This document shows, piece after piece, positions 1 to 64,000 of a DNA stretch of 64,000 bases. Position numbers and translations under genes: made by a program. This stretch comes from an uncultured Candidatus Izemoplasmatales bacterium. Lineage in GTDB: Bacteria > Bacillota_I > Bacilli_A > Izemoplasmatales > Hujiaoplasmataceae. The stretch is taken from the NCBI GenBank assembly GCA_964610325.1, contig CAZSVO010000002.1, positions 204,475 to 268,474 on the forward strand. Direction: 5' to 3'. The notes beneath the pieces are model-generated. The model ran no database searches, had not been told where the DNA came from, and saw only the letters and a program-made list of their open reading frames with translations. Numbering within the stretch: position 1 is the first letter of the stretch; each line of letters starts with the position of its first letter.

Positions 1-54
1 AATCAAAAGAATAAGAAAGAGAATGATGAATTAAATCCTTATGATATAGACAAG

Positions 55-519
55 ATGGCTAAAATCCCAGCGTCTTGGAAAATTTCATTTATGAAATTTT
101 GGCTTGCTGGAGCTTGTTTCCTTTTAGCTTTTTATGGGCTTGGAGTGAATTTTTCTTTTTTGGATAGGGTGGTAGTCTTTGGTTTGCTACTGATTTTAGG
201 GATTGAGTATATTACGAATACAATAATCATATGGATGAATCGACCTGAATCAAATACTTTAAAACATCTTCCTCATGAAGTTAATCGAAAATCTGTTCTA
301 AGTTTTTTTGCTACGGCATTATACGTTTTAGTAATGATTTCAAGCATTCACTATTTCATAATTTTTTGGACATGGTTAGGTTTCAAAACAATGGGAGAGG
401 TTGTTTCAGAAGCTACAGCAGACCCAATAACATTTGGATTTTTGTTTCTTATTTTTGATTATATTTGGATTTCTGTTAGAAAGTTCATCAAGAATAGAAA
501 GGTCAAGATAAAACAGTGA
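55..519 (+). CDS. Polytopic membrane protein of unknown function; reading frame is open to the window start, so it may be 5'-partial
   Basis: 154-aa ORF with about 4 hydrophobic helices. No stop codon in-frame between nt 1 and 54. Stop overlaps the GTG start of the GH28 gene. Confidence 0.45.
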   Translation: MAKIPASWKISFMKFWLAGACFLLAFYGLGVNFSFLDRVVVFGLLLILGIEYITNTIIIWMNRPESNTLKHLPHEVNRKSVLSFFATALYVLVMISSIHYFIIFWTWLGFKTMGEVVSEATADPITFGFLFLIFDYIWISVRKFIKNRKVKIKQ

Positions 520-2045
520 TAAAGATATTATTTGTTTCTTCAAGAAGTGCTAGTTTTGAGTTGAATAATGATGACATCTATTATGCAAAATCAGCATATA
601 ATGTTTTTCTAAATGAAAAAGAGGTTCTTTCTTGTGTTAAGAAAAACGTCTTTTCTATTTATAATTTACAACCAAGAACAAACTATTTACTAAGAATCAA
701 TGATTATGTTTTAGAATTTCTAACAGAAGAAGAAAGTTCAACACTTAGAGTTAAAGACTTTGGAGCATATGGAGATGGAACTAACGATGATACTCTATCA
801 ATTCAAAAGACAATTCTTGCTTGTCCATCGCAAGGAAGAATTCTTTTTGATAAAGGAACCTATCTTGTTGGACCCTTATTTCTAAAAGATAACATAACTA
901 TAGAAATCCCTGAAGGTACTACACTTCTTGGTATTACTGATAGAGAAAAATATCCGATTTTACCTGCACAAATAGTTTGTGATGAAGAGGTCATCGAGTT
1001 ATCTAGTTGGGAAGGAATGCCTAATCCGACATATTCAAGCATTATAACGGGTCTTTTTTCTGAGAATGTCAATATTATTGGCAAAGGAATTATTGATGAA
1101 AATGCACAAAATAGCTTATGGTGGATAAATCACAAAGAGAAATTCAATGGAGCTTATCGAGCAAAAGGAGTTTTTCTTAGTCATTGCAAAAATATAACTC
1201 TTCAAGGAATTATTGTTAAGAATACGCCTTCATGGAATATTCATCCTTATTTTTCTGAAAGGATAAAGTTAATAGATGTATTACTATTTAGCCCAAAAGA
1301 TTCACCTAATACAGATGGTTGCAATCCAGAATCTTCTAGAGATATTGAGATAATTGGTGTTGATTTTTCGGTTGGAGATGATTGCATTGCGATTAAAAGC
1401 GGAAAGTATGAAATGGGTATGAAATATCGTAAACCTTCAGAAAACATCACAATCAGAAATTGTCATATGGCATATGGGCATGGTGCAATTGTATTAGGAA
1501 GTGAAATGAGTGGAGGGGTAAGGAATTTAGATGTCAGTAGATGTTTATTTGAATCAACAGATCGAGGTCTAAGAATCAAAACCAGAAGAGGTAGAGGTGA
1601 ATCAGGAATTATTACAGATATCAAATTTGAAAAAATTTATATGAATCATGTGAAGAATCCTTTTGTGATAAATATGTTCTATTTTTGTGATGATGACGGA
1701 AAAACAGAATATGTTTATACTAAGGAAGCTTTAAAAATAGATGAAAGAACTCCTTATTTAGGAAACTTTGTATTTAAAGATATAATATGTGAAAATGTTC
1801 ATCAATCCGCTGGATTTTTCTATGGTTTACCAGAGCAACCCATTGAATCAATAACTTTTGACAATATAAAGATTAGATATGCAGATGAGATAGAAGCAGG
1901 ATATCCGGCAATGATGTCATATGTTGACAAAATGAGCAGATTTGGTATTTTTTCAAAGAATGTTAATAATTTGATTATTAAAAAACTAGATATACTAGGC
2001 TCCTTAGGCGATGATATAGATTCGGATATTAAGAAATTAAACTGA
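516..2045 (+). CDS. Glycoside hydrolase family 28 (exo-polygalacturonase / pectinase)
   Basis: All four GH28 signature motifs present in order: NTDG (SPNTDGCNP), G/QDD (GDDCIAIKSG), GHG (AYGHGAIVLGSE), RIK (RGLRIKT). Right-handed beta-helix-like repeats. Confidence 0.85.
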   Translation: MIKILFVSSRSASFELNNDDIYYAKSAYNVFLNEKEVLSCVKKNVFSIYNLQPRTNYLLRINDYVLEFLTEEESSTLRVKDFGAYGDGTNDDTLSIQKTILACPSQGRILFDKGTYLVGPLFLKDNITIEIPEGTTLLGITDREKYPILPAQIVCDEEVIELSSWEGMPNPTYSSIITGLFSENVNIIGKGIIDENAQNSLWWINHKEKFNGAYRAKGVFLSHCKNITLQGIIVKNTPSWNIHPYFSERIKLIDVLLFSPKDSPNTDGCNPESSRDIEIIGVDFSVGDDCIAIKSGKYEMGMKYRKPSENITIRNCHMAYGHGAIVLGSEMSGGVRNLDVSRCLFESTDRGLRIKTRRGRGESGIITDIKFEKIYMNHVKNPFVINMFYFCDDDGKTEYVYTKEALKIDERTPYLGNFVFKDIICENVHQSAGFFYGLPEQPIESITFDNIKIRYADEIEAGYPAMMSYVDKMSRFGIFSKNVNNLIIKKLDILGSLGDDIDSDIKKLN

Positions 2046-2054
2046 GGTTTTATT

Positions 2055-2696
2055 ATGGATGAAAGAAAAGTAATAAATGAGATTATAGATCGTGGGATTG
2101 TAGCTGTAGTAAGAGCTAGTAGCCACGAAAAAGCAGAAAGTATTATTGATGCCTGTATTAAAGGGGGAATAAGTGTAATAGAAATCACTTTTACTGTGCC
2201 TAATGTCGAAAGTCTAATCGAGAAAATAGTTAAAAAATATCGCGAAAATGATATACTAATAGGTGCTGGAACAGTAACTGATTTTACACAATGCAAAAAT
2301 GCATTTCTCTCTGGAGCAGAGTTTATTGTAGGACCTGGATTTGACCAAGATGTTTTGGATTGTTGTACTAATAATAATGTTGTTTACATACCTGGGTGTA
2401 TGACGATAACTGAAATTATGTCAGCCACTAAAAAAGGTTGTGAATTAATTAAATTATTTCCGGGGTCATTATTTGGACCGGAGTTTATTAAAGCAGTAAA
2501 AGGGCCATTACCGGATATAAAGATTATGCCAACAGGTGGAGTCGATCTTGAAAATATTGAAGAATGGATTAATAGTGGAGCTGTTGCTTTGGGGATAGGT
2601 TCTCAGTTGACTTATCCATCAAAATCAAATGATTATGATAAAATAGAATCAATTGCAAAAGAGTTTATAGAAAAGTTCAAAAAGTTTAGGAAATAG
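2055..2696 (+). CDS. eda: 2-dehydro-3-deoxy-phosphogluconate (KDPG) / KHG aldolase
   Basis: 213 aa. Eda-family motifs (GAGTV, KLFP, PTGGV). Lies between GH28 and kdgK. Confidence 0.85.
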   Translation: MDERKVINEIIDRGIVAVVRASSHEKAESIIDACIKGGISVIEITFTVPNVESLIEKIVKKYRENDILIGAGTVTDFTQCKNAFLSGAEFIVGPGFDQDVLDCCTNNNVVYIPGCMTITEIMSATKKGCELIKLFPGSLFGPEFIKAVKGPLPDIKIMPTGGVDLENIEEWINSGAVALGIGSQLTYPSKSNDYDKIESIAKEFIEKFKKFRK

Positions 2697-2711
2697 CCAG
2701 GGGGGGAAACA

Positions 2712-3734
2712 ATGGCAAAGATTGTTACTATGGGAGAAATCATGTTAAGGCTTTCTCCACCAAACAATTTGCGTTTTATACAAACTGATAGTTTTGATGT
2801 TGTTTATGGAGGTGGAGAGGCTAATGTAGCATCGAGTCTTGCCTGCTATGGACATGAAGTCTATTTTGTATCAAAACTTCCAGATAATGAAATAGGGCAA
2901 GCAGCAATTAATAAATTAAGACAGTTTGGTGTTCATACTGAATATGTCAAAAGAGGCGGTAATAGAATTGGAGTTTATTTCCTGGAAACAGGATCTGCTA
3001 TGCGAGCATCAAAAGTTATCTATGATCGATCAGCAAGTGCAATTTCTGAAGCTAAACCGGAAGAATTCATGCTGGATGAGATTTTTAAAGGCAAGGAATG
3101 GTTTCATTTTTCTGGAATTACTCCAGCTTTAAGCGATAAAGCAGCAGAACTTACCAAGCAAGCTTTAATTGCGGCTAAAAGTCATGGGCTGACTGTTTCA
3201 GTAGATCTAAATTATCGAAAAAAGCTTTGGTCAGAAGAAAAAGCACAAGAGATTATGAAACCATTAATGAAATATGTTGATATTTGTATAGGAAATGAAG
3301 AAGATGCATCACTGGTTTTAGGCTATAAGTTATCAAAGACTAATATCGATGAGGGTAAACTTACCAGAACCGATTATGAATCAATCCTTAGGAAGATGCA
3401 TGATGACTTTAGTTTTAAGTATGTTATTTCAACATTGAGAGAATCATTTTCTGCTAGTAAAAATGGGTGGAGTGCATTGATGTATGACGGTAAGAATTAT
3501 TATGAATCAATTAAGTTCATGATTGAACCTATTATTGACAGAGTTGGTGGTGGAGATTCTTTTAGTGCAGGAATTATTCATGGATTACTTAATTTCAATT
3601 CTCAAAAAGCGATTGATTTTGCTGCTTCAGCAAGCGCACTAAAACATACAATATTTGGTGATCAAAACTATGTTTCTGAAGCAGAAGTTCTAAAACTAGT
3701 TGAAGGAAATAGTTCAGGGAGAGTGGAAAGATGA
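2712..3734 (+). CDS. kdgK: 2-dehydro-3-deoxygluconokinase (PfkB family)
   Basis: N-terminal GG motif (YGGGEANVA) and C-terminal GGGDSF anion-hole motif of PfkB kinases. Context eda-kdgK-kduI-kduD. RBS GGGGGG 6 nt upstream. Confidence 0.8.
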   Translation: MAKIVTMGEIMLRLSPPNNLRFIQTDSFDVVYGGGEANVASSLACYGHEVYFVSKLPDNEIGQAAINKLRQFGVHTEYVKRGGNRIGVYFLETGSAMRASKVIYDRSASAISEAKPEEFMLDEIFKGKEWFHFSGITPALSDKAAELTKQALIAAKSHGLTVSVDLNYRKKLWSEEKAQEIMKPLMKYVDICIGNEEDASLVLGYKLSKTNIDEGKLTRTDYESILRKMHDDFSFKYVISTLRESFSASKNGWSALMYDGKNYYESIKFMIEPIIDRVGGGDSFSAGIIHGLLNFNSQKAIDFAASASALKHTIFGDQNYVSEAEVLKLVEGNSSGRVER

Positions 3735-4441
3735 AAGAAAATAGAACTGTAAATAGAGTATTAGCAATACTAGAATTAATAGCAAAATATGATGAAGGTT
3801 TAACTTTAGGACAGATATATCGAGAATTAGATATTCCGAAAGCAACCGCTTATGATTTTCTTCAAACACTTTATAAGGCAGATGCGATATATTATAAGGA
3901 TCCTAGACTGAAAAATTATGTGATTGGGTCCAAAATGTTTGCTATTGGATCGGTTTATGCTAAAAATTCTAATCTTATTGAAGCTGCACAGTATGACCTA
4001 AAGCAATATGCAGATAAACATGGTAGAACGGTCTTTATTACCAAAAGAATTAACGATAAAATTGTCTATGTATACAAATATCAACCTAGTAATTCTAAAG
4101 TGATTACTCCACAAGAAATTGGTAGTGTTACTAGAGATTTTAAGGAAGACATAATTGGAAAGTGTTTCTCTGTTTTTGACAAAAAAGTTAGAGATACTTC
4201 GATTGCAAATTTTGAAAATATTAGGAAAAATAGATTTATCTTGAGCAATAATCAAGAAGCAACTCATATCTGTACAGTTGCTGTACCTGTGTGGAATTTT
4301 GAAAATCGCGTCTGCGGAGTGTTAGTAGCATCAGCTTTGCAAGAAGAGAATACAAACAGAGAGTTGATTACGAATGAGTTAGTTGATATCTCTGAACAAA
4401 TCTCAAGAAAACTAGGTTATTTAGGCGATTTTAATGATTAA
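3731..4441 (+). CDS. IclR-family transcriptional regulator (KdgR-like)
   Basis: N-terminal wHTH typical of IclR (VNRVLAILELIA...LTLGQIYRELDIPKATAYDFLQTL) plus a C-terminal effector domain. Start overlaps the kdgK stop. Confidence 0.8.
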   Translation: MKENRTVNRVLAILELIAKYDEGLTLGQIYRELDIPKATAYDFLQTLYKADAIYYKDPRLKNYVIGSKMFAIGSVYAKNSNLIEAAQYDLKQYADKHGRTVFITKRINDKIVYVYKYQPSNSKVITPQEIGSVTRDFKEDIIGKCFSVFDKKVRDTSIANFENIRKNRFILSNNQEATHICTVAVPVWNFENRVCGVLVASALQEENTNRELITNELVDISEQISRKLGYLGDFND

Positions 4442-5243
4442 AATCGGTATTAGAGCTCATGATATCGGAAAGATGGATGCATATAGTCTAGCTGAAAAAG
4501 TTAAGAGTTATGGATTTTCAGGAGTACAATTAGTTTTAAAAAAAGCTTTGATAGAGTACTCAGATTTGGATATTATCAAAGATGCATTCAAAAATCTTGA
4601 AATCATGCTATTGGGCGCTTATTTTAACCCAGTTCATCCTAATGAAGATATCGTTAATGAAGGAATAAAAAACTTCGAAGAACACATAAAAATTGCTTCA
4701 AAATTGAACGTGAAATATGTAGGTAGTGAAACGGGATCTTTAATGGGCTCTTTGTGGGGGTATGTAGAAGAAAACCATTCTCAAGAGTCATTAGCTAGAG
4801 TAATTGAGATTTTTTATGGTTTAGTAAATCTTGCGAAAGAATATAATGTTAAAGTAGCAATAGAAGGAGCTTATGCTCATGTGGCTTTTTCACCGGAAAG
4901 AGTTAAAGAAGTAATAGATGCTATAGACTCAGATAACTTGAAAGTAACAGTGGACTTGTTTAATTTCTTAAACATGAATAATTACTCTAATCACATAGAG
5001 ATATTAAATCGTTGTTTTGATTTGTTTAAAGATAAGATTGCTGTATTTCATTTGAAGGATTTTATTGTAGTTAATGGTAAACTGATTCAAGTGGGTTTAG
5101 GGAAAGGTTTGATGGATTATCCAAGAATAATCAATAGAATAAAAGCAAAGACACCAAACACATTTTTAATTTTTGAAGGTGTTATTAATGAAGACATTAT
5201 TGACAGTTTAGAGTACATAAATAGTTTGTTAGAAAAGAGGTAA
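4434..5243 (+). CDS. Sugar phosphate isomerase/epimerase (xylose-isomerase-like TIM barrel)
   Basis: 269 aa. Pattern consistent with AP-endonuclease-2 / TIM-barrel isomerase family. Translationally coupled inside the kdu operon. Confidence 0.5.
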   Translation: MIKIGIRAHDIGKMDAYSLAEKVKSYGFSGVQLVLKKALIEYSDLDIIKDAFKNLEIMLLGAYFNPVHPNEDIVNEGIKNFEEHIKIASKLNVKYVGSETGSLMGSLWGYVEENHSQESLARVIEIFYGLVNLAKEYNVKVAIEGAYAHVAFSPERVKEVIDAIDSDNLKVTVDLFNFLNMNNYSNHIEILNRCFDLFKDKIAVFHLKDFIVVNGKLIQVGLGKGLMDYPRIINRIKAKTPNTFLIFEGVINEDIIDSLEYINSLLEKR

Positions 5244-5247
5244 AGAT

Positions 5248-6084
5248 ATGAATTTAGATATTAGATATAATAATCATCCAGAAGATACAAAGAGTTATGA
5301 TACAACGACTTTGAGAAATCGATTTTTAATTGAGAATGTATTTGCAGATGACCAGATTTTATTGACTTATTCTCATCATGATAGAATTATTGCAGGAGGG
5401 ATCAAACCTGTAAAGTTAAGCCTAGAACTACCTGTAACGAAAGACTTAGGAACAAATTTCTTCTTAGAAAGAAGAGAAATGGGCATTATTAATATTGGAG
5501 GTTCAGGGAAAATTATTCTAGATGGAGTAACTTATGAAATGGCTAACCAAGATGGTTTGTACATAGGTGCGATGACTAAAGAAGTAATATTTTCATCAAA
5601 GGATATTTTAAATCCAGCAAAGTATTATATAAACAGTGCGCCAGCACATAAAACATACCCAACAACCCACATTCCTTTTGCTAATGCAAATCCAAAGGTA
5701 TGGGGGTCACCAAAAAATCTTAACCAAAGAACAATTTATCAATATATACACCCAGCTGTTTGTAAATCATGTCAGTTGGCGATGGGGATGACAATCCTTA
5801 ACCCAGGAAGCGCATGGAATACTATGTCTTGTCATACTCATGAACGAAGAATGGAAGTATATTTTTATTTTAACATGGAAAAGGAAACAAGGGTTTTTCA
5901 CCTTATGGGGCAGCCGCAAGAAACAAGACATTTGGTAATTAAAAACGAACAGGCAGTAATCTCACCGAGCTGGTCTATTCATTCTGGTGTAGGAACTTCA
6001 GATTATACATTCATATGGGGAATGTGTGGAGAGAACAAGACTTTTGATGATATGGATTTTGTAGAAATGGATGAATTAAGGTAG
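5248..6084 (+). CDS. kduI: 5-dehydro-4-deoxy-D-glucuronate isomerase
   Basis: 278 aa, near-colinear with E. coli KduI. Shared blocks include FLERRE.GIINIGG, NSAPAH.TYPT, WNTM.CHTHERRMEVYFYFNM, MGQPQETRH, EQAVISPSWSIHSGVGT and YTFIWGM.GEN. Conserved His/Glu metal ligands present. Confidence 0.95.
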   Translation: MNLDIRYNNHPEDTKSYDTTTLRNRFLIENVFADDQILLTYSHHDRIIAGGIKPVKLSLELPVTKDLGTNFFLERREMGIINIGGSGKIILDGVTYEMANQDGLYIGAMTKEVIFSSKDILNPAKYYINSAPAHKTYPTTHIPFANANPKVWGSPKNLNQRTIYQYIHPAVCKSCQLAMGMTILNPGSAWNTMSCHTHERRMEVYFYFNMEKETRVFHLMGQPQETRHLVIKNEQAVISPSWSIHSGVGTSDYTFIWGMCGENKTFDDMDFVEMDELR

Positions 6085-6092
6085 GTAAAATT

Positions 6093-6863
6093 ATGAATAT
6101 TTTAGATAAATTTAATCTTAAAGGAAAAGTAGCAATCGTTACAGGTGCCTCAACTGGGCTTGGTCAAGGGATGGCTATAGGTATGGCAGAAGCTGGTGCA
6201 AATGTCGTAGGTGTTGATTATGTGGAAATGACTGAAACTGGCCAAATAATCAATAGTTTTAACAAGGAGTTTTTTGGAATTGTAGAAAATCTAATTACTA
6301 TAAAACCCGAGGGATTAGAAGTTATTGTTGAAAGAGCAGTAGAAAGATTTGGACGAGTAGATATTTTGATAAATAACGCAGGAATAATTAGAAGAGAAGA
6401 TTCGATAGATTTCAGTGAAAAGAATTGGGATGATGTAATGAACATTAACATAAAAACAGTATTTTTCTTCTCTCAAGCAGTTGCAAAATTATTTGTAAAG
6501 CAAAATACTGGAGGTAAAATCATCAATATAGCCTCAATGTTGTCTTTTCAAGGAGGAATAAGAGTTCCATCTTATACCGCTTCTAAATCCGCAGTAAAAG
6601 GCATTACAATGCTTTTAGCGAATGAATGGGCTAAGTTTAACATTAATGTAAATGCTATTGCTCCAGGATATATGGCAACCAATAATACAGAGGCTTTGAG
6701 GAATGATCCTCAAAGATCAAAAGAAATATTAGATCGAATTCCAGCAGGGCGATGGGGATTGCCATCTGATTTAGCTGGTGCTGCAGTATTTTTAGCAAGT
6801 GATAACTCTAATTATATAAACGGTTATACTTTAGCAGTTGATGGCGGTTGGTTAGCTAGATAA
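6093..6863 (+). CDS. kduD: 2-dehydro-3-deoxy-D-gluconate 5-dehydrogenase (SDR)
   Basis: 256 aa. Near-identical block structure to E. coli KduD (GKVAIVTGASTGLGQGMA; INNAGIIRRED; GGKIINIASMLSFQGGIRVPSYTASKS; NAIAPGYMATNNT; RIPAGRWGLPSDL; VDGGWLAR). Confidence 0.95.
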   Translation: MNILDKFNLKGKVAIVTGASTGLGQGMAIGMAEAGANVVGVDYVEMTETGQIINSFNKEFFGIVENLITIKPEGLEVIVERAVERFGRVDILINNAGIIRREDSIDFSEKNWDDVMNINIKTVFFFSQAVAKLFVKQNTGGKIINIASMLSFQGGIRVPSYTASKSAVKGITMLLANEWAKFNINVNAIAPGYMATNNTEALRNDPQRSKEILDRIPAGRWGLPSDLAGAAVFLASDNSNYINGYTLAVDGGWLAR

Positions 6864-6868
6864 AAAAA

Positions 6869-6903
6869 TAACACTGAGGATTTAACTTCAGTGTTTTATT
6901 TTT
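6869..6903. terminator. Bidirectional rho-independent terminator between convergent kduD and the LarA-like gene
   Basis: Hairpin aacactgagg-atttaa-cttcagtgtt followed by TTATTTTT. Overlaps the stop of the minus-strand ORF. Confidence 0.6.
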
Positions 6904-8173
6904 CGAGAAATTTTAACTTATCAATCCATAAACCTAGAGCTGGATTAGGAATATAGAATACCTCTTTACCATTTTCAAGAATATTCCATCCGTATTTTAA
7001 ACGATTTGGATTATAGATTTTTACCATTTCATCATAGTCCGCAGAACAGAAATTGACAGATTCTATTTCTTCTTTAGTGATATTTTTGACGGCATAAGTA
7101 ATTTTAAAACGATTATCAGAGGAACTGTGAATCAAATGAGCAGCAACTCCCATATTCTCTTGAAGTTCAATGTTATTGTTAAATAGTTTCAATACATTGA
7201 GTCTTCCGCAATAGCCGTACTTTCTAATTAACTCATCTATTCTTTTATCTTCACCAAACTTTTTGACTCCAGGTGCAAGAACAATTAGTTCTCCGCCATC
7301 TTTAATAGCCATTCTAGTTCGGTAAATTGATTTATTCCCTAACCATGTGCTTTTAAACTCTTCTGGTTCTAAATAGACGACGCAGGTTTCAATTGGCTTT
7401 TCTAAAAAATCAATGTTCTTTTTTTGAGAAGCTTTAATTGCCAATTCCAAGGCGTTTCGATTAGGACCGATATATAGACCATGAGTTTTAATCTCTGCTT
7501 TTAAAGCTGTAGTTACAGTAAGAACAAACACTAAAGGGATTTTACTTAAGAAATTTGTCATTGCATAATCTAAAACTTTTCTTACAGGTGTATGATCTTT
7601 ACCCATCATTCTTTCCATTCCATAAACTGCACCAATCATATGACTTTGATTGATTGTTTGCTTGCCTCCACAACCAACAAGGATGTTTTTGGAGTGGTTT
7701 GACATACCGATAACCTCATGTGGGACAACTTGACCAATTGATAAAATCAAATCATAAGTTGAGTCGAGTAGAATTTTATTCACTTCACATGTTACTGGTC
7801 TATTCCATAAACCCTCAGTAATTTCGTTGACATACTCTTTAGGTACTACACCAACCTCCTCTATATCATTTCGCCAATCGTGATATAAAAAAACATCAAA
7901 AGGAATATCGCCATACATTTTCAAGCATTCTTCTTCTGTCATAGCATCATGAGTTCCTAAAGCTGGAAGAATATCAACTTCAATATTATTATTCTTACAG
8001 TAGTTATAGTAATAGTTAGTTATTAATCCCGCATTGGAATGATATCTTGTAAAATCAGGTGGAATAAGTAGTACTTTACTTAATTTGCGACTTATTATAG
8101 ATTGTTCCAAAGCTGAAAAAATTTCTTGATTGCTTAATCCTGCATCTGCAAGATTCTCAATAAATATATCCAT
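6896..8173 (-). CDS. LarA-like (DUF2088 / lactate-racemase superfamily) protein; candidate hydroxy-acid 2-epimerase (D-mannonate/D-gluconate, GntE-like)
   Basis: 425 aa, the typical LarA-homologue length. N-terminal block VLLIPPDFTRY resembles the hIIxxDxTR motif of the LarA N-terminal domain. Last gene of the uxaE-like/kinase/gnd/SDR operon. The family call is by memory of the motif, not by alignment. Confidence 0.4.
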   Translation of the reverse strand: MDIFIENLADAGLSNQEIFSALEQSIISRKLSKVLLIPPDFTRYHSNAGLITNYYYNYCKNNNIEVDILPALGTHDAMTEEECLKMYGDIPFDVFLYHDWRNDIEEVGVVPKEYVNEITEGLWNRPVTCEVNKILLDSTYDLILSIGQVVPHEVIGMSNHSKNILVGCGGKQTINQSHMIGAVYGMERMMGKDHTPVRKVLDYAMTNFLSKIPLVFVLTVTTALKAEIKTHGLYIGPNRNALELAIKASQKKNIDFLEKPIETCVVYLEPEEFKSTWLGNKSIYRTRMAIKDGGELIVLAPGVKKFGEDKRIDELIRKYGYCGRLNVLKLFNNNIELQENMGVAAHLIHSSSDNRFKITYAVKNITKEEIESVNFCSADYDEMVKIYNPNRLKYGWNILENGKEVFYIPNPALGLWIDKLKFLEK

Positions 8174-8176
8174 TAT

Positions 8177-9028
8177 CTAGACACCTGAGTAAGCAGAGAA
8201 TCCACCATCAACAGGAACAACTACACCGGTAACAAAGCTAGAAGCCTCATTATCTATGAGCCAAAGCATTGTTCCAATCAACTCCTCTGGTTCTCCATAA
8301 CGTCCCATCGGAGTGTTGTTAAGTATTTTTTCGGATCTTTTTGTTGGAGTTCCATCAGGATTCCATAAGAGACTTCTGTTTTGAGTGGTTGAAAAAAAGC
8401 CAGGAGCAATAGCGTTAACGCGAATTCCACTTTTTGCAAAATGCACAGCCAACCATTGAGTAAAATTTGATATGGCTGCTTTAGCTGCGCTATAAGCAGG
8501 AATTTTTGTTAATGGAGTAAAAGCGTTCATTGATGAAATATTAACTATTGAACATTCAGATTTTTTAATCATATCGATACCAAATTCTTGAGTTGGCAGT
8601 AAAGTGCCTTTGAAGTTAAGACCAAAAACAAAGTCAACCCCATCAGAATCCAAATCAAAAAAACTAATTTTTTCTGGATTTGTTAAGGTTTCATAGTTGA
8701 AAAACTCATCATCAGTTGTAGCTTTTGGACTGTTACCACCAGCGCAGTTAATCAATATATCTGTAGACCCAAGTTCTTCTTTAACAATTCTATGAGCTTC
8801 TTTTATGGAATCTTTGCTTAAGACATTTGCTTTAACTGGTATAGCAAAAAAACCTTCAGATTGAATTTCATCTGAAATCTTTTTTGCTTGGTCGTAAGAT
8901 AGGTCTAGTATTGCTACTTTAGCGTTGCATCGCGCAATTGCCTTAGCAAAATAACTACCAAGAACTCCACCACCTCCAGTAATTACAACAACTTTTTCGG
9001 TTAAATCTGGGTATTTCAATTTTTTCAT
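8177..9028 (-). CDS. SDR-family oxidoreductase, candidate fructuronate/mannonate oxidoreductase (UxuB-like)
   Basis: Rossmann motif VVVITGGGGVLG. SDR catalytic region SAAKAAISNFTQ. Start revised to MKKLKYPDL (ATG 9026-9028) because the longer track ORF would overlap gnd by 107 nt. Confidence 0.6.
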   Translation of the reverse strand: MKKLKYPDLTEKVVVITGGGGVLGSYFAKAIARCNAKVAILDLSYDQAKKISDEIQSEGFFAIPVKANVLSKDSIKEAHRIVKEELGSTDILINCAGGNSPKATTDDEFFNYETLTNPEKISFFDLDSDGVDFVFGLNFKGTLLPTQEFGIDMIKKSECSIVNISSMNAFTPLTKIPAYSAAKAAISNFTQWLAVHFAKSGIRVNAIAPGFFSTTQNRSLLWNPDGTPTKRSEKILNNTPMGRYGEPEELIGTMLWLIDNEASSFVTGVVVPVDGGFSAYSGV

Positions 9029-9044
9029 AATAAATAATCCCTTC

Positions 9045-10496
9045 TTATACATTATAAGTTGAAGAAGAAGTTTTTCCTCCTCTTCCCGTCCAATTTGTGT
9101 GGTAAAACTCACCTTCTTGACAATCAATTCTCTCATAAGTGTGTGCACCAAAATAATCCCTTTGAGCTTGGATTAAGTTAGCTGGTGAAGTATCACTTGT
9201 ATATCCGTGGAAATATGATAGTGCAGAGGAAAGCGCAGGAATTGCAATTCCACTTAATGATGCATGCGCACATACTCTTTGCCAACCAGGCAAAATCTCT
9301 TGGATTGTCTTTTTAAAGTAATCATCAAGAAGAAGATTCTCTAATGCTTTATTTCTAGTATAAGCATCTTTTATCTCGTTCAAAAATTTTGAACGGATTA
9401 TACATCCGCCTCGCCAAATCTCGGCTATTTTTCCATAGTCTAGATTCCAGTTATAGTTATTAGCTGCTGCTCTTAATAAGGAATAACCTTGAGCATAAGA
9501 AATTATTTTTGAAGCATATAATGCATCATGTAAATCATTAAGAAACTCAACTTTGTTTCCATCAAATTTTTTAATATCTCGATTATAAAATTTCGATGCT
9601 TTAACTCTCTCTGCTTTAATAGCAGATAAGAATCTTGCATAAACTGCTTCAGTTATTAATGTTAGAGGAATATTCTCTTCTAAAGAAGCAATCCCTGTCC
9701 ATTTCCCTGTGCCTTTCTGGCCAGCTTTATCTAAAATCTTTTCAAGCAAAGGATTGCCGTCTTCATCTAGAAAACCGATAATATCAGCGGTTATCTCAAT
9801 AAGGTAACTCTCTAATTTGCCTTTATTCCAGTTAGAAAAAGTTGTCTTTATTTCTTCAAAATTCATACCAAGAGATTTTTTCATCAAAAAGTAAGTCTCT
9901 GCAATAATCTGCATATCACCATATTCTATTCCATTATGAATCATCTTCACATAATGGCCTGCACCATCGCTTCCAATCCAATCACAACAAGGTTCATTAT
10001 CAACTTTTGCAGAAATTGATTGCAGGATATCTTTTACCTTTGGCCAAGCTGAGATAGAACCTCCAGGCATTACTGAAGGACCATTCAAAGCACCTTCCTC
10101 ACCGCCAGAAACTCCTGTTCCGATAAAAAGAAAACCCTTATTCTTGAGATATTTTGTTCTATTTATTGTATCAATGTAATTGGAATTTCCTCCATCAATA
10201 ATTATATCACCTTGATCTAGATAAGGTAGTAATGCTTCTATGACATCATCTACAGGAGAACCTGCTTTTATCATCATCATAATCTTTCTAGGTTTAGAAA
10301 GACTATTAACTAAGGTTTTGATGTCATAAACTCCTTGTAAATTACTACTTCCATATTTGTCAATTACACGATTTACATCTAACTCAAAACGATCATAAAC
10401 AATTACTTTAAAACCTTTTGAGGATATATTCCTTGCGAGATTCTCACCCATTACAGCAAGACCTATTAAGCCAATGTCACCAAGATTTGTAGTCAT
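9045..10496 (-). CDS. gnd: 6-phosphogluconate dehydrogenase (decarboxylating)
   Basis: 483 aa. N-terminal NADP-binding motif IGLIGLAVMGENLARN. Typical 6PGDH C-terminal domain (GIEYGDMQIIAE; RGGCIIRS). Confidence 0.9.
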   Translation of the reverse strand: MTTNLGDIGLIGLAVMGENLARNISSKGFKVIVYDRFELDVNRVIDKYGSSNLQGVYDIKTLVNSLSKPRKIMMMIKAGSPVDDVIEALLPYLDQGDIIIDGGNSNYIDTINRTKYLKNKGFLFIGTGVSGGEEGALNGPSVMPGGSISAWPKVKDILQSISAKVDNEPCCDWIGSDGAGHYVKMIHNGIEYGDMQIIAETYFLMKKSLGMNFEEIKTTFSNWNKGKLESYLIEITADIIGFLDEDGNPLLEKILDKAGQKGTGKWTGIASLEENIPLTLITEAVYARFLSAIKAERVKASKFYNRDIKKFDGNKVEFLNDLHDALYASKIISYAQGYSLLRAAANNYNWNLDYGKIAEIWRGGCIIRSKFLNEIKDAYTRNKALENLLLDDYFKKTIQEILPGWQRVCAHASLSGIAIPALSSALSYFHGYTSDTSPANLIQAQRDYFGAHTYERIDCQEGEFYHTNWTGRGGKTSSSTYNV

Positions 10497-10502
10497 AGTT
10501 TT

Positions 10503-11576
10503 TCACCTCTTTACTCTAGCGTTTCCTTGATATATACTCCATATTTGTTCTTCATCAGCTACTAAACCATAGTCATCTAACAAAGTAACTACATAAGCAC
10601 CACATGCCCAAGCGAACTGCAAACACGATGTGCTATCGAATCCTTTTAGCAGACTATAAAGAAAACCACCGACAAATCCATCGCCTCCACCTATTCTATC
10701 AAGTACTTGAATTGGTCTTGGTAAGACAACTTGCCATTCTTCATCAATTAATGCAACTGCTCCCCAAAGATGTTCATTAGCATTATTGACTTCTCTTAAG
10801 GTAGTAGCAAAACACTTGGTATTTGGATATATAGCTTTTGCATTATTGATTAATGTCTTAAAACTATCGATTTCATCAGAAATGTTTTTACCCCCAGCTT
10901 CTGGACCGGGAATGTTTAATGCTAATTGGAAGTCTTCTTCATTGCCAATTAGTATATCTGATACTTCAGCAATACTCTTGAAAACATTCTCAAGTTCATC
11001 TCTTCGGTTTTTCCAAAATGAAGCTCGATAATTTAAATCAAAAGAAACTTTAGTCCCTGAAGTTTTAGCTTTTTTAGCTAACTCTACACAAAATTTTGCA
11101 GAATTTTCAGATAATGATGCTATCAAACCAGAAATATGAATCAATTTTACCCCATCTTCAAGAAATAACTTGGTTAAGTTAAAGTCTTTGGTATTCAGTG
11201 TTTTTCCGACTTCTCCTGAACGATCATTATGTACTCTTGGTCCTCTTAAACCATAACCACTATCGGCGATATTAAACTGATGTCGATAGCCCCATGGCCC
11301 GCCTTGTTCAACTTCTATTCCTTCAAACTCAATATTTCTGAACATAAGATCGTTTTTTATGAACTTCGCTATAGGACTATCTTTGACAAAAGTGGTTAAT
11401 ACTTTTGTTCTCATACCTAAACTAGCAGCTATACTCAAAACGTTTGATTCTGCACTGGTTGCTTGCAAGCGATAATCTCTTGCTAAATGAACTGGTTGTC
11501 TATCGTGAGGAGTAAGTCTAACCCCCATACTAGTTGGTACTACTAAAGAATATAATGCATTTTCTTTAAATTTCAT
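10503..11576 (-). CDS. PfkB-family sugar/sugar-acid kinase (candidate gluconate or KDG kinase)
   Basis: 357 aa. PfkB C-terminal motif GGGDGFVGGFL. A second PfkB kinase besides kdgK, adjacent to gnd. Confidence 0.65.
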   Translation of the reverse strand: MKFKENALYSLVVPTSMGVRLTPHDRQPVHLARDYRLQATSAESNVLSIAASLGMRTKVLTTFVKDSPIAKFIKNDLMFRNIEFEGIEVEQGGPWGYRHQFNIADSGYGLRGPRVHNDRSGEVGKTLNTKDFNLTKLFLEDGVKLIHISGLIASLSENSAKFCVELAKKAKTSGTKVSFDLNYRASFWKNRRDELENVFKSIAEVSDILIGNEEDFQLALNIPGPEAGGKNISDEIDSFKTLINNAKAIYPNTKCFATTLREVNNANEHLWGAVALIDEEWQVVLPRPIQVLDRIGGGDGFVGGFLYSLLKGFDSTSCLQFAWACGAYVVTLLDDYGLVADEEQIWSIYQGNARVKR

Positions 11577-11588
11577 AAAACCCTCCTT

Positions 11589-13070
11589 TTAATTGAAGCC
11601 TTTATATAGCAAAGCAAGATGATTTCCAATGTGTTTTGATAACTCATCAGCATACAATTTTTCTTCTTTTTTCCATAGTTTGTACAACTCAGTTTTAAAA
11701 AGATATTTACCACTCTCATCTTTTTCATTTAGAATATATCCATAAGTAATGTGTATAAGTTGCCTTGCGTCATTATTCTTAAACAAATCAACTAAGCATT
11801 CATCAGCTATCAAATCCACATCAGGAATCTTATTTATGTCAGTAGTGACATGATAAAACTTTGTAGCATCATTAAATTTAGATAGCGCATATTTATGAAT
11901 TCTTCGATACATATTAGGATTGCATATAGAAACAACTTTCATAGCTTCTAGCCAGTTTGTTCCAGCGGTTTTTACATGAAAATGACCTTTTGTATATTTT
12001 CCAATGAGTTCAAAAATTGAAAATTTATCAGAACCAGAGTGAATGCTCAATTTGTACCCAAAATGCCTTGCGATTGCTGCATGTAATTTTAGTTCATTTT
12101 CAAATTGAAACAAATCGCCGATGTAATCAATGCCTTTCTGAAATTCTCCGCAAAACCTTGGTGCAATAGTGTCTATTTTGACGCCGGCAAGAAGCAACTC
12201 ATTTGCTACAAAATAGTGTTCTAGAGCTGTTGTTGGTGTGGAAGTTTCATCAATAGATATTTCAAAACCAACTTTAGTTTTGCTTTTGCTTATATATTTA
12301 TCATAAATCTTCTTTGAATAATCAATCGCATTTTGGTAAACTAACATGGCTCTTCTCAAATCTAACTCAGTAAATTTTAACTCAATACCTTCGATGATAA
12401 TCTCCTTATTAAGGTATTTACCAATCAATGAACTGTTGATGTTAGTAAGTCTAATTATCTGTTCTACAGACATGTTTAATACATCATCTCTAATATGCTC
12501 ACTACAATCTAAGGTAATCATAGTGAAGCCTAATGATAAAGCATATTCAATATCACTAGCCGTCTTTAGGTGATCACCATCAGCCCCGAAGCCTTTTTTA
12601 TAACCTTCGCGAAAAACAGAGAAAGAAGCTTTATCCAAAACATCTTCATAACTCCTGTTTGTCATGTTTAGTTCCCTAATCGATTGCTGAGCTAGTACTG
12701 GGTAACAATCATAGTTATTAATAATTTGCAAATGTCCTTTACCGGCTATACCAAGACGATCTCCTAAACCAAAACTGCGTGGTTTATCAAGAACAGATAT
12801 GGGTTTAGTAAAGGGGAAAAGCAATCTTAATGCATTTGCGTTAGCATGAGTTAGGGGAGCTATTTTGTATGATAAACCATCATCAACAAAAGATTCTCCT
12901 TCAAATTCATTTTGGATTCTACCAGAAACTAGCAGTTTATCCTGGTTTTCTTGAACAAATAAAAATACCCAAGAATCTTGAAAAGGATTTATAGAAGCTT
13001 TATAGATGTTCAAAGTTTCATAACCTTTTGTCTCGGGGAGTTGTTTGATAAAGTCTTTAAAGGATATCAT
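11589..13070 (-). CDS. Tagaturonate/fructuronate epimerase-like protein (UxaE-like TIM barrel)
   Basis: 493 aa. No Rossmann motif, so not UxaB. No UxaC or UxaA signatures. Size and context fit the UxaE family. Strong RBS GGAGGTAAGGA. Call made by context and recollection, not alignment. Confidence 0.4.
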   Translation of the reverse strand: MISFKDFIKQLPETKGYETLNIYKASINPFQDSWVFLFVQENQDKLLVSGRIQNEFEGESFVDDGLSYKIAPLTHANANALRLLFPFTKPISVLDKPRSFGLGDRLGIAGKGHLQIINNYDCYPVLAQQSIRELNMTNRSYEDVLDKASFSVFREGYKKGFGADGDHLKTASDIEYALSLGFTMITLDCSEHIRDDVLNMSVEQIIRLTNINSSLIGKYLNKEIIIEGIELKFTELDLRRAMLVYQNAIDYSKKIYDKYISKSKTKVGFEISIDETSTPTTALEHYFVANELLLAGVKIDTIAPRFCGEFQKGIDYIGDLFQFENELKLHAAIARHFGYKLSIHSGSDKFSIFELIGKYTKGHFHVKTAGTNWLEAMKVVSICNPNMYRRIHKYALSKFNDATKFYHVTTDINKIPDVDLIADECLVDLFKNNDARQLIHITYGYILNEKDESGKYLFKTELYKLWKKEEKLYADELSKHIGNHLALLYKGFN

Positions 13071-13120
13071 TCCTTACCTCCATATTACCGTATATAAATA
13101 CGGACACCGTTTATTAGAAT

Positions 13121-13150
13121 ATTATATCATTATTTTGTTCTTGTTGTCAA
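13121..13150 (-). promoter_or_regulatory. Sigma-A-type promoter for the uxaE-like/kinase/gnd/SDR/larA-like operon
   Basis: On the minus strand: TTGACA, 18-nt spacer, TGaTATAAT (extended -10). About 45 nt upstream of the start codon. Confidence 0.55.
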
Positions 13151-13173
13151 TCCATTGAATTAAATTCAAAAAT

Positions 13174-13193
13174 TAATCATATTAATATGATTA
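13174..13193. promoter_or_regulatory. Perfect 20-bp palindrome TAATCATATTAATATGATTA, candidate operator in the divergent promoter region
   Basis: Exact reverse-complement symmetry. Lies between the -35 elements of the divergent uxaE-like and GH105 promoters. Confidence 0.6.
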
Positions 13194-13226
13194 GTTTTTT
13201 ACGCTTTTATTCTGTCGGATTATTGA

Positions 13227-13255
13227 TTGACATAAAAAAATTATTTTGTTAATAT
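13227..13255 (+). promoter_or_regulatory. Sigma-A-type promoter for the GH105 gene
   Basis: TTGACA (13227-32), 17-nt spacer, TGtTAATAT extended -10 (13250-55). Confidence 0.45.
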
Positions 13256-13300
13256 TACAAATAAGAAAAGTAATAATTCATGTTTGTAAAGGAGTGAGTA

Positions 13301-14395
13301 TTGTTGAAGATTTTTTTAGATAGATTTATTAGTCAAATCATTGATGAGTTTAATCCTTATCATCCCAATAAGAGGCTGACATATGAAGATGGATTGTATT
13401 TGATTTTATTATTGAAATATTACCAATTAAGAAAAGATGAAAAAGCATTGAGCTATCTTCTTAATTATCTCGATGCATACATTGATGAGGTCGGGGATAT
13501 TAAAGATTATCAATTAGCAGAATACAATATTGATAATATATTAGCAGGTAATGTGCTATTTTTTGCAAATGATTTGACCAAAAACAAGAAGTATGAACAT
13601 GCAATAAATAATTTAGTAAATCAGATTAAACATCAACCAAGAACCAGAACAGGCAATTTTTGGCATAAACTAAGATACCCATATCAGATATGGTTGGATG
13701 GTATATATATGGGTCAAGTTTTTTACTTGAGATATGCAATTTATAATAATAAAACAGAGTTATTGTCTGATATTATGAATCAAGTGATGAATGCAGATAA
13801 GCTATTGTGGGATCAAGATAGAATGCTTCACCTCCATGCTTATGATGAGACAAAGATTATGCAGTGGGCAGATAAAGAGTCTGGACGTTCACCTAATGTT
13901 TGGAGTAGATCAGTTGGATGGTTTGCTATGGCATTGGTCGATATTTATGAGCTCCTAGGAAATAATTATGAATCTGAGAGAAAGAATATAAAAGATATCT
14001 TGACAAGAATGATTGAAGGATTGAGACCTCATTTAGACAAAGAAATTAAAATGATTTATCAAATTATTGATAAACCTAGTTTGAACGGTAATTATCCTGA
14101 GACTAGCGGAAGTGCGATGATTGCTTATGCATTGATTAAAGGCTATAGATTAAAACTTCTAGATATAGATTATTTAATCTTGGGTAAGGAGATTATCAAA
14201 GAGATTGATAGATTATACCTAAAAGAAAAACAAGGTCGATTTTTTTTAGGAGGTATATGTAAAGTTGCTGGGCTAGACAATGATTTAAGAGATGGCAGTG
14301 AGGGTTATTATCTATCTGAGCCAGTTGTGGATAATGAGATCAAGGGAGTTGCTCCTTACCTTTATGCTTTGATTGAGTTAGCTCTATTACAGTAA
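13301..14395 (+). CDS. Unsaturated rhamnogalacturonyl/glucuronyl hydrolase (GH105/GH88 family, (alpha/alpha)6 barrel)
   Basis: 364 aa. TTG start with RBS AAGGAG. Size and sequence character of YteR/YesR-like hydrolases. Pectin context. Confidence 0.6.
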   Translation: MLKIFLDRFISQIIDEFNPYHPNKRLTYEDGLYLILLLKYYQLRKDEKALSYLLNYLDAYIDEVGDIKDYQLAEYNIDNILAGNVLFFANDLTKNKKYEHAINNLVNQIKHQPRTRTGNFWHKLRYPYQIWLDGIYMGQVFYLRYAIYNNKTELLSDIMNQVMNADKLLWDQDRMLHLHAYDETKIMQWADKESGRSPNVWSRSVGWFAMALVDIYELLGNNYESERKNIKDILTRMIEGLRPHLDKEIKMIYQIIDKPSLNGNYPETSGSAMIAYALIKGYRLKLLDIDYLILGKEIIKEIDRLYLKEKQGRFFLGGICKVAGLDNDLRDGSEGYYLSEPVVDNEIKGVAPYLYALIELALLQ

Positions 14396-14421
14396 TAATT
14401 AAGAAAATAATTCTAAAATAT

Positions 14422-14458
14422 AACGCTACTAGATAATTAGAAAGAGTAGCGTTTTTTA
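14422..14458 (+). terminator. Rho-independent terminator after GH105
   Basis: aacgctact-(15 nt)-agtagcgtt followed by TTTTTT. Confidence 0.65.
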
Positions 14459-14497
14459 TATGGGAGAAAGAAAAAAAAGTGAAAATCTATGTAAGCG

Positions 14498-14526
14498 TTG
14501 ACATTTCTTTTGAGATATTATATAAT
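14498..14526 (+). promoter_or_regulatory. Consensus sigma-A promoter for the ABC transporter operon
   Basis: TTGACA, exactly 17 nt, TATAAT. Confidence 0.65.
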
Positions 14527-14599
14527 TATATTATAAACGGTGTACGTATATATAGACGATATACCATTTGTTAAATTATTTTGTTTGCGGAGTCTAAAT

Positions 14600-15937
14600 A
14601 TGAAGAAGATAAATATTATAGTGATGTTTTTATTTTTAATTTTGGTTTTTATTGGATGTTCCAATAATGAATCAACAAAAACATTAACTGATCAAGAAAC
14701 CATAAGTTTTTCTTGGTGGGGAACAACTGATCGAAATATAGCTACATTTAAAGCTATAGAACTTTTTGAAGAGATGTATCCTCAGTATACGGTCATTGCT
14801 GATCAGTCATCTTGGGATGGTTATCAAACCTCACTATACAATAAACTTGAAAGAGGTAGAGAATCTGATATATTTCAAGTAAATTACAACTGGTTATATT
14901 CTATGGACGGTGAGTACTACTTTATGGATTTAAATGATTTGGAGTTTGATTTCTCGAATTGGCCAGAAGATGAACACCGACCTTTAACAATTAATGAAAA
15001 AGTACTTGGGTTGTCTTTGTCTGAAACAGGATATGTTTTTTACTTGAATTGGAAAGTATATGAAGATGCTGGAATTGAATCTGTTCCCGAAACATGGGAG
15101 GAGTTAATTGTAGCTGGACAAAGAATCGGACAACAAAGCAATGGTACTAAATACGCATTGGGAAGACTGGATGCACAACAGGTTGCTATTTTGATGTTTA
15201 GTTGGTTAGCTCAAATTTATGGAAAGAATATTATTAGTGATGAATTTAAACTTAATTATACAAGAGAAGAATTAGCGGAAGGATTTGCTTTTATCAATAC
15301 GCTTAGAAGCAATAATGTATTAATTTCATCAAATTCCTTTGATACACATACAGTCGGACCTACAAATCCTAATTGGGTAACTTATCAAAATTATGGTGGG
15401 ATATTACAGTGGAATACAGCTGTATCAGAGTATGAGAATGAATTACCTAATACAGCCAATCTAATAACAGCAGGAATGTTTCAGCAAAACAAAGGTGAAA
15501 AATTAGGAATATACAAAAAGGTATCGATGGCTCTTTCTGTATCAAAGCGAGTAGATGAATCCGAATCAAAAAAGCTAGCAGTGAAAACATTTTTAGAGTT
15601 TATGGTAAGCAATGAAGAAGCAATCATCGCGTTAGGGGTTGATAGAGGTGTGCCAAACAATGAATTGGCATATAATGTCTTAAGAGAATCAACTAATCCT
15701 GTTTTTACAGATACTTTTGAATGGCAAGGACATAGGATTGTTCAAGAGTATTATAATAATCAGGTTTCTTTACAACAAGACCTATATATTCATCCTTACT
15801 ATGAGCATGATGTATTTAGAAGAATCTATGAAATTCCAATTGAAAAATTTTTATTCAATACTTATACAGCTAATCAAGCTATAAATGATATAATCAATAA
15901 CTTTGATTCTACGCTTGAATCAGTAACAAGGAGATAA
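14600..15937 (+). CDS. ABC transporter substrate-binding lipoprotein (family 1 SBP, LplA-like; oligogalacturonide/sugar)
   Basis: Start revised to MKKINIIV (ATG 14600, RBS GGAG). Lipobox LVFIGC-S. SBP family 1 size and features. Confidence 0.75.
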   Translation: MKKINIIVMFLFLILVFIGCSNNESTKTLTDQETISFSWWGTTDRNIATFKAIELFEEMYPQYTVIADQSSWDGYQTSLYNKLERGRESDIFQVNYNWLYSMDGEYYFMDLNDLEFDFSNWPEDEHRPLTINEKVLGLSLSETGYVFYLNWKVYEDAGIESVPETWEELIVAGQRIGQQSNGTKYALGRLDAQQVAILMFSWLAQIYGKNIISDEFKLNYTREELAEGFAFINTLRSNNVLISSNSFDTHTVGPTNPNWVTYQNYGGILQWNTAVSEYENELPNTANLITAGMFQQNKGEKLGIYKKVSMALSVSKRVDESESKKLAVKTFLEFMVSNEEAIIALGVDRGVPNNELAYNVLRESTNPVFTDTFEWQGHRIVQEYYNNQVSLQQDLYIHPYYEHDVFRRIYEIPIEKFLFNTYTANQAINDIINNFDSTLESVTRR

Positions 15938-15945
15938 GGTATTTT

Positions 15946-16830
15946 ATGGTCGGTGAAAAGAAGTATTTACCTTATTTACTTTTAATACCTTGGCTAATAG
16001 GTTTTTTAGTTTTTAAGTTATATCCTTTTATTAATTCTTTTTATTTGAGTTTATTTGAGAAATTATCTCCACGTGAATCAGAATTTATTGGGTTTGATAA
16101 TTATAGAAAACTATTTATGCGTTCTGATTTTTTTGGTGGACAATTCATTAACTCCATGAAAGTTACATTTAATTATGTATTTTTTACAGTACCTTTGATT
16201 TTAATTGTTTCTTTGTTGGTAGCTTATGTACTGAGTAAAAAAATCAAAGGAATAGGGTTTTTTAGAACTGCTTTTTACGTTCCTACAGTTTTGGGAGCGA
16301 ATGTAGCTGTAGTTTTATTGTGGAGAGAATTGTTTGAGTCATATGGTTTGATAAATCAAGGTTTAGCTTTGCTAGGAATGAAACAGATTAACTGGTTCGG
16401 CTCAAGTGCTGGAGCAATGACTTCGATTATTGCTCTTAGGGTATGGCAGTTTGGATCTACAATGCTGATATTTTTAGCAGCATTGAAGAACATTTCACCA
16501 TCACTTTATGAAGCGGCAGAAATTGATGGTGCTTCAAAAATAAGGCAATTTAGAGTAATAACAATACCAATGTTGACACCAGTAATTCTTTTCAATGGTG
16601 TTATGCGTTTAGTTGAGACATTTCAAACCTTCACTTCAGCAAAGTTAATTACAAACGGTGGCCCTCTTGATTCGACAAGAGTAATTAATCTGTTAATTTA
16701 TCAGGTAGCTTTTGAAAATCGAAATTTCAACCTTGGCAGCGCGATGTCATGGATTTTGTTTGTTGTTATTATGCTATTTACTATTCTAATTTTTAGAAGT
16801 TCTAAATACTGGGTTTATTATCAAGATTAG
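15946..16830 (+). CDS. Carbohydrate ABC transporter permease (MalF/LplB-like)
   Basis: Six TM segments. EAA loop EAAEIDGASKIRQFRVITIPM. Confidence 0.85.
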   Translation: MVGEKKYLPYLLLIPWLIGFLVFKLYPFINSFYLSLFEKLSPRESEFIGFDNYRKLFMRSDFFGGQFINSMKVTFNYVFFTVPLILIVSLLVAYVLSKKIKGIGFFRTAFYVPTVLGANVAVVLLWRELFESYGLINQGLALLGMKQINWFGSSAGAMTSIIALRVWQFGSTMLIFLAALKNISPSLYEAAEIDGASKIRQFRVITIPMLTPVILFNGVMRLVETFQTFTSAKLITNGGPLDSTRVINLLIYQVAFENRNFNLGSAMSWILFVVIMLFTILIFRSSKYWVYYQD

Positions 16831-16831
16831 T

Positions 16832-17746
16832 ATGAATAGTTATAAAATAAATTCAATTTTACGAAGAAATCGCGCCAAACGTAAAATAATCAAAACAGTT
16901 CAATATATTTTAATCTCATCAGTAAGTTTTTTTATGCTCTATCCTCTATTATGGTTAATCGGCGCATCATTTAATGATGGGCTTATGACGAATTTCTCCT
17001 TCATTCCCGTAGAATTCACTATCCAGGGGTGGCTAGATGGCTTTAAAGCTCCTGGATGGGGGAGTGTGGAAGGTTATTCGATATTAAGAGCTTTGTGGAA
17101 TACGATGCAATATGTAATTCCTAAAACAATAATTACTACTTTTTCAACTCTTTTAGTTGCTTTTGTTGTAGCGCGTATGCATTTTAAAGGAAAGAAGATT
17201 GTTTTTGCTTTAATTATCGGTACTCTCTTAATGCCAGTAACGATATTTAGGATTCCTTTATTTATCTTTTGGACTTCAGAGATTATTTCTCCTTTATGGG
17301 AAGGTAGCAAATTACCGTTTATGCCATATCTACCTTTATGGGGAGGCGCTTTTTTTGCTTTAGATTCATTTTCTATTTTCATGTTTATCCAATTTTTCCG
17401 CTCGATCCCTAGAGATTTAGATGAAGCGGCATATATAGATGGAGCAAGTAAATTTCAGTTATTACATCATGTTTTAATGCCGATGATACTTCCTGCAGTA
17501 GTTACGGTAGCTTTGTTGCAGTTTATAGCAACTTACAATGATTACCAAGGCCCCTTGATTTATAGAGGTGATGTAGATACATATCCTCTTACATTAGTTT
17601 TGCCAATGCTAGGAAAGGATTCAACTAACACATACGCACATGTCTTTACTAGATCAATTATTGCAGTGATTATACCCTTAACATTTTTCTTTGTTGCTCA
17701 AAAATTTTTTATTGGCAATGATGTTGAATCGGGGATTAAAGGATAA
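16832..17746 (+). CDS. Carbohydrate ABC transporter permease (MalG/LplC-like)
   Basis: EAA loop EAAYIDGASKFQLLHHVLMPM. Six TM segments. Confidence 0.85.
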   Translation: MNSYKINSILRRNRAKRKIIKTVQYILISSVSFFMLYPLLWLIGASFNDGLMTNFSFIPVEFTIQGWLDGFKAPGWGSVEGYSILRALWNTMQYVIPKTIITTFSTLLVAFVVARMHFKGKKIVFALIIGTLLMPVTIFRIPLFIFWTSEIISPLWEGSKLPFMPYLPLWGGAFFALDSFSIFMFIQFFRSIPRDLDEAAYIDGASKFQLLHHVLMPMILPAVVTVALLQFIATYNDYQGPLIYRGDVDTYPLTLVLPMLGKDSTNTYAHVFTRSIIAVIIPLTFFFVAQKFFIGNDVESGIKG

Positions 17747-17756
17747 GGAGAGTTTT

Positions 17757-18665
17757 ATGAAAAAATACCTTTTATTATTTGTATCATCGATAGTTGTTTT
17801 TTTGTTTGGTTGTGTAATGAACACTACAATAACAATGACTTCAACAGTCAATTCGACTACTTTATATACTGGAGATTTAAGCAATTATGAAGAATCTCCA
17901 TGCAAAAACAATCCTCTATCTAGTGATTGTTATATACCTTCAGGAGATTTAGATTTCATAACTCCAAATCCAATAGAATATACTATTTTAGAGGATTTTA
18001 ATAACGAGGTATTGAATCAACAACCTATGAATTGGTTGCTATTTTCAAATTCAGAATACAAAAGAAATGGAGTTTATGCAAAGGTAATAGATGATGGTTT
18101 TAACAAATATGTTGAAATGTTTAGTGATGGGCTACAAAGACCTCTCTATCCACAAAGCGCTCCGAATCCAACATTTATATTTTCAACGAAGTTTAATTTA
18201 GACCTAGCTAGAAGTGGAATTGCTTATGCAGATGTTATGATTCCTTCTGAAAATGGTAATTCTGTTTCAGTAGGTGTTTCGACAGGGGCTGTTAATGTCA
18301 TTTCTATTATTATAGATACTGATTTATCATTGTTGGTCAAAGTTGGAGGGCCTTTCTTTTACTATTCACAAAATGGAGACGGAGGAATATATCATTTAAC
18401 AGAAATAAAATTAGAAAGAGATGCTTGGTATAGTTTCAGATTTGATTGGGATGCAAACACCGATTTTATTTCTGCTGCACTAGTTATTGAAGATGAGATT
18501 ATACCGCTTTATTCTGGAAAATTTCATGTTAGTAACAGATTTAATGGTCAACAAAACGGCCAAATTTATGTTCCTAATGTTCTCAAGGTGACAATGCCTT
18601 ATGGTAGAAGCGGAATTGCGTATTTAGATAATGTTATTGTTGAGAGGAGAACTGAACAATCATGA
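17757..18665 (+). CDS. Lipoprotein of unknown function with a ConA/LamG-like beta-sandwich-type C-terminal region
   Basis: Start revised to MKKYLLLF (RBS AAGGAG). Lipobox LFGC. Shares a diverged motif with the N-terminal region of the giant surface protein: ERDAWYSFRFDWD... versus LDTWYTIRLEVNF... Confidence 0.5.
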   Translation: MKKYLLLFVSSIVVFLFGCVMNTTITMTSTVNSTTLYTGDLSNYEESPCKNNPLSSDCYIPSGDLDFITPNPIEYTILEDFNNEVLNQQPMNWLLFSNSEYKRNGVYAKVIDDGFNKYVEMFSDGLQRPLYPQSAPNPTFIFSTKFNLDLARSGIAYADVMIPSENGNSVSVGVSTGAVNVISIIIDTDLSLLVKVGGPFFYYSQNGDGGIYHLTEIKLERDAWYSFRFDWDANTDFISAALVIEDEIIPLYSGKFHVSNRFNGQQNGQIYVPNVLKVTMPYGRSGIAYLDNVIVERRTEQS

Positions 18666-20440
18666 AAAAATTGATTTTAATCTGCATAATGACTTTTGTA
18701 GTTATCATCGGTTTGTATACGACAAACAATCTTCAAGCAAAGCCCACTATAGTTTATACAGATGAAGATTATGAAAGGCTTAATGCAGTTATTCATCATG
18801 TAGAAAATGTATTGAAGTATGGACATATTTATAATGAAGATACCAAACTATTACCGGATGCGATTAACACTTTAACAGGCGAACCAGCAATGTGGGTTTT
18901 TCCAAATAGAGCAAAAGTTCCATATTCCAATTTAGCTAATCAACAGAATTTTTTTAGAACACTTGTAGCTTTGTCACAAGTTACAGGTTCACAAAAATAT
19001 AAACTAGAAGCTATGGCTTCATTAGGAGAGTTTATGCTCAATTATCAAAATCCCAATGGATTGATGTATTGGGGTGGGCATAGAGTAATCAACCTTGATA
19101 CTTTAGAGGTGCAATCAACTGAGTCTGATAACGGGCCTCACGAGTTAAAGAACATGCTACCATTCTATGAATTGATGTTAGAAGTTAACGAAGAGGCAAC
19201 ACTGAAATTCATCAAACAATTGTGGACAGCACATTTTGAGTGGGATACAGCGGATTTGAATCGACATGGTTCATATTCTACGGCTTTTAACACAAATGTG
19301 TTTGGTCAGAACATCATTCCAGACATAATTCAATTTGATAGCGATGGTTTACCTATCATTCCAGATGATTCACCTGGAAAATTACCTTTTGTAAACTCGG
19401 CAACTGATTTGGCTTATGCAGCATTTACCCTTTCAGATTATACAGGAGATCCTGCGCCAAAGATTTGGGCAGAGTATTTGATGAAGCAATATTATCTAGC
19501 GAGTAATCCCAACACCAAAATGACGGTATATCAATATAAGTCAACTCTAGTAACAAAATCACCTCAGGAATGCGCAATTCCTACTTATACTAATTCGGGT
19601 TGCGGTGACAGGGTTGCTAGACAATTTAGAGATTTTGGTCTAATAGCAAGAGAATCAAATGTTCAGTGGAAAAATACACAAGCTATTTATGTCGATAATA
19701 TCTTGATGTTGCTTGAAGCGGCGAATAAATATAATATAGATTATTTTGTTGATTGGGCTAAAGACTATATCGAAGGTTATCTTGATTATACATATATAAG
19801 AATAAATGGTAAAAACATGATCATACCGATGTTTAATGATGGAACTGTTGTATACGGATATACTACTCCTGAAGCTGGCTACTATGGACCTTCGAATATG
19901 AGAATAGGTTACGTTGAAATGCCAACGACATATCTATTGCCAATTCTAAGAACAATTCTGAGTATTGAAGAAAACTCAGAAAAAGAAAAGCTATGGAATT
20001 ATTTTAGAGAGATTACGGAAACCTTTGGGCTTGGCGATGTTGGGCCTTTGGGAGGAACAGCTCCTAATCTTAATTTAGAAACAGCTATTGATGATCCGTT
20101 TGCTATGATGACAATGATTGAGTTATATAATGATACATTAGTTTTAGATTATCTTGAAGTAGCAAGAACAATCGGGAACAATATTGTAAAAGAAAGATAC
20201 CATAGAGGGTTTTTTGTTGAGTCAGAAATAATGTTATATAGCAGATTAGATCAACCCGAAACACTAGCATTATTGATTCTTGATGGAGTAATTAGAGGGA
20301 TTTCATCGAATGATATGCCATACTATCTAGCTGATTCAGGTTATATTCACGGATATTTGTTAGCTGATGATGGTGTAACAGAAGATCGTTCATACTCTCA
20401 TAGATATATTTATAATAAGACTATTTATGATTGGGAGTGA
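18662..20440 (+). CDS. Secreted protein of unknown function, candidate novel polysaccharide lyase/hydrolase
   Basis: 592 aa. N-terminal signal peptide. Start overlaps the upstream stop (ATGA). No recognised CAZy motifs. Embedded in the pectin locus. Confidence 0.4.
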   Translation: MKKLILICIMTFVVIIGLYTTNNLQAKPTIVYTDEDYERLNAVIHHVENVLKYGHIYNEDTKLLPDAINTLTGEPAMWVFPNRAKVPYSNLANQQNFFRTLVALSQVTGSQKYKLEAMASLGEFMLNYQNPNGLMYWGGHRVINLDTLEVQSTESDNGPHELKNMLPFYELMLEVNEEATLKFIKQLWTAHFEWDTADLNRHGSYSTAFNTNVFGQNIIPDIIQFDSDGLPIIPDDSPGKLPFVNSATDLAYAAFTLSDYTGDPAPKIWAEYLMKQYYLASNPNTKMTVYQYKSTLVTKSPQECAIPTYTNSGCGDRVARQFRDFGLIARESNVQWKNTQAIYVDNILMLLEAANKYNIDYFVDWAKDYIEGYLDYTYIRINGKNMIIPMFNDGTVVYGYTTPEAGYYGPSNMRIGYVEMPTTYLLPILRTILSIEENSEKEKLWNYFREITETFGLGDVGPLGGTAPNLNLETAIDDPFAMMTMIELYNDTLVLDYLEVARTIGNNIVKERYHRGFFVESEIMLYSRLDQPETLALLILDGVIRGISSNDMPYYLADSGYIHGYLLADDGVTEDRSYSHRYIYNKTIYDWE

Positions 20441-20445
20441 TTAAT

Positions 20446-20940
20446 ATGAATAGACATTTTATCTTTTTATTAGTATTATTTTTGGTCGGTTTTTCTCTAA
20501 CTTCATGTGATAAAGGCGATATAACAACAACTACAACAATTAATCAGAGTACAACGACGATAAATACAGGCCCTAGCGAATCAGAAATCTACCAATTGTT
20601 AATTGAAACGGAAAAACTTTCAGGAATGAGTAATTTTAATGGAGTATTAATAAGTGAGTCATTGGATCTTGGACTTCCAACCGAGTATAAAGGTGTAATA
20701 ATTACATATAGTTCAAGAAATCAAGATATCATCAATAACCAAGGAATAGTAACACTTCCTAATAGTTGTTGGATTGAAAGCAGAAAACAAGATGGTATTA
20801 CTGCTGTCCCAAATTTGAATGATAATTGGCCAGTTGTGGTTGATGTTACTATGGAGTTTATGGGACAGATAAGAACAGCGAAATTAATGTTCCTTGTTGC
20901 TCCTGAAATAGGATTTAGTTGTAATAAATATTTAGGATAG
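20446..20940 (+). CDS. Small lipoprotein of unknown function
   Basis: Start revised to MNRHFIFL (RBS GGGAG). Lipobox LTSC. T-rich linker TTTTTINQSTTTINT. Confidence 0.5.
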   Translation: MNRHFIFLLVLFLVGFSLTSCDKGDITTTTTINQSTTTINTGPSESEIYQLLIETEKLSGMSNFNGVLISESLDLGLPTEYKGVIITYSSRNQDIINNQGIVTLPNSCWIESRKQDGITAVPNLNDNWPVVVDVTMEFMGQIRTAKLMFLVAPEIGFSCNKYLG

Positions 20941-20961
20941 ATTTAATAATAGGAGGTCGTT

Positions 20962-23900
20962 ATGAGAAAGGGATTAGTATTATTTTTATTAATATTTTTT
21001 AGTTTGGCAGTCACTGCTTGTAATGGTAGTACAACTTTAGAAACAACCACTACAACAACTAGCCAAAGCACAAGTCAAACAATAACTTCAACTACAAATA
21101 CAACATCAGGAAAAACTGATCAAGAACTTGTTGATGAGGTTTATGATTCTTTAGGTTTAGGAGATATCAGCGAATTGACTAATAGTTCTCCAAGGTTGAT
21201 AATGCCCACTTCAAGAGAAGGAGTAGGTATTTCTTGGAGTATATCTAATACGGAGTTTATTAGTCAAATGGGGGTGATTAGCCAACCTGAAAATGAAGCG
21301 GGGGACCAAGTTGTCATAATAACTGCAACTTTAACAAAAGGTATTGTATCAAGACAGAAAGTATTTACCGCAACGGTAATTGCTTTACCACCTTTAGAAG
21401 AAACACCACCTTTAATCAATGAAACATTTAGCGCATATCTTGATGGTGATATCATCCAACAGATTAGTTCTGGTCTTTGGGGACCTGTTAGTGGTAAAAC
21501 TGGCAGTTCACAGTTTTATGTGGTTTCAGAGGTTGAAGGAGAAGCAATTCCAAAAGATTCTAAAGCTTTAAAGATTAATGCTTTTACAGAGTTACAGATT
21601 GAAGCAGCTTTAGTTCATAACTATGATTTTTTAGTTGTTGAGGTGGATGTTTATCAAGTAGCTAATGGTTCACCAATCTATTTGCAAACAAGTGCAAGTT
21701 CGCCAATAATAGGTTTTGGATTATCTGGTGGTGGGGCTAATGGGGCAAAGATTTTTTACCGAACCGATAATGGGACAATGATTGGTACTGATGTCGCTTT
21801 AGATACTTGGTATACAATCAGATTAGAGGTTAATTTTATTGAGAAAACAATTGAGTTATTTTATTATGATGAGTCAGGCAATTTAGTTCCTTGTACTGAT
21901 GGACCTGTTAGTTTTACAGGTAGTACGTCATTTAATAGTCTTTTCATACGTAGTGGTAGTTCAACAACTACTGAGTTAAATGTTAATTCTGCATATATAA
22001 CAAATATTATCGCAAACAGGCCTGAGGCTTTACCAAGACCGGTGGATGGTTATAAGATTGGTGATATTTTAGGAATTGATGAACTTGTATCAGTTGAAAA
22101 CGGGGAAACATTTATACCCCAAAGTCCAATGATTTATAATTTCTATGGAGCTAGAGAACTATTAGTAGAAGATACTGATTATATCTTAGAAGTTACTAAT
22201 CCAGTAGATACATTAGTTGATGGTGAGTATTCAGTTGTTTATACAATTACAAATATTCATGATATAACTGATATTGTTAGTGTAACGCAAACAGTTACTG
22301 TCTATTCTCCGCTTCAACCTAATGTGATAAATTCTGTTACATCAACTTTAGCACCAGCAATGGAAAATACTACAGATTTAACTGTTAGTTTTTTAAGAGC
22401 AGAAGGCGTTTTACATTATGTTATCAGTGAGACAGTTTTAACAGCTGAACAAATTGTTGCTTCAACTAATAAAACTTCAGTTACTATTACAGATACAACG
22501 ATAGTTTTAGATGATCTAGTGGTTTTAGAATCAGAAAAGGTTTATCTTGTAGTAGAACTAAATGGATTTAGTAACGTGATTGAACATGAGGTAACTCATC
22601 AAGAAATAGTATCGATAACTACTGCTCAAGAATTTTATGATGCCTTACAGATGTCTGATAGTCAACAGACAGGAAAATATTTCTTGTTAGAAAATAATAT
22701 TGATTTTTCTGGATTTGTTTGGGCAGTCACTGATAATGAGTTTGTAGCTGTGTTTGATGGACAAGGGTTTACTCTAAGTAATCTAACAATTGATAAAATT
22801 GGGATTAAAGGAGGAATCTTTGGTTTCTTAGAAAATGCAACAATAAAAAACTTAGTCTTAGACAATATAACTACTTCGAGTGATCAAAGTGCTTCAGGGT
22901 TATTAGCAAGTGAAATTAGAGGTACAACTCTGATTGAAAATATCGTGATTATGAACTCAACAAATGTTGTGAGCAATCAATACGGGGCAATTATTGCTGG
23001 TAGAATCAGAAGTACTGGTACTTCAGTTATAATCCGGAATATCTCTGTTTCTAATGTCTTAACTGAAACTAAAGATAATTATGGTGGAGGTTTAATTGCT
23101 GGTATGGATACAGGTACTTCAGTGGAGTTTAGTGATATCTATCTTTATGATTTCACAGTCAAAGAAGCAACCAGTGCAACAGCTACTGGACAAATGGTTG
23201 GAGGTATTATTGGCAGGATTCAAGGAAACACAGTCATTAACCGCGTTGTTGGACATAATTTGTTAGTGATTGGTTATAAGAATGTCGGTGGTATCATTGG
23301 TAAATCTGACGAAGCTGGTGTAGTAGTTAGCCTAGATGATATCTTTATCCAAGGTCAAATTGAGTTTGTTGGCAGTGACCATGCAAATATAATTGTTGGT
23401 AATATCGCTGATCAAATACCGGTTTTAACAAATGTCTTTGCTAGTGGCTTTGATACAGTAAGTATTTTAGGTTTGGGTGTTGTAGAAGGTAATTTAGTTG
23501 CTTTAAACGATACTACTTTAGAATCATGGTGGACTACGAACATTCCTAATATATTAGCTAGTGATTTATGGCGATTTGAAATTGATTCACCGATACTAGA
23601 TAATATCTTTACTAATTCATTACCTAAGTTTGCGGTTAGTTTAGTCTACAATATCGATATTGATGATGAAACAATTTATCTTAGACAAGATGAAATCTTT
23701 GCTTATATACCTAGTGAAGTGCCAGGGTATGAATTTATAGAATGGTATAGTGATGAACTAATGACTACGCCTTTAGGAGATAGTTTTGTAATATCTCAAG
23801 CAGTAACTATCTATGGTAAGTATGATACAGCGCCAGCAAGTACTGTATCATTTGATACAGGGCTTGAGGGGCCTCTAATTGATCCAATCTTAGTCAATTA

Positions 23901-26847
23901 TGATGAACTAGCTACTGAACCAACTGTAGCTGACACGATGATTGAAGGTGTTATGAAAACAGTTGTTGGTTGGACACTTAATGGAGATGCTTTTGATTTT
24001 TCAACTCCAATTACGTCTGACTTAACTTTAGTTGCAGTTTGGGAGACTGTTAAGTTAACTGTTAATTTTGAAGGATTGGATTCCTTAATCGTTGATTATG
24101 GAGATAATGTTTTAGAACCAATTACTATTCCCGAACATCCAGTTTTTGCTAGTATAGTATTTGATTATTGGTCATTAAATGGTCTGGAGTTTGATTTTTC
24201 AGCAATTATAACTGAAAACATTGATTTGAAAATAAGTTGGAATATCCCTGATGTAGTTCAAATAAGCACTATAGATCAGTTTCATTATGTTGCGACTTCG
24301 GGTACTGATTATAGTTTTATTTTGCTTAATAATCTAGATTTTGAAGGATATTCATGGATCGATACGGGTGCATCATTTAAAGGTACTTTCGATGGAGATG
24401 GATTTACAATCAGCAATTTGATAATCAACTCCACTAACGGTTATGGTGGTATCTTTGCAAGAGCTAATGGAGCAATAATTAATAATCTTATCCTTGATAA
24501 TATAGAAGTCTCTACTTCAGCTCGGGCAGGTATTCTAATCGGTAGAGTAGAGAATGCACCTGTTCACGTAGAAAACATCATAATAATCAACTCTAGTGTT
24601 AGTGGTCAAGACTCCAACGGAACAGGTGGATTAATAGGACAAGCAGCAAATACAACAGTAGTGAGGAATGCTTCTATAATTAATACTATAGTCTTCTCAA
24701 CTAATAAGAATGTTGGAGGATTGATTGGAAGAGTAGACAAAGCAACCGTTTCAGCAGAAGATATCTTTATTTATGGATTATTAGCTACCTCTACAGTTAC
24801 TACTTCTACATCAGATATTGCAGTTGGCGGTGTTATAGGATATGTCACTGATAATGCAGCTAGTATCTTCAATGGAACGAGAATTATTGTTTTAAATTCT
24901 ATCTTGGATGGAATATCAGCAGGTGCTTTTTCAGGCTACTTAAGATATCCAGGTACTGCAACATTGTCTGATTCATACTTTGATATTACTTTCCTTAATG
25001 GTTTAAGAACGGGGCTAGTTGGTTATAATCGAGATCAAGTAGATATTTTGGATCAAACAACTATTTTTGGTAATTTGATTGATATTGTATCGCATTCGCA
25101 AGTTCTTGATTTGACAAATACAGCTATTCCCGATTCACAGACTTGGTGGAATAACTATATCCCTAATATACTAAATAGTGATTTGTGGACTTACCACTTC
25201 TTTATGCCTATACTTAAAAATGCAATTTTAGAAATTCCAGAGATTCATACAGTAATAATTAATTATGATCAAGTAACTACTGATGAAACCATATTTTTAT
25301 GGAACAACAGTATATTTAATCACACCGCTCCTTTAGTTAATGGTTATATATTCGTTGGATTTTATAGCGATGTTGATAGATTAGTTTCATTACCGGAGAA
25401 CTATGAAGTCACTGATGACATTACTATTTATGGAAAATATGATGTAATGCCACCAAGTACTGTTTCATTTGATATGGGTAGTTCAGGGTTGCTTGTTTTA
25501 GATCAATCAGTTAACTATGAGCAATTGGTTGTTGAACCAGTTGTACCTGACACTGAATTTGGTGGACATATGATGACAGTTGTCGGTTGGACTTTGAATG
25601 GTATTGAGTTTGATTTTTTGACTCCAATAGTTCAAGATATTGAACTAGTTGCCATATGGGAGATTAAAACCTACCAAGTTAGTTTCGAAGGTATGGATTC
25701 TGTAACTATAGATCATGGAGGATTGGTTTCAAAACCAGAAGTAGATCCAACACATCCGATTTTTAGTAGTATTACTTTTAATTATTGGGTTTTAGAAGGA
25801 GTAGAGTTTGATTTCTCTACACCAATAACTTCTGATCTAAGTTTAAGTATTGAATGGTCAGTGCCATTAAGTATATCTGTAAGCACATTGAATGAGTTTC
25901 ATTTTGTTGCAACGGCAGGAACAGATTACAATTATGTTTTAGAAAATAATCTAGATTATACAGGATATAATTGGATAGACACAGGAGCGTCTTTCCGAGG
26001 TAGTTTTAATGGGAATGGTTTTACAATTAGCAACCTAACTATAAATTCAGTAAATGGATATGGAGGGATATTTGCAAGGGTTAACGGAGCTAGCATCAGC
26101 AATGTTGTTTTTGATAGTATTACGGTTATTTCAAGTGCTAGAATTGGTTTGTTGATTGGTAGAACAGAAAATACTCCGGTTACAGTAGATGACTTAGTTG
26201 TCAAGAATTCTTCTGTTAGTGGAGCTGATTCTAATGGCACTGGAGGTTTGATTGGTCAAGTAGCTGTTTTAACATCCATTAGCAATGTTGCTATTATAGA
26301 TACAGTTATTTCTACATCGAACAAAAATATTGGTGTGCTAATTGGAAGAGTTGACAAAGCAACAGCTAATGCTGAGGATATCTTTATCAGTCAAGTCAAT
26401 GCTTCTTCAACAAGTACAGCTAGTTCTGATGTAGGATTAGGTGGGGTGGTCGGTTATGTTACAGACAATATAGCTAGTATTTTTAATGGAACAAGGATTG
26501 TCGTTGTGAACACAAATTTGACTGGAAATGCGGCTGGAGCTTTCATCGGTTATCTAAGAGGGCCGGGATTAGCAACACTGACAGATTCATATTTAGAAGT
26601 TACTTTTGTTAATGGTTCAAGAACAGGTTTGATTGGCTATAATCGAGATCAAAATCCATCTTTAGATCAAAGTTCAGTTTTTGGTAATTTATCAAGTCCA
26701 ACTACTCATAGTCAAGTGCTTGATTTAGTAAATCAAGTTAATATCGCAGATGATACATGGTGGCAAGTAAATATCAACACTATATATATTAGCAATATTT
26801 GGACTGTCAATACGGATGGGACTGTTGCACTAAATATAATTTTATAA
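20962..26847 (+). CDS. Giant surface-anchored lipoprotein (1961 aa) with three GLUG-like beta-helix modules and Flg_new (Listeria-Bacteroides) repeats
   Basis: RBS AGGAGG. Lipobox VTAC-N. Thr/Ser-rich linker. Three paralogous modules begin with (F/Y)HxVAT.GTDY...LDFxGY.WIDTGASF(K/R)G.F(D/N)G.GFTISNL. Each is followed by 2-3 repeats of the type TVVGWTLNG..FDFSTPITSDL.LVAVWE. Confidence 0.8.
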   Translation: MRKGLVLFLLIFFSLAVTACNGSTTLETTTTTTSQSTSQTITSTTNTTSGKTDQELVDEVYDSLGLGDISELTNSSPRLIMPTSREGVGISWSISNTEFISQMGVISQPENEAGDQVVIITATLTKGIVSRQKVFTATVIALPPLEETPPLINETFSAYLDGDIIQQISSGLWGPVSGKTGSSQFYVVSEVEGEAIPKDSKALKINAFTELQIEAALVHNYDFLVVEVDVYQVANGSPIYLQTSASSPIIGFGLSGGGANGAKIFYRTDNGTMIGTDVALDTWYTIRLEVNFIEKTIELFYYDESGNLVPCTDGPVSFTGSTSFNSLFIRSGSSTTTELNVNSAYITNIIANRPEALPRPVDGYKIGDILGIDELVSVENGETFIPQSPMIYNFYGARELLVEDTDYILEVTNPVDTLVDGEYSVVYTITNIHDITDIVSVTQTVTVYSPLQPNVINSVTSTLAPAMENTTDLTVSFLRAEGVLHYVISETVLTAEQIVASTNKTSVTITDTTIVLDDLVVLESEKVYLVVELNGFSNVIEHEVTHQEIVSITTAQEFYDALQMSDSQQTGKYFLLENNIDFSGFVWAVTDNEFVAVFDGQGFTLSNLTIDKIGIKGGIFGFLENATIKNLVLDNITTSSDQSASGLLASEIRGTTLIENIVIMNSTNVVSNQYGAIIAGRIRSTGTSVIIRNISVSNVLTETKDNYGGGLIAGMDTGTSVEFSDIYLYDFTVKEATSATATGQMVGGIIGRIQGNTVINRVVGHNLLVIGYKNVGGIIGKSDEAGVVVSLDDIFIQGQIEFVGSDHANIIVGNIADQIPVLTNVFASGFDTVSILGLGVVEGNLVALNDTTLESWWTTNIPNILASDLWRFEIDSPILDNIFTNSLPKFAVSLVYNIDIDDETIYLRQDEIFAYIPSEVPGYEFIEWYSDELMTTPLGDSFVISQAVTIYGKYDTAPASTVSFDTGLEGPLIDPILVNYDELATEPTVADTMIEGVMKTVVGWTLNGDAFDFSTPITSDLTLVAVWETVKLTVNFEGLDSLIVDYGDNVLEPITIPEHPVFASIVFDYWSLNGLEFDFSAIITENIDLKISWNIPDVVQISTIDQFHYVATSGTDYSFILLNNLDFEGYSWIDTGASFKGTFDGDGFTISNLIINSTNGYGGIFARANGAIINNLILDNIEVSTSARAGILIGRVENAPVHVENIIIINSSVSGQDSNGTGGLIGQAANTTVVRNASIINTIVFSTNKNVGGLIGRVDKATVSAEDIFIYGLLATSTVTTSTSDIAVGGVIGYVTDNAASIFNGTRIIVLNSILDGISAGAFSGYLRYPGTATLSDSYFDITFLNGLRTGLVGYNRDQVDILDQTTIFGNLIDIVSHSQVLDLTNTAIPDSQTWWNNYIPNILNSDLWTYHFFMPILKNAILEIPEIHTVIINYDQVTTDETIFLWNNSIFNHTAPLVNGYIFVGFYSDVDRLVSLPENYEVTDDITIYGKYDVMPPSTVSFDMGSSGLLVLDQSVNYEQLVVEPVVPDTEFGGHMMTVVGWTLNGIEFDFLTPIVQDIELVAIWEIKTYQVSFEGMDSVTIDHGGLVSKPEVDPTHPIFSSITFNYWVLEGVEFDFSTPITSDLSLSIEWSVPLSISVSTLNEFHFVATAGTDYNYVLENNLDYTGYNWIDTGASFRGSFNGNGFTISNLTINSVNGYGGIFARVNGASISNVVFDSITVISSARIGLLIGRTENTPVTVDDLVVKNSSVSGADSNGTGGLIGQVAVLTSISNVAIIDTVISTSNKNIGVLIGRVDKATANAEDIFISQVNASSTSTASSDVGLGGVVGYVTDNIASIFNGTRIVVVNTNLTGNAAGAFIGYLRGPGLATLTDSYLEVTFVNGSRTGLIGYNRDQNPSLDQSSVFGNLSSPTTHSQVLDLVNQVNIADDTWWQVNINTIYISNIWTVNTDGTVALNIIL
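22620..26847 (+). repeat. Three diverged tandem coding repeats of about 1.6 kb (module starts at about 22620, 24260 and 25880; the last is truncated)
   Basis: Protein-level paralogy of about 60-70% between modules 2 and 3. Intragenic, not CRISPR-like. Confidence 0.7.
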
Positions 26848-26876
26848 TATTAAAAATATAATAACTCATGAAAATG

Positions 26877-26918
26877 TAAAAACACGATTTACTCAATATT
26901 GAGAAATCGTGTTTTTAA
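26877..26918. terminator. Bidirectional rho-independent terminator (giant protein versus the GNAT gene)
   Basis: aaacacgattt-(13 nt)-aaatcgtgttt with T-runs on both strands. Confidence 0.7.
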
Positions 26919-26936
26919 ATAGTTGCCCTATATTAG

Positions 26937-27911
26937 TTAGAAGCTATAATCTTCATGAAGTGATCGTGAGTCCCATGAAATATATATATCCTTTTTAAAT
27001 ACATATACTGGTAAACTAGCAACGTTTTTGAATCCTAATGCGTAATAGAATGGTTGATCTCCACCGGTTATGCCATATATATTTGGATATTTTCTTCTAA
27101 CTCGATTTGACAATTCATGAATTAATGCAGTAGCTAAACCTTGCCTTCTACACCACCATACAACAGCCATGGGTTCTAATTCTGCATAAGGCATTTTCTC
27201 GTTAGCCCATCCAATTGCAAAGCCTACAGGTCTTTCTTCAGAATCGAGAATTACTACCTCAAGTTCTGAATCATAATGTTTCATGGTTCTTAAATTCTCA
27301 AATGCAGTTGAACCTAACTCTGTTGTTGGATAACCATAATTGAATGATTGTCTATGTGCATTTGATAGATAAAAAGGCTTAACATAATCTTTGGCAAAGT
27401 GAAACTCTGGTTTTAATGACACTTCATAGGGTAGGTTATCAAAATGAAGGATGTTGACGTTCTCTTTTGATTCGTTCAATGTGAAGCCATATTTGGTTAA
27501 CACATCTTTTAGCTCAATATGCCAATCAGGGACAGTCAAGTAAAGTGTGTTAGTAGTTCGGTTATCTTCCACTTTTGCAAGGTGGGTAATCGAAAATCTG
27601 ACCATTCTTTCCAAAAGTGCTTTATCTTTTGAACGTTCTTTAGAATCGAAAAAGAAAAATGCATCACCATCATATGAACCTTCAGACAAAACACTAGCTA
27701 CTAATTTTTCGCTTTCAAAATACAGACCCATAGATTCCGTCCAAACCTTATGGCAATTCTTAAAGTCTGGATGTAGACCTTTGCTAAACTCATGGCGAGA
27801 TAACCCCCAAATGGGAAAATCATATTTGTAACTATTAAGAATTAATTCTTCAATATCATAAAAGTATTTTTCTTCATAGTACTTAAATTTTATCATATAA
27901 TTACTCCTCAT
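26937..27911 (-). CDS. GNAT-family N-acetyltransferase with an N-terminal domain of unknown function
   Basis: C-terminal acetyl-CoA-binding motif RRQGLATALIHEL...YALGF. Confidence 0.55.
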   Translation of the reverse strand: MRSNYMIKFKYYEEKYFYDIEELILNSYKYDFPIWGLSRHEFSKGLHPDFKNCHKVWTESMGLYFESEKLVASVLSEGSYDGDAFFFFDSKERSKDKALLERMVRFSITHLAKVEDNRTTNTLYLTVPDWHIELKDVLTKYGFTLNESKENVNILHFDNLPYEVSLKPEFHFAKDYVKPFYLSNAHRQSFNYGYPTTELGSTAFENLRTMKHYDSELEVVILDSEERPVGFAIGWANEKMPYAELEPMAVVWWCRRQGLATALIHELSNRVRRKYPNIYGITGGDQPFYYALGFKNVASLPVYVFKKDIYISWDSRSLHEDYSF

Positions 27912-27943
27912 ATATTTTTATGATTGTATTTTAACGCAATGCT

Positions 27944-27967
27944 TAATCATATTTTCAAATATGATTT
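27944..27967. promoter_or_regulatory. Second copy of the TAATCATATT / AATATGATT inverted half-sites, here with a 4-nt spacer
   Basis: TAATCATATTttcaAATATGATTT. Same 10-mers as the 13174-13193 palindrome. Lies between the divergent GNAT and GH4 genes. Confidence 0.5.
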
Positions 27968-28186
27968 TATCACATTTTTTAATAAATTTGCTTATGAAAA
28001 TGATTTTCTTCAAAAATCTATGATCTTATATCTATTCAAGATTTTACTAAGTGGTGTATCAATTCTTTATAGTTTTAGTGAGATTTAAGTTGATTAATCA
28101 AGATGATGAAACAATCAGCTTTTAAATAATTAAATAGTAATCAGTGTATCATTGATTAATGATATAATAAATTAAGGAGGTAATAT

Positions 28187-29557
28187 ATGCAAAAAAACAT
28201 TAATATTGCATACATAGGAGGTGGATCAAGGTTATGGGCTAGAAGTCTTATGAATGACCTTGCTATGGAAAAAGATATTAAAGGAACTGTAAGATTATAT
28301 GACATTGATTATCCTTCGGCAAAAAGAAATGAAGTTTTAGGAAATATATTAATGGAACATAAGGATGCGTCTGGTAATTTTATTTTTAAAGCTGTTGAAT
28401 CATTGAAGGAAGCTTTAATTGGTGCAGATTTTGTTTTGATTTCCATTTTGCCAGGTACTTTTAAAGAGATGAGCGCTTATGTTCATCTGCCTGATAAATA
28501 TGGTATTTATCAGACGGTTGGAGACACTGTTGGACCTGCAGGAGTTTTTAGAAGTTTGATTATGATGCCTATGATTAAGACTATTGCAAAAGCTATTCAA
28601 GAATACGCTAAAGATGCTTGGGTTATAAATTTTACAAATCCAATGACCATGACTGTACAAACTCTTTATGAGGTTTTTCCAAAGATTAAAGCATTCGGAA
28701 ATTGTCATGAGGTTTTCTATGTTCAAAAAATACTAGCTAGAGCTTTAAAAGAAAAAACTGGTATAGAAACAGATTATAAAAATATAATAATTAATCCACA
28801 CGGAATTAATCATTTTACTTGGATTAACTATGCAACATATAAAGATATAGATTTGATGCCTTTGTATGAAGATTTTGTTGAGGATTATTATCATCAAGGC
28901 TTATTGATTAATGAGAGTTATGATGATGTCTATCCTTTTGGAAGTGCCGAGAGAGTTAAGTTAGATCTTTTTAAAGAATATAAGGTGATTGCAGCAGCTG
29001 GTGATCGTCATTTAGTCGAATTTTTGCCTTCATCTAGGTATCTAAAAGATGAAGAAACGATTAAACATTGGATGTTTCATAGAACTCCTGTGCAACTAAG
29101 ATTAGACAAGATGAATAAAAATGATGAGGATACATTAGCTATAATTGCTGGAAGCAAAGATATTGATATCTATCCTTCAGGAGAAGAAGGAATAGCCCAA
29201 ATTAAAGCATTGTTAGGTTTGCAAACCCTAATAACAAATGTCAATCTTCCTAATGTGGGGCAAATTGAAAATCTACCTTTAGGACATATTGTTGAAACAA
29301 ATGCTAGGTTTACTCTAAATAAAGTCCAGCCTTTGATAAGTGGAAAAATGGATAAAGATGTGGTTAGACTAACAATGCCACATATATGTAATCATCAAAG
29401 TCTAATAAAAGCATTTAGAACAAGGAATTTAAATTTTGGATTAGAAGCATTGATAAATGATCCTTTGCTTATAGATTTGTCAAAAGATGAGGTTAAGAGC
29501 ATGTTTTATGAAATAAAAAAACATATGGGCAGTTATTTGGATTTTTATCATGAGTAA
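28187..29557 (+). CDS. Glycoside hydrolase family 4 (NAD+/Mn2+-dependent; LplD-like alpha-galacturonidase/alpha-glucosidase)
   Basis: N-terminal NAD motif IAYIGGGS. GH4 hallmarks NFTNPM and the catalytic Cys in GNCHEV. RBS AAGGAGG. Confidence 0.8.
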   Translation: MQKNINIAYIGGGSRLWARSLMNDLAMEKDIKGTVRLYDIDYPSAKRNEVLGNILMEHKDASGNFIFKAVESLKEALIGADFVLISILPGTFKEMSAYVHLPDKYGIYQTVGDTVGPAGVFRSLIMMPMIKTIAKAIQEYAKDAWVINFTNPMTMTVQTLYEVFPKIKAFGNCHEVFYVQKILARALKEKTGIETDYKNIIINPHGINHFTWINYATYKDIDLMPLYEDFVEDYYHQGLLINESYDDVYPFGSAERVKLDLFKEYKVIAAAGDRHLVEFLPSSRYLKDEETIKHWMFHRTPVQLRLDKMNKNDEDTLAIIAGSKDIDIYPSGEEGIAQIKALLGLQTLITNVNLPNVGQIENLPLGHIVETNARFTLNKVQPLISGKMDKDVVRLTMPHICNHQSLIKAFRTRNLNFGLEALINDPLLIDLSKDEVKSMFYEIKKHMGSYLDFYHE

Positions 29558-30506
29558 TGTGATTGATTGGATTTGTCAAGGGGATGTTTTTATTCATTAC
29601 TTAGTAAAAAGAGACCTGTTAGATTATCAAGAATCAGATTTATCAAACTTGAGGGATAAAATTCTATATCAAGGATATGGGCTAATCTTGAAAGAGTTGC
29701 AAGATAAAAAAACATTTATGTGGGGGAATGGAATTTATTCGCCAAAATATATCTCAACGCATTACACATTATTAGAGTTGTGTCAGTTAGGCGCGAATCT
29801 AAAAGAACATAATTATATTGAAGCAGTTAAGTTATTAATTGATAATATGTGGTTTAAATTAGGCAAAGTAAATGCTTATCGCCATCAAGATATCTGCGTT
29901 GTAGCTATGATGGTTAGGTTTGCTTGTTATGTGGGCTTAAATGATATCCGTATCAATGAAATGATTGATTACATTTTATCTAATCAGATGATAGATGGAG
30001 GGTACAATTGTGCCTACGAGAGAAAACCGGCTCCAAAACAATCATCTTTACATACTACTGTGAACGTATTAGAAGCCTTCTCCACATACATAAAAATGGG
30101 ATATATCTATCGCAGCAAAGAAATAGAGTTAAAAGCATCGGAAGGGATTGAGTATATTCTTTCAAAAAGACTATTTCGTTCGGTTAGAACTGGAGAAGTT
30201 ATTCATAAATCCATGCTTGAGTTCACATTTCCTTATAATTGGAGATATGATATCTTAAGAGCATTAGAAGTGATGTGTGAACTTAAACATGAATATGATG
30301 AAAGAATGAAAGATGCAATAGATACAATCATTGATAGACTAGATGAGTTTGGAAGGATTAAGGCTGATGGAAAATCTCCAGGACCTATTAATATTAGATA
30401 TACTAAGAAGAATCAATTATGTCCCTATAATACCTATAGAGTCTTGAAGGTTTTAAAGTATTATAGTGAAGATTTATATTTAAAATATGTTGAAAAAGTT
30501 ATGTAG
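29550..30506 (+). CDS. Hypothetical protein translationally coupled to GH4
   Basis: 318 aa, no recognisable motifs. Start overlaps the GH4 stop (ATGA-type overlap). Confidence 0.4.
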   Translation: MSNVIDWICQGDVFIHYLVKRDLLDYQESDLSNLRDKILYQGYGLILKELQDKKTFMWGNGIYSPKYISTHYTLLELCQLGANLKEHNYIEAVKLLIDNMWFKLGKVNAYRHQDICVVAMMVRFACYVGLNDIRINEMIDYILSNQMIDGGYNCAYERKPAPKQSSLHTTVNVLEAFSTYIKMGYIYRSKEIELKASEGIEYILSKRLFRSVRTGEVIHKSMLEFTFPYNWRYDILRALEVMCELKHEYDERMKDAIDTIIDRLDEFGRIKADGKSPGPINIRYTKKNQLCPYNTYRVLKVLKYYSEDLYLKYVEKVM

Positions 30507-30624
30507 TTTGGATAACTTTAAGATTTAAGCACTAGAGTAAGGCGGTACAAAAGCTTTCGAGCAAATCCCTCAACCTAGGGATTACTCATAACATTGATAT
30601 AAATGTATAGTAATTATAAATAAA

Positions 30625-30640
30625 TTATGGTATAATAAAT
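30625..30640 (+). promoter_or_regulatory. Extended -10 promoter (TGgTATAAT) upstream of nfeD-floT
   Basis: tatggtataat about 35 nt upstream of the nfeD RBS GTGAGG. Confidence 0.4.
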
Positions 30641-30673
30641 TGATTGTTTTTATCAGAAAAGTGAGGTTAAGAT

Positions 30674-31261
30674 ATGTGGGATAGTATGAGTCAGTTTCAA
30701 CAAGTGTTCTTTGTTTTGGCTTTGACTTCAACTGCGATTATGGTTATTTTAATAATCATGATGTTTATTGGTATGGATGAAGCAGACGGATTTGACGGCG
30801 ATATCGATGTCGATGCAGGTATTGATATTTTCAATGATGAGCCAATAAGCGGAATTGCTGGATTAAAAATCCTTAGTATTAGAGGTGTTTTAGCTTTTTT
30901 CAGTATTGGTAGTTGGACGGTATATCTTCTATCTGATGTTTGGCCAGTTTGGGCAGCAATTCTTCTGGGGATGGTATCGGGTTCAATAGCTAGCATATTG
31001 TTAGCTTATGCTTTTAGAGCAGCTATGAAATTAGAATCAGTAGGAAATCTAGATTATCGTAGTGCAATTGGTAAGCCAGCAATGGTCTATATAAAAATTC
31101 CCAAAGAAAAAACTGGTAGAGGTAAGGTAATCATGAATCATCAAGGTCGAATGCTTGAAGTAGATGCTCTTTCAAATGAGAGTGAAGATTTGTTAAGGAA
31201 TACAAAGGTGTTAGTCGAATCATTAGAAGATGACTCTACCTTAGTAGTCAAGAAAATATAA
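30674..31261 (+). CDS. NfeD-like membrane protein (YuaF/YqeZ type)
   Basis: Polytopic N-terminal region plus a C-terminal OB-fold-like domain. Immediately upstream of a flotillin gene, a conserved pairing. Confidence 0.7.
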   Translation: MWDSMSQFQQVFFVLALTSTAIMVILIIMMFIGMDEADGFDGDIDVDAGIDIFNDEPISGIAGLKILSIRGVLAFFSIGSWTVYLLSDVWPVWAAILLGMVSGSIASILLAYAFRAAMKLESVGNLDYRSAIGKPAMVYIKIPKEKTGRGKVIMNHQGRMLEVDALSNESEDLLRNTKVLVESLEDDSTLVVKKI

Positions 31262-31279
31262 TAGGAGGAGATTAAGAGT

Positions 31280-32722
31280 ATGTTTTATTTTGCCGCTACA
31301 GGCGGGTGGGTAGGATTGATTTTCGCAATAGTTGTAATTGTTTTTATGGTTCTTGCGTTTATCGTATCGAGAATTAAGAAGTGTCCTTCGGACAAAATTA
31401 TGGTAATTTATGGTAAAGTAGGTCAGAACTTGGATGGGACAAGTAGATCAGCTACTTGTATTCATGGGGGAGCTAAATTTATTTATCCATTTATCCAAGC
31501 CTATGAGTATTTGGACTTAACTCCACTATCAATTAGTGTTGATTTGACTAAAGCTCTTTCAAGACAGAATATCAGAATAGATGTTCCTTCAAGATTTACT
31601 GTAGGTATCTCAACAGAGCCATATGTAATGCAAAATGCTGCTGAACGTTTATTAGGTCTTCAATTAAATGAGATTCAAGAACTTGCTAAAGATATTATTT
31701 TTGGTCAGTTACGTTTGGTTATTGCGACTATGGATATTGAAGAAATCAATACAAACAGAGATAAATTCTTAGAGGCTGTCAGTGACAATGTCGAAACTGA
31801 ACTTAAAAAAATCGGTTTACGACTAATAAATGTTAATGTTACTGATATCAATGACGAATCGGGATACATTGAAGCATTGGGTAAAGAGGCAGCAGCAAAA
31901 GCTATTAATGATGCTAAAAAGAGTGTTGCTGAAAAGAATAGAGATGGATCTATTGGGGAAGCCGAAGCTTTGAGAGACCAAAGAATTCGAGTAGCAACTG
32001 CAGATGCTTTAGCAATTGAAGGGGAAAATAATTCCTTGGGAGACATCTCTAAATCAAATGCAACTCGTCGCGAGATTGAAGCAGAAGCTCTAAGAAGAGC
32101 TACAGCTGCTGAAAAGATTGCACAAGCAAAAGCACTTGAAGAATCTTATACTGCTGAAAAAGAAGCAGAACTTGCAAGAGCAAGTAGAGAAAAGGCATCT
32201 TTAGAAGCAGATATCATTGTTAAATCTGAAATAGATAAACTGAAAAAAGTGATTGAAGCAGAAGCTATTGCTGAAGAAACTAGAAGAAAAGCTAGAGGGG
32301 AAGCAGATGCGATATTTGCTAAAATGGAAGCTGAAGGAAAAGGTCTTTTTGAGGTTTTGAGCAAACAAGCTGAAGGTTTCACTTCTTTGGTTAAAGCAGC
32401 TAACAATAATCCGGATGCAGCAATCAAGTTGTTAATTGCAGATAAATTGGAAACTTTAGTAGGTATCCAAGTAGAGGCGATTAAAAATCTTAAGTTTGAT
32501 AAGATTACAGTTTGGGATAGTGGAAATACAAAAGATGGATCAACTCAAACAGCTAACTTTGCATCTAATTTAATGAAATCAATCCCACCGATGAAAGATT
32601 TATTTTCTATGGCAGGAATGGAACTTCCTGAATATTTAGGAAAAGAGATTCAAGAAAAACAAACAGAGGAAAAATCAGAGTTAAAGAAAGAACCAGAAAA
32701 GAAAGAAAGCAAAAAAGCTTAA
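31280..32722 (+). CDS. floT: Flotillin-like SPFH/band-7 protein (FloT/YuaG type)
   Basis: N-terminal TM. SPFH domain. Long EA-rich coiled-coil (AEAEALR... repeats). RBS AGGAGG. Confidence 0.8.
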   Translation: MFYFAATGGWVGLIFAIVVIVFMVLAFIVSRIKKCPSDKIMVIYGKVGQNLDGTSRSATCIHGGAKFIYPFIQAYEYLDLTPLSISVDLTKALSRQNIRIDVPSRFTVGISTEPYVMQNAAERLLGLQLNEIQELAKDIIFGQLRLVIATMDIEEINTNRDKFLEAVSDNVETELKKIGLRLINVNVTDINDESGYIEALGKEAAAKAINDAKKSVAEKNRDGSIGEAEALRDQRIRVATADALAIEGENNSLGDISKSNATRREIEAEALRRATAAEKIAQAKALEESYTAEKEAELARASREKASLEADIIVKSEIDKLKKVIEAEAIAEETRRKARGEADAIFAKMEAEGKGLFEVLSKQAEGFTSLVKAANNNPDAAIKLLIADKLETLVGIQVEAIKNLKFDKITVWDSGNTKDGSTQTANFASNLMKSIPPMKDLFSMAGMELPEYLGKEIQEKQTEEKSELKKEPEKKESKKA

Positions 32723-32740
32723 ATTAATTTTTAAATAAAG

Positions 32741-32776
32741 AATCCGAGTCGAAACAATGACTTCGGATTTTTTTTA
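32741..32776 (+). terminator. Rho-independent terminator after floT
   Basis: aatccgagtcg-aaacaatg-acttcggatt followed by TTTTTTTT. Confidence 0.7.
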
Positions 32777-32856
32777 AATATCTATTGACAAACGTTATCA
32801 AAAATGATAACATTATCAATATAGATAATATAAAACGAGATTAAGGGAGGGATAAA

Positions 32857-33405
32857 TTGAAAAAGGATATAATAAGCGCGTTAATGCATCCCATAAGAAT
32901 TAGAATAATCCAAGAGTTGGGAATAAAAGGAGATGCAACTACTAAAGAACTACAAGCCGCTTGTGGAGATTATGGTCAAGCTACCATATATAGGCATCTT
33001 AAAGAAATGTTGGAATACGAATTGATTAAAGTAGTCAATGAGAACAATATCAATGGAATAATTGAGAAAGTATACGGATTAAATGAAGATTTAGGTTCAT
33101 TAATCTTGGGCAATCCAGAAGAACTAAAAAAAGATGATTACTTAATATTATTCACACAGTATATTATGTCTATTATGAGTGATTTTTCAGCTTATTTCGA
33201 ACAAGATAATGCACTACAAGAAGTTACTGAGAATATAGGATTTACAAGTAGTTCAATATTTCTAAGTGATGAAGAACTAAAGGAAATGATGTTAGAAATG
33301 GCTGAATCGATGATGAAAAGAATTATCAACGAACCAAAAGAAGGAAGAAAACTTAGAAAAATTTCAAGCATTACAACTACAGTTTTAAATAAAGATAAAG
33401 AGTAA
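32857..33405 (+). CDS. ArsR-like winged-HTH transcriptional regulator
   Basis: N-terminal HPIRIRIIQEL...TTKELQ...ATIYRHLKEM wHTH signature. RBS AGGGAGGG. Confidence 0.6.
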   Translation: MKKDIISALMHPIRIRIIQELGIKGDATTKELQAACGDYGQATIYRHLKEMLEYELIKVVNENNINGIIEKVYGLNEDLGSLILGNPEELKKDDYLILFTQYIMSIMSDFSAYFEQDNALQEVTENIGFTSSSIFLSDEELKEMMLEMAESMMKRIINEPKEGRKLRKISSITTTVLNKDKE

Positions 33406-33426
33406 TAATATGAAAAGAAAAGAGGG

Positions 33427-33645
33427 ATGGATATGTTTGATGATAATTTAGTTTATTTTTTACCAATCATTGTTTTACAACTTGGCTTGCAAATTTTTGC
33501 ATTAGTAAATTTATCAAAACGTAACAAAGTCAAGTTCAACAACAAAAAAATATGGGTCGCTATAATTATATTTGGCAGTTTGTTTGGACCGATAATTTAT
33601 TTTTTGTACAGAGGAGAAGATGATGACTACAGCAGTGAAGATTAG
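33427..33645 (+). CDS. Small membrane protein, PLDc_N (cardiolipin-synthase N-terminal-like) family
   Basis: 72 aa, 2 TM, conserved KKIWVAIIIF...GPIIYFLYRG pattern. Precedes an ABC transporter, a typical arrangement. Confidence 0.55.
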   Translation: MDMFDDNLVYFLPIIVLQLGLQIFALVNLSKRNKVKFNNKKIWVAIIIFGSLFGPIIYFLYRGEDDDYSSED

Positions 33646-34552
33646 TGGCTTAGTAAAGAATTATCAAGGGTTATTGGCTGTCAATAATCTAGATTTGTCT
33701 GTTCCAGAAGGTTCAATTTATGGTTTTTTAGGACCAAACGGAGCAGGGAAAACAACAACTTTAAAAATGATCATCGGTATGGTTGAACCCACTGCCGGGG
33801 AAATTCTAGTTATGGGGAAGAAAGTTGAATTTGGTAAGAGTGAAAATCGTGAAGTCATCGGCTATTTACCTGATGTGCCAGGCTTTTATGATTGGATGAC
33901 TCCTAAAGAATTTCTACATTTTTCTGGTGGTTTATATGATATACCAAAAGAAGTTCTTAAAGAACGGACTAAAGAGTTATTAAAACTGGTTAATCTTACA
34001 AAATCACAAAATAGAAAAATAGGAAACTTTTCAAGAGGGATGAAGCAAAGACTAGGAATTGCACAAGCACTAATCAATAACCCCAAAGTTGTTCTATTAG
34101 ATGAACCAGTATCTGCCTTAGATCCTATCGGACGAAAAGAAGTTATGGATATTATTGCTTCTTTAGCTGGGAAAGTTACGGTGTTCTTTTCAACTCATAT
34201 TTTAGCTGATGTTGAGCGTATATGTGACAGAATCATTATTATCAACGAAGGAAAGAAACTACTTGAAGATTCAATTGAAAATATTAAGGAAGTTCCTGAT
34301 ATTAGAGAATTAGAGATTGAACTTGAGAATGAATCTGATTTAGAAAAGTTATTAAAACTAAAAGATGATTCAAAAGTAGAAGATATCATATTCGATAAAA
34401 ACAAAGTTTTGATTAAAACTAAAGATATCAATAATCTAAGACATATGATAAATAAATACTTATATGAAAATAGCATTCTTGTAAAAAAAATCAATCTCAA
34501 AGAAGTATCTTTAGAAGATATCTTTATTAAGGTGGTGAATAATAATGATTAA
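33620..34552 (+). CDS. ABC transporter ATP-binding protein
   Basis: Walker A GPNGAGKTT. Signature FSRGMKQRL. Walker B VLLDEP. H-loop. Confidence 0.9.
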   Translation: MMTTAVKISGLVKNYQGLLAVNNLDLSVPEGSIYGFLGPNGAGKTTTLKMIIGMVEPTAGEILVMGKKVEFGKSENREVIGYLPDVPGFYDWMTPKEFLHFSGGLYDIPKEVLKERTKELLKLVNLTKSQNRKIGNFSRGMKQRLGIAQALINNPKVVLLDEPVSALDPIGRKEVMDIIASLAGKVTVFFSTHILADVERICDRIIIINEGKKLLEDSIENIKEVPDIRELEIELENESDLEKLLKLKDDSKVEDIIFDKNKVLIKTKDINNLRHMINKYLYENSILVKKINLKEVSLEDIFIKVVNNND

Positions 34553-35303
34553 GTTTGAGTTAATCAAAAAAGAGATAAAAGAGTATTTGAAAACTCCAAA
34601 AGGACTTATTCTATTAGTATTATTTTTATTCTTTGCATTCTCTTCGCCATTACTAGCAAAGTATATCAATGAGATATTGGCTTCAGTAGCTACAGATGTT
34701 GAAATCATCTTCCCTGAACCAACGCTAAAGGATTCTTGGATGCAATATTTTAAGAATATGAATTCGATATGTATCATAGTGTATTTGATTGTAATGACTG
34801 GTACGATATCACAAGAGAAGAATAAGGGTTCAATAATCTTAGTTCTAACCAAGAAAGTTTCTCGATTCAGTTTAATTTTTAGCAAATTTTTGGTTGGATC
34901 TTTAGTTTTTACAGTATTATTCTTATTATCAACATTGGTTAATGGGTGGTATACAAACATATTGTTCGATGAGTTCAATTATAATGGTTTGATTATTTCA
35001 CTTTTATTGCAATGGCTTATGGGTATCTTTTTTACAGCTTTAGCGATTTTTACAAGCGTCATTGGCAAAACGCCAACCACTTCAGCTTTACTTGGTTTTT
35101 TTGCTTTTGCTATATTGCAAATTTTCAATATTTCATCAGAGCTTGCTTTATATAACCCCTCAGGTGCATCAGCAATAGTTAACAGCATTCTAGCTAATAC
35201 GGTTGATAACTCTAAACTTTGGATTCCAATTATATCGTCGATTTTATTTACTGTATTTTTATTAGCTGGAAGCCAAATTATATTTAAAAGACAAGAATTA
35301 TAG
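34545..35303 (+). CDS. ABC-2 type transporter permease
   Basis: 252 aa, 6 TM. Overlaps the ATPase gene stop. Confidence 0.75.
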   Translation: MIKFELIKKEIKEYLKTPKGLILLVLFLFFAFSSPLLAKYINEILASVATDVEIIFPEPTLKDSWMQYFKNMNSICIIVYLIVMTGTISQEKNKGSIILVLTKKVSRFSLIFSKFLVGSLVFTVLFLLSTLVNGWYTNILFDEFNYNGLIISLLLQWLMGIFFTALAIFTSVIGKTPTTSALLGFFAFAILQIFNISSELALYNPSGASAIVNSILANTVDNSKLWIPIISSILFTVFLLAGSQIIFKRQEL

Positions 35304-35409
35304 ATTATTCTTCTAATTGATTAGAATCATTTCATATAAATGTATTTTTTTCTTATCTCATATTGTTTATAGGATGAAATAGCATTATAATTGATTAGAG
35401 GGACATGTT

Positions 35410-37215
35410 ATGAAAATTAAAGATAAGATTTTTAAAGCCAGAAGCAAATTAAGCATTAAAACCTATAAAAGACCACAACTTTTTGTGATTGTTATGATGG
35501 TTTTGTTAAACATTTTCATATTGATAATCTCAGCTTTTCTAGCATTAGTTATCGATGATAGTTTCAATAACTTCTTCGATGCTTTTGCTAATGGAAGTTT
35601 AAAGTGGATGTTAACCCCAAATGCAATTCTATTAATAGAAAATCCGAATACATTATTGTTAGCAGTATTTGTATTGGTAATTGGTATGGTGCTTTTTACT
35701 GGCACCATAATTGCTTTAACTACTAATGCAATAAAGGATTATTTTAATAAAAAACAATCAGGTTCTGGTAGATTGATTTTAGATAATCAAATAGTTGTTT
35801 TAAACTGGAATAATAAGGTTCCTGAGTTTGTCGCAGACCTTATCCATCTTGATTTTGTCGATATTTCTTTAGTAATTTTAGCTGATGTAGATAAAGATGA
35901 AGCTGAGAAAATGATTAAAAATTCGATAAGGAAAACAGTACAAAAAAAGGATTTGAAAAATTTAAATCTTCTTGTCAAAAAAGGCAGTCCATTGATTAAG
36001 TCTGATCTATATGATATTTCAATCGAGAAATGTCGATCAATTCTCATCATGAACTCAGATCAGGTATCTATTGATGAATCGTTATCTAAGGGAGATTTGA
36101 ATATTATCAAAGTCATATTGAACCTTGGTGATATTAAATTCCAAAACAATCCACCGATTGTTGCAGAAATTAAAAACATAGAAACCAAAGATAAGGTTTT
36201 GATGGCTGCTGAAGTAGTCAAATCACTAAAAGGCAATAATATCATTCCGGTTTGTTATGATCGTAAATTAGGACATGTTATTGCACAAACAATTATTAAT
36301 CCTTTGATTAAAGATGTCTATTTAACAATGTTTTCTTTCGAAGGTTCTGAAGTTTATGTAATGAGAAATATTGATTTTGATGAAGCTTTGATGGAATATT
36401 CTCATGTTATCCCTTTAGCTAAGACAGATGATGTAATCTTTGTTTTGGCTGAACAAGAAAAAGACATTTCAATTAAAGATAGTTATCGAGGAGAGATATT
36501 GACTTTAAAAACAAAAGAGTTCAATTTTCAGACGGATATGCAGGTTTATATAATTGGCAATAATAATAAGTTAGGCTTCATTAAACAGTCATTTGATGAG
36601 TATGAAAAGTTGTATGACAGTCATTTTACAGCACATTACATCAATGAGAGTGAACTTAAAGATTTTGTGCAAAAATATAATCAAAGCAGTGAGGATAGTA
36701 CAATCTTGTTACTGAGTGATGAAGGTGCGGCTATAGAGAGTTTGGACGCTAATATTATTGATAATCTTATTTATCTTCAAAGTAATATCAAGAGGGATCG
36801 CAATATTATTGTTGAAGTTCTTGATCCAGTTAATGACAGGATAATTAAGGATTTTAATATAAATAACACAATTATTTCAAATAGAATAATCTCTTTACTC
36901 CTAACCAAGGTAGCTTTCTATAAAGAAACAGCGGCTTTTTATGATAATTTGTTGACTATTAAATCGGATTCTAGCAATGATGATAGTCAAAATATATATA
37001 TACTTAAAGCTAATGAGATGTTAGATGAAGTATTTCCAATTAAATTCACAAGCCAAAAACAATTATTGCTATCATTTTATGAATCATTTTCAAAGAAATA
37101 TATGTTGTTTGGCTACTTCAGAAACGGCAATTTAGCTTGCTTTAGCAAAGATCTTAATACAAATGATGATTTTTACATATATAACGACGATTTACTGGTA
37201 TTTATCAAGATATAA
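35410..37215 (+). CDS. Two-TM membrane protein with a re-entrant pore-like loop and tandem RCK-like cytoplasmic domains (CASTOR/POLLUX-type ion-channel-like)
   Basis: TM1 LFVIVMMVLLNIFILIISAFLAL. Loop. TM2 LLAVFVLVIGMVLFTGTIIAL. Then QIVVLNWNNKVPEFVADL and a second QVYIIGNNNKLGFI block resembling RCK N-termini. No canonical TVGYG filter. Confidence 0.4.
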   Translation: MKIKDKIFKARSKLSIKTYKRPQLFVIVMMVLLNIFILIISAFLALVIDDSFNNFFDAFANGSLKWMLTPNAILLIENPNTLLLAVFVLVIGMVLFTGTIIALTTNAIKDYFNKKQSGSGRLILDNQIVVLNWNNKVPEFVADLIHLDFVDISLVILADVDKDEAEKMIKNSIRKTVQKKDLKNLNLLVKKGSPLIKSDLYDISIEKCRSILIMNSDQVSIDESLSKGDLNIIKVILNLGDIKFQNNPPIVAEIKNIETKDKVLMAAEVVKSLKGNNIIPVCYDRKLGHVIAQTIINPLIKDVYLTMFSFEGSEVYVMRNIDFDEALMEYSHVIPLAKTDDVIFVLAEQEKDISIKDSYRGEILTLKTKEFNFQTDMQVYIIGNNNKLGFIKQSFDEYEKLYDSHFTAHYINESELKDFVQKYNQSSEDSTILLLSDEGAAIESLDANIIDNLIYLQSNIKRDRNIIVEVLDPVNDRIIKDFNINNTIISNRIISLLLTKVAFYKETAAFYDNLLTIKSDSSNDDSQNIYILKANEMLDEVFPIKFTSQKQLLLSFYESFSKKYMLFGYFRNGNLACFSKDLNTNDDFYIYNDDLLVFIKI

Positions 37216-37239
37216 AAAAAGGACACATCGAGTGTCCTT
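37214..37239 (-). terminator. Rho-independent terminator for the cupin gene (minus strand)
   Basis: On the minus strand, aaggacactcgatgtgtcctt followed by TTTTTTT. Confidence 0.6.
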
Positions 37240-37254
37240 ATAAGATTGTTAACA

Positions 37255-37283
37255 AAGCACCTTAGGAATAGGGTGCTTTTTTG
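37255..37283 (+). terminator. Rho-independent terminator for the channel-like gene (plus strand)
   Basis: aagcacc-ttaggaata-gggtgctt followed by TTTTTT. Confidence 0.6.
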
Positions 37284-37335
37284 GTAAGTAATCATTTTAA
37301 AGGAGTAATCGTTTAAATTACTATTGTTCTATTAA

Positions 37336-37662
37336 TCAATCGACTCCAGGCGTTTTGATGTTTAAAAACGACATCTTTTCCTCTTTGTTTGCTCTAATTG
37401 ACATGAGAGTGAAAGGTTTGCATAGAACAATATCGTCTTTTTTTACTTGATAGGTTTCATTGCCTATGGTTATTTCGCCGCTACCTTCTAGAATAATAAA
37501 AGTTACATCGACAGTTGCTTCGTGAGGCGGTATTGATTCAAAGCTATCTAACATTATGTTTCTAATTGTAATATGCTTGTGACTGACTACGGTTTTTGCT
37601 AGAAACCCCCTTTTATTGATAAAAGGTTTAAGTTCAGAGAGATTATAGTGGTTCATTTTCAA
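37336..37662 (-). CDS. Cupin-domain protein
   Basis: 108 aa. Cupin motif regions (HEATVDVTFIILEGSGEI...G). Confidence 0.55.
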   Translation of the reverse strand: MKMNHYNLSELKPFINKRGFLAKTVVSHKHITIRNIMLDSFESIPPHEATVDVTFIILEGSGEITIGNETYQVKKDDIVLCKPFTLMSIRANKEEKMSFLNIKTPGVD

Positions 37663-37769
37663 TTTCCTTTCTGTTAATATGTAATATTATAACAAAACAT
37701 CTCAAATAGATATGTGATTTGAATCACATAAGAAATAGGAGAAATCTAGTAAATGAATTAATCAAATAT

Positions 37770-38390
37770 TTAAAGTAGTTCTAGCAAAGCGATGTGATTA
37801 TGCTTTTCTTTGGCTAAGTCTAGTTTGTTGGTTTTATATGCAACAACTTTTAGTTCATCAAATAATTTAAGAAAATCGTTTATTTTAGACAAGACATTGA
37901 ATCCAAAAGTCTCACTACGATAATGCATAGGGATTATTATTTTAGGATTTAAGGTCTTGCATATCTGCTTAGCAATTAATGGGCCGATGGTATAATGACC
38001 ACCGATAGGTATCATGATGGCATCTAGATTTTTCAGTCTTTCAATTTGATTATCATCGAGCATAGTTCCCAAATCTCCTAGATGAACAATTTTGATATGT
38101 TTGTTTTCAATTACAGTAATCAGGTTCTTTCCTCTTTTTGTTCCATGCTCATTATCATGGTAAGACTCAATAAAAGATATATTTAACCCCTTAGGAAGTG
38201 GTTTATCGATTATCTTTACAGCTTTTCTGTAATTGTGATCAGCATGTTCATGCGAGCACAGTACAAGATTAGCGGATACATCGAGTTTATCTATTCCGGG
38301 AATCATTTCAGGATTAAAGGGGTCAAGACAAATAGAAAAATCCTCAATTGAGATTTTGAAACAAGAGTGACCATACCATTCTATTATCAT
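37770..38390 (-). CDS. MBL-fold metallo-hydrolase
   Basis: HxHxDH motif (SHEHADHN). Downstream His/Asp ligands. RBS GGAGG. Confidence 0.75.
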   Translation of the reverse strand: MIIEWYGHSCFKISIEDFSICLDPFNPEMIPGIDKLDVSANLVLCSHEHADHNYRKAVKIIDKPLPKGLNISFIESYHDNEHGTKRGKNLITVIENKHIKIVHLGDLGTMLDDNQIERLKNLDAIMIPIGGHYTIGPLIAKQICKTLNPKIIIPMHYRSETFGFNVLSKINDFLKLFDELKVVAYKTNKLDLAKEKHNHIALLELL

Positions 38391-38435
38391 AACTATTCCT
38401 CCTAATTATTAATTATTATACTAAGAAACATAAAA

Positions 38436-38472
38436 GAAAAAAAGGACATATCAGTTAAAATCATTGTCCTTT
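38436..38472 (-). terminator. Rho-independent terminator downstream of gyrA
   Basis: aaggacaatgattttaactgatatgtcctt followed by TTTTTTT on the minus strand. Confidence 0.65.
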
Positions 38473-38478
38473 TTTAGT

Positions 38479-41043
38479 TTAATATGTATTATTCAAGATT
38501 TCTTGAACTTCATCTATTTCGTTGTCTTCATTTGAATCAATGGAGAGATTTTCATCAACGATAGGATTTAAAGTATTATTGTTTATTTCATTGTTGTAAT
38601 TATCAACTATAGCTATTGTTGATACATGGTGTTCTTCTACAAGATTGATAATCTTAACGCCTTGAGTTGCTCGTTTAGTTACAGATATTTGATTAATCGG
38701 TGTTCTAATTATGATGCCTTTATCAGAAACAACCAAAACATCTTCGTTTCCAACAACGGCTATAAGTTTTGCTAAAGCGCCATTTTTTTCAGTCACATGG
38801 ATTGTTTTTACACCTTTTCCACCGCGTGATTGCAAACGGTATTCATCGACGTCTGTTCTTTTACCATAACCGTTTTTAGTAATGGCTAGAATTTGATTTC
38901 TTTCTTCAGTGACTGTACATACTCCCACAACTTCTTCGTCAACTGCTAAATCAATTCCTTTAACACCAGCTGCTGTTCTACCCATATTTCTTACATCTGT
39001 TTCATGAAAACGAATAGCTTTTCCATTAGATGCTCCGATAATAATCTCCCTTAAGCCATCAGTTAGCTTAACAGAGTGTAAGCAATCATCTTCCCTTAAA
39101 GAAATAGCTCTAATCCCATTAACTCTAATGTTTTGGAAATCTTTGACAAAAGTCCTTTTGACAACACCTTTTCTAGTTGTAAAGAAGAGGTACCCTGATT
39201 CAAAATCCTTTAATGGCATGACGGTTGCTAATTCTTCATTTTCATTTAAATCGAGCAAATTTACAATTGGAAGCCCTTTTGAATTACGTCCATAATTTGG
39301 GATTCGATAACCTTTGATTTTATATACTCTTCCTTCAGTGGTAAAGAACAAGAGATAATCATGAGTTTTTGTGAAGATGATTGAATCAATAACATCATCT
39401 TCATTGAGATTCATTCCCGTTTTACCTCTACCGCCTCTATTTTGTGCACGGTAGACATCTAAATTCATTCTTTTTACATAACCATTGGTTGTAATTGCAA
39501 TAATCACATCTTCAATTGGGATTAAATCCTCATCTTCAATGTCATAATCCCCCAACAAATCGATGTCAGTACGACGATTGTCGCCATATTTATCCATGAT
39601 TTCTTTTGCTTCATCAATTAGGATTTGATCTTGTTTGGTTTTGTCAATTAAAGTTTCTTGAAGGTCTGCTATTGTGTTTTCTAGCATGATAGTTTCTTCA
39701 TTTATTTTTTCTCTTTCAAGACCAGAAAGACGTCTCAGTTGCATCTGTAATATTGCTTTAGTTTGGATATCTGAAAGAGAGAATGTGTTGATTAGTTGTT
39801 CTTCAGTATCATCATAGGATTCTCTGATTATTTTGATTACTTGATCAATATTATCTAAAGCAATGATAAAACCTTCTAGGAGATGAAGCCTTTGTTTGGC
39901 TTTGTCTAAATCGAAATTAGTTTTTCTGATTAGAACTTCAACTTGGTGATTATAGTAATATCTAATCATGTCTACTAGATTCAGTACAACTGGCTTATCA
40001 TCTACTAAGGCTAACATATTTGCTCCAAAAGTAGATTGTAATTGAGAATTTTTGTATAAGTTGTTTAGAACTACCTCTGCATTTGCATCTCTTTTAAGTT
40101 CGATGACAATTCTCATTCCTTTGCGACTTGATTCGTCTCTTAAATCGGTAATTCCCTCAACTTTTTGTTCCTTAGCTAATTCAGCTATTCTATCAATCAA
40201 TGTTGATTTATTTACTTGATAAGGAATCTCAGTAACTATGATATGCTTCTTGCCGTTTGGTAATTCCTTAATCTCTGTTTTTGCCTTTATTCTGATTGAA
40301 CCTTTGCCTGTTTTATAAGCAGAAAGAATACCTGATTGTCCTAGAATAACGCCTCCTGTAGGGAAATCCGGACCCTTGATATACTCCATCATCTCATCCA
40401 CATCAATCTCTTTATTTTGAACATAGGCGATATATCCATTAATAACTTCATTTAAGTTGTGAGGAGGAATATTTGTTGCCATCGCAACTGCGATACCATT
40501 CGAACCATTGATGAGTAGATTAGGGATTCTTGTTGGTAATACTTTCGGTTCTCTTTCAGAGCCGTCATAATTGTCGACAAAATCAACAGTGTCTTTTTTT
40601 AAGTCTCTTAAAATTTCTGTTGTAATTTTTTCCATTTTAGCTTCAGTGTAACGCATTGCAGCTGGTGGATCTCCATCAATTGAACCAAAGTTTCCATGTC
40701 CATTAACTAAAGGATATCTTATTGAAAAATCTTGAGCCATTCTTACTAGCGCGTCATAGATTGATGAATCACCATGAGGATGGTATTTACCCATAACATC
40801 TCCGACAATTCTTGCGGATTTCTTGTATGATTTGTCGGGATAGACACCTAGTTCATCCATTCCATAAAGAATCCTTCTATGTACAGGTTTCAATCCATCC
40901 CTAACATCTGGCAAAGCTCTAGCGACAATTACACTCATCGCGTAAGACAAGAAGGAGTTTTTCATTTCACTGGATAGATTTATGTCTAGTATTTTATCTG
41001 TAGTTGGTATTTGATCATTTTGATTTGATTTAATATCTTCCAT
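38479..41043 (-). CDS. gyrA: DNA gyrase subunit A
   Basis: 854 aa. Active-site region and the QRDR-like AMRYTE motif. C-terminal beta-pinwheel repeats. Follows gyrB. Confidence 0.97.
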
Positions 41044-41055
41044 TTCTCTCTCCTT

Positions 41056-42956
41056 CTATATATCTAAATTTTTGACATATTCAGCATTTTCTTGGATAAA
41101 TACTTTTCTACTTTCGGTGTCATCACCCATAAGCATAGTAAAAACTCTATCAGCATCTATTGCGTCATCTAAAGTTACAAGTAATAATGTCCTAGTTGCA
41201 GGATCCATTGTTGTTTCCCATAATTGTTCGGGATTCATTTCTCCTAGACCTTTATATCTTTGGATAGTAGGCTTAGAATTTATATTGCTAAGTATTGCTT
41301 CAAGTTCTCTTTCTTGGTAAGCATATTGAATGCTTTTTCCAGATTGAATTTTGTATAGAGGAGGTTGAGCTATGTATACTGATCCATGTTCTATCAAAGG
41401 TTTTAAGTATCTAAAAAGGAATGTCAGTAATAGCGTTCTGATATGTGCTCCATCTACATCAGCATCGGTCATAATGATTATTTTTTTATATCTGAGGTTT
41501 TCTATATTAAACTCATCGCCGATTCCAGTTCCAAATGCTTGAATCATCGAGAGGATTTCTTTGTTTTGTAAAGCTTTGTCTAAACGGGCTTTTTCAACAT
41601 TCAATACCTTTCCTCTTAAAGGCAAAATAGCTTGAAACTCTGAATCTCTGCCTTGTTTAGCAGAACCTCCAGCAGAATCTCCCTCAACTATATATATCTC
41701 AGATCTTGTAGAGTCTTTTGTTCGGCAATCTGCTAGTTTTGATGCAAAACCAAGGTTATCAAGTGGTGATTTTCTTCTAGTGGCTTCTCTAGCTTTTTTT
41801 GCTGCTATTCGTGCTCTTTGCGCCATCAACGCTTTTTCAATGATAGTCTTAGCTGCACTTGGGTTTTCTAATAAAAATCTCTCTAAGCCCTCAGACATGA
41901 TGATAGAAACGGCTTTTCTAGCATCACTAGAACCTAATTTTGATTTTGTTTGACCTTCAAATTGTGGGTCAGGATGTTTGACTGAAATGATTGCTTCTAA
42001 GCCTTCACGAGTATCTTCTCCTGCCAAAGATTCATCTTTTTTAAAGAGGTTATTATTACGGCCATAGTTGTTTAGGATTCTTGTGAGGGTTGTTTTGAAG
42101 CCTTCTACATGAGTTCCACCTTCAGGATTAGTAATGTTATTTGTGAATGGATAGATGTTTTCAGCATAACCATTGTTATATTGCATAGCAATTTCAACAA
42201 TTATAAAGTCCTGTTCACCTTCAAAATAAGCCACTTGAGGGTGGGTTGTATCTTTTCCAGCATTCAAAAATTCAACATATTCTTTAACTCCACCTTCATA
42301 AAGATAGTCTTTTTGAATAAGTTTTAGTTCATTTCTTTGATCAGAAATTGAGAATTGGATACCTTTATTGAGAAAGGCCAATTGTTGGATTCTATTTCTG
42401 AGAATTTCGAACTCATAAACTTGACTTTCAACAAAAATGTTAGGGTCAGCTAAGAAAGTTACTATTGTTCCGGTTCTGTCTGTATCCCCGATACAAGTTA
42501 GTTCTTTCCTTAAAAAACCGTGATCAAATTCAATTACGTATTTTTTTGCATCTTTATGGATTTCGACAACCATAAATTCGCTAAGTGCGTTAACAACTGA
42601 AGCTCCTACGCCATGCAATCCACCAGAAACTTTATATGAATTGTGATCGAACTTTCCTCCAGCATGTAGAGTGGTGTATACTGTTTCAACCGAAGGTCTT
42701 CCAGTTTTTGGGTGAGTATCAACAGGAATTCCTCTACCATTATCTGTTACTCTGATAATATTTCCTGGAAGAATTTCGACTTGAATTTTATCGCAAAAGC
42801 CAGCTAGTGCCTCATCAACGGCATTATCGACTATTTCCCAAACCAGATGATGCAATCCTCTAGGACCAGTTGTACCTATATACATTCCAGGGCGTTTTTT
42901 TACTGCTTCAAGTCCTTCGAGGATTTGAATGTTACTAGAATCATACTTGTTGTCCA
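41056..42956 (-). CDS. gyrB: DNA gyrase subunit B
   Basis: Start revised to [28 protein letters not shown] (ATG at 42954-42956, RBS GGAGG). The track start at 43023 would overlap recF by 83 nt. GHKL ATPase, TOPRIM (EGDSAGG) and PLRGK motifs. Confidence 0.95.
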
Positions 42957-44041
42957 TTAGTTTTGTCCTCCTTAACAAAATGATTACTGACATTAAAAAT
43001 CTTTGAGTTTTTAAGAAAAGCACTATTGATTTCTTTAATGTTTGTTGTGGTTATTATTGTTTGAATTTTCACTGAATCAAGGTATTTTATAAGTTGATTC
43101 TGTCTTAAATAATCAAGTTCTGAGAAAACGTCATCAAGAAGAAGAATAGGCATAATCTGCTTTTGTTCGTAAATGATGTTAGCTATTGATAGTAGTAGTG
43201 AAAGGATTATGATTCTTTGCTCGCCTTGAGAAGCATAATCTTTCGCATAGATATCATCGATAAGAAAATCATAGTCATCGCGATGCGGACCGATACCAGT
43301 CGTTTTAAATAATAAATCCTTTTCATATCTTTTCTTAAAATTATTCAAGAAATCATCTTCTAAGGTTGGTTTATACTCAAGAAGAATTTTTTTGTTGTTA
43401 GCAGATAAGTAGTGATACATCTTAACTATTTCCTTGTTAATCCTTGAGATAAAATCTTTTCTCATCTTAAAGATAATCTCTGAGCTTGAGGCTATTTGTT
43501 CTGTGTAGATATCTAATAAAGTATAATCTTTAACTCTCTTTTCAGAAACCATTTTTAACAATTCGTTTCTTTGTTTTAGAATATTCTTGTATTGAGTTAA
43601 TTCGAGTAGATAATTTCGATCCATCTGCCCAATAATCATGTCGAGAAGAAATCTTCGATTTTTTGGCGGACCTTTTAGAAGGTCCATATCTTCAGGCAAA
43701 AAGGCCAATATTTTGACTTGGCCGAGAAAATCACTCAGTTTATCAATTTCTTTATTATTGACGATAATTTTTTTACCTATTTTTGTGATAATAATTTTAG
43801 GTTCAAAAAGTAATCTATCAATTATTTTTGCTTGTATTCTTGCAAAATCTTTCTCAAACCTAATCACTGAATTATCAGTTGTTTTATAAGATTTAGCTAG
43901 AGTCAAAAAATAAATTGCTTCTAGTAAATTGGTTTTACCACTGCCGTTATTACCTACCAAAAAATTTATTCCTTTACCAAAAACAATGTCTTGCTTTTTA
44001 TAGCCTCGATAATCTGTCAGCGAAAGATGAGATATAATCAT
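42941..44041 (-). CDS. recF: DNA replication and repair protein RecF
   Basis: Walker [10 protein letters not shown]. Signature and D-loop regions. Canonical position between yaaA and gyrB. Confidence 0.92.
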
Positions 44042-44250
44042 TTCTTGCTAATCCGAAAAGACTGTTGATCGATACTTAAAATATCTCCTGGATAAAGTTT
44101 TTTCCCTCTTCTATTTTCAAGGTTTTTATTTAGATAAACAGTTGAATTGTCTAAAAAATGTTTTACTTCGCCACCAGAGGATACGATGTTTGCAAATTTA
44201 AGAAATTGTCCTAAAGTTATATATTCAGTTGTAATTGCCACATCTTTCAT
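44038..44250 (-). CDS. yaaA: S4-domain RNA-binding protein YaaA
   Basis: 70-aa S4 fold. Overlaps the recF start. Canonical yaaA-recF pairing. Confidence 0.8.
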   Translation of the reverse strand: MKDVAITTEYITLGQFLKFANIVSSGGEVKHFLDNSTVYLNKNLENRRGKKLYPGDILSIDQQSFRISKK

Positions 44251-44335
44251 AAGGTTCTCCGTTATTATTATATATATAATATATTATATAATATAAAGGG
44301 TTTTTTTTCAATCAATATCTTTGTTTTATAACAAG

Positions 44336-44364
44336 ATAAAAGGCGCATTTTTAAGCGCCTTTTA
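44336..44364 (-). terminator. Rho-independent terminator at the mfd stop
   Basis: aaaaggcgc-ttaaaaatg-gcgcctttt. Hairpin overlaps the mfd stop codon. AT-rich yaaA promoter region follows. Confidence 0.55.
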
Positions 44365-47300
44365 GGTTGTTGAGTTTTTCTAGAAAATCCACCATGGAAT
44401 ATAACCAATGCTGTTTTAAATTAATGGTATCCAAGATGATTTGGAAGCGATTCTTATCAATCGAAAATCTAAAGTCCTTACTGACATCTAAACTTGTTTC
44501 AAAGAGTTTTTTTGCCACAAAACTAGAAGTCATTTCTTCAGATAGAGTTAAGGTTATATGTGCTTTGTTCTCCTTGATTTTTTCGATATCAATTTCTTTA
44601 GCGAAATTTTCAAAAAGTTTTTCATAGATGTATATCTCTAATTCAATATTATAGTCACCGAATCGATCTTTTATCTCATCTAGAAGAGATAAGACATCTG
44701 CGATTGACTTGACTGCATGTATTTTTTTGTGCATTTCTATTTTGATGTAATCATCTTGAATATAATCTTTTTCGATGAACTTTGAAACATTTGCTTTAAT
44801 TCGATTAGATTTTTCAGGTTTTTGATTTATGCCTTGAGCTTTAGTAACTTCTTCTTGAAGAATTCTCATATACATATCTATACCTACTGAATCAATAAAT
44901 CCGCTTTGCTCTTGCCCTAAGACGTCACCGGCACCTCTTATCGCTAAATCTCTTAAAGCAATCTTGAAGCCACTACCAAGTTCTGTAAATTCTTTGATAA
45001 CTTGAAGTCTCTTGTGAGCTTCTTCAGTAAGACGTTTACTCTTTTTATACATCAAATAGGCATATGCTATTCGGTTTGATCGGCCGACTCTACCTCTGAT
45101 TTGATAGAGTTGAGATAATCCAAGCATATCTGAGTCGTGAATTATCAGAGTATTTGCATTAGGTATATCAATACCTGTTTCGATGATTGTAGTTGAGATA
45201 AGACAATCAATCTCTTTTTCTATAAAATTATCAATGACCCTTTCTAACTCGCTTTTTCTCATCTTACCATGAGCGATATCAATTCTTGCTTCAGGAACTA
45301 ACTTCTTAAGCCTATCAGCAATAAAATCAATATTGTCTACTCGGTTATATAAGTAAAAAATTTGCCCATTTCTGGCTAATTCCCTCTCTATTGCATCTCT
45401 TAAAATAATGTCGTTTCTTTCTAGAACATAGGTTTGAATTGGATAACGATTTTCAGGAGCGCTTTCCAGAAGAGACATATTCTTTACTCCCATGATAGCC
45501 ATGTTAAGAGTTCTTGGTATAGGAGTAGCTGAAAGAGATAATACATCGATGCTTACTTTATACTCTTTAATCTTTTCTTTGTGCATTACACCAAAACGCT
45601 GTTCTTCATCAATAATCAATAATCCGAGATCTTTGAACTTAATATCATTACTTAACACTCTATGTGTGCCTATCAAAATATCAACTGAACCAATAATCAA
45701 TTCTTTGAGAATTTCTTTTTGTTTAGCTTTGGTTACAAATCTGTTTAATAAAGCAACATTGACGCCAAACTCGGACATTCTGTTTTTGAATGTCTCATAA
45801 TGTTGTTTTGAAAGAACGGTAGTAGGAGCTAGATAAGCTACTTGTTTATTGTTTAAAACAGCTTTGAATGCCGCTCTCATCGCTACTTCAGTTTTACCAA
45901 AGCCAACATCACCACATAATAATCGATCCATAGGCACAGATTTTCTCATGTCTTGAAAGACATCTTCAATCGCCTTTAACTGATCTAAAGTTTCGATATA
46001 TTCAAAGTTTTCAGCAAACTCTCTTTCTAATTTAGGAAAGTCTTGATATGAAAAGCCATTGGCCTTCTCTCTTTCTGAGTACAATTTGATTAATTTATCA
46101 GCAATCTCTTGAACCTGATTTCTAACTCTATCTTTGGTTTTGTTCCAATCACTACCACCAAGCTTTGATAGTTTGGGTTTATATCCTTCACTGCCAGAAT
46201 ACTTGTGAATTTGATCGATACCATCAAGAGTAATATATAACTTATCCCCGCCTTTGTATTCAATATGGATATAATCGTTTTGAACATTGCCAAACTGCAT
46301 AGTTTTTATTTCTAAAAATTTTCCTATTCCATAATCATAGTGAACTACATAATCACCAGGAGAAAGGTCATTGATGCTTGACAATCTTTCTGAGCGCTTA
46401 TATACAGAGACGTACTCACCTCTCTTCCTTGAAATATTCTTTCTTGTTAAGGCTTCTTCAGTAATCAGTTTGCATGAAAACGTTCTTGAAACAAAATCAA
46501 AAACCTGATTAGATATGATTAGATTGATTCGATCTTTAATTATTGATTTTTCGTTTGCATACTCAAGATTTAGATTATTAAGCTTTTTTGCAAATTCATT
46601 AAGATTATTTTGGTTCTCAAAAGCGATAATTTGGGTAATTTTAGTATTTAACCTTTCGATTTCTTTAAACAAATAGGTATAGTTATCATTGAAGGTTATA
46701 ACTTCTTCGCCAAATATCGAATATGAGTTTTTGAATTGGCTTTTATATGAATAATCTAAATAATCAACCTTTATTCCTGGTTTAATGATGAGCTCATTGA
46801 AATCATATAGTATTGTAAATCCCATTTTAGGGTAATCATTAGAAGACATATACCATTCCTTGATCTCTTCAATCAAGATTTCATTTTGCTCGATTAGACG
46901 ATGATAATCCAAACAAAATATTTTTGAATTCTTAGCTAAATCACTAATTGTATAATGGTTTTTTGTTAAAAAAGGTATATACTTGCTTAATCTTTCAAGT
47001 TCTTCGTGATTATCTAGTTTTTCCAAATCGTCGTTTATCATATCTAAGCTCTCTTTTGAAAATTCAGTATTTTCAATTTTAGATTTGATAATTGCTTCTA
47101 GATGATTATATTCAATTTCATCATAGAAGAAATCTACGATTGGCATCAAAGTAAAATTATCCGTTTTTTCAATTGATCTTTGCGTCTCAATATCAAATAC
47201 TTTTATTGTTTCTAACTCATCACCAAAGAAATCCAATCGATAAGGATTCAATGTGTTGATTGGATATATATCAACTATTCCTCCTCTTACAGAAAAATCT

Positions 47301-47812
47301 CCAATCTTTTCAACTGTATATTCTTGAACATATCCGTAATGCATCAAAGTTTTTTTAAGTGTTTCTAGGTCATATGTTTTACTAACTGTAAGATTAATTA
47401 AGGATTTCTCCCATTTTTCAGGAGAAAGTTGAGGTTTTAACATACCGTATAGATTAGAGACAATAATCATTTTTTGATTGTTGATAATTTTATTTATGGT
47501 GTTGATTCTTTCTAATCGAAATTCAATTGAACTAACTAATAATTCGTTAGTTAGAAATTCATCTTGCGGATAGAAACTTATCTCTTCGGGTTTTAAAGTT
47601 CTGCTTAATTTATCATAAAGAATCTGAGCTTTGTAGAGGTTTGGAGTGACAACGAAAATAGTGTCTTTGCCGTAATAATACATATCTAAAAGCACTAATA
47701 AGGAATTGTCCTCATTAGTGTTGTTAATATAAATCTCCTGATTAGTGAAGAATTTTTTTTCAATTGTTCTTAATAACTCGTGTTCTCTCAAATGCTTGAT
47801 GATATTTTTCAT
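44351..47812 (-). CDS. mfd: Transcription-repair coupling factor
   Basis: 1153 aa. UvrB-homology N-terminal region, RNAP-interacting domain, superfamily-2 helicase motifs (GDVGFGKTEVA; LLIIDEEQRFGV), TRG motif. RBS GGAGG. Confidence 0.95.
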   Translation of the reverse strand: MKNIIKHLREHELLRTIEKKFFTNQEIYINNTNEDNSLLVLLDMYYYGKDTIFVVTPNLYKAQILYDKLSRTLKPEEISFYPQDEFLTNELLVSSIEFRLERINTINKIINNQKMIIVSNLYGMLKPQLSPEKWEKSLINLTVSKTYDLETLKKTLMHYGYVQEYTVEKIGDFSVRGGIVDIYPINTLNPYRLDFFGDELETIKVFDIETQRSIEKTDNFTLMPIVDFFYDEIEYNHLEAIIKSKIENTEFSKESLDMINDDLEKLDNHEELERLSKYIPFLTKNHYTISDLAKNSKIFCLDYHRLIEQNEILIEEIKEWYMSSNDYPKMGFTILYDFNELIIKPGIKVDYLDYSYKSQFKNSYSIFGEEVITFNDNYTYLFKEIERLNTKITQIIAFENQNNLNEFAKKLNNLNLEYANEKSIIKDRINLIISNQVFDFVSRTFSCKLITEEALTRKNISRKRGEYVSVYKRSERLSSINDLSPGDYVVHYDYGIGKFLEIKTMQFGNVQNDYIHIEYKGGDKLYITLDGIDQIHKYSGSEGYKPKLSKLGGSDWNKTKDRVRNQVQEIADKLIKLYSEREKANGFSYQDFPKLEREFAENFEYIETLDQLKAIEDVFQDMRKSVPMDRLLCGDVGFGKTEVAMRAAFKAVLNNKQVAYLAPTTVLSKQHYETFKNRMSEFGVNVALLNRFVTKAKQKEILKELIIGSVDILIGTHRVLSNDIKFKDLGLLIIDEEQRFGVMHKEKIKEYKVSIDVLSLSATPIPRTLNMAIMGVKNMSLLESAPENRYPIQTYVLERNDIILRDAIERELARNGQIFYLYNRVDNIDFIADRLKKLVPEARIDIAHGKMRKSELERVIDNFIEKEIDCLISTTIIETGIDIPNANTLIIHDSDMLGLSQLYQIRGRVGRSNRIAYAYLMYKKSKRLTEEAHKRLQVIKEFTELGSGFKIALRDLAIRGAGDVLGQEQSGFIDSVGIDMYMRILQEEVTKAQGINQKPEKSNRIKANVSKFIEKDYIQDDYIKIEMHKKIHAVKSIADVLSLLDEIKDRFGDYNIELEIYIYEKLFENFAKEIDIEKIKENKAHITLTLSEEMTSSFVAKKLFETSLDVSKDFRFSIDKNRFQIILDTINLKQHWLYSMVDFLEKLNNLKGA

Positions 47813-47872
47813 TTTTCCTCCAACACCTTTTAGCGAGTTATCAACTCGCTAGGGCTATATATGGTTTTGATG

Positions 47873-48619
47873 TTACTTTTTACTTTGGATTTTATAAGCT
47901 GACTTTAGTATTAATGAAAGTGGCATAACCTTTAAAAGAATATATAGTATTTTCATTGAGAAACCAGGGATAACCAAGGCTTTTTTTCTTTTTATCCCCT
48001 TGATGATTTCATTAACACATTTGTCAACTTTTTGACCTTTCATTTTTTGGGTGGCATTTGCAACCTTTCCAAATTCTGTTTTTACAGGGCCTGGACAAAC
48101 GGTCATTACATTAATGGGTATCCCCTTCTTTTTCAACTCATATCTTAGTGCAGTGGAGTATGAATATACATAAGCTTTTGTTGCAGCATAACTAGCGAGT
48201 AGAGGTGTTGGGAGAAACGCGGCTAAACTACTGATGTTAATCAATTGTCCGTTTTTTATTTTCTTAATTGCATAAGCGCTTAAATAGTGTAGAGATTTAA
48301 TGTTTAGGTCAATCATAGATAATTCTCTATCTGTTGAAACCTCAAAAGAGTTACCTACTATTCCAAATCCTGCATTGTTGATAAATAAATCGATTTCATA
48401 TTGATCAAGTTTACTTGTTAGATCTTCCAAGTCAATCTGTTTCTCTAAGTCATAGGTATAAACTTCAATAGAAATCTGATACTGTTCGAGTTGTTTTTTA
48501 ATTTCTTCAAGACGGGTAGTACGCCTTGCAATCAAGACTAAATCATATTTGTTTTTTGCTAATTGTCTGGCTAATTCTTCGCCTATTCCTGATGAAGCAC
48601 CGGTAATCACTGCTAACAT
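47873..48619 (-). CDS. SDR-family oxidoreductase
   Basis: TGASSGIGEELA Rossmann motif. YxxxK (YAATKAYVYSY). Confidence 0.8.
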   Translation of the reverse strand: MLAVITGASSGIGEELARQLAKNKYDLVLIARRTTRLEEIKKQLEQYQISIEVYTYDLEKQIDLEDLTSKLDQYEIDLFINNAGFGIVGNSFEVSTDRELSMIDLNIKSLHYLSAYAIKKIKNGQLINISSLAAFLPTPLLASYAATKAYVYSYSTALRYELKKKGIPINVMTVCPGPVKTEFGKVANATQKMKGQKVDKCVNEIIKGIKRKKALVIPGFSMKILYILLKVMPLSLILKSAYKIQSKK

Positions 48620-48703
48620 TACTACCTCCTTGTTTATCTTAGTAAATTATATCATATTTTGATGGATTTGCTCTAATAAAAAAGAGAATTTGTTCTTGCT
48701 TTA

Positions 48704-48732
48704 AGGATAGATATTGACAACGCTTTCATATT
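48704..48732 (+). promoter_or_regulatory. Consensus sigma-A promoter driving the riboswitch leader
   Basis: TTGACA (48704-09), 17 nt, TATAAT (48727-32). Confidence 0.65.
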
Positions 48733-48754
48733 TAAGTATAATCTTAGTGAAATT

Positions 48755-48954
48755 GAATCGATACAGAGGAGCAAGATACTGGTATTAAGTCTTAGATTTT
48801 TGTAGTGGACGGACAAGGACTTAAGAAGGAGTGTTTTGCCGAAAGGGTTGATTAGTCTGTAAATCAAAACCTTGGTATTTAAACATACAGGATAAATACT
48901 GCCATTTAAATGGAGAGCTGTTATATTTTTGCAAAAAAATATAATGGCTTTTTT
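48755..48954 (+). ncRNA. Putative lysine riboswitch (L-box) with an intrinsic terminator expression platform, predicted ON-type
   Basis: L-box-like conserved blocks AGAGGAGC (48765-72), GCCGAAAGGG (48838-47), GGAGAGCUG (48912-20). Terminator 48917-48954 (gctgttatattttt-gcaa-aaaaatataatggc followed by TTTTTT). Its 5' arm overlaps the putative P1 3' strand. Precedent exists for L-boxes upstream of kamA lysine-catabolic operons. Confidence 0.45.
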
Positions 48955-49041
48955 AAATTATTTTAGGAGCTAGCTATACAAAAATCAAGTAAAAATGATA
49001 AATAATTAAAATTATGATATTTGAACATACTTAAAAAAGGA

Positions 49042-50488
49042 TTAAGAACCCTAAATTTCATATAATGGGTGATTAATTATAAGAGATCATTATAGAAATT
49101 ATCAGTTTTAAGAATTTTGTAAATAGAATGAACCATGTTTTTAGCTATAGCGAAAATAACGGTTGAATGATGTTTGTTTTCTTTACTCATCATCTTAAGA
49201 TATTTGCGTCTAAAATTTATTATCCTTGGTCTTTGGATTCACACAAGCAACCCTAGCGGCGCTATAAATGGCGGTACGTAAATACTTACTACCACGTTTA
49301 GAAATTCGAGTACGCTTACGTTTGTATTTTCCAGACTCATGGACGATGGGTTCAATACCGAAAAGAGATGTATATTTGTGTTTGTCAGGGAACCTACTAA
49401 TATCGCCAGTTTCACCTAGAATAGTCGCGCCATTAATAGGGCCGATACCTGGGACTGATGATATCTTTGGATAAAGAGTCATATGTTGAGAAATAAGTTT
49501 CTTTAGTTCCATATTTTGACCGCTGAAATGAATAATATTAGAAACACAAAACTTAATAAGATAAGCATTTAAGTTATTTGAATTTCCTATTGAGTTTTTC
49601 GCGATATGTTTTATAAGTTTGGCTTGTTCAATACGGTTTGAACGACTACGAATTCTTTGAGCTAAAGATTCAATATGAAGACCTTTATAATCACTTGGTA
49701 AAGGGAAATCATAAAGTAGATCTAAAGTCCATTTTGAAAATGGATTAAAGTGTTTAAGAAACTCGGGGAAGAACATTTGAAGTAATCTTTTAAGTTCGCC
49801 CTTAGCTTTAGTAAGGATTTGATTATTAGAATTATAGTCTCTAGATAATTGTTTTAACTCAAGTAAATGATATAATGGTGGTGTATAGGGATGGAGCCGA
49901 TTCAGGTTATGCATAAGGTGCCTACACACTGCTATAGCGTCAATTTTATCAGTCTTGGTCATGCGAGGTGACGCCGACTTACGACTGAGAGAAACTAACA
50001 TGGGGTTAGTGCAATATACAGTGTAGCCTTTGGATATCAGAAAATCTCGCAGATTATTATGATAGATACCTGTGGCCTCCATTCCTATACGAATATCGTT
50101 AACCGACTTCGTACAGGATTGAATAACTGTGTGAAGTTTTTTAAACCCCGAACGATTATTTTGGATAATAAAGTGATCATAAACGATTTCACCCAAATCA
50201 TTTATGATGATGATATCGTGTTTATCCATTGCGATATCAATGCCAATGAAAATCAAAATAAAAACCTCCTCGTTTGAATTATCCAAACGTCATGAAATCA
50301 CAAACAAATATAAATGTAACCTTGTAAATACACACTCAAGGTGTAACTAGCTAATTCACATTTATCATATAAGTTGGGTTGTACCCTCCCAAGCACACTC
50401 GAAGTGTAAGGAAAGAATGACACACTCCACAACGTTTGTAACTTCATTATAGGAGATTAAATAAATTATTTAAATACATTTTAAGAAC
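49042..50488 (-). mobile_element. IS110-family insertion sequence (about 1.45 kb); boundaries approximate
   Basis: IS110-type transposase. Long left-end non-coding region (about 200 nt) and short right end. The 8-mer TTAAGAAC occurs at both putative junctions (49042-49049 and 50481-50488). No terminal inverted repeats, as expected for IS110. Confidence 0.7.
49210..50286 (-). pseudogene. IS110-family transposase (DEDD N-terminal domain plus IS116/IS110/IS902 C-terminal domain); C-terminal ~40 aa out of frame (frameshift or sequencing error)
   Basis: N-terminal FIGIDIAMDKHD (DEDD motif 1). C-terminal VPGIGPINGATILGETGDISRF and KRGSKYLRTAIYSAA. The canonical tail (RRKYLKMMSKENKHHSTVIFAIAKNMVHSIYKILKTDNFY) continues in the +1 frame to 49095. 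The break is at a TTTT/AAAA run near 49210-49215. Confidence 0.75.
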
Positions 50489-50545
50489 AAAAAAAGAAAG
50501 GAGAAGTATAGTTAAATTAACTTAATTTAATTATACAAGGTTAAT

Positions 50546-50968
50546 ATGAAGAGTTTTACTATTGAAGAGATTAGTTTAGGAGATAATGCCAAAACAAGCA
50601 AAAGATTTGAAGAGGCGGATGTTTTGGACTTTGCAAGGATTTCAACGGATAATAATCCAGCACATATAGATAATGATTATGCATCAAAGACGATTTTTAA
50701 ACAACAAATCGTTCATGGAATGTTGGTTTCTTCGTTGTTTAGTGCTATTTTCGGGACGCAACTACCAGGACTTGGAACAATATATACCAAACAATCATTG
50801 AAGTTTACAAAACCGGTATATTTTGGAGATGAGATTACAGCAGAGGTGATAGTCAAAGATATCAACAAGGAAAGAAATCGAGTTGTTTTTGATTGCAAAG
50901 CATATAATCAATTAGGGGATATTGTTATTATTGGTGAAGCAGAACTGATGCCGCCTAGGAAGGAATAG
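50546..50968 (+). CDS. MaoC-like (R)-specific enoyl-CoA hydratase (hot-dog fold)
   Basis: Hydratase-2 motif ISTDNNPAHID followed by the catalytic His in IVHGML. Confidence 0.7.
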   Translation: MKSFTIEEISLGDNAKTSKRFEEADVLDFARISTDNNPAHIDNDYASKTIFKQQIVHGMLVSSLFSAIFGTQLPGLGTIYTKQSLKFTKPVYFGDEITAEVIVKDINKERNRVVFDCKAYNQLGDIVIIGEAELMPPRKE

Positions 50969-50971
50969 ATT

Positions 50972-51625
50972 ATGAAAGGATTTATTGATGAAAGTAAGTT
51001 TGTTGAGCTTTTAAAGGATGGAATGAGCATATCTGTTGGTGGTTTTTTGACTAACGGTACTCCAGAAAAACTCATTGATTTAGTTGTTAAAAGCAAGGTT
51101 AAAGATTTAACGATAATTTGCAATGATGCTGGATATGAAGATAAAGGTGTCGGTAAATTAATAGTTAATAAACAAGTAAAGAAGCTAATAGCATCACATA
51201 TTGGGACTAATCCTCAGGCTGGGAGTTTGATGCAGTCAGATGATTTAGATGTTGAGTTGGTTCCACAAGGAACATTAGCAGAAAGAATTAGAGCTTTCGG
51301 TGCTGGGTTAGGAGGTATTTTAACTCCTACTGGTGTTGATACAATAGTAGAGATTGATAAAGTGAAAATAGAAGTTCAAGGAAAGACATTTTTATTGGAA
51401 GAAGCTTTGGGGGCTGATATGGCTTTAATAGGCGGAGCTGTGTGTGATAGATTTGGCAACTTGAAGTATTCGCAAACAATGAGGAATTTTAACCCTGTTA
51501 TGGCAACTGCTGCCTCGATAGTTGTAGTCGAACCTTTTATGATGGTTGATGAAATTGATCCAGAGAATGTTATTACTCCAAGTCCTTTTGTAGATTATGT
51601 TTTGGTAGGTGAAAACAATGAATGA
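50972..51625 (+). CDS. atoD: CoA-transferase subunit A (acetoacetate:butyrate/acetate CoA-transferase alpha)
   Basis: 217 aa. Family I CoA-transferase alpha-subunit features (SVGGFLTNGTPE). Paired with a beta subunit. Confidence 0.8.
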   Translation: MKGFIDESKFVELLKDGMSISVGGFLTNGTPEKLIDLVVKSKVKDLTIICNDAGYEDKGVGKLIVNKQVKKLIASHIGTNPQAGSLMQSDDLDVELVPQGTLAERIRAFGAGLGGILTPTGVDTIVEIDKVKIEVQGKTFLLEEALGADMALIGGAVCDRFGNLKYSQTMRNFNPVMATAASIVVVEPFMMVDEIDPENVITPSPFVDYVLVGENNE

Positions 51626-52259
51626 TAAAGAGATAATTGCTTCAAGAATTGCTTTGGAGTTAAATGTTGGAGATTTAGTGAATCTAGGAATAGGTATTCC
51701 GACTTTAGTTGCAGATTATGTCCCGGAAGATAAACATGTTATTTTTCAAGCTGAAAATGGGATTATTGGATTAGGGCCATTAACTGATGAAGAGACAAAC
51801 ATTGTTAATGCTGGAGGGATGAAAGCCACTATTAAACAAGGGGGAGCTTTTATCGATACATTAACATCATTTACTTTCATTCGCGGAGGACATATTGATG
51901 TAACTGTTTTAGGAGCTTTAGAAGTTGATCAAGAGGGATCTTTAGCTTCTTGGATAATTCCCGGTAAAAAGGTTCCGGGCATGGGTGGAGCTATGGATTT
52001 AGTTACAGGAGCAAAAAGAGTAATCATCGCGATGAAGCATACTAATAAAGGCGAATCAAAGATCTTGAAGAAGTGTAATCTACCACTTACTGCCTCACAT
52101 CAAGCTGACTTAATTGTCACCGATATGGCGGTCATGAGTGTTGAACAAGATGGGTTACATCTTTTAGAGGTAAATCCAGCGTATACAATCGAAGAAGTAA
52201 TAAATGCTACTGAAGCAGATTTGATAGTCAAAGACGTCAAACCTATGAAAGGATTATAG
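51609..52259 (+). CDS. atoA: CoA-transferase subunit B
   Basis: 216 aa. Conserved beta-subunit Glu region (SENG... / AENGIIG). Confidence 0.8.
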
Positions 52260-52260
52260 A

Positions 52261-52647
52261 ATGAAAACAATATTAAAGATGAGAATGTCCAATCAAGATG
52301 CACATTATGGTGGAAATTTAGTGGATGGAGCAAAGATATTAGCTTTATTTGGTGATGCAGCAACAGAATTATTGATTAGATTAGATGGTGATGAAGGGCT
52401 TTTTAGGGCTTATGAATCAGTTGATTTTCTAGCACCTATATATGCTGGTGATTTTGTGGAAGTTGAAGCAGAAATAGTTGAAGCAGGAAATACTTCTAGA
52501 AGAATAGAGTTCTTTTGCTATAAAGTTATCCAAGCTAGGCCAGATATTTCTCCAAGCGCTTGTGATGTTTTAGAGGAAAGAGTTTTAACAACAAAGGCGA
52601 TTGGAACTTGTATAGTTCCTAAAGATTTGCAAAGATATGATGGATAA
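52261..52647 (+). CDS. kal: Putative 3-aminobutyryl-CoA ammonia-lyase (hot-dog fold)
   Basis: 128-aa hot-dog-fold protein immediately upstream of kce in a lysine fermentation operon. Function assigned by size and context only. Confidence 0.5.
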
Positions 52648-53467
52648 ATTGATAATAACTTGTGCTATAACCGGAGCAGAAGTCACTAAAGAGCAAAATC
52701 CGGCTGTTCCCTATACAATAGACGAAATGGTTGAAGCAAGTTATCAAGCATATTTAGCTGGGGCATCAATAATACACTTGCATGCAAGAGAAGATGATGG
52801 AACCCCTTCACAAGATAAGTATAGATATCTCCAAATCTATAAAGCGATTAAAGCAAAGATTCCAGATATTATTATTCAGGTTTCTACCGGTGGAGCTTTG
52901 GGTATGTCGAGAGAAGAAAGAGCAGATGTGTTGAATATGTTACCTGAAATGGCAACATTAGATTGTGGTAGTGTTAATTTCGGAGGAGATGACGTTTTTA
53001 TAAATACAGAAAATGATATCATTTATTTTGCAAGCAAAATGAATGATTTCAAGATTATGTATGAGATGGAATGCTTTGAAAAAGGCCATGTTGACCTTAC
53101 AAAAAGATTGATAAAGAAACAAATAATCAAACCACATTTTCATTACAGTTTTGTTTTGGGTGTTAACGGAGGAATGACTGGTGAAGAACGAGATTTTCTT
53201 TTTCTAAAAGATTCTATCCCGCAAGGGTCAACTTTTAGCGTTGCTGGGATAGGCAGATTTGAGTTTTCACTCGCAAGATTATCGATAATTCATGGCGGGC
53301 ATGTAAGAGTTGGTTTAGAGGATAATCTATATATTGAAAAGGGAAAACTTGCAAAGTCAAATAGAGAATTAGTTGAGAAAGTCTGCGAAATAGCTAAAGA
53401 ATACAATCGCGAGATTGCTTCTGTAATTGAGACGAGAAAAATACTTAAAATGGAGACTTCAAGATGA
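52637..53467 (+). CDS. kce: 3-keto-5-aminohexanoate cleavage enzyme (BKACE/DUF849 TIM barrel)
   Basis: 276 aa. N-terminal [11 protein letters not shown]... and IIHLHARE metal-binding His motif characteristic of Kce. Confidence 0.85.
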
Positions 53468-54507
53468 TGAATTTATGTAGATATGGAACTCACAGGGTAA
53501 TTGAACCAATTGGTGCTTTGCCTCAATCAGCTACTAAGATTGATAATAAAATGACTTGTCATTCGAATGAAATTTTGGTTGATGTTGATACTTTAAACAT
53601 CGATTCAGCTTCTTTTACTCAGATAAAAGAAGTTTGTTTTGGCGATGTTTTTCAAATGAAGAAGATGATTTTAGATATAGTAGAAAAACTAGGTAAGATG
53701 CAAAACCCTGTAACGGGAAGTGGTGGAATGTTTCTTGGAAGAGTGAATCAAGTAGGTAGTGATTTGTGTTTAGAAATCAAACCAGGAGATAAAATTGCTT
53801 CTTTGGTTTCTCTGTCACTTACCCCCCTTGAGATTGAAGAAATAATAAGTATTGATTTAAGTAAGGATCAAGTAAAGATAATTGGTAAAGCAATTTTATT
53901 TGAGACAGGAATATATGCTAAAATACCAGATGATTTACCAGAATCATTGGTTCTTTCCGCTTTAGATGTTTGCGGGGCACCTGCGCAAGTAGATGTTTTA
54001 TGTAAACCGGGAAATAGTGTATTGATTATCGGCGCAGCAGGAAAGTCTGGTATCTTATGCTCTAGTCAAGCTAGAAAAAGTGTAGGAGAAAATGGGTTGG
54101 TTATTGGCTTTGTATATTCAAGTAAAGAGAAAAATGATTTAGATAAATTAGGAGTATGTGATTATATAATTCAAGGTGATGCTAGGAATCCGATGGAAGT
54201 ATATGAGAAAGTCAAGGCAGTATGTCCGGATTTAGTAGATGTTACTTTTAACGTGGTTAATGTTCAAAACACGGAGATGTCTTCAATTCTTCCTACAAAA
54301 AATACTGGGACTGTTTATTTCTTCTCGATGGCTACTTCATTTACAAAAGCTGCTTTGGGTGCAGAAGGTATTGCATCAGAAGCTTTAATGATAATTGGAA
54401 ATGGCTATACTAGGGGACATGCTGATTTTACACTGAATCTATTGAGAGAGTCTAAACCTTTATATGATTTATTCAATAGTAGATATGGAGTTAAAGAGAA
54501 TGATTAA
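53464..54507 (+). CDS. kdd: L-erythro-3,5-diaminohexanoate dehydrogenase
   Basis: 347 aa. Rossmann GAAGKSG. Size and position (kce-kdd-kamA) typical of the pathway. Confidence 0.7.
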
Positions 54508-55747
54508 GATTAATGATAGTTACTTGGATAGAAAAATTAAATATTTTCCTAATGTTTTAGAAACCGAGTGGAATGATTGGCATTGGCAAGTTAGGAATAG
54601 AATAAAAAATGTTGATGAACTAGAGAGATATATAAACCTAAGTGAAGATGAGAAAAGGCAAATTTCTACAGTTTTATCTAAGTTTAGGATGGCTATAACA
54701 CCGTATTATCTCTGTCTTATTGATCCCCAAAACCCTGAATGTCCGATTAAAAAACAAGCTATCCCTTCGATTAATGAAATGCATATCGGAATTAATGATA
54801 TGTTAGATCCGTTAGCTGAAGATACAGATTCTCCTGTTCCAGGGCTAACACATCGTTATCCAGATAGAGTTTTATTCTTAATTACTGATATGTGTTCAAT
54901 GTATTGTAGACATTGTACAAGACGTAGATTTGCTGGTCAACACGATTCAAGAATGCCTCAAAACAGAATAGATCAAGCAATTGAATATATTAGAAATACT
55001 AAAGAAATCAGAGATGTTTTGCTATCTGGTGGAGATGCGCTTTTGGTTTCTGATGAGATTTTGGAAGATATTATTAGCAGATTAAGAGAGATAGAACATG
55101 TTGAAGTAATACGTATTGGTACTAGAACACCAGTAGTTTTACCACAAAGAATTACACCTGAGTTTGTTAATATGTTAAAAAAATATCATCCGATTTGGCT
55201 TAATACACATTTTAATCATTATGATGAGATTACTAATGAATCTAAGAAGGCTATTGATTTAATGGCAGATGCAGGTATTCCACTTGGCAACCAATCAGTG
55301 CTTTTAAGAGGTGTAAATGATTCTGTTGAAATCATGAAGAAGTTAGTACAACAACTAGTATCGATTAGAGTTAGACCATATTATATTTATCAATGTGATC
55401 TATCTTTAGGTATTGAACACTTTAGAACTCCCGTTTCTAAAGGTATAGAGATTATCGAAGGATTAAGAGGTCATACCTCTGGATACTGTGTTCCAACTTT
55501 TGTGGTTGATGCACCTGGTGGTGGTGGGAAGATTCCCGTTATGCCAAATTATGTGATTTCACAAGCCCCTGGGAAGATAGTTCTTAGGAATTATGAAGGA
55601 GTAATCTCAACATATACCGAACCAACGGATTATCATAATCACCAGGATAATGGTAGCTACTCTGGAGTAAGTGCACTTTTAGCTGGTAATAAAATATCAC
55701 TTGAACCTAAGGATTTAGAAAGGAAGAAAAGGATATTAAAAGGTTAG
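54500..55747 (+). CDS. kamA: L-lysine 2,3-aminomutase (radical SAM, PLP)
   Basis: Start revised to MIKINDSYL (ATG 54500). CxxxCxxC motif [12 protein letters not shown]. KamA-specific blocks ([12 protein letters not shown]; GGDALL). Confidence 0.92.
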
Positions 55748-56724
55748 TTGAAAACATAAAACCTTATAGAGTTGTTTCTTTTTTTGGCAATTCAAAAAAC
55801 GCTGGAAAAACAACGGTAATGAATGCTTTTATAAGCAATTTTTTAGGTGTGATTGCAATAACTTCAATAGGTATGGATGGAGAGGAAATAGATCAAGTAA
55901 CTTTTCTGGAAAAACCAAGAATTCATGTCAAAAAAGGTGATTATGTTGCTACAGCAATTAAAACTCTTGATAGATTCACTTGTGATTATGATGTTGTAGA
56001 AGAAACTAAAATAACAACAGCTATTGGTAAAATAGTAATCTGTAGAATAAATTCTTATGGAAATGCATTAATAGCTGGTCCAGCAAAAACCAATGATATG
56101 ATTGATTTAATCAACAAACTTAATCTTTATAAGGTTGATAAAATTTTAATTGATGGAGCTTTTTCAAGACAGCATTTCGCAAAGATTTCTCAGGCATCTG
56201 TTTTTGTTGTTGGAGCTAATTACTCTTTTGATATAGGTAAAGTAGTTAAATCAGCTCAGTTGACATATAAGAAATATAATCTTGAGGAAACGAGGATAGA
56301 AAATCAAAAATTTTCCGATTACATTTCTTTAATTAAGAATAATGATGAGGTCATCATTTTGGATTATTCAACTTTAATAGGTAATACTCATAAATTTTTT
56401 AAACAATCCTTTGAAGATGTAAAAGCTATTTACCTTCCCAAAACCCTTACAGGTGAGTTTGTAAAACAGTTGATTAAAAACAGAAGAAAGATTAGTTTTG
56501 ATATTATTATAGATTCAGCCACTAATATACAATTATCAGATGAATTATTGGAACAACTCTTTATGTTGAACATGGAAATTAGTGTAGTAAATCCTATAAA
56601 AATAGTTACAGTATGTTATAATCCCTATTCACCAAGGGGATATGAATTCTTGGATTGTGAATTTAAGGAAAAACTAGAAAAAGTATTGGACATTGAAGTA
56701 ATCAATGTCTTGAAGGAAGTGTGA
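55735..56724 (+). CDS. BioD/CobQ-like P-loop NTPase of unknown function; start codon uncertain (track ATG at 55819; P-loop encoded upstream)
   Basis: In-frame upstream of ATG 55819 is [22 protein letters not shown]. This is a beta-strand plus a G-x5-GKT P-loop of BioD/CobQ spacing, followed by a helix. There is no ATG/GTG/TTG between the stop at 55708 and 55819; only ATT (55735) or ATA (55756) are available. Walker-B-like ILIDGAF occurs later. Confidence 0.45.
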
Positions 56725-56725
56725 A

Positions 56726-58282
56726 ATGAATAAATTGAATTTAGATGAAGCCAAGATAAAGGCTTGTAGAGATTATGCAAACATCATTGCGGATGATGTT
56801 CAGAAATTTATCGATAAACATACCACAAAAAGTGTTGAAAGAAGTGTTTTAAGATTATTAGGAGTGGATGGAATTGATGAGTTTGGTGTTCCTCTACCCA
56901 ATCGAATTGTTGATGATGTTGTAGAAAATGGACAGATTCAACTTGGGATTAGCAGATATTTAGCAAGTGCATTGATTGCTACTAAAATGAACTTAGAAGA
57001 GTTCTTAAAGTATTATCTAGAAAATGACATATCTATCTGTAATTACTCTCTAATAGGAAAAGAAGAGACTTTTTTGGTGCTAAAAACTTATTATGAAAAA
57101 ACTTTTACAAGGATTATTGAAAATAAATTAAAACGTCAGAAGTTCTTAGAGATTTATCCACGTAAAAAAACTGACCTTTATGTAATAGTAGCCACAGGAA
57201 ATATTGACGAGGATGTAATCCAAGCTATTTCAGCTGCAAAAGCAGGAGCTGATATAATTGCGGTAATCCGTTCAACAGGACAAAGTTTACTAGATTATGT
57301 TCCTTATGGGAAAACAACTGAAGGTTTTGGTGGAACATATGCAACGCAAGAGAATTTCAAGATAATGCGTAAAGCGCTTGACGAAGTTAGTCAAGAACTT
57401 CATAGATATATTTATCTAGTCAATTATGCATCAGGGTTATGTATGCCTGAGATAGCCTCTATGGGCGCACTTGAAAGGCTTGACGTTTTGTTGAATGATA
57501 GTATTTATGGTATTATTTTTCGAGATATCAATATGCAAAGAACATTTGTTGACCAATATTTTTCCAGATTAATCAATGCGTTTTCTGGTATTATCATCAA
57601 TACAGGTGAGGATAATTATTTGACAACAGCTGATGCTGTTGAAGAAGCCCATACTGTCACTGCTTCGCAGTTTATAAATGAGGCATTTGCAAAAAAAGCA
57701 TATTTGAAGCCAGAGTTGATGGGATTAGGGCATGCTTTTGAGATTAATCCAGAAGTAGAGGATAGTTTTTTATTAGAGCTAGCTCATGCTGAGTTAGCTA
57801 GAGAGATTTTTCCAAAGGCAGTGTTAAAGTATATGCCGCCAACAAAACATATAAACGGTAATATTTTTAGAGCTTATCAACAAAACGCTATGTTCAATAT
57901 GGTTACTACTTTGACAGGTCAATCGATACATCTGCTTGGAATGATGACAGAAGCTATTCATACGCCTTATATGTCAGATCGTTATTTAGCGATTAAAAAC
58001 GCTGAAATGATACAAAAAACTATGAAGTCTTTGGCTGAAGAAATCAGTTTCAAACCAGGAGGGATAATTCAACAAAGAGCTCATCTTGTATTGGATGAAG
58101 CGTTGCTTTTGTTGAAGAAGATTTCCAAGAGAGGGATGTTCAATGCACTTTCCGACGGTGTTTTTGCTCAGACAAAAAGAGGAATATACAATGGCAAGGG
58201 GCTAGATGGAGTTTTTAAAAAATCAGAAGATTATGTCAATGTCATTTTGGAGAAAATGGAGGAATTCTTAAATGAGAATTAA
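56726..58282 (+). CDS. kamD: Beta-lysine (D-lysine) 5,6-aminomutase alpha subunit
   Basis: 518 aa TIM-barrel subunit immediately upstream of the B12-binding subunit. Size matches KamD (about 516 aa). Confidence 0.8.
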   Translation: MNKLNLDEAKIKACRDYANIIADDVQKFIDKHTTKSVERSVLRLLGVDGIDEFGVPLPNRIVDDVVENGQIQLGISRYLASALIATKMNLEEFLKYYLENDISICNYSLIGKEETFLVLKTYYEKTFTRIIENKLKRQKFLEIYPRKKTDLYVIVATGNIDEDVIQAISAAKAGADIIAVIRSTGQSLLDYVPYGKTTEGFGGTYATQENFKIMRKALDEVSQELHRYIYLVNYASGLCMPEIASMGALERLDVLLNDSIYGIIFRDINMQRTFVDQYFSRLINAFSGIIINTGEDNYLTTADAVEEAHTVTASQFINEAFAKKAYLKPELMGLGHAFEINPEVEDSFLLELAHAELAREIFPKAVLKYMPPTKHINGNIFRAYQQNAMFNMVTTLTGQSIHLLGMMTEAIHTPYMSDRYLAIKNAEMIQKTMKSLAEEISFKPGGIIQQRAHLVLDEALLLLKKISKRGMFNALSDGVFAQTKRGIYNGKGLDGVFKKSEDYVNVILEKMEEFLNEN

Positions 58283-59015
58283 ACCTTATGGGGATACCCT
58301 AAATGACGGAAAAATTCAGATTAGTTTTACATTACCACTTAAAAAGAGTAATCGAGCAATTGCAGCAGCTAAAGAGATTGCGTATGAGATGGGGCTAATT
58401 GACCCAAGTGTTGTTCATGCAGAAGATATCAAAGAAGGTTTTTGCTTTTTTGTGGTGTATGGTAGCGTTGGTTTTTCAATTGATTATGATAAAATTAAAA
58501 TAGAAGAGATATCTTCTAAAACATTATCTAAGGAAGAAATTGAGAGATTAATAACTAGTAATTATGATAGAGAGTTAGTTTTTGTTGGAGCATCGACTGG
58601 TACAGACGCACATACAGTTGGAATTGATGCAATAATGAATATGAAGGGTTTTGCAGGACATTATGGTTTGGAAAGATATAGAGGAATTGCTGCTTACAAT
58701 CTAGGATCTCAAGTACAAAATGAAGAATTCGTTAAGGTAGCAATTGAAAAGCAAGCTGATGTATTATTGATATCACAGACAGTTACTCAAAAAGATGTTC
58801 ATTTGAAAAATATGATTGAGCTTGTTGAGTTGCTTGAAACCGAACAAATAAGAGATAAGGTTATTCTAATTGCCGGAGGCGCAAGAATAACTCATGAGTT
58901 AGCAAAAGAATTAGGTTATGATGCGGGATTTGGACCTGGAAGTTTTGCAGAAGATGTCGCTTCATTCGCTGTAAATGAATTAATAAGAAGAAGAGGTGAA
59001 GAAAATGCCGGTTGA
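58272..59015 (+). CDS. kamE: Beta-lysine 5,6-aminomutase beta subunit (B12- and PLP-binding)
   Basis: DxHxxG cobalamin-binding motif (GTDAHTVGIDAI). Rossmann-like B12 domain. Overlaps the kamD stop. Confidence 0.85.
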   Translation: MRIKPYGDTLNDGKIQISFTLPLKKSNRAIAAAKEIAYEMGLIDPSVVHAEDIKEGFCFFVVYGSVGFSIDYDKIKIEEISSKTLSKEEIERLITSNYDRELVFVGASTGTDAHTVGIDAIMNMKGFAGHYGLERYRGIAAYNLGSQVQNEEFVKVAIEKQADVLLISQTVTQKDVHLKNMIELVELLETEQIRDKVILIAGGARITHELAKELGYDAGFGPGSFAEDVASFAVNELIRRRGEENAG

Positions 59016-59529
59016 TAAGTTAAAACATATAGCAACTAAATTTGGTGATTCTGGTTATTCAAAAAACTATGAAAATCAAAAATTTAAGAAAACAGACATT
59101 CTATTTGAAACCTTAGGAACTATGGATGAATTGAGTTCTTTTTTAGGGTTGACGTACCAATACTCAAAGAATGAGTTCATCAAAGAAATTCAAAGAAAAT
59201 TACAAAATATCAATTCTTTGATTGCTTCTAAACCAGATTCAATGCTATATAATAAATTGATTCAAATCATAGAAGCAGATGTTGAGTTGCTTGAGAAACA
59301 CATTCAAGATTTTCTTGATAAAAAACCTTTGGAAGGCAGATTTTATTTACCCGGAAGTGAAAAGACACAAGCGGGAGCTTATGTTGATGTTTCAAGAACT
59401 CTTGCTAGAAAAGCAGAGAGAAGATTGAATGCTTTTGTAGATATTACAGAGAGAACTGATTTGGAAATGTCAAAAAAGTATATCAACAGATTAAGTGATT
59501 ATCTATTTGTTTTAACCTTCAATACTTGA
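58996..59529 (+). CDS. PduO-type ATP:cob(I)alamin adenosyltransferase
   Basis: 177 aa. N-terminal TKFGDSGYS...LGTMDELSSFLGL matches the PduO-type ATR signature (TKTGDKGTT...GTVDELN). Confidence 0.8.
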   Translation: MKKMPVDKLKHIATKFGDSGYSKNYENQKFKKTDILFETLGTMDELSSFLGLTYQYSKNEFIKEIQRKLQNINSLIASKPDSMLYNKLIQIIEADVELLEKHIQDFLDKKPLEGRFYLPGSEKTQAGAYVDVSRTLARKAERRLNAFVDITERTDLEMSKKYINRLSDYLFVLTFNT

Positions 59530-59572
59530 AATTTGATGTTTGAAAAAACTTTGAATTTTCTTAGATTTTTTC

Positions 59573-59601
59573 TTTAATTCTAATGATGACTGTGTTATAA
59601 T
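59573..59601 (+). promoter_or_regulatory. Extended -10 promoter (TGtTATAAT) for the glm-mal operon
   Basis: TTTAAT -35-like element. TGTTATAAT at 59593-59601, overlapping the ATG used by the ORF track. Confidence 0.4.
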
Positions 59602-59644
59602 GTTTAATGTTATAAAAACGCTTACAAAAATCGGGGAGAATAGT

Positions 59645-60049
59645 TTGAAAACAATCGTTATTGGCGTTATTGGCGCTGATGTTCATGCAGTTGGAAATAA
59701 GATAATCGAGTACACCTTGACTAAGTCTGGATACAAGGTGATTAATATAGGGGTTTTATCTACACAGGAAGATTTTATTAATGCAGCAATAGAAACTAAC
59801 GCAAATATGATTTTGGTCTCTTCTTTGTATGGTCATGGAGAGATTGATTGTCGTGGAATGAGAGCAAAATGTATTGAATCTGGCATTGAAGATATTTTTT
59901 TATATGTTGGCGGGAATATTGTCGTTGGAAAACAAGATTTTTCTGAAGTGAAAAGAAGATTTATGGATATGGGTTTTAATCGTGTTTACCCACCAGGAAC
60001 ATCAATTGATGAAGCATTGCGAGACATAAAATCAGATTTAGGAGAGTAA
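59645..60049 (+). CDS. glmS: Glutamate mutase sigma subunit (B12-binding)
   Basis: Start revised to TTG 59645 (RBS GGGGAG 7 nt upstream). Gives a 134-aa protein colinear with clostridial GlmS ([18 protein letters not shown]; [17 protein letters not shown]; LYGHGEIDC; [10 protein letters not shown]; [11 protein letters not shown]). DxHxxG motif present. Confidence 0.9.
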
Positions 60050-60050
60050 T

Positions 60051-61460
60051 ATGTCTAATTACTTACTGATTGATTTTGGATCAACATTCACGAAATTATG
60101 TGCAGTAGATTCAATAAATGAAAGTGTTATTGGGACTGCTTCTTATTCAACAACAGTAGAAACAGATATTACAATTGGTTATCATAAGGCTTTAGAAATG
60201 CTTTTTGATAAAATAGGAAAAGTGATAGATTTCGAGCAGGTTATTGCCTGTTCTTCAGCAGCTGGCGGCCTAAAAATGGCCGCTATTGGTCTAGTGAAAG
60301 AACTTACTGTAGAAGCAGCTAAAAGAGTTTGTCTTGGCGCAGGAGCTAAAGTCGATTTAGTCTTTTCACATCATCTCAATAAGTCCGAAGTAAATCAAAT
60401 CGTTGAGAAAAAGATTGATATAATTCTCTTGGCGGGAGGATCAGATGGCGGGAACTTTGAATCGGTTATCTATAATGCAAGACTCTTAGGTAAGGCAGGG
60501 ATAAAGGTTCCAATTGTTTATGCAGGAAACAAATCTGCTCAAGATGAAATTAAAGAGATTTTTGATGAATATCAAATCAATGGTTATATTTGTGAGAATG
60601 TTATGCCTGAAATCAATGTTTTAAATATTGAAAGTGCTAAGGAACAAATTAGGGAAATTTTTCTGAAGCAGATTATTGAGGCAAAAGGCATAAAAAAAAT
60701 CGAAGAACAAATCAACAAGGTTATACTACCAACACCCCTAGCTGTTTTAGAAGCTGCTAAATTGCTTTCTGAAGGCTATCTTAATGAGAAAGGTTTAGGG
60801 GAAATAGTTGTTGTTGACATCGGAGGAGCAACCACAGATATCTACTCAATCTGCACTACTACTAAAAGGTCTGATGTTATAATCCAAGGATTAGAAGAAC
60901 CTTTTGCAAAAAGGACTGTTGAAGGTGATTTGGGCATGCGCTATTCAGCTTTGGGAATAATTAAATCACTTTCAGAAAGAGAAATTAACTTTATCAAAGA
61001 AGACAAAAAGATAGACATTATTGAGGAAGTGAAGAAAAGATATAATAACGTTACTTTTTTACCTGAGAATGAGCATGACGAGTTGGTTGAAAAGTTTTTA
61101 GCAGAGATTTGTGCTTATCGAGCAATGCACAGACACTGCGGGAAAATTACTGAAGTATTGACTCCAATGGGTAAAGTTTATAATCAAATAGGTAAAGATT
61201 TATCAGAAATAAATTATGTTATTGGAACAGGTGGAATTATAATTAAATCAAAATACAAATATGATATTTTAAAACAAACAACCAATATTTTGAATAACCC
61301 AATCGAATTAAGACCAATTGAGCCTGATTACTTAATCGATTCCGAGTATATTATGGCAGCGATGGGCCTTTTGTCTAAGATAGAACCGATGTTGGCCTTG
61401 AGGATAATGAAAAAATATTTAGTGAACATTAGAGGTAATACTGATGAACTTAGTGAATAA
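60051..61460 (+). CDS. glmL: Glutamate mutase component L (MutL/GlmL chaperone-reactivase)
   Basis: 469 aa. ASKHA-like N-terminal [12 protein letters not shown]. Canonical position between glmS and glmE. Confidence 0.8.
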
Positions 61461-62907
61461 GAAGTTAACAGAAGAAGAGTTTCTTGAACAAAGAAAAGAA
61501 GTTCTTAAAGCATGGCCAACAGGTAATGATGAAGATTTAGATTTTGAAAGAGCTATTGATTACTTAAAAAAGCTTCCAGAGCATAAGAATTTCGCTTTGG
61601 TATTGAATCGAGCTAAGGCTGATAATGATACATTGATTCAACCAAGAGCAGGTGTTCCTGTTTTAGAAGAGCATATTAAACTACTCAATTATTTGGAAGA
61701 TTCTGGAGCTGATTGTCTCCCATCAACGATTGATAGCTATACGAGACAAAATCGTTATAATGAGGCTCAAAAAGGTTTAGAAGAGTCAATAAGTCTTAAA
61801 AGGGCACTTCTAAATGGGTTCCCCGTGGTTAATCACGGAGTTCAAAATTGTAAAAAAGTTACTGAATCAGTTAACAGACCACTAGAAGCAAGACATGGCA
61901 CACCAGATGCAAGGTTATTGTCTGAGATTATTCATGCGGCTGGATGGACATCTAATGAAGGTGGCGGAATTTCATATAATATACCATACGCAAAAAATGT
62001 ACCGTTGGAAGTATCGATAAGAAATTGGCAATATGTAGACCGTTTGGTTGGTTATTATGAGGATAGAGGTGTTAAGATAAATCGTGAACCTTTTGGTCCT
62101 TTGACTGGAACTTTGGTTCCACCATCTATTTCTAACTCAGTCATGATTATCGAAGCATTGTTAGCAGCGGAACAAGGAGTTAAAAATATTACTGTGGGTT
62201 ATGGAATGGGTGGAAATCTTATTCAAGATGTAGCTGCAGTTCACGCTCTTTATGATCAAACAATAGAATATCTTGAATATTATGGTTATAAGGGTATGGA
62301 GATATCTACAGTATTCCATCAATGGATGGGAGGATTTCCAGCGGATGAATCTGAAGCAATGGCTTTGATATCTTATAGTTCTTCAGTAGCTGCTTTATCG
62401 AAAGCAACTAAGCTTATCACAAAATCGCCACATGAATCTGTTGGAATTCCGACAATGGAAGCTAATGGATTAGGAGTGAAAGCTTCAAAGTTCATTGTCA
62501 ATATGTTAAAAGATCAAAGTATTTCAGAAAGTGAAGATCTTTTGTTAGAAATGGAGCAAATTAAAAAAGAAGTTAAATCATTATTGGAGGTTGTTTATCA
62601 AGTTGGTGAAGGAGATTTAGCTGTTGGAACAGTTAGAGCTTTTGAACAAGGGTTGTTGGATATCCCATTTGCGCCAAGTAGATATAATGCAGGAAAAGTA
62701 TTTCCGGCTAGAGATAATGATGGGAGAATCCGAATTCTTGATTTCGGAAATTTAGCTATGGATGAAGATATTAAAGCATTTCATTATGGAAAGATTAAGG
62801 CGCGCGCTGATTCAGAGAATCGAGAGGTATCATTTCAGCTAACTGTTGACGATATCTATTCTGTCAGCAAAGGAAAATTAATAGGAAGGCCCCTGAGGAA
62901 ACAATAG
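61444..62907 (+). CDS. glmE: Glutamate mutase epsilon (catalytic) subunit
   Basis: 487 aa. N-terminal colinearity with clostridial GlmE ([19 protein letters not shown]...DYLKKLP..KNFA...QPRAGV). Confidence 0.9.
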
Positions 62908-62910
62908 ATT

Positions 62911-64000
62911 ATGAGAATAGTAGATGTTGTATTATCAAAGTCATACACTGGATTTTTCTTTGATGATCAAAAAGCAATTAAAAATGGAGCCGTAAATGAT
63001 GGCTTCTTTTATGTAGGGAAACCTATGATTGATGGTTTTTCAAATATTAGACAAAGAGGAGAAGCGATATCCATTCAATTGATTCTTGAAAATGGAGAAA
63101 TCGGACTAGGCGATTGCGCTGCAGTTCAGTATTCAGGAACTGGAGGAAGAGATCCTTTGTTTTTGGCAGACGATTATATTCCATTTATCGAAAAACACCT
63201 TGTGCCTAAGTTAATTGGATTAGAAACAAGTCGTTTTCGAGTTTTAGCAGAAGAATTTGACAATCTAGAGGTTAATGGCAAGAGACTTCATACAGCAATA
63301 CGTTATGGTTTAACGCAAGCATTCTTATCAGCAACAGGCAAAACATTGAAGTTGACTATGGCAGAAGTAATCAGGAAAGAGTATAATATAGATGATTTAG
63401 AGTTTACAGAAGTTGCAATTTTTACTCAGAGTGGAGATGACCGATATTTAAATGTCGACAAAATGATTATTAAAGAAGCTGATGTTCTACCACACGCTTT
63501 GATAAATAATGTTGAGACAAAACTTGGAAGACAAGGTGAAATACTTAAAGACTATGTAAATTGGCTGAGAAATAGAATAATCAGACATCGAAGTCGTGAA
63601 GACTACAATCCGATTATGCATATTGATGTTTATGGCACAATTGGAATAGCTTTTAACAATGATTTAGAAAAAATTGTTGATTATCTTCTTGTTTTGGAAC
63701 AAACAGCACAGCCTTTTAAAATCAGGATTGAAGGCCCTATTGATGGCGGAAATAAAAAAGACACGATCGAGTATTTAAAGAAGTTGACTTCAATGCTTGA
63801 TGAAAGAAATTCTAGTTTGGAGATTGTTGCGGATGAATGGTGTAATACTTTGGAAGATATCATTGATTTTGCAGATCACCGAGCTGGACATATGCTTCAA
63901 ATCAAAACTCCAGATTTAGGAGGAGTAAATAATATTTGTGAAGCTATTATCTATTGTAATCAAGCTGGTATTGGTAGTTATTGCGGTGGGACATGTAATG
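62911..64000 (+). CDS. mal: Methylaspartate ammonia-lyase (beta-methylaspartase), 3'-partial at the window end
   Basis: N-terminal MRIVDVVLSKSYTGFFFDDQKAIKNGA...GDCAAVQYSGTGGRDPLF closely matches clostridial MAL (MKIVDVLCTPGLTGFYFDDQRAIKKGA...GDCAAVQYSGAGGRDPLF). Enolase-superfamily. Open to the window end. Confidence 0.9.
   Translation, partial: MRIVDVVLSKSYTGFFFDDQKAIKNGAVNDGFFYVGKPMIDGFSNIRQRGEAISIQLILENGEIGLGDCAAVQYSGTGGRDPLFLADDYIPFIEKHLVPKLIGLETSRFRVLAEEFDNLEVNGKRLHTAIRYGLTQAFLSATGKTLKLTMAEVIRKEYNIDDLEFTEVAIFTQSGDDRYLNVDKMIIKEADVLPHALINNVETKLGRQGEILKDYVNWLRNRIIRHRSREDYNPIMHIDVYGTIGIAFNNDLEKIVDYLLVLEQTAQPFKIRIEGPIDGGNKKDTIEYLKKLTSMLDERNSSLEIVADEWCNTLEDIIDFADHRAGHMLQIKTPDLGGVNNICEAIIYCNQAGIGSYCGGTCN

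Follow-up and report, generated by a model that had tools for sequence, protein, structure and literature searches.

A putative dehydratase-free shunt from pectin-derived hexuronates to pentose phosphate, with a divergent PfkB-type kinase, in a Candidatus Izemoplasmatales pectin locus

How is the saturated galacturonate released from pectin consumed at a locus in which the customary hexonate dehydratases are not detected? The question is raised by a stretch of DNA 64,000 nucleotides long (the window), in which a compact five-gene operon most likely turns galacturonate into pentose phosphate, skipping the usual dehydratase step. The host is an uncultured, wall-less and mesophilic member of Candidatus Izemoplasmatales. 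The surroundings of the operon comprise the following.

516..2045, plus strand: GH28 polygalacturonase (Pfam Glyco_hydro_28; NF051860 PglA 424 bits, below the cutoff of 600)
2055..6863, plus strand: KDG branch, with eda, kdgK, an iclR-type regulator gene, an AP_endonuc_2 TIM-barrel gene, kduI and kduD (NCBIfam)
13301..20440, plus strand: pectin-oligomer uptake and degradation genes, divergent from the uxaE operon (Pfam)

The GH28 polygalacturonase is the source of saturated galacturonate, and the unsaturated monomers released by lyases would go to the adjoining KduI/KduD/KdgK/Eda genes. The products of these genes score well against NCBIfam models (Eda 269 bits, cutoff 238; KduI 443, cutoff 250; KduD 397, cutoff 339; KdgK 503 bits against the kinase half of NF041633). 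The divergent block encodes a GH88/GH105-type unsaturated uronyl hydrolase (Glyco_hydro_88, 251 bits), an ABC solute-binding protein (SBP_bac_1), two permeases (both BPD_transp_1), an unknown ORF and a PL2 pectate lyase (Pectate_lyase_2, 521 bits). An earlier note on this DNA had reported no uxaB, uxaA or uxuA in the locus, and a search for UxuA, UxaA and UxaB in the contiguous sequence between -19.6 kb and +64 kb likewise gave no match; it covered the window ORFs 120 aa or longer (minus four of 128-247 aa) and, for the 19.6 kb upstream, precomputed Pfam annotation. A dehydratase gene could sit elsewhere in the genome.

Opposite kduI and kduD, five co-directional ORFs form one tightly packed minus-strand operon running from 13070 to 6896, in the order UxaE, PfkB-type kinase, Gnd, SDR and LarA homologue.

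13176..13191, no strand assigned: palindrome ATCATATTAATATGAT, candidate operator between the divergent uxaE and GH88 promoters
13121..13150, minus strand: predicted operon promoter (TTGACA, 18-nt spacer, TG-extended TATAAT; 12 of 12 consensus matches)
13088..13103, no strand assigned: palindrome CCGTATATAAATACGG, possible second operator or 5'-UTR hairpin, between the uxaE -10 element and ribosome-binding site
11589..13070, minus strand: uxaE, tagaturonate/fructuronate 3-epimerase, 493 aa (Pfam UxaE 626.5 bits, profile positions 1-475 of 475)
10503..11576, minus strand: gene for a divergent KdgK-clade PfkB sugar-acid kinase, 357 aa (Pfam PfkB 77.6 bits)
9045..10496, minus strand: gnd, decarboxylating NADP-dependent 6-phosphogluconate dehydrogenase, 483 aa (TIGR00873 710.9 bits, cutoff 426.7)
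8177..9028, minus strand: gene for an SDR-type fructuronate reductase / D-mannonate oxidoreductase, 283 aa (NF006132 430.3 bits, cutoff 281)
6896..8173, minus strand: larAH18, LarA-superfamily nickel-pincer-nucleotide-type C2 epimerase of the GntE branch, 425 aa (Lar_N; NF052594)
6870..6895, no strand assigned: bidirectional intrinsic terminator common to the convergent kduD and larAH18 (10-bp stem, A-run before, T-run after)

The intergenic gaps are 3-16 nt, each gene has a separate ribosome-binding site (GGAGG for uxaE), and about 50 nt separate the predicted promoter from the uxaE start codon downstream; with its single promoter, single terminator, short gaps and ribosome-binding sites the operon is, by its sequence, one transcription unit. 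The earlier note had described it as convergent with kduI/kduD, which NCBIfam identification of both genes bears out, and had given its span as 6896-13150; the five ORFs do lie there, but 13150 is no gene end and belongs to the promoter -35 element. For the SDR gene the first in-frame start, at 9151, was dropped in favour of 9028, where GAAGGGA stands 9 nt before the ATG and gene callers predict 283 aa. The window has two sites related to ATCATATTAATATGAT where 0.02 would be expected; the second lies upstream of GH4 at 27946-27965, and the palindrome is kept at the same position in a related locus (L087). The CCGTATATAAATACGG palindrome is present in a single copy and is not above chance alone, at least one match being found in 46 of 100 shuffles.

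The five protein identities proposed in the earlier note all agree with Pfam and NCBIfam matches. Its UxaE-like 493-aa protein is matched over the full length of the Pfam UxaE profile and by Cohnella laeviribosi UxaE (6IL9, E 2e-138), rather than aligning to another family, and Gnd also matches Pfam 6PGD and NAD_binding_2. Every substrate named in what follows, and the order of epimerase and kinase, is predicted. UxaC would isomerise galacturonate to tagaturonate and glucuronate to fructuronate, UxaE would convert tagaturonate to fructuronate, and the SDR would reduce fructuronate to D-mannonate. LarAH18 would then invert C2 of D-mannonate to give D-gluconate, using transient hydride abstraction by the nickel-pincer nucleotide (NPN) as cofactor; the kinase, derived from the KDG-kinase clade, would phosphorylate gluconate at C6, and Gnd would oxidatively decarboxylate the resulting 6-phosphogluconate to ribulose-5-phosphate, giving back the reducing equivalent used by the SDR. 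As an overall route, such a dehydratase-free shunt from pectin-derived hexuronate to the pentose phosphate pathway is quite probable; for the version in which LarAH18 acts before the kinase, the balance is an even one. UxaC, which the route needs and the earlier note had left out, is missing from the window, and its gene lies 8.2 kb upstream on the same contig, at about -9601..-8210 in window coordinates; the window matches the upstream-extended contig at 100% identity over 12 kb.

LarAH18 fits LarAH group 18 ('G2E3') by its score against NF052594, 'nickel-dependent putative hexonate epimerase' (626 bits, cutoff 500), and by the group signature D R H H E V K H .. W L N K. It is related to Thermotoga maritima GntE2 (4NAR, E 5.6e-31), which is also the best PDB match of its AF2 model (pLDDT 87.7, TM 0.82). 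Residues D40, R43, H75, H152, K162, H178 and K281 are invariant in 25 close and 11 distant sequences, and such invariance of catalytic and cofactor residues implies purifying selection on a working active site; K162 is the cofactor lysine on which the earlier note had made its assignment depend. The GntE signature E153, V154, A345 and H346 is found as well (compared with PMC7583248 and PMC11770544). With all NPN-binding and catalytic residues, the GntE signature and a predicted 4NAR fold, LarAH18 looks like a working GntE-type enzyme.

The LarAH18 family is present in at least 599 GTDB species, and its gene neighbourhood was surveyed in the 80 loci most similar to the query, a sample whose percentages may fail for distant group-18 members. 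Among the 31 LarAH18 loci flanked on either side by 6 kb or more, Gnd is present in 27 (87%), the PfkB-type kinase in 24 (77%), an SDR or long-chain fructuronate reductase in 18, and UxaC and UxaE in nine each. The earlier note had regarded the arrangement as unusual. The grouping of PfkB-type kinase, Gnd and LarAH18 is instead the dominant context of this LarA group, found in 24 of the 31 loci, and a weaker association had already been tabulated for group-18 neighbours by Desguin et al. 2020 (Table S1: SDR 36%, Gnd 32%, ribokinase-family kinase 16%, UxaC 12%, KduI 12%), KduI included, the kinase linkage there being much weaker than the 77% found here. The layout of kinase, Gnd and LarAH18 is not due to chance, because the trio recurs in dozens of genomes.

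These linkages bear on what LarAH18 acts upon. Desguin et al. 2020 labelled group 18 only 'putative hexonate epimerase' and, for group 19, suspected that the native substrate is something other than mannonate, and at certain related loci a long-chain mannitol-dehydrogenase-family reductase replaces the SDR; each of these points would suit an enzyme acting on some other hexonate or uronate-derived 2-hydroxy acid (altronate/allonate, L-gulonate/L-idonate), with 6-phosphogluconate reached by other steps. This reading is nevertheless unlikely. Fructuronate is supplied by UxaE, and the SDR scores above the cutoff of the mannonate-oxidoreductase model and below those of the gluconate-5-dehydrogenase models (129-150 bits, cutoffs 279-408). 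An idonate route would demand further dehydrogenases, which the operon lacks. The Gnd linkage requires a gluconate-configured product, and C2 inversion yields one from mannonate only. Phytophthora nicotianae LarAH15 (JBC 2024) epimerises free D-mannonate with a kcat of 111 per s and a Km of 9.4 mM, and its spectrum is narrow and centred on mannonate/gluconate. Its cloning primer encodes MATLLFAE, the LarA-domain start of group-18 PITG_09435, from which we infer that it probably belongs to group 18; the assayed orthologue is a Phytophthora enzyme, whereas the window protein is bacterial.

The earlier note had put a PfkB kinase in the place of GntK, and where Thermotoga has GntK the operon does encode a PfkB-type kinase. 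No NCBIfam model scores above its cutoff with this protein (best KDG-kinase models 104-152 bits, cutoffs 440-700). Its nearest solved relatives are the KDG kinases (E 2.5e-26), represented by T. maritima TM0067 (2AFB) and T. thermophilus 1V1A, with which it has in common the PfkB fold and the GxGD catalytic and NxxE motifs, here the invariant GGGD (D299) and NEED (N212-D215). Identity is 27% both to the window KdgK and to 2AFB, 60 family-specific invariant positions differ from KdgK, and the linkage is to Gnd and LarAH18, not to Eda. With a bona fide KdgK in the same window, the protein is distinguishable by sequence from a KDG kinase, and would be a hexonate 6-kinase acting on gluconate or mannonate. 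In favour of the shunt, its place is taken at two related loci (L066 and L069) by a gluconokinase-like FGGY kinase.

The name given by JGI, '2-dehydro-3-deoxygluconokinase', and the relationship to KDG kinases would also fit a mosaic operon, in which the kinase is a second KDG kinase, Gnd a housekeeping copy and LarAH18 inactive in a small genome without NPN biosynthesis; a search for larB, larC and larE gave nothing in the window, in contiguous sequence of about 94 kb or in the vicinity of the 80 related loci (compare Desguin et al. 2020, Table S1). Such a mosaic is very improbable. A canonical KdgK already stands beside eda, 7 kb off, and the operon kinase belongs to an orthologous group of its own (399-486 bits among its members, about 100 bits to KdgK), with 123 positions invariant across phyla. 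Orthologues of 56-66% identity occur in 37 of the 80 LarAH18 loci, with Gnd no more than 6 kb from LarAH18 in 36 of the 37, and the invariance of LarAH18 described above argues against an inactive epimerase.

Within the shunt, the order of the two middle steps is the finer question. The earlier note's sequence of tagaturonate, fructuronate, mannonate, 6-phosphogluconate and Ru5P is supported as a whole; its assertion that the epimerase comes first is not, since the sole physiological data for a shunt of this kind, from extracts of Lactobacillus suebicus (PMC6978723), point to a kinase followed by a 6-phosphomannonate 2-epimerase. In that order the PfkB-type kinase would be a D-mannonate 6-kinase and LarAH18 a 6-phospho-D-mannonate/6-phospho-D-gluconate 2-epimerase, with no free gluconate, a possible but less likely order. 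If true, the operon would contain the genes for two orphan activities measured in L. suebicus. In those extracts mannonate gave no gluconate when ATP was absent; 6-phosphomannonate was made, and it was interconverted with 6-phosphogluconate. The apparent Km for mannonate was about 0.4 mM and that for gluconate 10 mM, and galacturonate-grown cells expressed a GntE homologue (PMC6978723). The linked kinase is moreover never canonical, being KdgK-derived PfkB in the 37 loci and, in two (L066 and L069), a gluconokinase-like FGGY kinase in its place that scores 285 bits against a gluconokinase cutoff of 648. The lid region of the PfkB-type kinase (residues 95-125) is invariant in the family and differs from that of KdgK. 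Phosphatases of three unrelated families (Cof-HAD, HAD_2, PHP) are encoded within the operon or next to it at 20 of the 80 loci and would fit a relief valve for a non-central phospho-intermediate, but this argument is circumstantial and the window operon has none. Km values of all assayed GntE-type enzymes for free mannonate are high (9.4-120 mM), but turnover in the epimerisation of free D-mannonate is good (kcat 59-197 per s) for the group-18 orthologue and for two other GntE groups, and Valk et al. suspected FGGY GntK homologues rather than a PfkB kinase.

The route was predicted for the UxaR regulon of T. maritima (gnd-uxaR-uxaE-uxaD-gntE-gntK) by Rodionova et al. 2012, and GntE2 (TM0442, 4NAR) was validated as a mannonate/gluconate 2-epimerase by Desguin et al. 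2020, so that the Thermotoga precedent cited in the earlier note is a real one. In both organisms the same roles (UxaE, SDR-type fructuronate reductase, LarA-family C2 epimerase, kinase and Gnd) are clustered in a pectin locus and coexist with a KDG branch (kdgK/kdgA in Thermotoga), as the earlier note had observed for KduI/KduD/KdgK/Eda here, its phrase 'Firmicute-type genome' being only loosely apt for Candidatus Izemoplasmatales. The epimerases belong to LarAH group 18 in the window and group 20 in Thermotoga, with about 24-30% identity, an IclR-type regulator lies near the window operon in place of the GntR-type UxaR, Thermotoga keeps uxuA whereas none is found in the window locus, and the host here is a mesophile of the Izemoplasmatales. 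In the window the kinase is a KdgK-derived PfkB, and in Thermotoga it is GntK, which we take to be FGGY-type. In L. suebicus the redox-neutral isomerase-phosphoketolase hybrid pathway of Valk et al. 2020 (PMC6978723) likewise bypasses the dehydratase, and its carbon flow from galacturonate through tagaturonate, fructuronate, mannonate and 6-phosphogluconate to Ru5P is that proposed for the window, with the order measured as mannonate kinase and then 6-phosphomannonate 2-epimerase and with products entering the phosphoketolase pathway. The route has been predicted, and partly proven, elsewhere, and a distinguishing feature of the version in this locus is its type of kinase, a PfkB protein with a putative role in hexonate phosphorylation.

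The five genes read on the minus strand from 13070 to 6896 form an operon, and their family scores bear out the set of five co-directional proteins named in the earlier note:

11589-13070, minus strand: UxaE, 493 aa; Pfam UxaE PF16257 at 626.5 bits over profile positions 1-475 of 475; E 2e-138 to Cohnella UxaE 6IL9
10503-11576, minus strand: PfkB-family kinase (the operon kinase), 357 aa; Pfam PfkB at 77.6 bits
9045-10496, minus strand: Gnd, 483 aa; TIGR00873 at 710.9 bits (cutoff 426.7); NAD_binding_2 and 6PGD domains
8177-9028, minus strand: short-chain dehydrogenase (SDR), 283 aa; NF006132 'D-mannonate oxidoreductase' at 430.3 bits (cutoff 281)
6896-8173, minus strand: LarA homologue of group 18 (LarAH18), 425 aa; NF052594 'nickel-dependent putative hexonate epimerase' at 626 bits (cutoff 500)

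The intergenic gaps measure 3-16 nt and a Shine-Dalgarno sequence precedes every gene; the SDR start is placed at 9028, the first in-frame start codon at 9151 having been rejected. A sigma-70 promoter with an extended -10 element and a perfect consensus match is predicted at 13150->13121, and a bidirectional terminator, common to the operon and the convergent kduD, is predicted at 6870-6895. Rfam gave no match in the operon, a lysine riboswitch elsewhere in the window being the sole match found. The whole-profile Pfam match and the match to the solved and characterised 6IL9 confirm the 493-aa protein as UxaE. Gnd scores above the equivalog cutoff for decarboxylating 6-phosphogluconate dehydrogenase with both domains present, and the SDR exceeds the NF006132 subfamily cutoff, with the KduD and gluconate-5-dehydrogenase models falling below theirs.

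We judge the overall route from galacturonate into the pentose phosphate pathway to be quite probable, and the earlier reading of it was largely sound. UxaC would convert galacturonate to tagaturonate, UxaE would epimerise this to fructuronate, and the SDR would reduce fructuronate to D-mannonate; LarAH18 and the operon kinase would together carry D-mannonate to 6-phosphogluconate in two steps, from which Gnd would yield ribulose-5-phosphate and CO2, the whole route being redox-neutral. The Kdu, KdgK and Eda enzymes would take the unsaturated monomers derived from lyase action.

The operon is part of a larger pectin locus. To its left, on the plus strand, lie genes for a GH28 enzyme, eda, kdgK, an IclR-type regulator, an AP_endonuc_2 TIM-barrel protein, kduI and kduD; to its right, and divergent from it, lie those for a GH88/GH105-type hydrolase, an ABC importer, a PL2 pectate lyase and a GH4 enzyme. 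The remainder of the window holds gyrA/gyrB/recF, mfd, the lysine riboswitch, an IS110 element and genes for lysine fermentation and glutamate mutase. These last two sets had first suggested a Fusobacterium origin, which was rejected because GyrA matches Candidatus Izemoplasmatales MAGs at 77-85% identity. Exact copies of window proteins were found on metagenome contigs only. The window does not contain uxaC, though the proposed route needs UxaC; a 265-kb metagenome contig that matches the window at 100% identity across 12 kb encodes UxaC (463 aa) at about -9601..-8210 in window coordinates, 8.2 kb upstream of the window, followed by a CE8 pectinesterase and a second ABC system. A starch locus begins upstream of UxaC, so that the pectin locus has its boundary at this gene. 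The leftward extension of the pectin locus (about -9601 to -520; L091:10001-20121) includes, beyond UxaC and the pectinesterase, a second ABC permease pair, an MsmX-like ATPase, and a 706-aa protein and four small proteins that all lack a Pfam match. The flank to the right of the window carries only further lysine and glutamate fermentation genes. UxuA, UxaA and UxaB were not detected from -19.6 kb to +64 kb, the scan covering the window ORFs of at least 120 aa except for four (128-247 aa) among the lysine-fermentation genes, in agreement with the absence reported earlier for the locus; the term 'dehydratase-free' holds for the locus and cannot be claimed for the genome.

Several other features of the window deserve description. 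The AP_endonuc_2, or xylose-isomerase-like, TIM-barrel gene (4434-5243, plus strand, between the IclR regulator and kduI) scores below every curated family cutoff; it adjoins KduI in three related loci (L029, L050 and L087), is part of the same Eda cluster in L047, where the contig ends before any kduI, and may provide a step of the 5-keto-4-deoxyuronate branch. A role as replacement uronate isomerase was dropped, since UxaC lies on the same contig and the two genes co-occur in L029. The palindrome ATCATAT-N2-ATATGAT at 13176-13191, between the divergent uxaE and GH88 promoters, is conserved in L087, and ATCATAT-N6-ATATGAT lies at 27946-27965 upstream of GH4; with two related palindromes matched in the window against 0.02 expected, both are candidate operators of a pectin regulon. 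The locus, in a presumably wall-less organism, also encodes a 1961-aa protein with Big-like and Listeria-Bacteroides repeat domains (20962-26847, plus strand), and three ORFs (17691-18665, 20431-20940 and 29550-30506) with no significant Pfam match; these four may be undescribed pectin-binding or pectin-degrading components. The lysine riboswitch (70 bits; 48756-48928, plus strand) is directed at the lysine-fermentation operon (kamA, kamDE, kce and a CoA transferase; 50546 onward, plus strand), and an IS110-family transposase gene at 49210-50286 on the minus strand sits between them, an arrangement that may uncouple the riboswitch from the operon.

The assignment of LarAH18 to the LarA superfamily draws on domain, structure and active-site residues alike. 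The Pfam Lar_N domain scores 52 bits (cutoff 23.3), the match to NF052594 spans profile positions 3-410 of 411 above an equivalog cutoff, and the top 19 PDB matches of an AF2 model (pLDDT 87.7) are all LarA-family, the best being 4NAR (TM 0.82), with LarA and Mar2 structures next (5HUQ, TM 0.72). 4NAR is T. maritima GntE2, to which LarAH18 aligns at E 5.6e-31, with K162, H178 and R43 falling on GntE2 K164, H180 and R41. In LarA, K184 is the lysine that tethers the cofactor, H200 the histidine ligand of nickel and R75 the phosphate-binding arginine (PMC7583248). The cofactor lysine, a point on which the earlier note had asked for a check, is present as K162. H75 and H152 are the counterparts of the catalytic H108 and H174 of LarA, and D40 and K281 those of Asp72 and Lys298; D40, R43, H75, H152, K162, H178 and K281 are invariant in alignments of 11 distant and 25 close homologues. 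LarAH18 also carries the E, V, A, H signature of GntE specificity as E153, V154, A345 and H346, at the positions of LarA F175, F176, W358 and T359 (PMC11770544).

LarAH groups 20, that of Thermotoga, and 19 are mannonate/gluconate 2-epimerases by assay, and the hexonate substrate of group 18 is a prediction only in the same study (Desguin 2020, PMC7583248). According to a 2024 study, LarAH15 of Phytophthora nicotianae epimerises D-mannonate with a Km of 9.4 mM and a kcat of 111 per s, and was cloned with a primer encoding MATLLFAE. This octapeptide corresponds to the beginning of the LarA domain of the group-18 protein PITG_09435, and we therefore infer that a group-18 orthologue has probably already been characterised, the orthology being drawn from the primer sequence only. 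The family scores of the SDR, together with the linkage to Gnd, led to the rejection of L-gulonate/L-idonate and altronate as LarAH18 substrates. [quoted passage not shown]

The operon kinase belongs to the PfkB superfamily, with the Pfam domain, the GxGD aspartate and the NxxE motif; G296-G297-G298-D299 and N212-E213-E214-D215 are invariant in 38 orthologues. It reaches no NCBIfam cutoff, its scores against the KDG-kinase equivalogs being 103.9 at best (cutoff 440), 50.5 (400) and 37.6 (400), and it is 27% identical both to the KdgK of the window and to T. maritima KdgK 2AFB. The orthologues score 399-486 bits against the operon kinase versus about 100 bits against KdgK; of 123 positions invariant across them, 60 differ from KdgK, and these cluster in the lid region, residues 95-125. 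No GntK model of FGGY or P-loop type is among its 18 NCBIfam matches and PfkB is its sole Pfam match, in keeping with the earlier proposal that a PfkB kinase stands in place of GntK. In Thermotoga that position is held by TM0443, which we take to be FGGY-type. In the literature searched, no PfkB-type kinase for gluconate or mannonate is mentioned in this setting. In two related loci (L066:8530-9981 and L069) an FGGY kinase replaces the PfkB kinase beside LarAH18 and Gnd, apparently through non-orthologous displacement by a further non-canonical hexonate kinase; it scores highest against gluconokinase TIGR01314, at 285 bits, below the cutoff of 648.

Group-18 relatives turned up in at least 599 species when GTDB species genomes were scanned, and ORFs were called and clustered in the best 80 loci. 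Among the organisms that carry these 80 are gut and rumen Clostridia, Sphaerochaeta, Kiritimatiellae and the wall-less Izemoplasmatales and Acholeplasmatales. Among the 31 loci that extend for 6 kb or more to each side, Gnd lies near LarAH18 in 27, the PfkB kinase in 24 (all with Gnd too), an SDR or long-chain fructuronate reductase in 18, and UxaC and UxaE in nine each; no recurrent gene cluster in the loci analysed matched UxuA. The same five-gene order is kept in the closest relatives, L087 (82% identity), L088 (71%), Peloplasma and Acholeplasma. The PfkB kinase is therefore the rule for this module and not the oddity for which it had first been taken. The neighbours of group 18 tabulated previously are SDR, Gnd, a ribokinase-family kinase, UxaC and KduI (Desguin 2020, Table S1; PMC7583248).

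Two further gene sets accompany the module in relatives. Phosphatases of three unrelated families stand inside or beside the kinase-Gnd-LarAH18 operon in 20 of the 80 loci, with Cof-HAD members in L012, L014, L027, L034, L035 and L047, HAD_2 members in L019, L048, L052 and L085, and PHP members in L067, L075, L076, L081 and L082; the operon of the window has none. They are odd companions where the only expected phospho-intermediates are central metabolites. An ECF-transporter S-component gene and a PRK/uridine-kinase-like P-loop gene flank the operon, on different sides, in three Acholeplasmatales-type relatives (L007:11364-12733; L008, downstream of LarAH18; L088:3699-4876), and might serve vitamin or cofactor-precursor salvage.

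For the two middle steps, epimerisation before phosphorylation is an evenly poised possibility, supported by the action of GntE-type enzymes on free mannonate in vitro (PMC7583248; LarAH15 2024). The alternative, that mannonate is phosphorylated before C2 epimerisation, seems rather unlikely, and several observations speak for it: extracts of Lactobacillus suebicus formed no gluconate from mannonate without ATP, and formed 6-phosphomannonate that was interconverted with 6-phosphogluconate (Valk et al. 2020, PMC6978723); the Km of all GntEs for the free acid is high; the kinase linked to LarAH18 is non-canonical; and the three phosphatase families recur. The available text of the LarAH15 study (2024) reports no trial of phosphorylated substrates. 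Tentatively, then, the operon kinase might be a PfkB-family D-mannonate 6-kinase and LarAH18 an NPN-dependent 6-phosphomannonate 2-epimerase, the genes for the two orphan activities of 2020, for which the pair is a good candidate. If so, LarAH18 would be the first LarA-family enzyme to act on a phosphorylated sugar acid, and the phosphatases embedded in a quarter of related loci would be a relief valve for 6-phosphomannonate.

Redox-neutral use of galacturonate was sought by Valk et al. for the fermentation of pectin-rich waste, and the genes for the kinase and the epimerase were never firmly assigned (PMC6978723). The shunt would deliver ribulose-5-phosphate from galacturonate at zero net redox cost, and the kinase-Gnd-LarAH18 module supplies a defined and widespread pair of candidate genes open to direct assay. 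It would also place a nickel-pincer enzyme in mainstream sugar catabolism, which would imply a need for nickel and NPN cofactor during pectin use by its carriers. The pathway concept, the epimerase family, named in NCBIfam, and the gene association, tabulated in 2020, are already known, and the value is therefore incremental, lying in a closer definition of the kinase family and a sharpening of the experiment. What is new here is a clearly delimited PfkB family of putative hexonate kinases, tightly linked to Gnd and LarAH18.

The pathway was reportedly predicted for Thermotoga in a 2012 study, and with its epimerase validated in 2020 and 2024 the precedent cited in the earlier note stands. The GntR-family regulator UxaR of Thermotoga has no counterpart here, the pectin locus containing no GntR gene and an IclR-type regulator being encoded at 3731-4441; other LarAH18 loci have regulators of the GntR or AraC type. 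The enzyme set of the Thermotoga-type shunt, as assigned by family, is complete: UxaE, fructuronate reductase, C2 epimerase, hexonate kinase and Gnd are encoded in the operon, and UxaC upstream of the window on the same contig. Kinase and epimerase are drawn from a different family and a different LarAH group, respectively, than those of Thermotoga.

Follow-up and report, generated by a model that had tools for sequence, protein, structure and literature searches.

A conserved 20-bp palindrome between divergent galacturonate and pectin utilisation promoters, a candidate operator distinct from the probable IclR/KdgR box of the same locus

The pectin utilisation region

The window, by which we mean the whole stretch of 64,000 nucleotides that was analysed, has a G+C content of about 32% and codes for proteins whose closest named relatives are found in Izemoplasmatales, Acholeplasmataceae, Peloplasma and 'Tenericutes' genomes obtained from metagenomes. 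Its first part is devoted to the degradation of pectin and of the galacturonate released from it (Table 1). The long plus-strand operon that begins upstream of the window carries the gene of an IclR-family protein, the pectin locus having no other regulator, as the initial annotation had stated. It is followed by the minus-strand genes of a Thermotoga-type galacturonate pathway, headed by uxaE, and, in the divergent direction, by the GH105 gene and the ABC transporter operon. The GH105 gene has a terminator-like hairpin behind it and is probably monocistronic. Further along, a GNAT-domain protein and a GH4 glycosidase are divergently encoded; the GH4 enzyme is a probable alpha-galacturonidase, its relatives being annotated as galacturan 1,4-alpha-galacturonidase.

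Some other features of the region deserve to be mentioned. The last gene of the uxaE operon codes for a LarA homologue (626 bits to the NCBIfam 'nickel-dependent putative hexonate epimerase'), which stands where the Thermotoga-type pathway has its gluconate/mannonate epimerase step. The pectin cluster ends with a 1961-aa surface protein containing atrophied Ig and Listeria-Bacteroides repeat domains. In one related locus (L239) the GNAT gene is also convergent to a similar giant protein, so that this adjacency is conserved. Far downstream lie a lysine riboswitch (70 bits) and an operon for lysine fermentation, whose products include lysine 2,3-aminomutase, D-lysine 5,6-aminomutase, a beta-keto acid cleavage enzyme and a CoA transferase; between them stands an IS110-family transposase gene, and its insertion may have broken the link between riboswitch and operon.

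Table 1 Genes, promoters and sequence elements of the window (positions are those of the window)
Feature	Position	Strand	Remarks
Long operon ending GH28-kdgA-kdgK-iclR-TIM barrel-kduI-kduD	to 6863	+	begins upstream of the window
IclR-family regulator gene	3731-4441	+	within the kdgA-kdgK-iclR-TIM-kduI-kduD module
Galacturonate pathway, Thermotoga-type	6896-13070	-	uxaE, PfkB kinase, gnd, short-chain dehydrogenase, nickel-dependent hexonate epimerase
LarA homologue gene	6896-8173	-	uxaE operon
uxaE, tagaturonate epimerase	11589-13070	-	first gene of the operon down to 6896; PF16257, E = 3.7e-188
Box B, uxaE leader	13088-13113	-	TAAACGGTGTCCGTATTTATATACGG; start at about +2; kept in L076-L079; candidate IclR/KdgR operator
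uxaE operon promoter	13121-13150	-	-35 TTGACA 13150-13145, 18-nt spacer, TGaTATAAT to 13121; 12/12 consensus
ARG-box-like palindrome	13156-13170		TTGAATTAAATTCAA; by the uxaE -35
Palindrome A, site 1	13174-13193	.	TAATCATATTAATATGATTA; 1 match, 0 mismatches
GH105 promoter	13227-13255	+	-35 TTGACA 13227-13232, 17-nt spacer, TGtTAATAT to 13255; 10/12 consensus
GH105/GH88-type unsaturated uronyl hydrolase gene	13301-14395	+	
Terminator-like hairpin	14422-14454		after GH105
ABC-transporter (SBP) operon promoter with box B	14498-14559	+	TTGACA 14498-14503, TATAAT 14521-14526; 12/12 consensus
Box B, ABC-transporter operon	14534-14559	+	TAAACGGTGTACGTATATATAGACGA; same arrangement in L077 and L078
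ABC transporter (SBP and permeases), then pectate lyase and surface protein	from ~14601	+	
1961-aa surface protein gene	20962-26847	+	end of the pectin cluster
GNAT-domain protein gene	26937-27896	-	319 aa
Palindrome A, site 2	27944-27967	.	TAATCATATT ttca AATATGATTt; arms of site 1 plus 4 central bases
Predicted extended -10 of GNAT	27964-27972	-	TGaTAAAAT, read from the sequence; overlapped by site 2
GH4 glycosidase gene	28187-29557	+	
Palindrome by the HTH_20 gene	32785-32811		18 bp, GTTATCA-AAAA-TGATAAC; just past the -35
ArsR-like HTH_20 protein gene	32857-33405		
Lysine riboswitch	48756-48928	+	
IS110-family transposase gene	49210-50286	-	between riboswitch and lysine-fermentation operon
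Lysine-fermentation operon	50546-62907	+	

A palindrome between the uxaE and GH105 promoters

The intergenic region between uxaE and GH105 contains an exact palindrome of 20 bp (palindrome A, site 1). Both its exactness and its location between the two divergent -35 boxes had been noticed before and were borne out here, the distances being 23 nt to the -35 box of uxaE and 33 nt to that of GH105. Placing the transcription starts 7 nt past each -10, the centre of the palindrome falls at about -69.5 from the predicted start of uxaE and at about -78.5 from that of GH105. Site 1 is a perfect 10+10 dyad with half-site centres 11 bp apart, about one helical turn, and its core ATCAT-N6-ATGAT has a 5-6-5 geometry. 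It is nearly pure A+T, with symmetric A and T tracts on both flanks, and the symmetry extends, weakly, to positions 13168-13199. No Rfam RNA family covers this site or the second one described below, and the papers searched contain no match to the 16-mer core of either. Independent assemblies of different samples, 5-6 in number, agree exactly at both sites, which are therefore not assembly artefacts; since the contigs of the same species are 100% identical at both sites, population variation is uninformative. The ARG-box-like palindrome next to the -35 box of uxaE (Table 1) is not conserved in relatives and is probably fortuitous.

By itself such a palindrome is not significant, because 17% of simulated 64-kb windows (first-order Markov, same composition) contain a perfect zero-spacer palindrome whose arms measure 10 nt or more. 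We call it functional mainly on account of the phylogenetic footprint that it leaves between diverged spacers in a sister lineage. The four contigs of this lineage (L076-L079) share the gene order found here, and their UxaE is 70-71% and their GH105 59-62% identical. In the GH105/uxaE intergenic regions of these contigs the palindrome reads TAATCATATAAATATGATTA, identical at 19/20 positions, the sole change being at its centre (TA in the window, AA in these contigs). Both promoters also retain their -35 and -10 boxes. The spacers between boxes and palindrome are 41-55% identical, versus 54% for aligned shuffled sequence, and the A/T tracts that adjoin site 1 are conserved neither in sequence nor in orientation. 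This comparison of orthologous intergenic regions, which the initial annotation had proposed, came out with a palindrome preserved amid flanks at the random level. Palindrome and GH105 -35 box are almost equally far apart in both lineages (33 nt here, 33-34 nt in the sister contigs), whereas the distance to the -35 box of uxaE changes from 23 nt here to 27 nt there. Palindrome A is thus very likely to be under selection as a functional cis-regulatory site. A related palindrome is absent from 69 more distant UxaE loci of species-representative genomes (44-61% identity or less), so that the sister lineage alone was informative.

Searching for more copies of the motif gave little. Allowing up to 3 mismatches, no further intergenic site appeared in the window or in L202. 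The loose pattern TAATCATATN{2,8}ATATGATTW gave at least 120 matches in viral contigs and was judged uninformative. An everted TGATTAATCA element located upstream of GH4 was discarded for lack of enrichment (13 copies against 9.7 expected). One 18/20 match, TAATCATATAAATATGATAC, is present in L215 (13268-13287) and L217 (5265-5284), just downstream of kduD and overlapping the -10 (TGaTACAAT) of a nusB-like gene, in a lineage with an IclR protein 69% identical. By a rough estimate, about 0.1-0.2 such matches are expected over the searched sequence and we judged it a probable product of chance.

A second copy of the arms beside GNAT and GH4

Only two palindrome A sites are known in the window, and their spacings differ. 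The second one lies between the GNAT and GH4 genes and has four bases (ttca) between the arms. The recurrence of the arms with this spacer had been described correctly, except that they are not identical, since the right arm, AATATGATT, matches at 9/10 positions, its final base being T and not A. Similarly, the distance of about 220 nt to GH4 held (220 nt from the end of the site to the ATG). The 36 nt given up to the GNAT start did not: the start is at 27896 in the public assemblies (319-aa product) and site 2 begins 48 nt upstream of it. The site is identical in 5 assemblies. When 9+9 arms were simulated with up to 1 mismatch and gaps of 0-10, a second copy was expected 0.023 times per window and was present in 2% of the simulations. 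With exact 8+8 arms, a second copy was found in 0/100 shuffled sequences.

Site 2 overlaps the predicted extended -10 of the GNAT gene, and in a promoter scan a weaker predicted promoter was also located over it. Its predicted position on the -10 and transcription start of GNAT would be of the repressor type. The half-site centres are 15 bp apart versus 11 bp at site 1, which represents a rotation of about 137 degrees, in agreement with the phase shift of about 140 degrees previously calculated for spacings of 0 and 4 nt. A rigid dimer should not accommodate such a spacing.

It is quite possible, for this reason among others, that only site 1 is a real operator and that site 2 is non-functional, either a match arising by chance or an operator lost through the 4-bp insertion, and therefore there would be no spacing flexibility to explain. 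The rotation of the half-sites speaks for this explanation. Furthermore, the orthologues of GH4 (L203, L204) and of GNAT (L238-L240) are found elsewhere in other gene contexts and without a palindrome A site, the loose pattern matches viral contigs at least 120 times, and the 18/20 match near the nusB-like gene shows that near-matches do arise. Against it stand the low expectation for a 19/20 match of the arms in one window and the situation of site 2, which falls within intergenic DNA, itself scarce here, coincides with a predicted core promoter and neighbours the pectin-related GH4 gene. Site 2 may be a true variant, a half-functional site or a decayed or chance match, non-function being less likely than not, and this single site is the source of the spacing puzzle.

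Box B and the IclR protein

Two promoters of the region have a second conserved element, which we call box B. It stands directly after the -10, at about +2 from the predicted start, and consists of a KdgR-like TAAACRnYGT followed by CGTAT...ACG. The window holds two matches versus 0.05 expected, each directly after a promoter with 12/12 consensus positions, that of the uxaE operon and that of the ABC transporter. In the uxaE leaders of other Izemoplasmatales (L007, L008, L011) related forms occupy the same position (TAGACGGCGTTTA; TAGACGCCGTCT...GCGGACGGC).

We examined 33 metagenomic loci with orthologues of the IclR protein (50-90% identical), and all 33 of them have the kdgA-kdgK-iclR-TIM-kduI-kduD module. 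The recognition region of the protein (GLTLGxIYRxLDxPKATxYDFLQTLYKADA) is essentially invariant across orthologues of 52-86% identity, and therefore they should share one DNA specificity. In most of the other IclR loci, boxes were found upstream of kdgA, iclR or GH105 (TAAACACCGTTTA, TAAACACTGTTTA, TAAACGATGTTTA, TAAACAGTGTACG, TAAACGCCGTCCGATATATCGGAC), some of them of the TAAACAnYGTTTA type. Altogether, box-B-type sites were located in L076-L079, L206, L210, L214, L215, L220, L224, L007, L008 and L011. Palindrome A, on the other hand, was present among the 33 loci only in the NPID and NPIE contigs, which correspond to the L076-L079 lineage. No promoter of the long plus-strand iclR operon was found in the 10 kb upstream of the window, and neither motif is there. 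In L202 the first gene of the iclR operon is divergent from a pectinesterase gene, and the 45 nt between them (2171-2215) contain neither motif.

Published consensus sequences of the IclR family are TGTYCR..YGRACA (group 1), TGRAACAN1-2TGTTYCA (group 2) and GKTYCRYW3-4RYGRAMC, and the gamma-proteobacterial KdgR box is GAAACGnCGTTTC (PMC8222616). Box B (TAAACGGTGTCCG... here, TAAACAnTGTTTA in relatives) and the boxes of the other IclR loci fit the IclR consensuses and the KdgR box. The G/C pattern of GKTYCRYW3-4RYGRAMC is missing from TAATCATATTAATATGATTA, as is that of TGRAACAN1-2TGTTYCA. Since the palindrome fits neither consensus and box B accompanies the orthologues, we assign box B and not the palindrome to the IclR protein, and box B is most likely the IclR/KdgR operator of this locus, judging from co-occurrence and from what is known of the family.

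That the palindrome might instead be the operator of this KdgR-like protein, with the flexibility of a tetramer explaining the two spacings, was also considered. The IclR protein has no competitor in the pectin locus, the very lineage where the palindrome is kept has it at 85-89% identity, and IclR proteins bind DNA as dimers or tetramers and in some cases act from upstream positions (PMC8222616). The mismatch of the palindrome with both GKTYCRYW3-4RYGRAMC and TGRAACAN1-2TGTTYCA, the 30+ other loci with an invariant recognition helix that carry box B instead of the palindrome, and the presence in this very locus of a box B conserved at repressor positions make it quite unlikely. The hint of the initial annotation that IclR binds the palindrome is therefore not sustained, as the palindrome does not travel with IclR. 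Its suggestion of a dedicated regulon operator survives in part: the footprint marks a probably functional site, while box B is the more likely candidate for the dedicated operator.

Search for another binding protein

Apart from IclR, the window and the 10 kb upstream of it have no regulator gene other than that of an ArsR-like HTH_20 protein, and no Crp/Fnr gene was seen. The HTH_20 protein was rejected as the binder of palindrome A because it has a distinct operator, GTTATCA-N4-TGATAAC, in its own promoter. The 18-bp palindrome situated there, just past the -35 box (Table 1), is probably the operator of the HTH_20 protein itself, controlling the ABC-2 exporter downstream. The GNAT protein, considered as an autoregulated regulator, was also rejected, as it has no helix-turn-helix domain even at E = 10. 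The uncharacterised proteins of the locus contain none with a DNA-binding domain.

We could also consider that the palindrome is a structural element (cruciform-prone or bent AT-rich DNA), a target of some nucleoid-associated protein or an element insulating one strong promoter from the other. It is nearly pure A+T with symmetric A and T tracts, it lies precisely in the space that two RNA polymerases would be expected to leave free, and the search in the window and 10 kb upstream found no cognate regulator gene. Yet the conservation is base-specific, with 19/20 positions kept including C and G and the adjacent A/T tracts not kept, structural elements rarely need 20 fixed bases, and the same arms are present at a second promoter, all of which makes this explanation very unlikely. 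Finally, the palindrome can hardly be a functionless chance feature as the frequency of such palindromes in simulated windows might suggest, because the footprint, at the same position while the surrounding non-coding DNA is saturated with change, largely refutes it and there is a second copy of the arms.

A model for the regulation of the region

We somewhat favour the view that palindrome A is the operator of a dimeric sequence-specific regulator, different from the IclR protein of the locus and encoded outside the approximately 74 kb examined. Each subunit would probably read a half-site of about 9 bp, TAATCATAT, and the palindrome can be modelled as TAATCATAT-N(2-6)-ATATGATTA; the two central base pairs would not be read, because they differ between lineages (TA versus AA). 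At site 1 the protein would occupy the DNA left free by the polymerases bound to the uxaE promoter on one side and the GH105 promoter on the other. Its effect would fall mainly on the GH105 promoter, which has no other operator (no box B) and whose spacing to the site is conserved, and would be exerted most likely by an upstream, class-I-like contact and not by occlusion; simple promoter occlusion is disfavoured because site 1 is upstream of both -35 boxes. The IclR protein would act as a classical repressor at box B, which follows the uxaE and ABC-transporter promoters at about +2. At site 2, binding over the predicted -10 and start would repress GNAT.

Some features speak against this model. 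Promoters so near the consensus are poor targets for an activator, a site at -70 to -80 is badly placed for a simple repressor, and the 4-bp change in spacing on the uxaE side makes an action dependent on the face of the helix less likely at that promoter. A single regulator that recognises identical 9-bp half-sites with centres 11 and 15 bp apart, activating GH105 and uxaE from upstream and repressing GNAT, seems unlikely to us. If one regulator did read both spacings, it would have loosely tethered DNA-binding domains and would add a second layer of control on pectin catabolism, independent of KdgR; such a two-spacing regulator would be of an uncharacterised type in a wall-less or Acholeplasma-like lineage of Bacilli. 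The spacing variant would be of interest only if binding to both forms were shown.

In itself palindrome A is probably an ordinary kind of object, a new operator of modest interest. If the preferred reading is true, with a regulator other than IclR at palindrome A, the pectin/galacturonate pathway of an uncultured Mollicutes-related bacterium from gut or digester would have a second regulatory input beside the KdgR-like repressor, and the palindrome, a clean motif of high information content, can serve in the search for its regulator. The analysis also brings a correction, as the TAAACRnYGT box that follows the uxaE and transporter promoters at about +2, and not the palindrome, is probably the IclR/KdgR operator.

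Comparison with known systems

In Firmicutes and Thermotogae, comparative genomics has reconstructed palindromic operators for local regulators of sugar catabolism. Binding sites at uxaE and pectin operons have been described for UxaR, a GntR-family regulator of Thermotoga maritima (PMC3750489), and pectin regulons have been described in Caldicellulosiruptor bescii (PMC8579813). Palindrome A resembles those sites in being a conserved dyad-symmetric sequence at genes of the uxaE pathway and of pectin oligosaccharide utilisation, and in having been found by comparative genomics, through footprint plus recurrence. It differs from them in that its locus is without a cognate regulator gene, its sequence is unrelated to the sites in the supplements of those papers, and it is located upstream of both -35 boxes and not over the promoter. 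With the IclR/KdgR operators it shares the connection to pectin and KDG catabolism and a locus that includes an iclR gene. The difference is that palindrome A is off-consensus and shows no co-occurrence with IclR orthologues, whereas box B is on-consensus.

The resemblance to the class I arrangement of CRP concerns geometry. Class I sites of CRP-type activators are 5-6-5 palindromes centred near -61.5, -71.5 or -82.5, and palindrome A has a 5-6-5 core and is a single site at about -70 and -78 from two divergent predicted starts. In contrast, its targets have a consensus -35 (TTGACA) and not the weak -35 box of class I promoters, its distance to the uxaE promoter shifts by 4 bp between lineages in place of a fixed helical phase, although that to GH105 is kept within 1 bp, and its sequence is unrelated to CRP/FNR boxes. 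Regulators such as AraC and CytR tolerate variable half-site spacing by means of flexible linkers, and AraC-type half-sites are about 17 bp long and usually direct repeats. Palindrome A has half-sites at two spacings, binding at either being putative, and differs in that no such protein is encoded near it. The window holds one further site, with a different spacing. What palindrome A has in common with the generic operator of a dimeric helix-turn-helix protein is dyad symmetry and, at site 1, a promoter-proximal intergenic footprint.

What the first reader, a model, noticed from the sequence alone, without database searches (positions are those of the whole stretch)
48704..48954. Candidate activating lysine riboswitch upstream of the lysine fermentation operon
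A consensus sigma-A promoter drives a roughly 200-nt leader. The leader contains blocks resembling conserved L-box elements (AGAGGAGC, GCCGAAAGGG, GGAGAGCUG).

It ends in a strong intrinsic terminator: a 14-bp stem, GCAA loop and U6. The 5' arm of the terminator (GCUGUUAUAUUUUU) overlaps the 3' strand of the putative P1 helix (ACAG/CUGU). Ligand-stabilised P1 would therefore prevent terminator formation. This is an ON switch, appropriate for a catabolic operon. Most characterised lysine riboswitches are OFF switches.

Only comparative predictions of kamA-associated L-boxes exist (for Thermoanaerobacter and Fusobacterium). An experimentally tractable ON-type lysine riboswitch would be notable.
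Basis: partly seen in the sequence, partly recalled or inferred. Interest (0 to 1): 0.65.

Follow-up and report, generated by a model that had tools for sequence, protein, structure and literature searches.

The report
Lysine ON-riboswitch cut off by IS
This is a genuine lysine-sensing RNA switch of the already-predicted "turn-on" type that normally sits directly in front of lysine-fermentation genes, but in this genome a 1.57-kb mobile element has landed in the ribosome-binding site between the switch and the genes.

Summary
Window 48756-48928 (+) is a full-length lysine riboswitch aptamer (Rfam RF00168, 70.2 bits against a gathering score of 30). It lies behind a perfect TTGACA-17-TATAAT promoter. 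It is followed by the described 14-17 bp hairpin, GCAA loop and U6.

The terminator's 5' arm contains the J5/1 nucleotides and the P1 3' strand. P1 and terminator are therefore mutually exclusive, and there is no antiterminator. That is ON logic.

The same promoter, aptamer and overlapping terminator occur in 61 of 80 related loci, mostly Izemoplasmatales/Mycoplasmatota genomes assembled from metagenomes (MAGs). In 59 of these 61 the aptamer ends 33-59 nt before the first operon gene. Covariation supports both the terminator and the L2-L3 kissing loop.

The organism is not Fusobacterium-like. And an IS110-family element (48970-50539, transposase antisense) is inserted in the Shine-Dalgarno sequence of the first operon gene (reconstructed empty site TTTTAGG-AG-GTTAAT-ATG). 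The switch is now 1.6 kb from the operon, and whether it still controls it is unresolved.

ON-type lysine riboswitches before lysine-catabolism genes have been predicted since 2003 and listed in later surveys. This is a new member of a known, experimentally untested kind.

The parts
48714..48742 (+). Sigma-70/SigA-type promoter: TTGACA (48714-19), 17-nt spacer, TATAAT (48737-42)
   Evidence: 12/12 match. The same perfect consensus sits at a similar distance from the aptamer (3-26 nt, most often 14) in 56 of 60 related loci.
48756..48928 (+). Lysine riboswitch aptamer (RF00168), five-way junction P1-P5
   Evidence: 70.2 bits against gathering score 30, E 2.6e-16, model positions 1-182. The MFE of the nascent transcript reproduces P1-P5.
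48763..48766 (+). P1 5' strand core, ACAG
   Evidence: Pairs with CUGU at 48918-21. CAG/CUG is invariant in all 62 sequences and the fourth pair is A-U in 56 and G-U in 4. The two outer Rfam P1 pairs are mostly unpaired.
48806..48810 (+). L2 loop segment UGGAC, kissing partner of L3
   Evidence: Pairs with 48855-59. 95.4% of cells paired, 49 doubly compensated cells, 0/500 shuffles.
48855..48859 (+). L3 loop segment GUCUG, kissing partner of L2
48918..48921 (+). P1 3' strand core, CUGU, shared with the terminator's 5' arm
48914..48954 (+). Intrinsic terminator: 14-bp core stem (48917-30 / 48935-48) extendable to 17 bp, GCAA loop 48931-34, U6 48949-54
   Evidence: -17.6 kcal/mol, z -6.0. It is part of the MFE of the whole leader. 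The homologous hairpin shows 97.4% paired cells, 63 doubly compensated cells and 0/500 shuffles.
48965..48969 (+). Left half of the ancestral Shine-Dalgarno sequence (AGGAG), now orphaned. AG at 48968-69 is the left copy of the IS core dinucleotide.
   Evidence: Relatives have ...UUUUAGGAGG-N5-9-AUG at this position. Junction analysis.
48970..50539 (-). IS110-family insertion sequence, 1570 bp including one core copy. Ends in transposase orientation: CT|TGTATAATTAA ... TATAGCTAG|CT
   Evidence: Pfam DEDD_Tnp_IS110 plus Transposase_20. NCBIfam IS110 family RNA-guided transposase, 181.7 bits against cutoff 140. Ends defined from 11 homologous copies and from an RE-LE junction in L096.
49210..50256 (-). 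IS110-family transposase CDS (348 aa from ATG; 358 aa if the TTG at 50286 is used)
50292..50441 (-). 5' non-coding region of the IS with bridge-RNA-like architecture: two stem-loops with internal loops. Its own promoter TTTAAA-17-TATAAT is at 50474-50446.
   Evidence: The second loop carries UAGCUAG and UACAAG, which match the IS ends. The first loop carries UUGGGAGGGUA, which is near-complementary to the SD target. No Rfam family matches.
50106..50143 (+). Terminator-like hairpin plus U6 on the strand antisense to the transposase. It is a candidate block to read-through from the riboswitch promoter.
   Evidence: -10.6 kcal/mol. Hairpin and U6 are retained in all 11 homologous IS copies. It lies in coding sequence, so protein constraint may explain part of the conservation.
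50537..50545 (+). Residual ribosome-binding region of the first operon gene: AAGG (IS-derived A-AG plus host G), then UUAAU
50546..59529 (+). Lysine fermentation operon. Order: MaoC-family dehydratase, CoA-transferase A/B, kal (52261-52647), kce, kdd, kamA, kamB, kamD, kamE, PduO-type adenosyltransferase. Glutamate mutase genes follow to 62907.
   Evidence: Pfam. NCBIfam equivalogs above cutoff for KAL, KCE, KDD, lysine 2,3-aminomutase, KamB, and lysine 5,6-aminomutase alpha and beta.

Best explanation
The leader at 48714-48954 is a lysine riboswitch that works as a transcriptional ON switch.

A strong constitutive promoter starts a transcript of about 205 nt. Without lysine, the 3' strand of P1 (CUGU...) and the adjacent J5/1 nucleotides (GAG) pair with downstream sequence. 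This forms a 14-17 bp hairpin followed by U6, and transcription stops. With lysine bound, the five-way junction holds the short P1 (ACAG/CUGU). That removes the base of the hairpin. Only a 9-bp A-U hairpin remains, 5 nt away from the U tract, and RNA polymerase reads through.

Ancestrally the read-through transcript ran straight into the ribosome-binding site and start codon of the first gene of the lysine-fermentation operon, about 45 nt downstream. In this genome an IS110-family element has since inserted, antisense, into the middle of that Shine-Dalgarno sequence (AGG-AG-G). The switch is intact but is now 1.6 kb from the operon. Its control over the operon is probably weakened or lost.

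Shown: aptamer identity, the alternative structures, their conservation and covariation, and the insertion and its exact site.
Inferred: lysine binding, ON behaviour in vivo, and the effect of the IS on expression.
For: - Aptamer: RF00168 at 70.2 bits, full length. The L2-L3 kissing loop covaries.
- Alternative folds: the nascent RNA up to 48932 folds as P1-P5 at -40.0 kcal/mol. The full leader folds at -54.4 with the terminator replacing P1. Forcing P1 gives -44.8 and leaves only a distal A-U hairpin.
- Conservation: 61 of 80 loci that encode a homologue of the first operon gene carry RF00168. That is 61 of the 77 with at least 200 nt of upstream sequence. In 59 of the 61 the aptamer ends 33-59 nt before the ATG.
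- In 59 of the 61 the scan shows a hairpin plus U run whose 5' arm begins in GAGCUGU. L079 has the same arms in the alignment. L060 has no U run of 4 or more.
- Terminator covariation: 12 aligned pairs are 97.4% paired, with 63 doubly compensated cells in 5 pairs and 0/500 shuffles. Slid controls reach at most 60%.
- Promoter: perfect TTGACA-17/18-TATAAT in 56 of 60 loci.
- Gene content: the downstream genes are lysine-fermentation enzymes by NCBIfam equivalogs.
- Insertion: relatives read ...GGCUUUUUU-N10-25-AGGAGG-N5-9-AUG. The window reads ...UUUUAGGAG|IS|GUUAAUAUG. The IS ends and CT core come from 11 homologous copies.
- The same junctions occur in 4 independent metagenome assemblies that span the whole element. 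Four shorter contigs match as far as they reach.
Against: - No ligand-binding or transcription data exist for this or, as far as I could find, any natural ON-type lysine riboswitch.
- P1 is only 4 conserved base pairs. The terminator state is about 10 kcal/mol more stable than the P1 state. Switching must therefore be kinetic and depend on tertiary stabilisation. This is assumed, not shown.
- The terminator has only 2 G-C pairs, and its efficiency is untested.
- On the uncoupling claim: the aptamer, the terminator and all operon ORFs are intact, so selection may still act on the whole arrangement.
Confidence: 0.85

Rival explanations
1. The switch still governs the operon in this genome. Lysine-dependent read-through transcripts cross the 1.57-kb IS, antisense to the transposase. 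They reach the first operon gene, which is translated from the residual AAGG ribosome-binding site.
For: Promoter, aptamer, terminator and all operon ORFs are intact. The insertion is identical in the 4 independent metagenome assemblies that span it, which fits a tolerated, fixed state. No convincing outward promoter lies between the IS and the gene; the best + strand sites score 8/12. Transcription from upstream is therefore the simplest source of operon mRNA.
Against: A hairpin plus U6 on the + strand at 50106-50143 is conserved in all 11 IS homologues and looks like a terminator for exactly such read-through. The Shine-Dalgarno sequence is reduced from AGGAGG to AAGG. No expression data exist.
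Confidence: 0.3
2. It is an OFF switch or a translational switch, like the characterised lysC-type lysine riboswitches.
For: All experimentally characterised lysine riboswitches are OFF switches (PMC11477304; PMC10974012).
Against: There is no antiterminator element. The terminator's 5' arm is itself the P1 3' strand plus J5/1, so aptamer folding and terminator folding exclude each other. In relatives the ribosome-binding site lies 10-25 nt beyond the U tract and is not part of the hairpin. The regulated genes are catabolic.
Confidence: 0.03
3. The aptamer is a specificity variant that senses a related metabolite (for example beta-lysine or another pathway intermediate) rather than L-lysine.
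For: Rare variants of other riboswitch classes have altered ligands, for example the 8-oxoguanine variants of guanine riboswitches (PMC10556655, listed). This clade has a distinct gene association.
Against: The hit is full length with all conserved junction blocks (AGAGG.GC, GCCGAA, UGG, CUG.CA, GGAG.GCU) at their consensus identities. L-lysine is the pathway substrate and the logical inducer. Nothing in the alignment marks a changed pocket, although I did not map individual binding-pocket nucleotides.
Confidence: 0.05

Closest known systems
Predicted ON-type lysine riboswitches (LYS elements) upstream of lysine-catabolism genes (kamA / kal-kce operons) in Thermoanaerobacter tengcongensis, Fusobacterium nucleatum and Clostridium sticklandii. 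Sources: Rodionov et al. 2003 as cited in PMC2258182, and PMC5584792.
   Same: Same aptamer family. Same association with the lysine-to-acetate/butyrate fermentation genes. Same proposed logic, in which ligand binding buries part of the terminator stem.
   Different: Different host lineage (Izemoplasmatales/Mycoplasmatota-like MAGs). The first regulated gene is a MaoC-family dehydratase rather than kal or a regulator. This copy is separated from its operon by an IS. I could not read Rodionov 2003, so a base-by-base comparison of the expression platforms was not made.
Characterised OFF-type lysine riboswitches (B. subtilis lysC, E. coli lysC, T. maritima asd)
   Same: RF00168 aptamer with a five-way junction, an L2-L3 kissing loop and conserved junction sequences.
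   Different: Those use a separate antiterminator (or SD sequestration and RNase E sites) and repress biosynthesis genes. Here P1 overlaps the terminator directly, P1 is only about 4 conserved bp, and the genes are catabolic.
Other transcriptional ON riboswitches with direct overlap of P1 and terminator (adenine pbuE/ydhL, glycine gcvT), as grouped in PMC2258182
   Same: Same platform design. There is no antiterminator, and the aptamer's closing helix competes with the terminator's 5' arm.
   Different: Different aptamer class and ligand.
IS900-type IS110-family elements that insert between the ribosome-binding site and the start codon (Doran et al. 1997, cited in PMC8141618). IS110/IS621 bridge-RNA-guided recombinases (PMC11208160, PMC11187229).
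   Same: DEDD transposase. No terminal inverted repeats. A CT core dinucleotide at both junctions. A 5' non-coding region with two guide-bearing loops. Orientation-specific insertion into translation-initiation regions.
   Different: Host is a Mycoplasmatota-like lineage. There is no hed-like ORF on the complementary strand. SD targeting in this lineage is inferred from only 8-9 insertion sites.

Membership tests
Lysine riboswitch (Rfam RF00168, L box) | Covariance-model score at or above the curated gathering score, over the full model | tested here: met
   70.2 bits against 30, model positions 1-182, E 2.6e-16.
Lysine riboswitch (Rfam RF00168, L box) | Five-helix junction (P1-P5) with conserved junction sequences | tested here: met
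   The Rfam alignment places AGAGG.GC, GCCGAA, UGG, CUG.CA and GGAG.GCU at consensus positions. The MFE of the nascent leader gives the five-way junction. These columns are invariant in the 62-sequence alignment.
Lysine riboswitch (Rfam RF00168, L box) | L2-L3 loop-loop (kissing) tertiary contact | tested here: met
   5 pairs, 95.4% paired, 49 doubly compensated cells, 0/500 shuffles, slid controls at most 43.5%. The window has UGGAC/GUCUG.
Lysine riboswitch (Rfam RF00168, L box) | Loop E (sarcin-ricin) and K-turn motifs in P2 | not tested
   Only covered implicitly by the CM score. I did not examine the motifs individually.
Lysine riboswitch (Rfam RF00168, L box) | Selective binding of L-lysine | not testable with these tools
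   Needs in-line probing, ITC or equilibrium dialysis.
ON-type (activating) transcriptional riboswitch | Intrinsic terminator whose stem shares nucleotides with the aptamer's P1, with no separate antiterminator | tested here: met
   The terminator's 5' arm at 48914-48930 includes J5/1 GAG and P1 3' CUGU. This is conserved in the 61 related loci, with L060 lacking a U run of 4 or more, and it covaries.
ON-type (activating) transcriptional riboswitch | Ligand increases read-through or expression | not testable with these tools
   Needs transcription assays or reporters.
ON-type (activating) transcriptional riboswitch | Lies in the 5' UTR immediately upstream of the regulated gene | tested here: inconclusive
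   Met in 59 of 61 relatives, with a gap of 33-59 nt. In the window the gap is 1617 nt because of the IS.
IS110 family insertion sequence | DEDD (RuvC-like) N-terminal domain plus Transposase_20 C-terminal domain | tested here: met
   PF01548 at 103 bits and PF02371 at 85 bits. NF033542 at 181.7 bits against cutoff 140.
IS110 family insertion sequence | No terminal inverted repeats, with a short core dinucleotide present at both junctions and at the circle junction | tested here: met
   CT at both ends in all copies, and an RE-CT-LE junction in L096. Only weak A/T-rich inverted matches occur near the ends.
IS110 family insertion sequence | Non-coding bridge/seek RNA upstream of the transposase gene, with loops complementary to target and donor | tested here: inconclusive
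   Guide-like matches are present (UAGCUAG, UACAAG, UUGGGAGGGUA). Several homologues show guide-to-flank agreement. I made no formal structure or covariation test, and there is no Rfam model hit.

The most novel reading that the evidence does not exclude
The IS-split arrangement may be functional. Lysine-gated read-through from a perfect-consensus promoter would run antisense through the IS110 transposase and bridge-RNA genes and on into the fermentation operon. One riboswitch would then couple lysine availability both to operon expression and to antisense silencing of a mobile element.

More modestly, this clade may be the most convenient natural lysine-ON switch for a first experimental demonstration. 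It has a 4-bp P1, direct terminator overlap and an invariant consensus promoter.
Probability: 0.2. Interest if true: 0.55.

Novelty: new member of a known kind. Interest (0 to 1): 0.4.

Why it matters
Natural lysine-activated riboswitches have been predicted for over twenty years. As far as the accessible literature shows, none has been tested, and engineers have had to evolve synthetic lysine-ON switches instead.

This work shows that a compact, highly conserved ON design is the rule in front of the lysine-fermentation operons sampled here (61 of 80 loci, mostly Izemoplasmatales). The design consists of a perfect promoter, a 4-bp P1 and a terminator that overlaps P1 and J5/1. The 61 relatives also supply natural sequence variants for experiments.

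The particular copy in the window is less suitable as a physiological model, because an IS has cut it off from its operon. It does illustrate how mobile elements that target translation-initiation sites can uncouple a riboswitch from its genes.

Tried and rejected
1. **Fusobacterium origin, implied by the finding.** Homologues of the first operon gene are from Izemoplasmatales/Mycoplasmatota-type MAGs at no more than 78% identity. The window's own species is not among the genome representatives.
2. **An IS-free allele of the same strain.** All 8 contigs that encode the identical first-gene protein match the window upstream as far as they reach, and 4 of them span the whole IS. The exact transposase occurs only at this site.
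3. **Reading Rodionov et al. 2003.** The paper is not held. I relied on what PMC2258182 and PMC5584792 say about it.
4. **The generic terminator scan.** It found nothing because it requires 3 G-C pairs. I used direct folding and a relaxed custom scan instead.
5. **Rfam for a bridge-RNA family in the IS.** Nothing at gathering score. At E up to 1, the only match was a chance RsaE hit at 22.7 bits against a gathering score of 79.
6. **A six-pair P1 as in the Rfam consensus.** The two outer pairs are unpaired in most sequences. Only ACAG/CUGU is conserved.
7. **My own early label 'kal' for the first operon gene.** This was wrong. It is a MaoC-family dehydratase, and the true kal is 52261-52647.
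8. **An outward promoter at the IS end that could drive the operon.** The best sites score only 8/12.

Full report
**1. Observation**

- A TTGACA-17-TATAAT promoter lies at 48714-48742. It scores 12/12 and is the only perfect site in the 2.2 kb scanned.
- The three quoted L-box blocks are present.
- Rfam's lysine riboswitch model RF00168 matches 48756-48928 on the + strand over its full length. The score is 70.2 bits against a gathering score of 30, with E = 2.6e-16. It is the only Rfam family that reaches its threshold anywhere in the 64-kb window.
- The hairpin GCUGUUAUAUUUUU-GCAA-AAAAAUAUAAUGGC followed by U6 is at 48917-48954. Folded alone it extends to 18-19 pairs at -17.6 kcal/mol, with z = -6.0 and no shuffle as stable.
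- The generic terminator scan missed it only because the stem has two G-C pairs and the scan requires three.

**2. Switching logic in this sequence**

- The whole leader (48748-48960) has an MFE of -54.4 kcal/mol. In that fold P2-P5 are formed and a 17-bp terminator replaces P1.
- Truncated at 48932, before the terminator's 3' arm exists, the RNA folds into the five-way junction closed by P1 = ACAG (48763-66) / CUGU (48918-21), at -40.0 kcal/mol.
- Forcing that P1 in the full leader gives -44.8 kcal/mol. Only a 9-bp all-A/U hairpin remains, separated from the U tract by AUGGC.
- The terminator's 5' arm therefore consists of the J5/1 nucleotides GAG, the P1 3' strand, and a few more bases.
- No separate antiterminator exists.
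- Ligand-stabilised aptamer folding and terminator folding exclude each other, which is ON logic. This part is inference from structure. No binding or transcription data exist.

**3. Comparative evidence**

The protein encoded by the first operon gene (50546-50968) has its closest relatives in Izemoplasmatales / Mycoplasmatota-type MAGs, at 78% identity or less, not in Fusobacterium.

A profile of 21 homologues retrieved 80 loci from species-representative genomes. Rfam found RF00168 in 61 of them.
- Three of the 19 negative loci have fewer than 130 nt of upstream sequence.
- In 59 of the 61 the aptamer ends 33-59 nt before the start codon.
- The exceptions are L075 (76 nt) and L073. In L073 a short-chain dehydrogenase gene has been added as a new first gene.

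In 59 of the 61 the scan shows a hairpin plus U run whose 5' arm begins in GAGCUGU. L079 has the same arms in the alignment, and L060 has no U run of 4 or more. The ribosome-binding site follows 10-25 nt after the U tract and is not sequestered.

On a 62-sequence alignment (A2):

| Feature | Pairs | Cells paired | Doubly compensated cells | Shuffles reaching it | Best slid control |
|---|---|---|---|---|---|
| Terminator | 12 | 97.4% | 63 (in 5 pairs) | 0/500 | 60% |
| L2-L3 kissing contact | 5 | 95.4% | 49 | 0/500 | 43.5% |

- The proximal terminator pairs, where the 5' side is fixed by the aptamer, vary only on the 3' side (G-U to G-C, U-G to U-A). This is what a shared strand predicts.
- P1 is short in this clade. 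CAG/CUG is invariant in all 62 sequences, the fourth pair is A-U in 56 and G-U in 4, and the two outer consensus pairs are mostly unpaired.
- The promoter is a perfect TTGACA-17/18-TATAAT in 56 of 60 loci, 3-26 nt (most often 14 nt) before the aptamer. This suggests a constitutively strong promoter with control exerted entirely at the terminator.

**4. What the leader controls**

NCBIfam equivalog models score above their cutoffs for:
- 3-aminobutyryl-CoA ammonia lyase (kal, 52261-52647)
- 3-keto-5-aminohexanoate cleavage enzyme (kce)
- 3,5-diaminohexanoate dehydrogenase (kdd)
- lysine 2,3-aminomutase (kamA)
- the KamB reactivase subunit
- lysine 5,6-aminomutase alpha and beta

CoA-transferase subunits, a MaoC-family dehydratase and a PduO-type adenosyltransferase complete the set. 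'Lysine fermentation operon' is correct. Glutamate mutase genes follow.

**5.

Between the terminator and the operon lies a minus-strand ORF (49210-50256/50286) with both IS110-family transposase domains. It also hits the NCBIfam 'IS110 family RNA-guided transposase' model at 181.7 bits against a cutoff of 140.

Thirteen homologous loci from metagenomes were compared by BLAST and aligned at both ends.
- In transposase orientation, the conserved element runs from CT|TGTATAATTAA... to ...TATAGCTAG|CT.
- L096 contains an end-to-end junction, GCTAG-CT-TGTATAAT, which identifies CT as the core dinucleotide.
- In window coordinates the element is 48970-50539, which is 1570 bp with one core copy.
- Removing it reconstructs TTTTAGG-AG-GTTAAT-ATG. 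This is a canonical AGGAGG Shine-Dalgarno sequence 5 nt before the start codon.
- The reconstructed distance from aptamer to ATG is 47 nt, matching the relatives.

The insertion is real. The same sequence across both junctions is present in four independent ENA and JGI assemblies that span it. Four shorter contigs of the same species match the window as far as they extend, one of them with 5 mismatches. I found no IS-free allele.

**6. Consequences for regulation (unresolved)**

- The Shine-Dalgarno sequence of the first gene is reduced to AAGG.
- Transcripts that pass the riboswitch terminator must cross the IS, antisense to its transposase.
- On that strand, at 50106-50143, there is a hairpin plus U6 (-10.6 kcal/mol) retained in all 11 homologous IS copies. 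It lies in coding sequence, so protein constraint may explain part of the conservation.
- No convincing outward promoter precedes 50546. The best sites score 8/12.
- On the other hand, the promoter, aptamer, terminator and all operon ORFs are intact.
- I rate continued riboswitch control of the operon at about 0.3.

**7. Comparison with what is known**

- Barrick & Breaker 2007 state that certain lysine riboswitches have ON logic and bury pieces of the terminator stem on ligand binding, citing Rodionov et al. 2003 (PMC2258182).
- Mukherjee et al. 2017 list lysine riboswitches upstream of kal/kce in C. sticklandii, F. nucleatum and Thermoanaerobacter, and call them positively regulating (PMC5584792).
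- Reviews and engineering papers describe the characterised natural lysine riboswitches as OFF switches. They report evolved synthetic lysine-ON versions (Zhou & Zeng 2015 as cited there).
- In four of the six literature searches I looked for an experimental test of a natural lysine ON switch and found none.

The element is therefore a new member of a known, predicted kind in a lineage where it had not been described. It is not a new mechanism.

**8. Side observation on the IS**

- In 8-9 independent insertion sites of this IS lineage, the end next to the 5' non-coding region is followed, on the opposite strand, by 2-9 nt and then the start codon of a long ORF.
- The other flank begins CC, so the target reads (A/T)GG-AG-G in gene sense. 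These elements insert, always antisense, into Shine-Dalgarno sequences.
- The 5' non-coding region has two stem-loops with internal loops. One carries UAGCUAG and UACAAG, matching the IS ends. The other carries UUGGGAGGGUA, near-complementary to the target.
- In several homologues the corresponding segments agree with their own flanks: AUGGAGG with an ATGG-AG-G site in L093, AGGGAGGG in L098, and 9-10 nt matches on the other side in L096 and L097.
- The window's own guide fits its site less well.
- Targeting of translation-initiation signals is known for IS900 of the same family (Doran et al. 1997, cited in PMC8141618). This too is a known behaviour in a new lineage.

**9. Verdict**

It is incomplete about context because of the IS insertion, and it overstates novelty. 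Interest is 0.4.

Noticed in passing
window 48970-50539 (minus strand); homologues L090-L101: This IS110-family lineage appears to target Shine-Dalgarno sequences. In 8-9 independent sites it sits antisense, with its CT core inside (A/T)GG-AG-G, 2-9 nt upstream of a long ORF's start codon. Bridge-RNA-like guide segments (UUGGGAGGGUA; UAGCUAG; UACAAG) match the target and the IS ends, and in several homologues they vary together with their own flanks. IS900 is a known precedent (Doran 1997, cited in PMC8141618).
   Followed up: partly
window 50106-50143 (+ strand, inside the transposase CDS): Hairpin plus U6 on the strand antisense to the transposase, retained in all 11 homologous IS copies. 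It is possibly a built-in terminator against host read-through, which these elements would always face given where they insert. Protein-coding constraint is not excluded.
   Followed up: partly
window 50506-50536: Near-perfect 15-nt inverted repeat (GTATAGTTAAATTAA C TTAATTTAATTATAC) at the IS end next to the operon. Other copies have palindromic sequence at the same place. In transposase orientation it is followed by a U-rich run, so it may stop transcription entering the IS from outside.
   Followed up: no
60 related loci plus the window (L009-L082 subset), about 3-26 nt upstream of each aptamer: The promoter in front of this riboswitch is a perfect 12/12 TTGACA-17/18-TATAAT in 56 of 60 loci across divergent lineages. 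That is an unusually strict conservation of the full consensus.
   Followed up: partly
L045 729-804: In another Mycoplasmatota MAG, a group II intron 3' end (RF00029, 40.4 bits) with a reverse-transcriptase/maturase-like ORF upstream ends about 20 nt before the RBS and ATG of the homologous first operon gene. This is a second kind of mobile element landing between the expected riboswitch terminator and the gene. The contig starts inside the intron, so the riboswitch itself could not be seen.
   Followed up: no
L073 2264-2989: In one relative, a short-chain dehydrogenase gene has been added between the riboswitch and the MaoC-family gene, making it the first riboswitch-controlled gene.
   Followed up: no
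window 59600-62907: Glutamate mutase genes (mutS/glmS-like B12-binding subunit, MutL, MutE) directly follow the lysine-fermentation genes on the same strand. This suggests a combined B12-dependent amino-acid fermentation cluster.
   Followed up: no
window 50546-50968: The first gene of the operon is a MaoC-family acyl dehydratase, not kal. The survey literature speaks of riboswitches 'upstream of kal', and the true kal here is the fourth gene (52261-52647).
   Followed up: yes

What the first reader, a model, noticed from the sequence alone, without database searches (positions are those of the whole stretch)
49042..50488. IS110-family element inserted between the riboswitch leader and the kal-kamA operon; structured left end with three ACACACTC...GTGTAA stem-loops
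- **Position:** an IS of about 1.45 kb, with its transposase on the minus strand, lies 88 nt after the riboswitch terminator and 58 nt before the first operon gene. TTAAGAAC occurs at both junctions. The insertion physically uncouples the operon from its promoter and riboswitch. The operon must now be expressed by read-through or from an IS-borne outward promoter.
- **Left end (50290-50480):** this non-coding region contains three related units, ACACACTC-NAAG-GTGTAAC, at 50328, 50392 and 50420. Each can form a short hairpin. This is the location where IS110-group elements encode their guide 'bridge' RNA.
- **Transposase:** the C-terminal 40 codons are shifted into another frame at a homopolymer. 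This is either recent inactivation or a sequencing error.
Basis: partly seen in the sequence, partly recalled or inferred. Interest (0 to 1): 0.6.

Follow-up and report, generated by a model that had tools for sequence, protein, structure and literature searches.

The report
Bridge-RNA insertion sequence in kal ribosome-binding site
A 1.57-kb IS110-type mobile element that carries its own guide ("bridge") RNA sits exactly inside the ribosome-binding site of the first lysine-fermentation gene, cutting the operon off from its lysine riboswitch; it is a decaying copy of a known kind of element and its limits are wider than first reported.

Summary
An IS110-group insertion sequence is present, but it is 1,570 bp long (body 48970-50537, flanked by the 2-nt core AG/CT at 48968-69 and 50538-39), not 49042-50488. 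The TTAAGAAC octamers lie inside the element and are not a target duplication.

IS-free orthologous loci read TTTTAGGAGG-N5-7-ATG after the riboswitch terminator. Removing the IS from the window restores TTTTAGG-AG-GTTAATATG. The IS therefore split the Shine-Dalgarno sequence of kal, 6 nt before its ATG.

The 281-nt left end encodes an IS621-like bridge RNA (about 50439-50284, minus strand). Its donor loop matches the element's own ends (TAGCTAG-CT / CT-TGTA). Its target-loop strands covary with the flanks of 27 and 20 independent insertions (permutation p=0.0006 and <5e-5).

The family targets translation starts (CAT-N-C-CT-CC), as IS900 does.

The window copy is damaged. An extra T (49212-49215) truncates the recombinase to 348 of 392 aa, and this is identical in five independent assemblies, so it is not a sequencing error. 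The RNA also carries two private changes at positions that are otherwise invariant or nearly so.

This is a new member of a known kind. How the operon is now transcribed is unresolved.

The parts
48970..50537 (-). Body of the IS110-group insertion sequence (1,568 bp; 1,570 bp with one core copy). In recombinase orientation the left end starts TGTATAATTAAATT at 50537 and the right end finishes ...TATAGCTAG at 48970.
   Evidence: Homology to 18 other copies in other contexts ends here. Removing it restores the IS-free orthologous sequence. Coordinates were checked.
48968..48969 (.). Core dinucleotide AG (CT on the recombinase strand) at the right-end junction. Upstream host sequence is TTTTAGG.
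50538..50539 (.). Second copy of the core AG (CT) at the left-end junction. It is followed by G-TTAAT-ATG of kal. The residual Shine-Dalgarno sequence is CAAGG.
49210..50256 (-). Truncated recombinase ORF of 348 aa. It has a TTG start, with the ribosome-binding site GAGGAGG at 50271-50265. The DEDD residues and the catalytic Ser (HESG) are retained.
   Evidence: Gene callers on identical contigs also give 348 aa.
49212..49215 (-). Frameshift site. TTTT on the minus strand replaces the TTT of intact copies and creates the stop TAG at 49212-49210.
   Evidence: Alignment to L011 and L012. The site is identical in L001-L004 and L009.
49077..49211 (-). Out-of-frame remnant of the last 44 codons plus the original TAA stop (RRKYLKMMSKENKHHSTVIFAIAKNMVHSIYKILKTDNFYNDLL*).
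50284..50439 (-). Predicted bridge RNA of about 156 nt: a closing stem, the target-binding loop and the donor-binding loop.
   Evidence: Alignment of 13 distinct copies. Consensus fold has 96% of cells paired and 4 compensatory pairs.
50409..50419 (-). Left target guide plus core, CATTCTTTC-CT (5' strand of the target-binding loop).
   Evidence: Hypervariable between copies. It covaries with the flank next to the left end: 27 sites, 14 guide types, p=0.0006.
50394..50408 (-). Central hairpin of the target-binding loop, TACAC-TTCGA-GTGTG.
   Evidence: ACAC/GUGU changes to ACUC/GAGU, a compensatory change, in 2 of the 13 aligned sequences.
50385..50393 (-). Right target guide, CTTGGG-AG-G (3' strand of the target-binding loop). 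It contains the GGAGG that pairs with the strand opposite the Shine-Dalgarno sequence.
   Evidence: It covaries with the flank next to the right end: 20 sites, 10 guide types, 0 of 20,000 permutations as good.
50345..50353 (-). Left donor guide, TAGCTAG-TT. It has the same sense as the right-end terminus TAGCTAG-CT.
50330..50344 (-). Central hairpin of the donor-binding loop, ACAC-CTTGA-GTGT.
50320..50329 (-). Right donor guide, ATTTACA-AG-G. It is antisense to the left-end terminus CT-TGTA and is 13/14 identical to the same region of IS621 (GTATTTGCAAGGTT).
50446..50474 (-). Candidate internal promoter for the RNA, TTTAAA-17-TATAAT. The -10 box lies in an invariant block, CTCCTATAATGAA.
50530..50537 (-). 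Extended -10 box TGTATAAT at the tip of the left end. With TTGATT (48988-48983) in the right end it would form a TTGATT-17-TATAAT promoter only in the circular form.
   Evidence: Sequence. IS621 has the same layout in L030 (PMC11208160).
48983..48988 (-). -35 box TTGATT in the right end. It is one half of the junction promoter.
50506..50536 (-). Left-end tip hairpin GTATAATTAAATTAA-G-TTAATTTAACTATAC, followed by a pyrimidine-rich tract.
   Evidence: z-scores -2.5 to -5.8 in 4 of 5 subfamilies, with different inner stems
49033..49051 (-). Terminator-like hairpin after the recombinase gene, GGGTTCTTAATCC + T6. It contains the right-hand TTAAGAAC octamer.
48714..48956 (+). Host leader now separated from the operon: promoter TTGACA-17-TATAAT (48714-48742), lysine riboswitch aptamer (48756-48928) and terminator hairpin plus T-run (48912-48956).
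   Evidence: The leader is conserved in IS-free orthologues.

Best explanation
This is a 1,570-bp IS110-group insertion sequence from a family found in Candidatus Izemoplasmatales and related Mycoplasmatota. It moves by bridge-RNA-guided recombination.

**Proposed mechanism.**
- The 281-nt left end encodes a structured RNA of about 160 nt with two internal loops.
- The donor-binding loop pairs with the element's own joined ends, ...TATAGCTAG-CT-TGTATAAT...
- The target-binding loop pairs with a translation-initiation region. On the recombinase strand this reads CAT-N(4-9)-C-CT-CC-NNNN, which is the reverse of NNNNGG-AG-G-N-ATG.
- Recombination occurs at the shared CT core.

**What happened in this window.** The element recombined inside the Shine-Dalgarno sequence AGGAG^G of kal, the first gene of the lysine-fermentation operon. 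kal keeps a weaker CAAGG ribosome-binding site. The operon now lies 1.57 kb from its promoter, lysine riboswitch and terminator, and the recombinase gene points away from the operon.

**State of this copy.** It is degenerate. A 1-nt insertion truncates the recombinase by 44 residues, removing the region that aligns to the end of the IS621 Tnp domain. The RNA has two private changes at positions that are otherwise invariant or nearly so. The copy is most likely immobile on its own, and it is present on every contig recovered that carries this kal allele.

**Shown versus inferred.**
- Shown: the limits, the insertion point, the family, the donor-guide matches, the guide-target covariation, and the reality of the frameshift.
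- Inferred: that the RNA is expressed, that the recombinase is inactive, and how the operon is transcribed now. The candidates are read-through from the riboswitch promoter across the IS, or a -10-only outward promoter TATAGT at 50507-50512.
For: **Limits and insertion point.**
- L011 is 98.5% identical over window 48963-50540 and has unrelated flanks. Seventeen further copies end at the same positions.
- IS-free syntenic loci L031, L033 and L035 have the same gene order (mfd, SDR, leader, kal, CoA-transferase genes). Their leaders end ...GGCTTTTTTT..TTTTAGGAGG-N5-7-ATG. The window with 48970-50539 removed reads ...GGCTTTTTTAAATTATTTTAGGAGGTTAATATG.
- In L023 the right end runs straight into CT-TGTATAATTAATTT. 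These are the two ends abutted at the core.

**Family.**
- PF01548 + PF02371 and NF033542.
- The closest solved structures are the IS621 and ISCro4 recombinases (E about 2e-13).
- The IGID, EATG, KTDKIDA and HESG motifs align to D11, E60, D102/D105 and S241 of IS621 (PMC11208158).

**RNA.**
- The left end is 88% identical on average per column across copies whose recombinases are only 59-99% identical.
- 96% of cells pair in the consensus fold, and 4 pairs show compensatory changes.
- The donor guides match the termini.
- The two hypervariable strands covary with the flanks: left guide p=0.0006 (27 sites, 14 guide types); right guide 0 of 20,000 permutations as good, and 19 of 20 sites match their own guide better than the average of other guides.
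- Examples: AAAAAG goes with CTTTT flanks; TTATGG goes with CCATAA.
- The junction promoter has the same geometry as in IS621.

**Target class.**
- In 10 of 11 left-end flanks examined a long ORF starts 4-9 nt away.
- Gene callers place a divergent gene start at the left-end tip in 14 of the 27 further loci.

**Frameshift.**
- The intact length is 389-392 aa for the large majority of the 117 relatives listed.
- The extra T is identical in ENA, JGI and Logan assemblies from five samples.
Against: - No transcript data exist, so RNA expression, the RNA ends and recombinase binding are untested.
- No Rfam family matches the region.
- Sequence similarity to the IS621 RNA is limited to a 14-nt stretch that is not significant on its own (37 of 500 shuffles score as high).
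- Single-sequence folding z-scores are modest (-2.4 and -1.4). High conservation leaves few covarying pairs.
- The window copy's own guides fit its own site poorly on the left half: 4 of 8 positions, no better than other guides. The right half fits 4 of 6, or 5 of 6 with a G-T wobble. This particular insertion was therefore off-target or half-matched, or guided in trans by a sibling, or the guide drifted afterwards.
- The predicted overall fold uses a long-range closing stem, whereas IS621 has a 5' stem-loop.
Confidence: 0.85

Rival explanations
1. The IS is 1.45 kb (49042-50488) and is bounded by an 8-bp target-site duplication TTAAGAAC. It inserted into neutral leader sequence 88 nt after the terminator and 58 nt before kal.
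For: The octamer does occur at both positions.
Against: - Homology with copies in other contexts runs 79 nt and 49 nt further out, and it includes both octamers.
- The octamers are absent from the 79%-identical L012.
- IS-free orthologues have no sequence corresponding to 48970-49041 or 50489-50537.
- IS110-group elements do not make 8-bp duplications (PMC11208160; PMC8141618).
Confidence: 0.02
2. The conserved left end is not an RNA guide. It is a DNA-level feature: the recombinase promoter and 5' UTR plus repeated protein-binding sites (the ACACACTC...GTGTAA units). Target choice would then be made by the protein.
For: - The units are repeated, and direct-repeat binding sites occur in other transposons.
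- There is no expression evidence here.
- Fold z-scores are modest.
Against: - Protein-only recognition does not predict that the two short hypervariable strands flanking a unit track the flanking host sequence, one in the same sense and the other antisense.
- It does not predict that the equivalent strands around the other unit match the element's own two termini in the same sense/antisense pattern.
- That pattern is the one demonstrated for IS621 (PMC11208160, PMC11208158).
Confidence: 0.05
3. The frameshift is not a lesion. It is either a sequencing or assembly error, or a programmed +1 frameshift (AAA-UUU-UAG-A) that still yields full-length recombinase.
For: - The site is a homopolymer.
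- A +1 slip of tRNA-Phe from UUU to UUU next to the in-frame stop would restore exactly the wild-type sequence ...DNKF-RRKYL.... The geometry resembles the prfB site. This is inference only.
Against: - The extra T is identical in five assemblies made from different samples and by different pipelines.
- The large majority of the 117 relatives listed encode 389-392 aa in one frame, so frameshifting is not a family trait.
- The same copy has further private changes in the RNA at 50376/77 and 50298, which fits decay.
Confidence: 0.08
4. The decayed copy has been co-opted. Its left end now supplies the promoter and ribosome-binding site of the lysine-fermentation operon, making expression independent of the lysine riboswitch.
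For: - The IS is present on every recovered contig that carries this kal allele and reaches into the leader. The downstream operon ORFs remain intact and of orthologous length.
- Every subfamily examined has a -10-like hexamer facing outward 25-50 nt from the left-end tip (TATAGT, TATATT or TATCTT).
- The left end leaves AAGG at Shine-Dalgarno distance from the ATG.
Against: - The outward hexamer is the mirror of the junction -10 box within a palindrome, so its conservation needs no separate function.
- No -35 box is conserved, and the consensus scan finds no outward promoter there.
- Read-through from the riboswitch promoter is equally possible.
- No expression data exist.
Confidence: 0.25

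Closest known systems
IS621 (E. coli), the IS110-group bridge recombinase with its bridge RNA (Durrant et al. 2024, PMC11208160; Hiraizumi et al. 2024, PMC11208158)
   Same: - The recombinase has a DEDD RuvC-like domain plus a Tnp domain with a catalytic Ser.
- The guide RNA is encoded in the left end, directly upstream of the recombinase gene.
- The RNA has two internal loops. In each, the 5' strand has the same sense as the left half-site plus core, and the 3' strand is antisense to core plus the right half-site.
- The core is CT.
- The left-end termini are nearly identical (CT-TGTATAAT here, CT-TGTATTAT in IS621), as are the right donor guides (GTATTTACAAGGTT here, GTATTTGCAAGGTT in IS621).
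- The -35 box in the right end and the -10 box in the left end are 17 nt apart across the junction.
   Different: - The recombinases are only about 30% identical over the alignable parts, and this one is 392 aa against 326 aa.
- The left end is about 100 nt longer. It has a tip hairpin and a second, internal TATAAT directly upstream of the RNA, so the RNA may be made from integrated copies.
- The predicted fold has a long-range closing stem instead of a 5' stem-loop.
- The right target guide is longer (6 variable nt plus core, against 4).
- The target is a translation-initiation region, not a REP element.
IS900 / IS901 / IS902 group (Mycobacterium avium complex, IS110 family)
   Same: Insertion is orientation-specific and occurs at translation-initiation signals. 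The IS900 target motif is CATGNNNNNNTCTCCTT (PMC8141618; Doran et al. 1997, as cited there). The motif here is CAT-N4-9-C-CT-CC(T/A/C). Both are a start codon plus a Shine-Dalgarno sequence read on the opposite strand.
   Different: - The hosts are unrelated (high-GC Actinobacteria against low-GC Mycoplasmatota).
- There is no long antisense 'hed'-type ORF here. The + strand of the IS has only short ORFs.
- Recombination here falls within the Shine-Dalgarno sequence (AGGAG^G).
- No sequence-level relationship to IS900 was tested.
IS1111 group and seekRNA elements (Siddiquee et al. 2024, PMC11187229)
   Same: A DEDD recombinase and RNA-guided site selection.
   Different: IS1111 elements have subterminal inverted repeats and carry the non-coding region downstream of the gene. 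This element has no terminal inverted repeats, and its long non-coding region is upstream (281 nt against 107 nt).

Membership tests
IS110 family, IS110 group | N-terminal DEDD (RuvC-like) domain | tested here: met
   PF01548, E 1.5e-29. The IGID, EATG and KTDKIDA motifs align to D11, E60 and D102/D105 of IS621.
IS110 family, IS110 group | C-terminal Tnp domain with the catalytic serine | tested here: met
   PF02371, E 5e-24. HESG aligns to YES241G of IS621. In the window copy the domain is cut short: NF033542 positions 1-301 of 343, against 2-340 in the intact L011.
IS110 family, IS110 group | No terminal inverted repeats, no multi-bp target duplication, and only a short shared core at both junctions | tested here: met
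   The ends are TGTATAAT... and ...TATAGCTAG, with no inverted repeat. Only the AG/CT core is repeated.
IS110 family, IS110 group | The long non-coding region lies upstream of the recombinase gene (it lies downstream in the IS1111 group) | tested here: met
   Left end 281 nt, right end 107 nt.
Bridge RNA (IS621 type) | A donor-binding loop whose 5' strand matches the right-end terminus plus core in the same sense, and whose 3' strand is antisense to core plus the left-end terminus | tested here: met
   TAGCTAG-TT against TAGCTAG-CT (8 of 9, the mismatch allowing a U-G wobble). ACA-AG against CT-TGT. The test for covariation with the donor was not informative, because the donor ends are almost invariant in the sample.
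Bridge RNA (IS621 type) | Target-binding-loop strands that covary with the flanking target | tested here: met
   Left guide: 27 sites, 14 guide types, p=0.0006. Right guide: 20 sites, 10 guide types, 0 of 20,000 permutations as good.
Bridge RNA (IS621 type) | A core dinucleotide shared by donor and target | tested here: met
   CT in the empty-site reconstruction and in the abutted right-end/left-end junction of L023.
Bridge RNA (IS621 type) | [quoted passage not shown] | tested here: met
   At sequence level only: TTGATT-17-(TG)TATAAT once the ends are joined. Activity was not testable.
Bridge RNA (IS621 type) | The RNA is expressed, binds the recombinase and is required for recombination | not testable with these tools
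   No transcriptome or biochemical data are available.
Bridge RNA (IS621 type) | A match to a curated RNA family model | tested here: not met
   No Rfam 15 family reaches threshold on the left end. The best E-values are 3.7 and 5.3, to unrelated families. This most likely means the library has no model that reaches this family, so it does not count against function.
IS900-like elements that target ribosome-binding sites | Orientation-specific insertion at a Shine-Dalgarno sequence plus start codon | tested here: met
   In 10 of 11 left-end flanks a long ORF starts 4-9 nt away. Called divergent genes abut the left end in 14 of the 27 further loci. The IS900 motif is taken from PMC8141618.
IS1111 group | Subterminal inverted repeats and a non-coding region downstream of the gene | tested here: not met
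   Neither feature is present.

The most novel reading that the evidence does not exclude
Two linked readings remain open.

1. This Izemoplasmatales clade may be a natural class of bridge-RNA elements whose target loop is hard-wired to translation starts. GGAGG is fixed in the right guide and CAT...C-CT in the left guide. Only the spacer and the upstream bases are programmable. This would give the mechanistic reason for the long-known ribosome-binding-site targeting of IS900-type elements.

2. The decayed copy in this window may have been co-opted. Its left end would then supply the promoter and the Shine-Dalgarno sequence of the lysine-fermentation operon, freeing the operon from what looks like a lysine-ON riboswitch.

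The probability given below is for the co-option reading.
Probability: 0.25. Interest if true: 0.55.

Novelty: new member of a known kind. Interest (0 to 1): 0.38.

Why it matters
- **Annotation.** The result corrects the element's limits and shows that the insertion destroyed a strong Shine-Dalgarno sequence (AGGAGG became CAAGG). It also cut a riboswitch-controlled catabolic operon off from its control region, which matters for anyone inferring lysine fermentation or its regulation from this genome.
- **Bridge recombinases.** It adds a well-sampled natural family: 14 guide types and more than 25 independent insertions in metagenomes. The guides read translation-initiation regions. This links the IS621 bridge-RNA mechanism to the older observation that IS900 targets translation signals.
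- **Natural tolerance.** The family shows half-matched insertions, a longer right target guide, and a possible promoter that works in the integrated state.
- **Overall.** None of this is a new kind of system.

Tried and rejected
- **Plasmid collection search.** A megablast of the IS found nothing.
- **Other copies in the window.** A BLAST of the IS against the whole window found no other copy or fragment.
- **Rfam.** Neither the gathering threshold nor the permissive E-value threshold gave a family for the left end.
- **Strain-level IS-free allele.** All 17 contigs with the identical Kal protein either carry the IS or break inside it. The nearest IS-free loci are orthologues with 74-78% Kal identity.
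- **L027.** Its right flank shares 13 nt (CCTAAAATAATTT) with the window's, so I checked whether it was the same locus. It is not; no riboswitch follows.
- **TAA as the repeated core.** I first considered TAA from the window junctions alone. I rejected it because L011 and the other copies do not repeat it. CT fits all junctions and the empty site.
- **Direct alignment with the IS621 RNA.** It gave only a 14-nt match, which is not significant on its own.
- **Promoter/terminator scan.** It finds no outward promoter at the left-end tip. It also finds no terminators at all, and it misses the obvious AT-rich riboswitch terminator, so it is insensitive in this genome.
- **Donor-guide covariation.** This could not be tested. 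The one copy with a different left donor guide (L024, GAGATGG) runs off its contig before the right end.
Full report
**1. What is in the window**

The window has 33% G+C. Its relatives are metagenome-assembled genomes of Candidatus Izemoplasmatales.

On the + strand there is a consensus promoter, TTGACA-17-TATAAT, at 48714-48742. It is followed by a lysine riboswitch aptamer at 48756-48928 (RF00168, 70 bits). Next comes a strong AT-rich hairpin with a T-run at 48912-48956 (z = -4.7).

It is followed by CoA-transferase subunits, a thioesterase, BKACE, KDD and a radical-SAM lysine aminomutase.

Between the leader and kal, on the minus strand, lies an ORF with the DEDD_Tnp_IS110 and Transposase_20 domains. 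NCBIfam names it 'IS110 family RNA-guided transposase'. The basic observation is therefore right.

**2. The limits are wrong and the octamer is not a duplication**

Searches of species-representative genomes and of metagenomes with the recombinase returned 19 related loci.

- The closest full copy, L011, is 98.5% identical in DNA and sits in an unrelated context. It aligns to window 48963-50540.
- All other copies lose similarity at the same two places.
- In recombinase orientation the element starts (CT)TGTATAATTAAATT and ends ...TATAGCTAG(CT).
- Both TTAAGAAC octamers (49042 and 50481) are inside the element. They are present in L011 and absent in the 79%-identical L012.
- The right-hand octamer is part of a terminator-like hairpin, GGGTTCTTAATCC + T6, just after the recombinase gene.

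**3. The empty site**

No strain-level IS-free allele was found. All 17 contigs encoding the identical Kal protein either carry the IS, 100% identical over 48601-50600, or break inside it.

Orthologous loci with 74-78% Kal identity (L031, L033, L035) keep the same gene order: mfd, SDR, leader, kal, CoA-transferase genes. Their intergenic region is about 355-365 nt, against 1,926 nt in the window.

Their leaders align with the window's through the promoter, aptamer and terminator. They then read TTTTAGGAGG-N5-7-ATG in L031 and L033; L035 reads AAGGAGGAG at that point. Deleting window 48970-50539 gives GGCTTTTTTAAATTATTTTAGG-AG-GTTAATATG.

The element therefore recombined at an AG core (CT on its own strand) inside the Shine-Dalgarno sequence AGGAG^G of kal. 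The core is present at both junctions (48968-69 and 50538-39). The element is 1,570 bp with one core copy. kal retains only CAAGG, with 5 nt between that motif and the ATG.

In L023 the right end runs directly into CT-TGTATAATTAATTT. These are the two ends abutted at the core, and they independently support these termini.

**4. The left end encodes a bridge RNA**

The left-end sequence is far more conserved than the protein. Average per-column identity is 88% across 13 distinct copies whose recombinases are 59-99% identical. Conservation runs from an invariant CTCCTATAATGAA block to the recombinase ribosome-binding site.

The consensus fold has a 13-bp closing stem and two stem/internal-loop/hairpin modules. 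96% of cells are paired, against 27-51% when partners are slid. Four pairs show compensatory changes.

Donor module:
- The 5' loop strand is TAGCTAG-TT (50353-50345). It has the same sense as the right-end terminus TAGCTAG-CT.
- The 3' loop strand is ATTTACA-AG-G (50329-50320). It is antisense to the left-end terminus CT-TGTA.

Target module:
- The equivalent strands are the only hypervariable stretches of the RNA: CATTCTTTC-CT (50419-50409) and CTTGGG-AG-G (50393-50385).
- I added 27 loci found through four recombinase clusters and compared guides with flanks.
- Left guide: 27 distinct sites and 14 guide types. Own-guide matches average 4.78 of 8, against 3.71 for other guides. Guide-type permutation gives p=0.0006.
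- Right guide: 20 sites and 10 guide types. Own-guide matches average 4.45 of 6, against 3.05. No permutation out of 20,000 did as well. 19 of 20 sites favour their own guide.
- Clear cases: guide AAAAAG goes with flanks CTTTT(G/A/C); guide TTATGG goes with flank CCATAA; guide TTGACAC-CT goes with flank TTGACAC-CT.

This sense/antisense, core-overlapping logic is the one established for IS621 (PMC11208160; PMC11208158).

I retrieved a real IS621 copy from E. coli (L030). Three features correspond:
- The left-end terminus: CT-TGTATTAT in IS621, CT-TGTATAAT here.
- The right donor guide: GTATTTGCAAGGTT in IS621, GTATTTACAAGGTT here (13 of 14).
- The geometry of the split promoter: TTGCAG-17-TATTAT in IS621, TTGATT-17-TATAAT here, with the core inside the spacer.

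The units at 50328 and 50392 are the central hairpins of the donor and target loops. The unit at 50420 is the 5' strands of the closing stem and of the target-loop stem.

**5. The target class**

The constant parts of the guides are CAT...C-CT on the left and GG-AG-G on the right. Together they spell, on the opposite strand, a Shine-Dalgarno sequence plus a start codon.

In 10 of 11 left-end flanks a long ORF begins 4-9 nt from the junction and points away from the element. Gene callers place a divergent gene start at the left-end tip in 14 of the 27 additional loci.

This is the same target class reported for IS900, CATGNNNNNNTCTCCTT (PMC8141618, which cites Doran et al. [quoted passage not shown]

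The window copy's own guides fit its own site well on the right half: CCTAAA against an ideal CCCAAG, 5 of 6 with a G-T wobble. They fit poorly on the left half, 4 of 8. The nearly identical L011 behaves the same way. Possible explanations are a half-matched insertion (compare bioRxiv 10.64898/2026.08.31.748434), guidance in trans by a sibling element, or later drift of the guide.

**6. State of this copy**

- Intact relatives encode 389-392 aa in one frame.
- The window has TTTT where L011 and L012 have TTT. This gives AAA-TTT-TAG and a 348-aa product.
- The missing 44 residues align to IS621 residues from about 272 onwards, within its Tnp domain of residues 189-326 (domain limits from PMC11208158). 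The catalytic residues are all upstream of the break.
- The extra T is identical in contigs from two ENA, two JGI and one Logan sample. It is therefore a real allele and not a random error.
- The RNA of this copy has two private changes. An A that is present in all 12 other sequences is deleted between 50377 and 50376. A G>A change at 50298 breaks a pair of the donor-module stem that is intact in all but one of the other copies.
- I infer that the copy cannot move by itself. Other copies exist in the same population, because assemblies break inside the IS and one contig carries 5 mismatches. Mobilisation in trans therefore cannot be excluded.
- A +1 slip at UUU-U next to the UAG would restore exactly the wild-type protein. 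This is only a sequence-based possibility.

**7. Consequence for the operon**

Physically, the promoter, riboswitch and terminator are now 1.57 kb from kal, and the strong Shine-Dalgarno sequence is weakened. The operon ORFs are intact and of orthologous length.

How the operon is transcribed is unresolved.
- Read-through from 48742 across the IS, antisense to the recombinase gene, is possible.
- An outward -10-like TATAGT (50507-50512) exists in every subfamily examined. It is the mirror image of the junction -10 box inside a conserved tip hairpin. The consensus scan reports no outward promoter there.

**8. Verdict**

This is an ordinary, though well-resolved, member of the IS110 / bridge-RNA kind that targets ribosome-binding sites as IS900 does. 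It differs from IS621 in four respects: a longer left end with a possible promoter that works in the integrated state, a longer right target guide, a predicted closing stem, and the target class. The coordinates, the 'duplication' and the hairpin description do not.

Noticed in passing
window 48756-48956 (+): The 3' strand of the lysine riboswitch P1 helix (CUGUUA, 48918-48923) lies inside the 5' arm of the terminator hairpin (48912-48956). Ligand-stabilised P1 should therefore prevent termination, which would make this a lysine-ON switch. That makes sense for a lysine-fermentation operon. The same layout is conserved in the IS-free orthologues L031, L033 and L035.
   Followed up: partly
L023:3769-3800: The right end of this copy is followed directly by CT plus 14 nt identical to the left-end start (TGTATAATTAATTT), and then by unrelated sequence. 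This is a donor-like junction. It could be a remnant of a tandem or circular junction, or an insertion into a solo left-end fragment.
   Followed up: partly
window 50506-50536: A tip hairpin of the left end (outer stem GTATA/TATAC) is conserved in 4 of 5 subfamilies with different inner stems. On the recombinase strand it is followed by a pyrimidine-rich tract. It may insulate the element from incoming transcription, and it places TATAAT on one strand and TATAGT on the other.
   Followed up: partly
window 48960-48988 (-): The -35 box TTGATT in the right end, combined with host flank, forms TTGATT-17-TAAAAT. This is a hybrid promoter-like site reading out of the IS, antisense to the riboswitch leader.
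   Followed up: no
L005-L008, L010 (contigs with the identical kal): Several assemblies break inside the IS. L007 carries 5 mismatches in its IS part. This indicates additional, slightly different copies in the same population.
   Followed up: no
window 14245 (+) and 38406 (-): These two sites match the family's preferred right half-site plus a start codon (TTTAGGAGGTATATG and ATTAGGAGGAATAGTTATG). Both are unoccupied.
   Followed up: no
L024:350-541: This copy has a different left donor guide (GAGATGG instead of TAGCTAG), plus changes in the adjacent stem. Its right end lies beyond the contig end, so the predicted matching terminus could not be checked.
   Followed up: no
window 49210-49218 (-): The frameshift context is AAA-UUU-UAG-A. 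A +1 slip on UUU_U would give exactly the wild-type C-terminus.
   Followed up: no
window 49213-50253 (-), residues 204-331: There is a weak NCBIfam match, well below the cut-off, to the TIGR-Tas RNA-guided endonuclease family (E 5.8e-6, 26 bits against a cut-off of 100).
   Followed up: no
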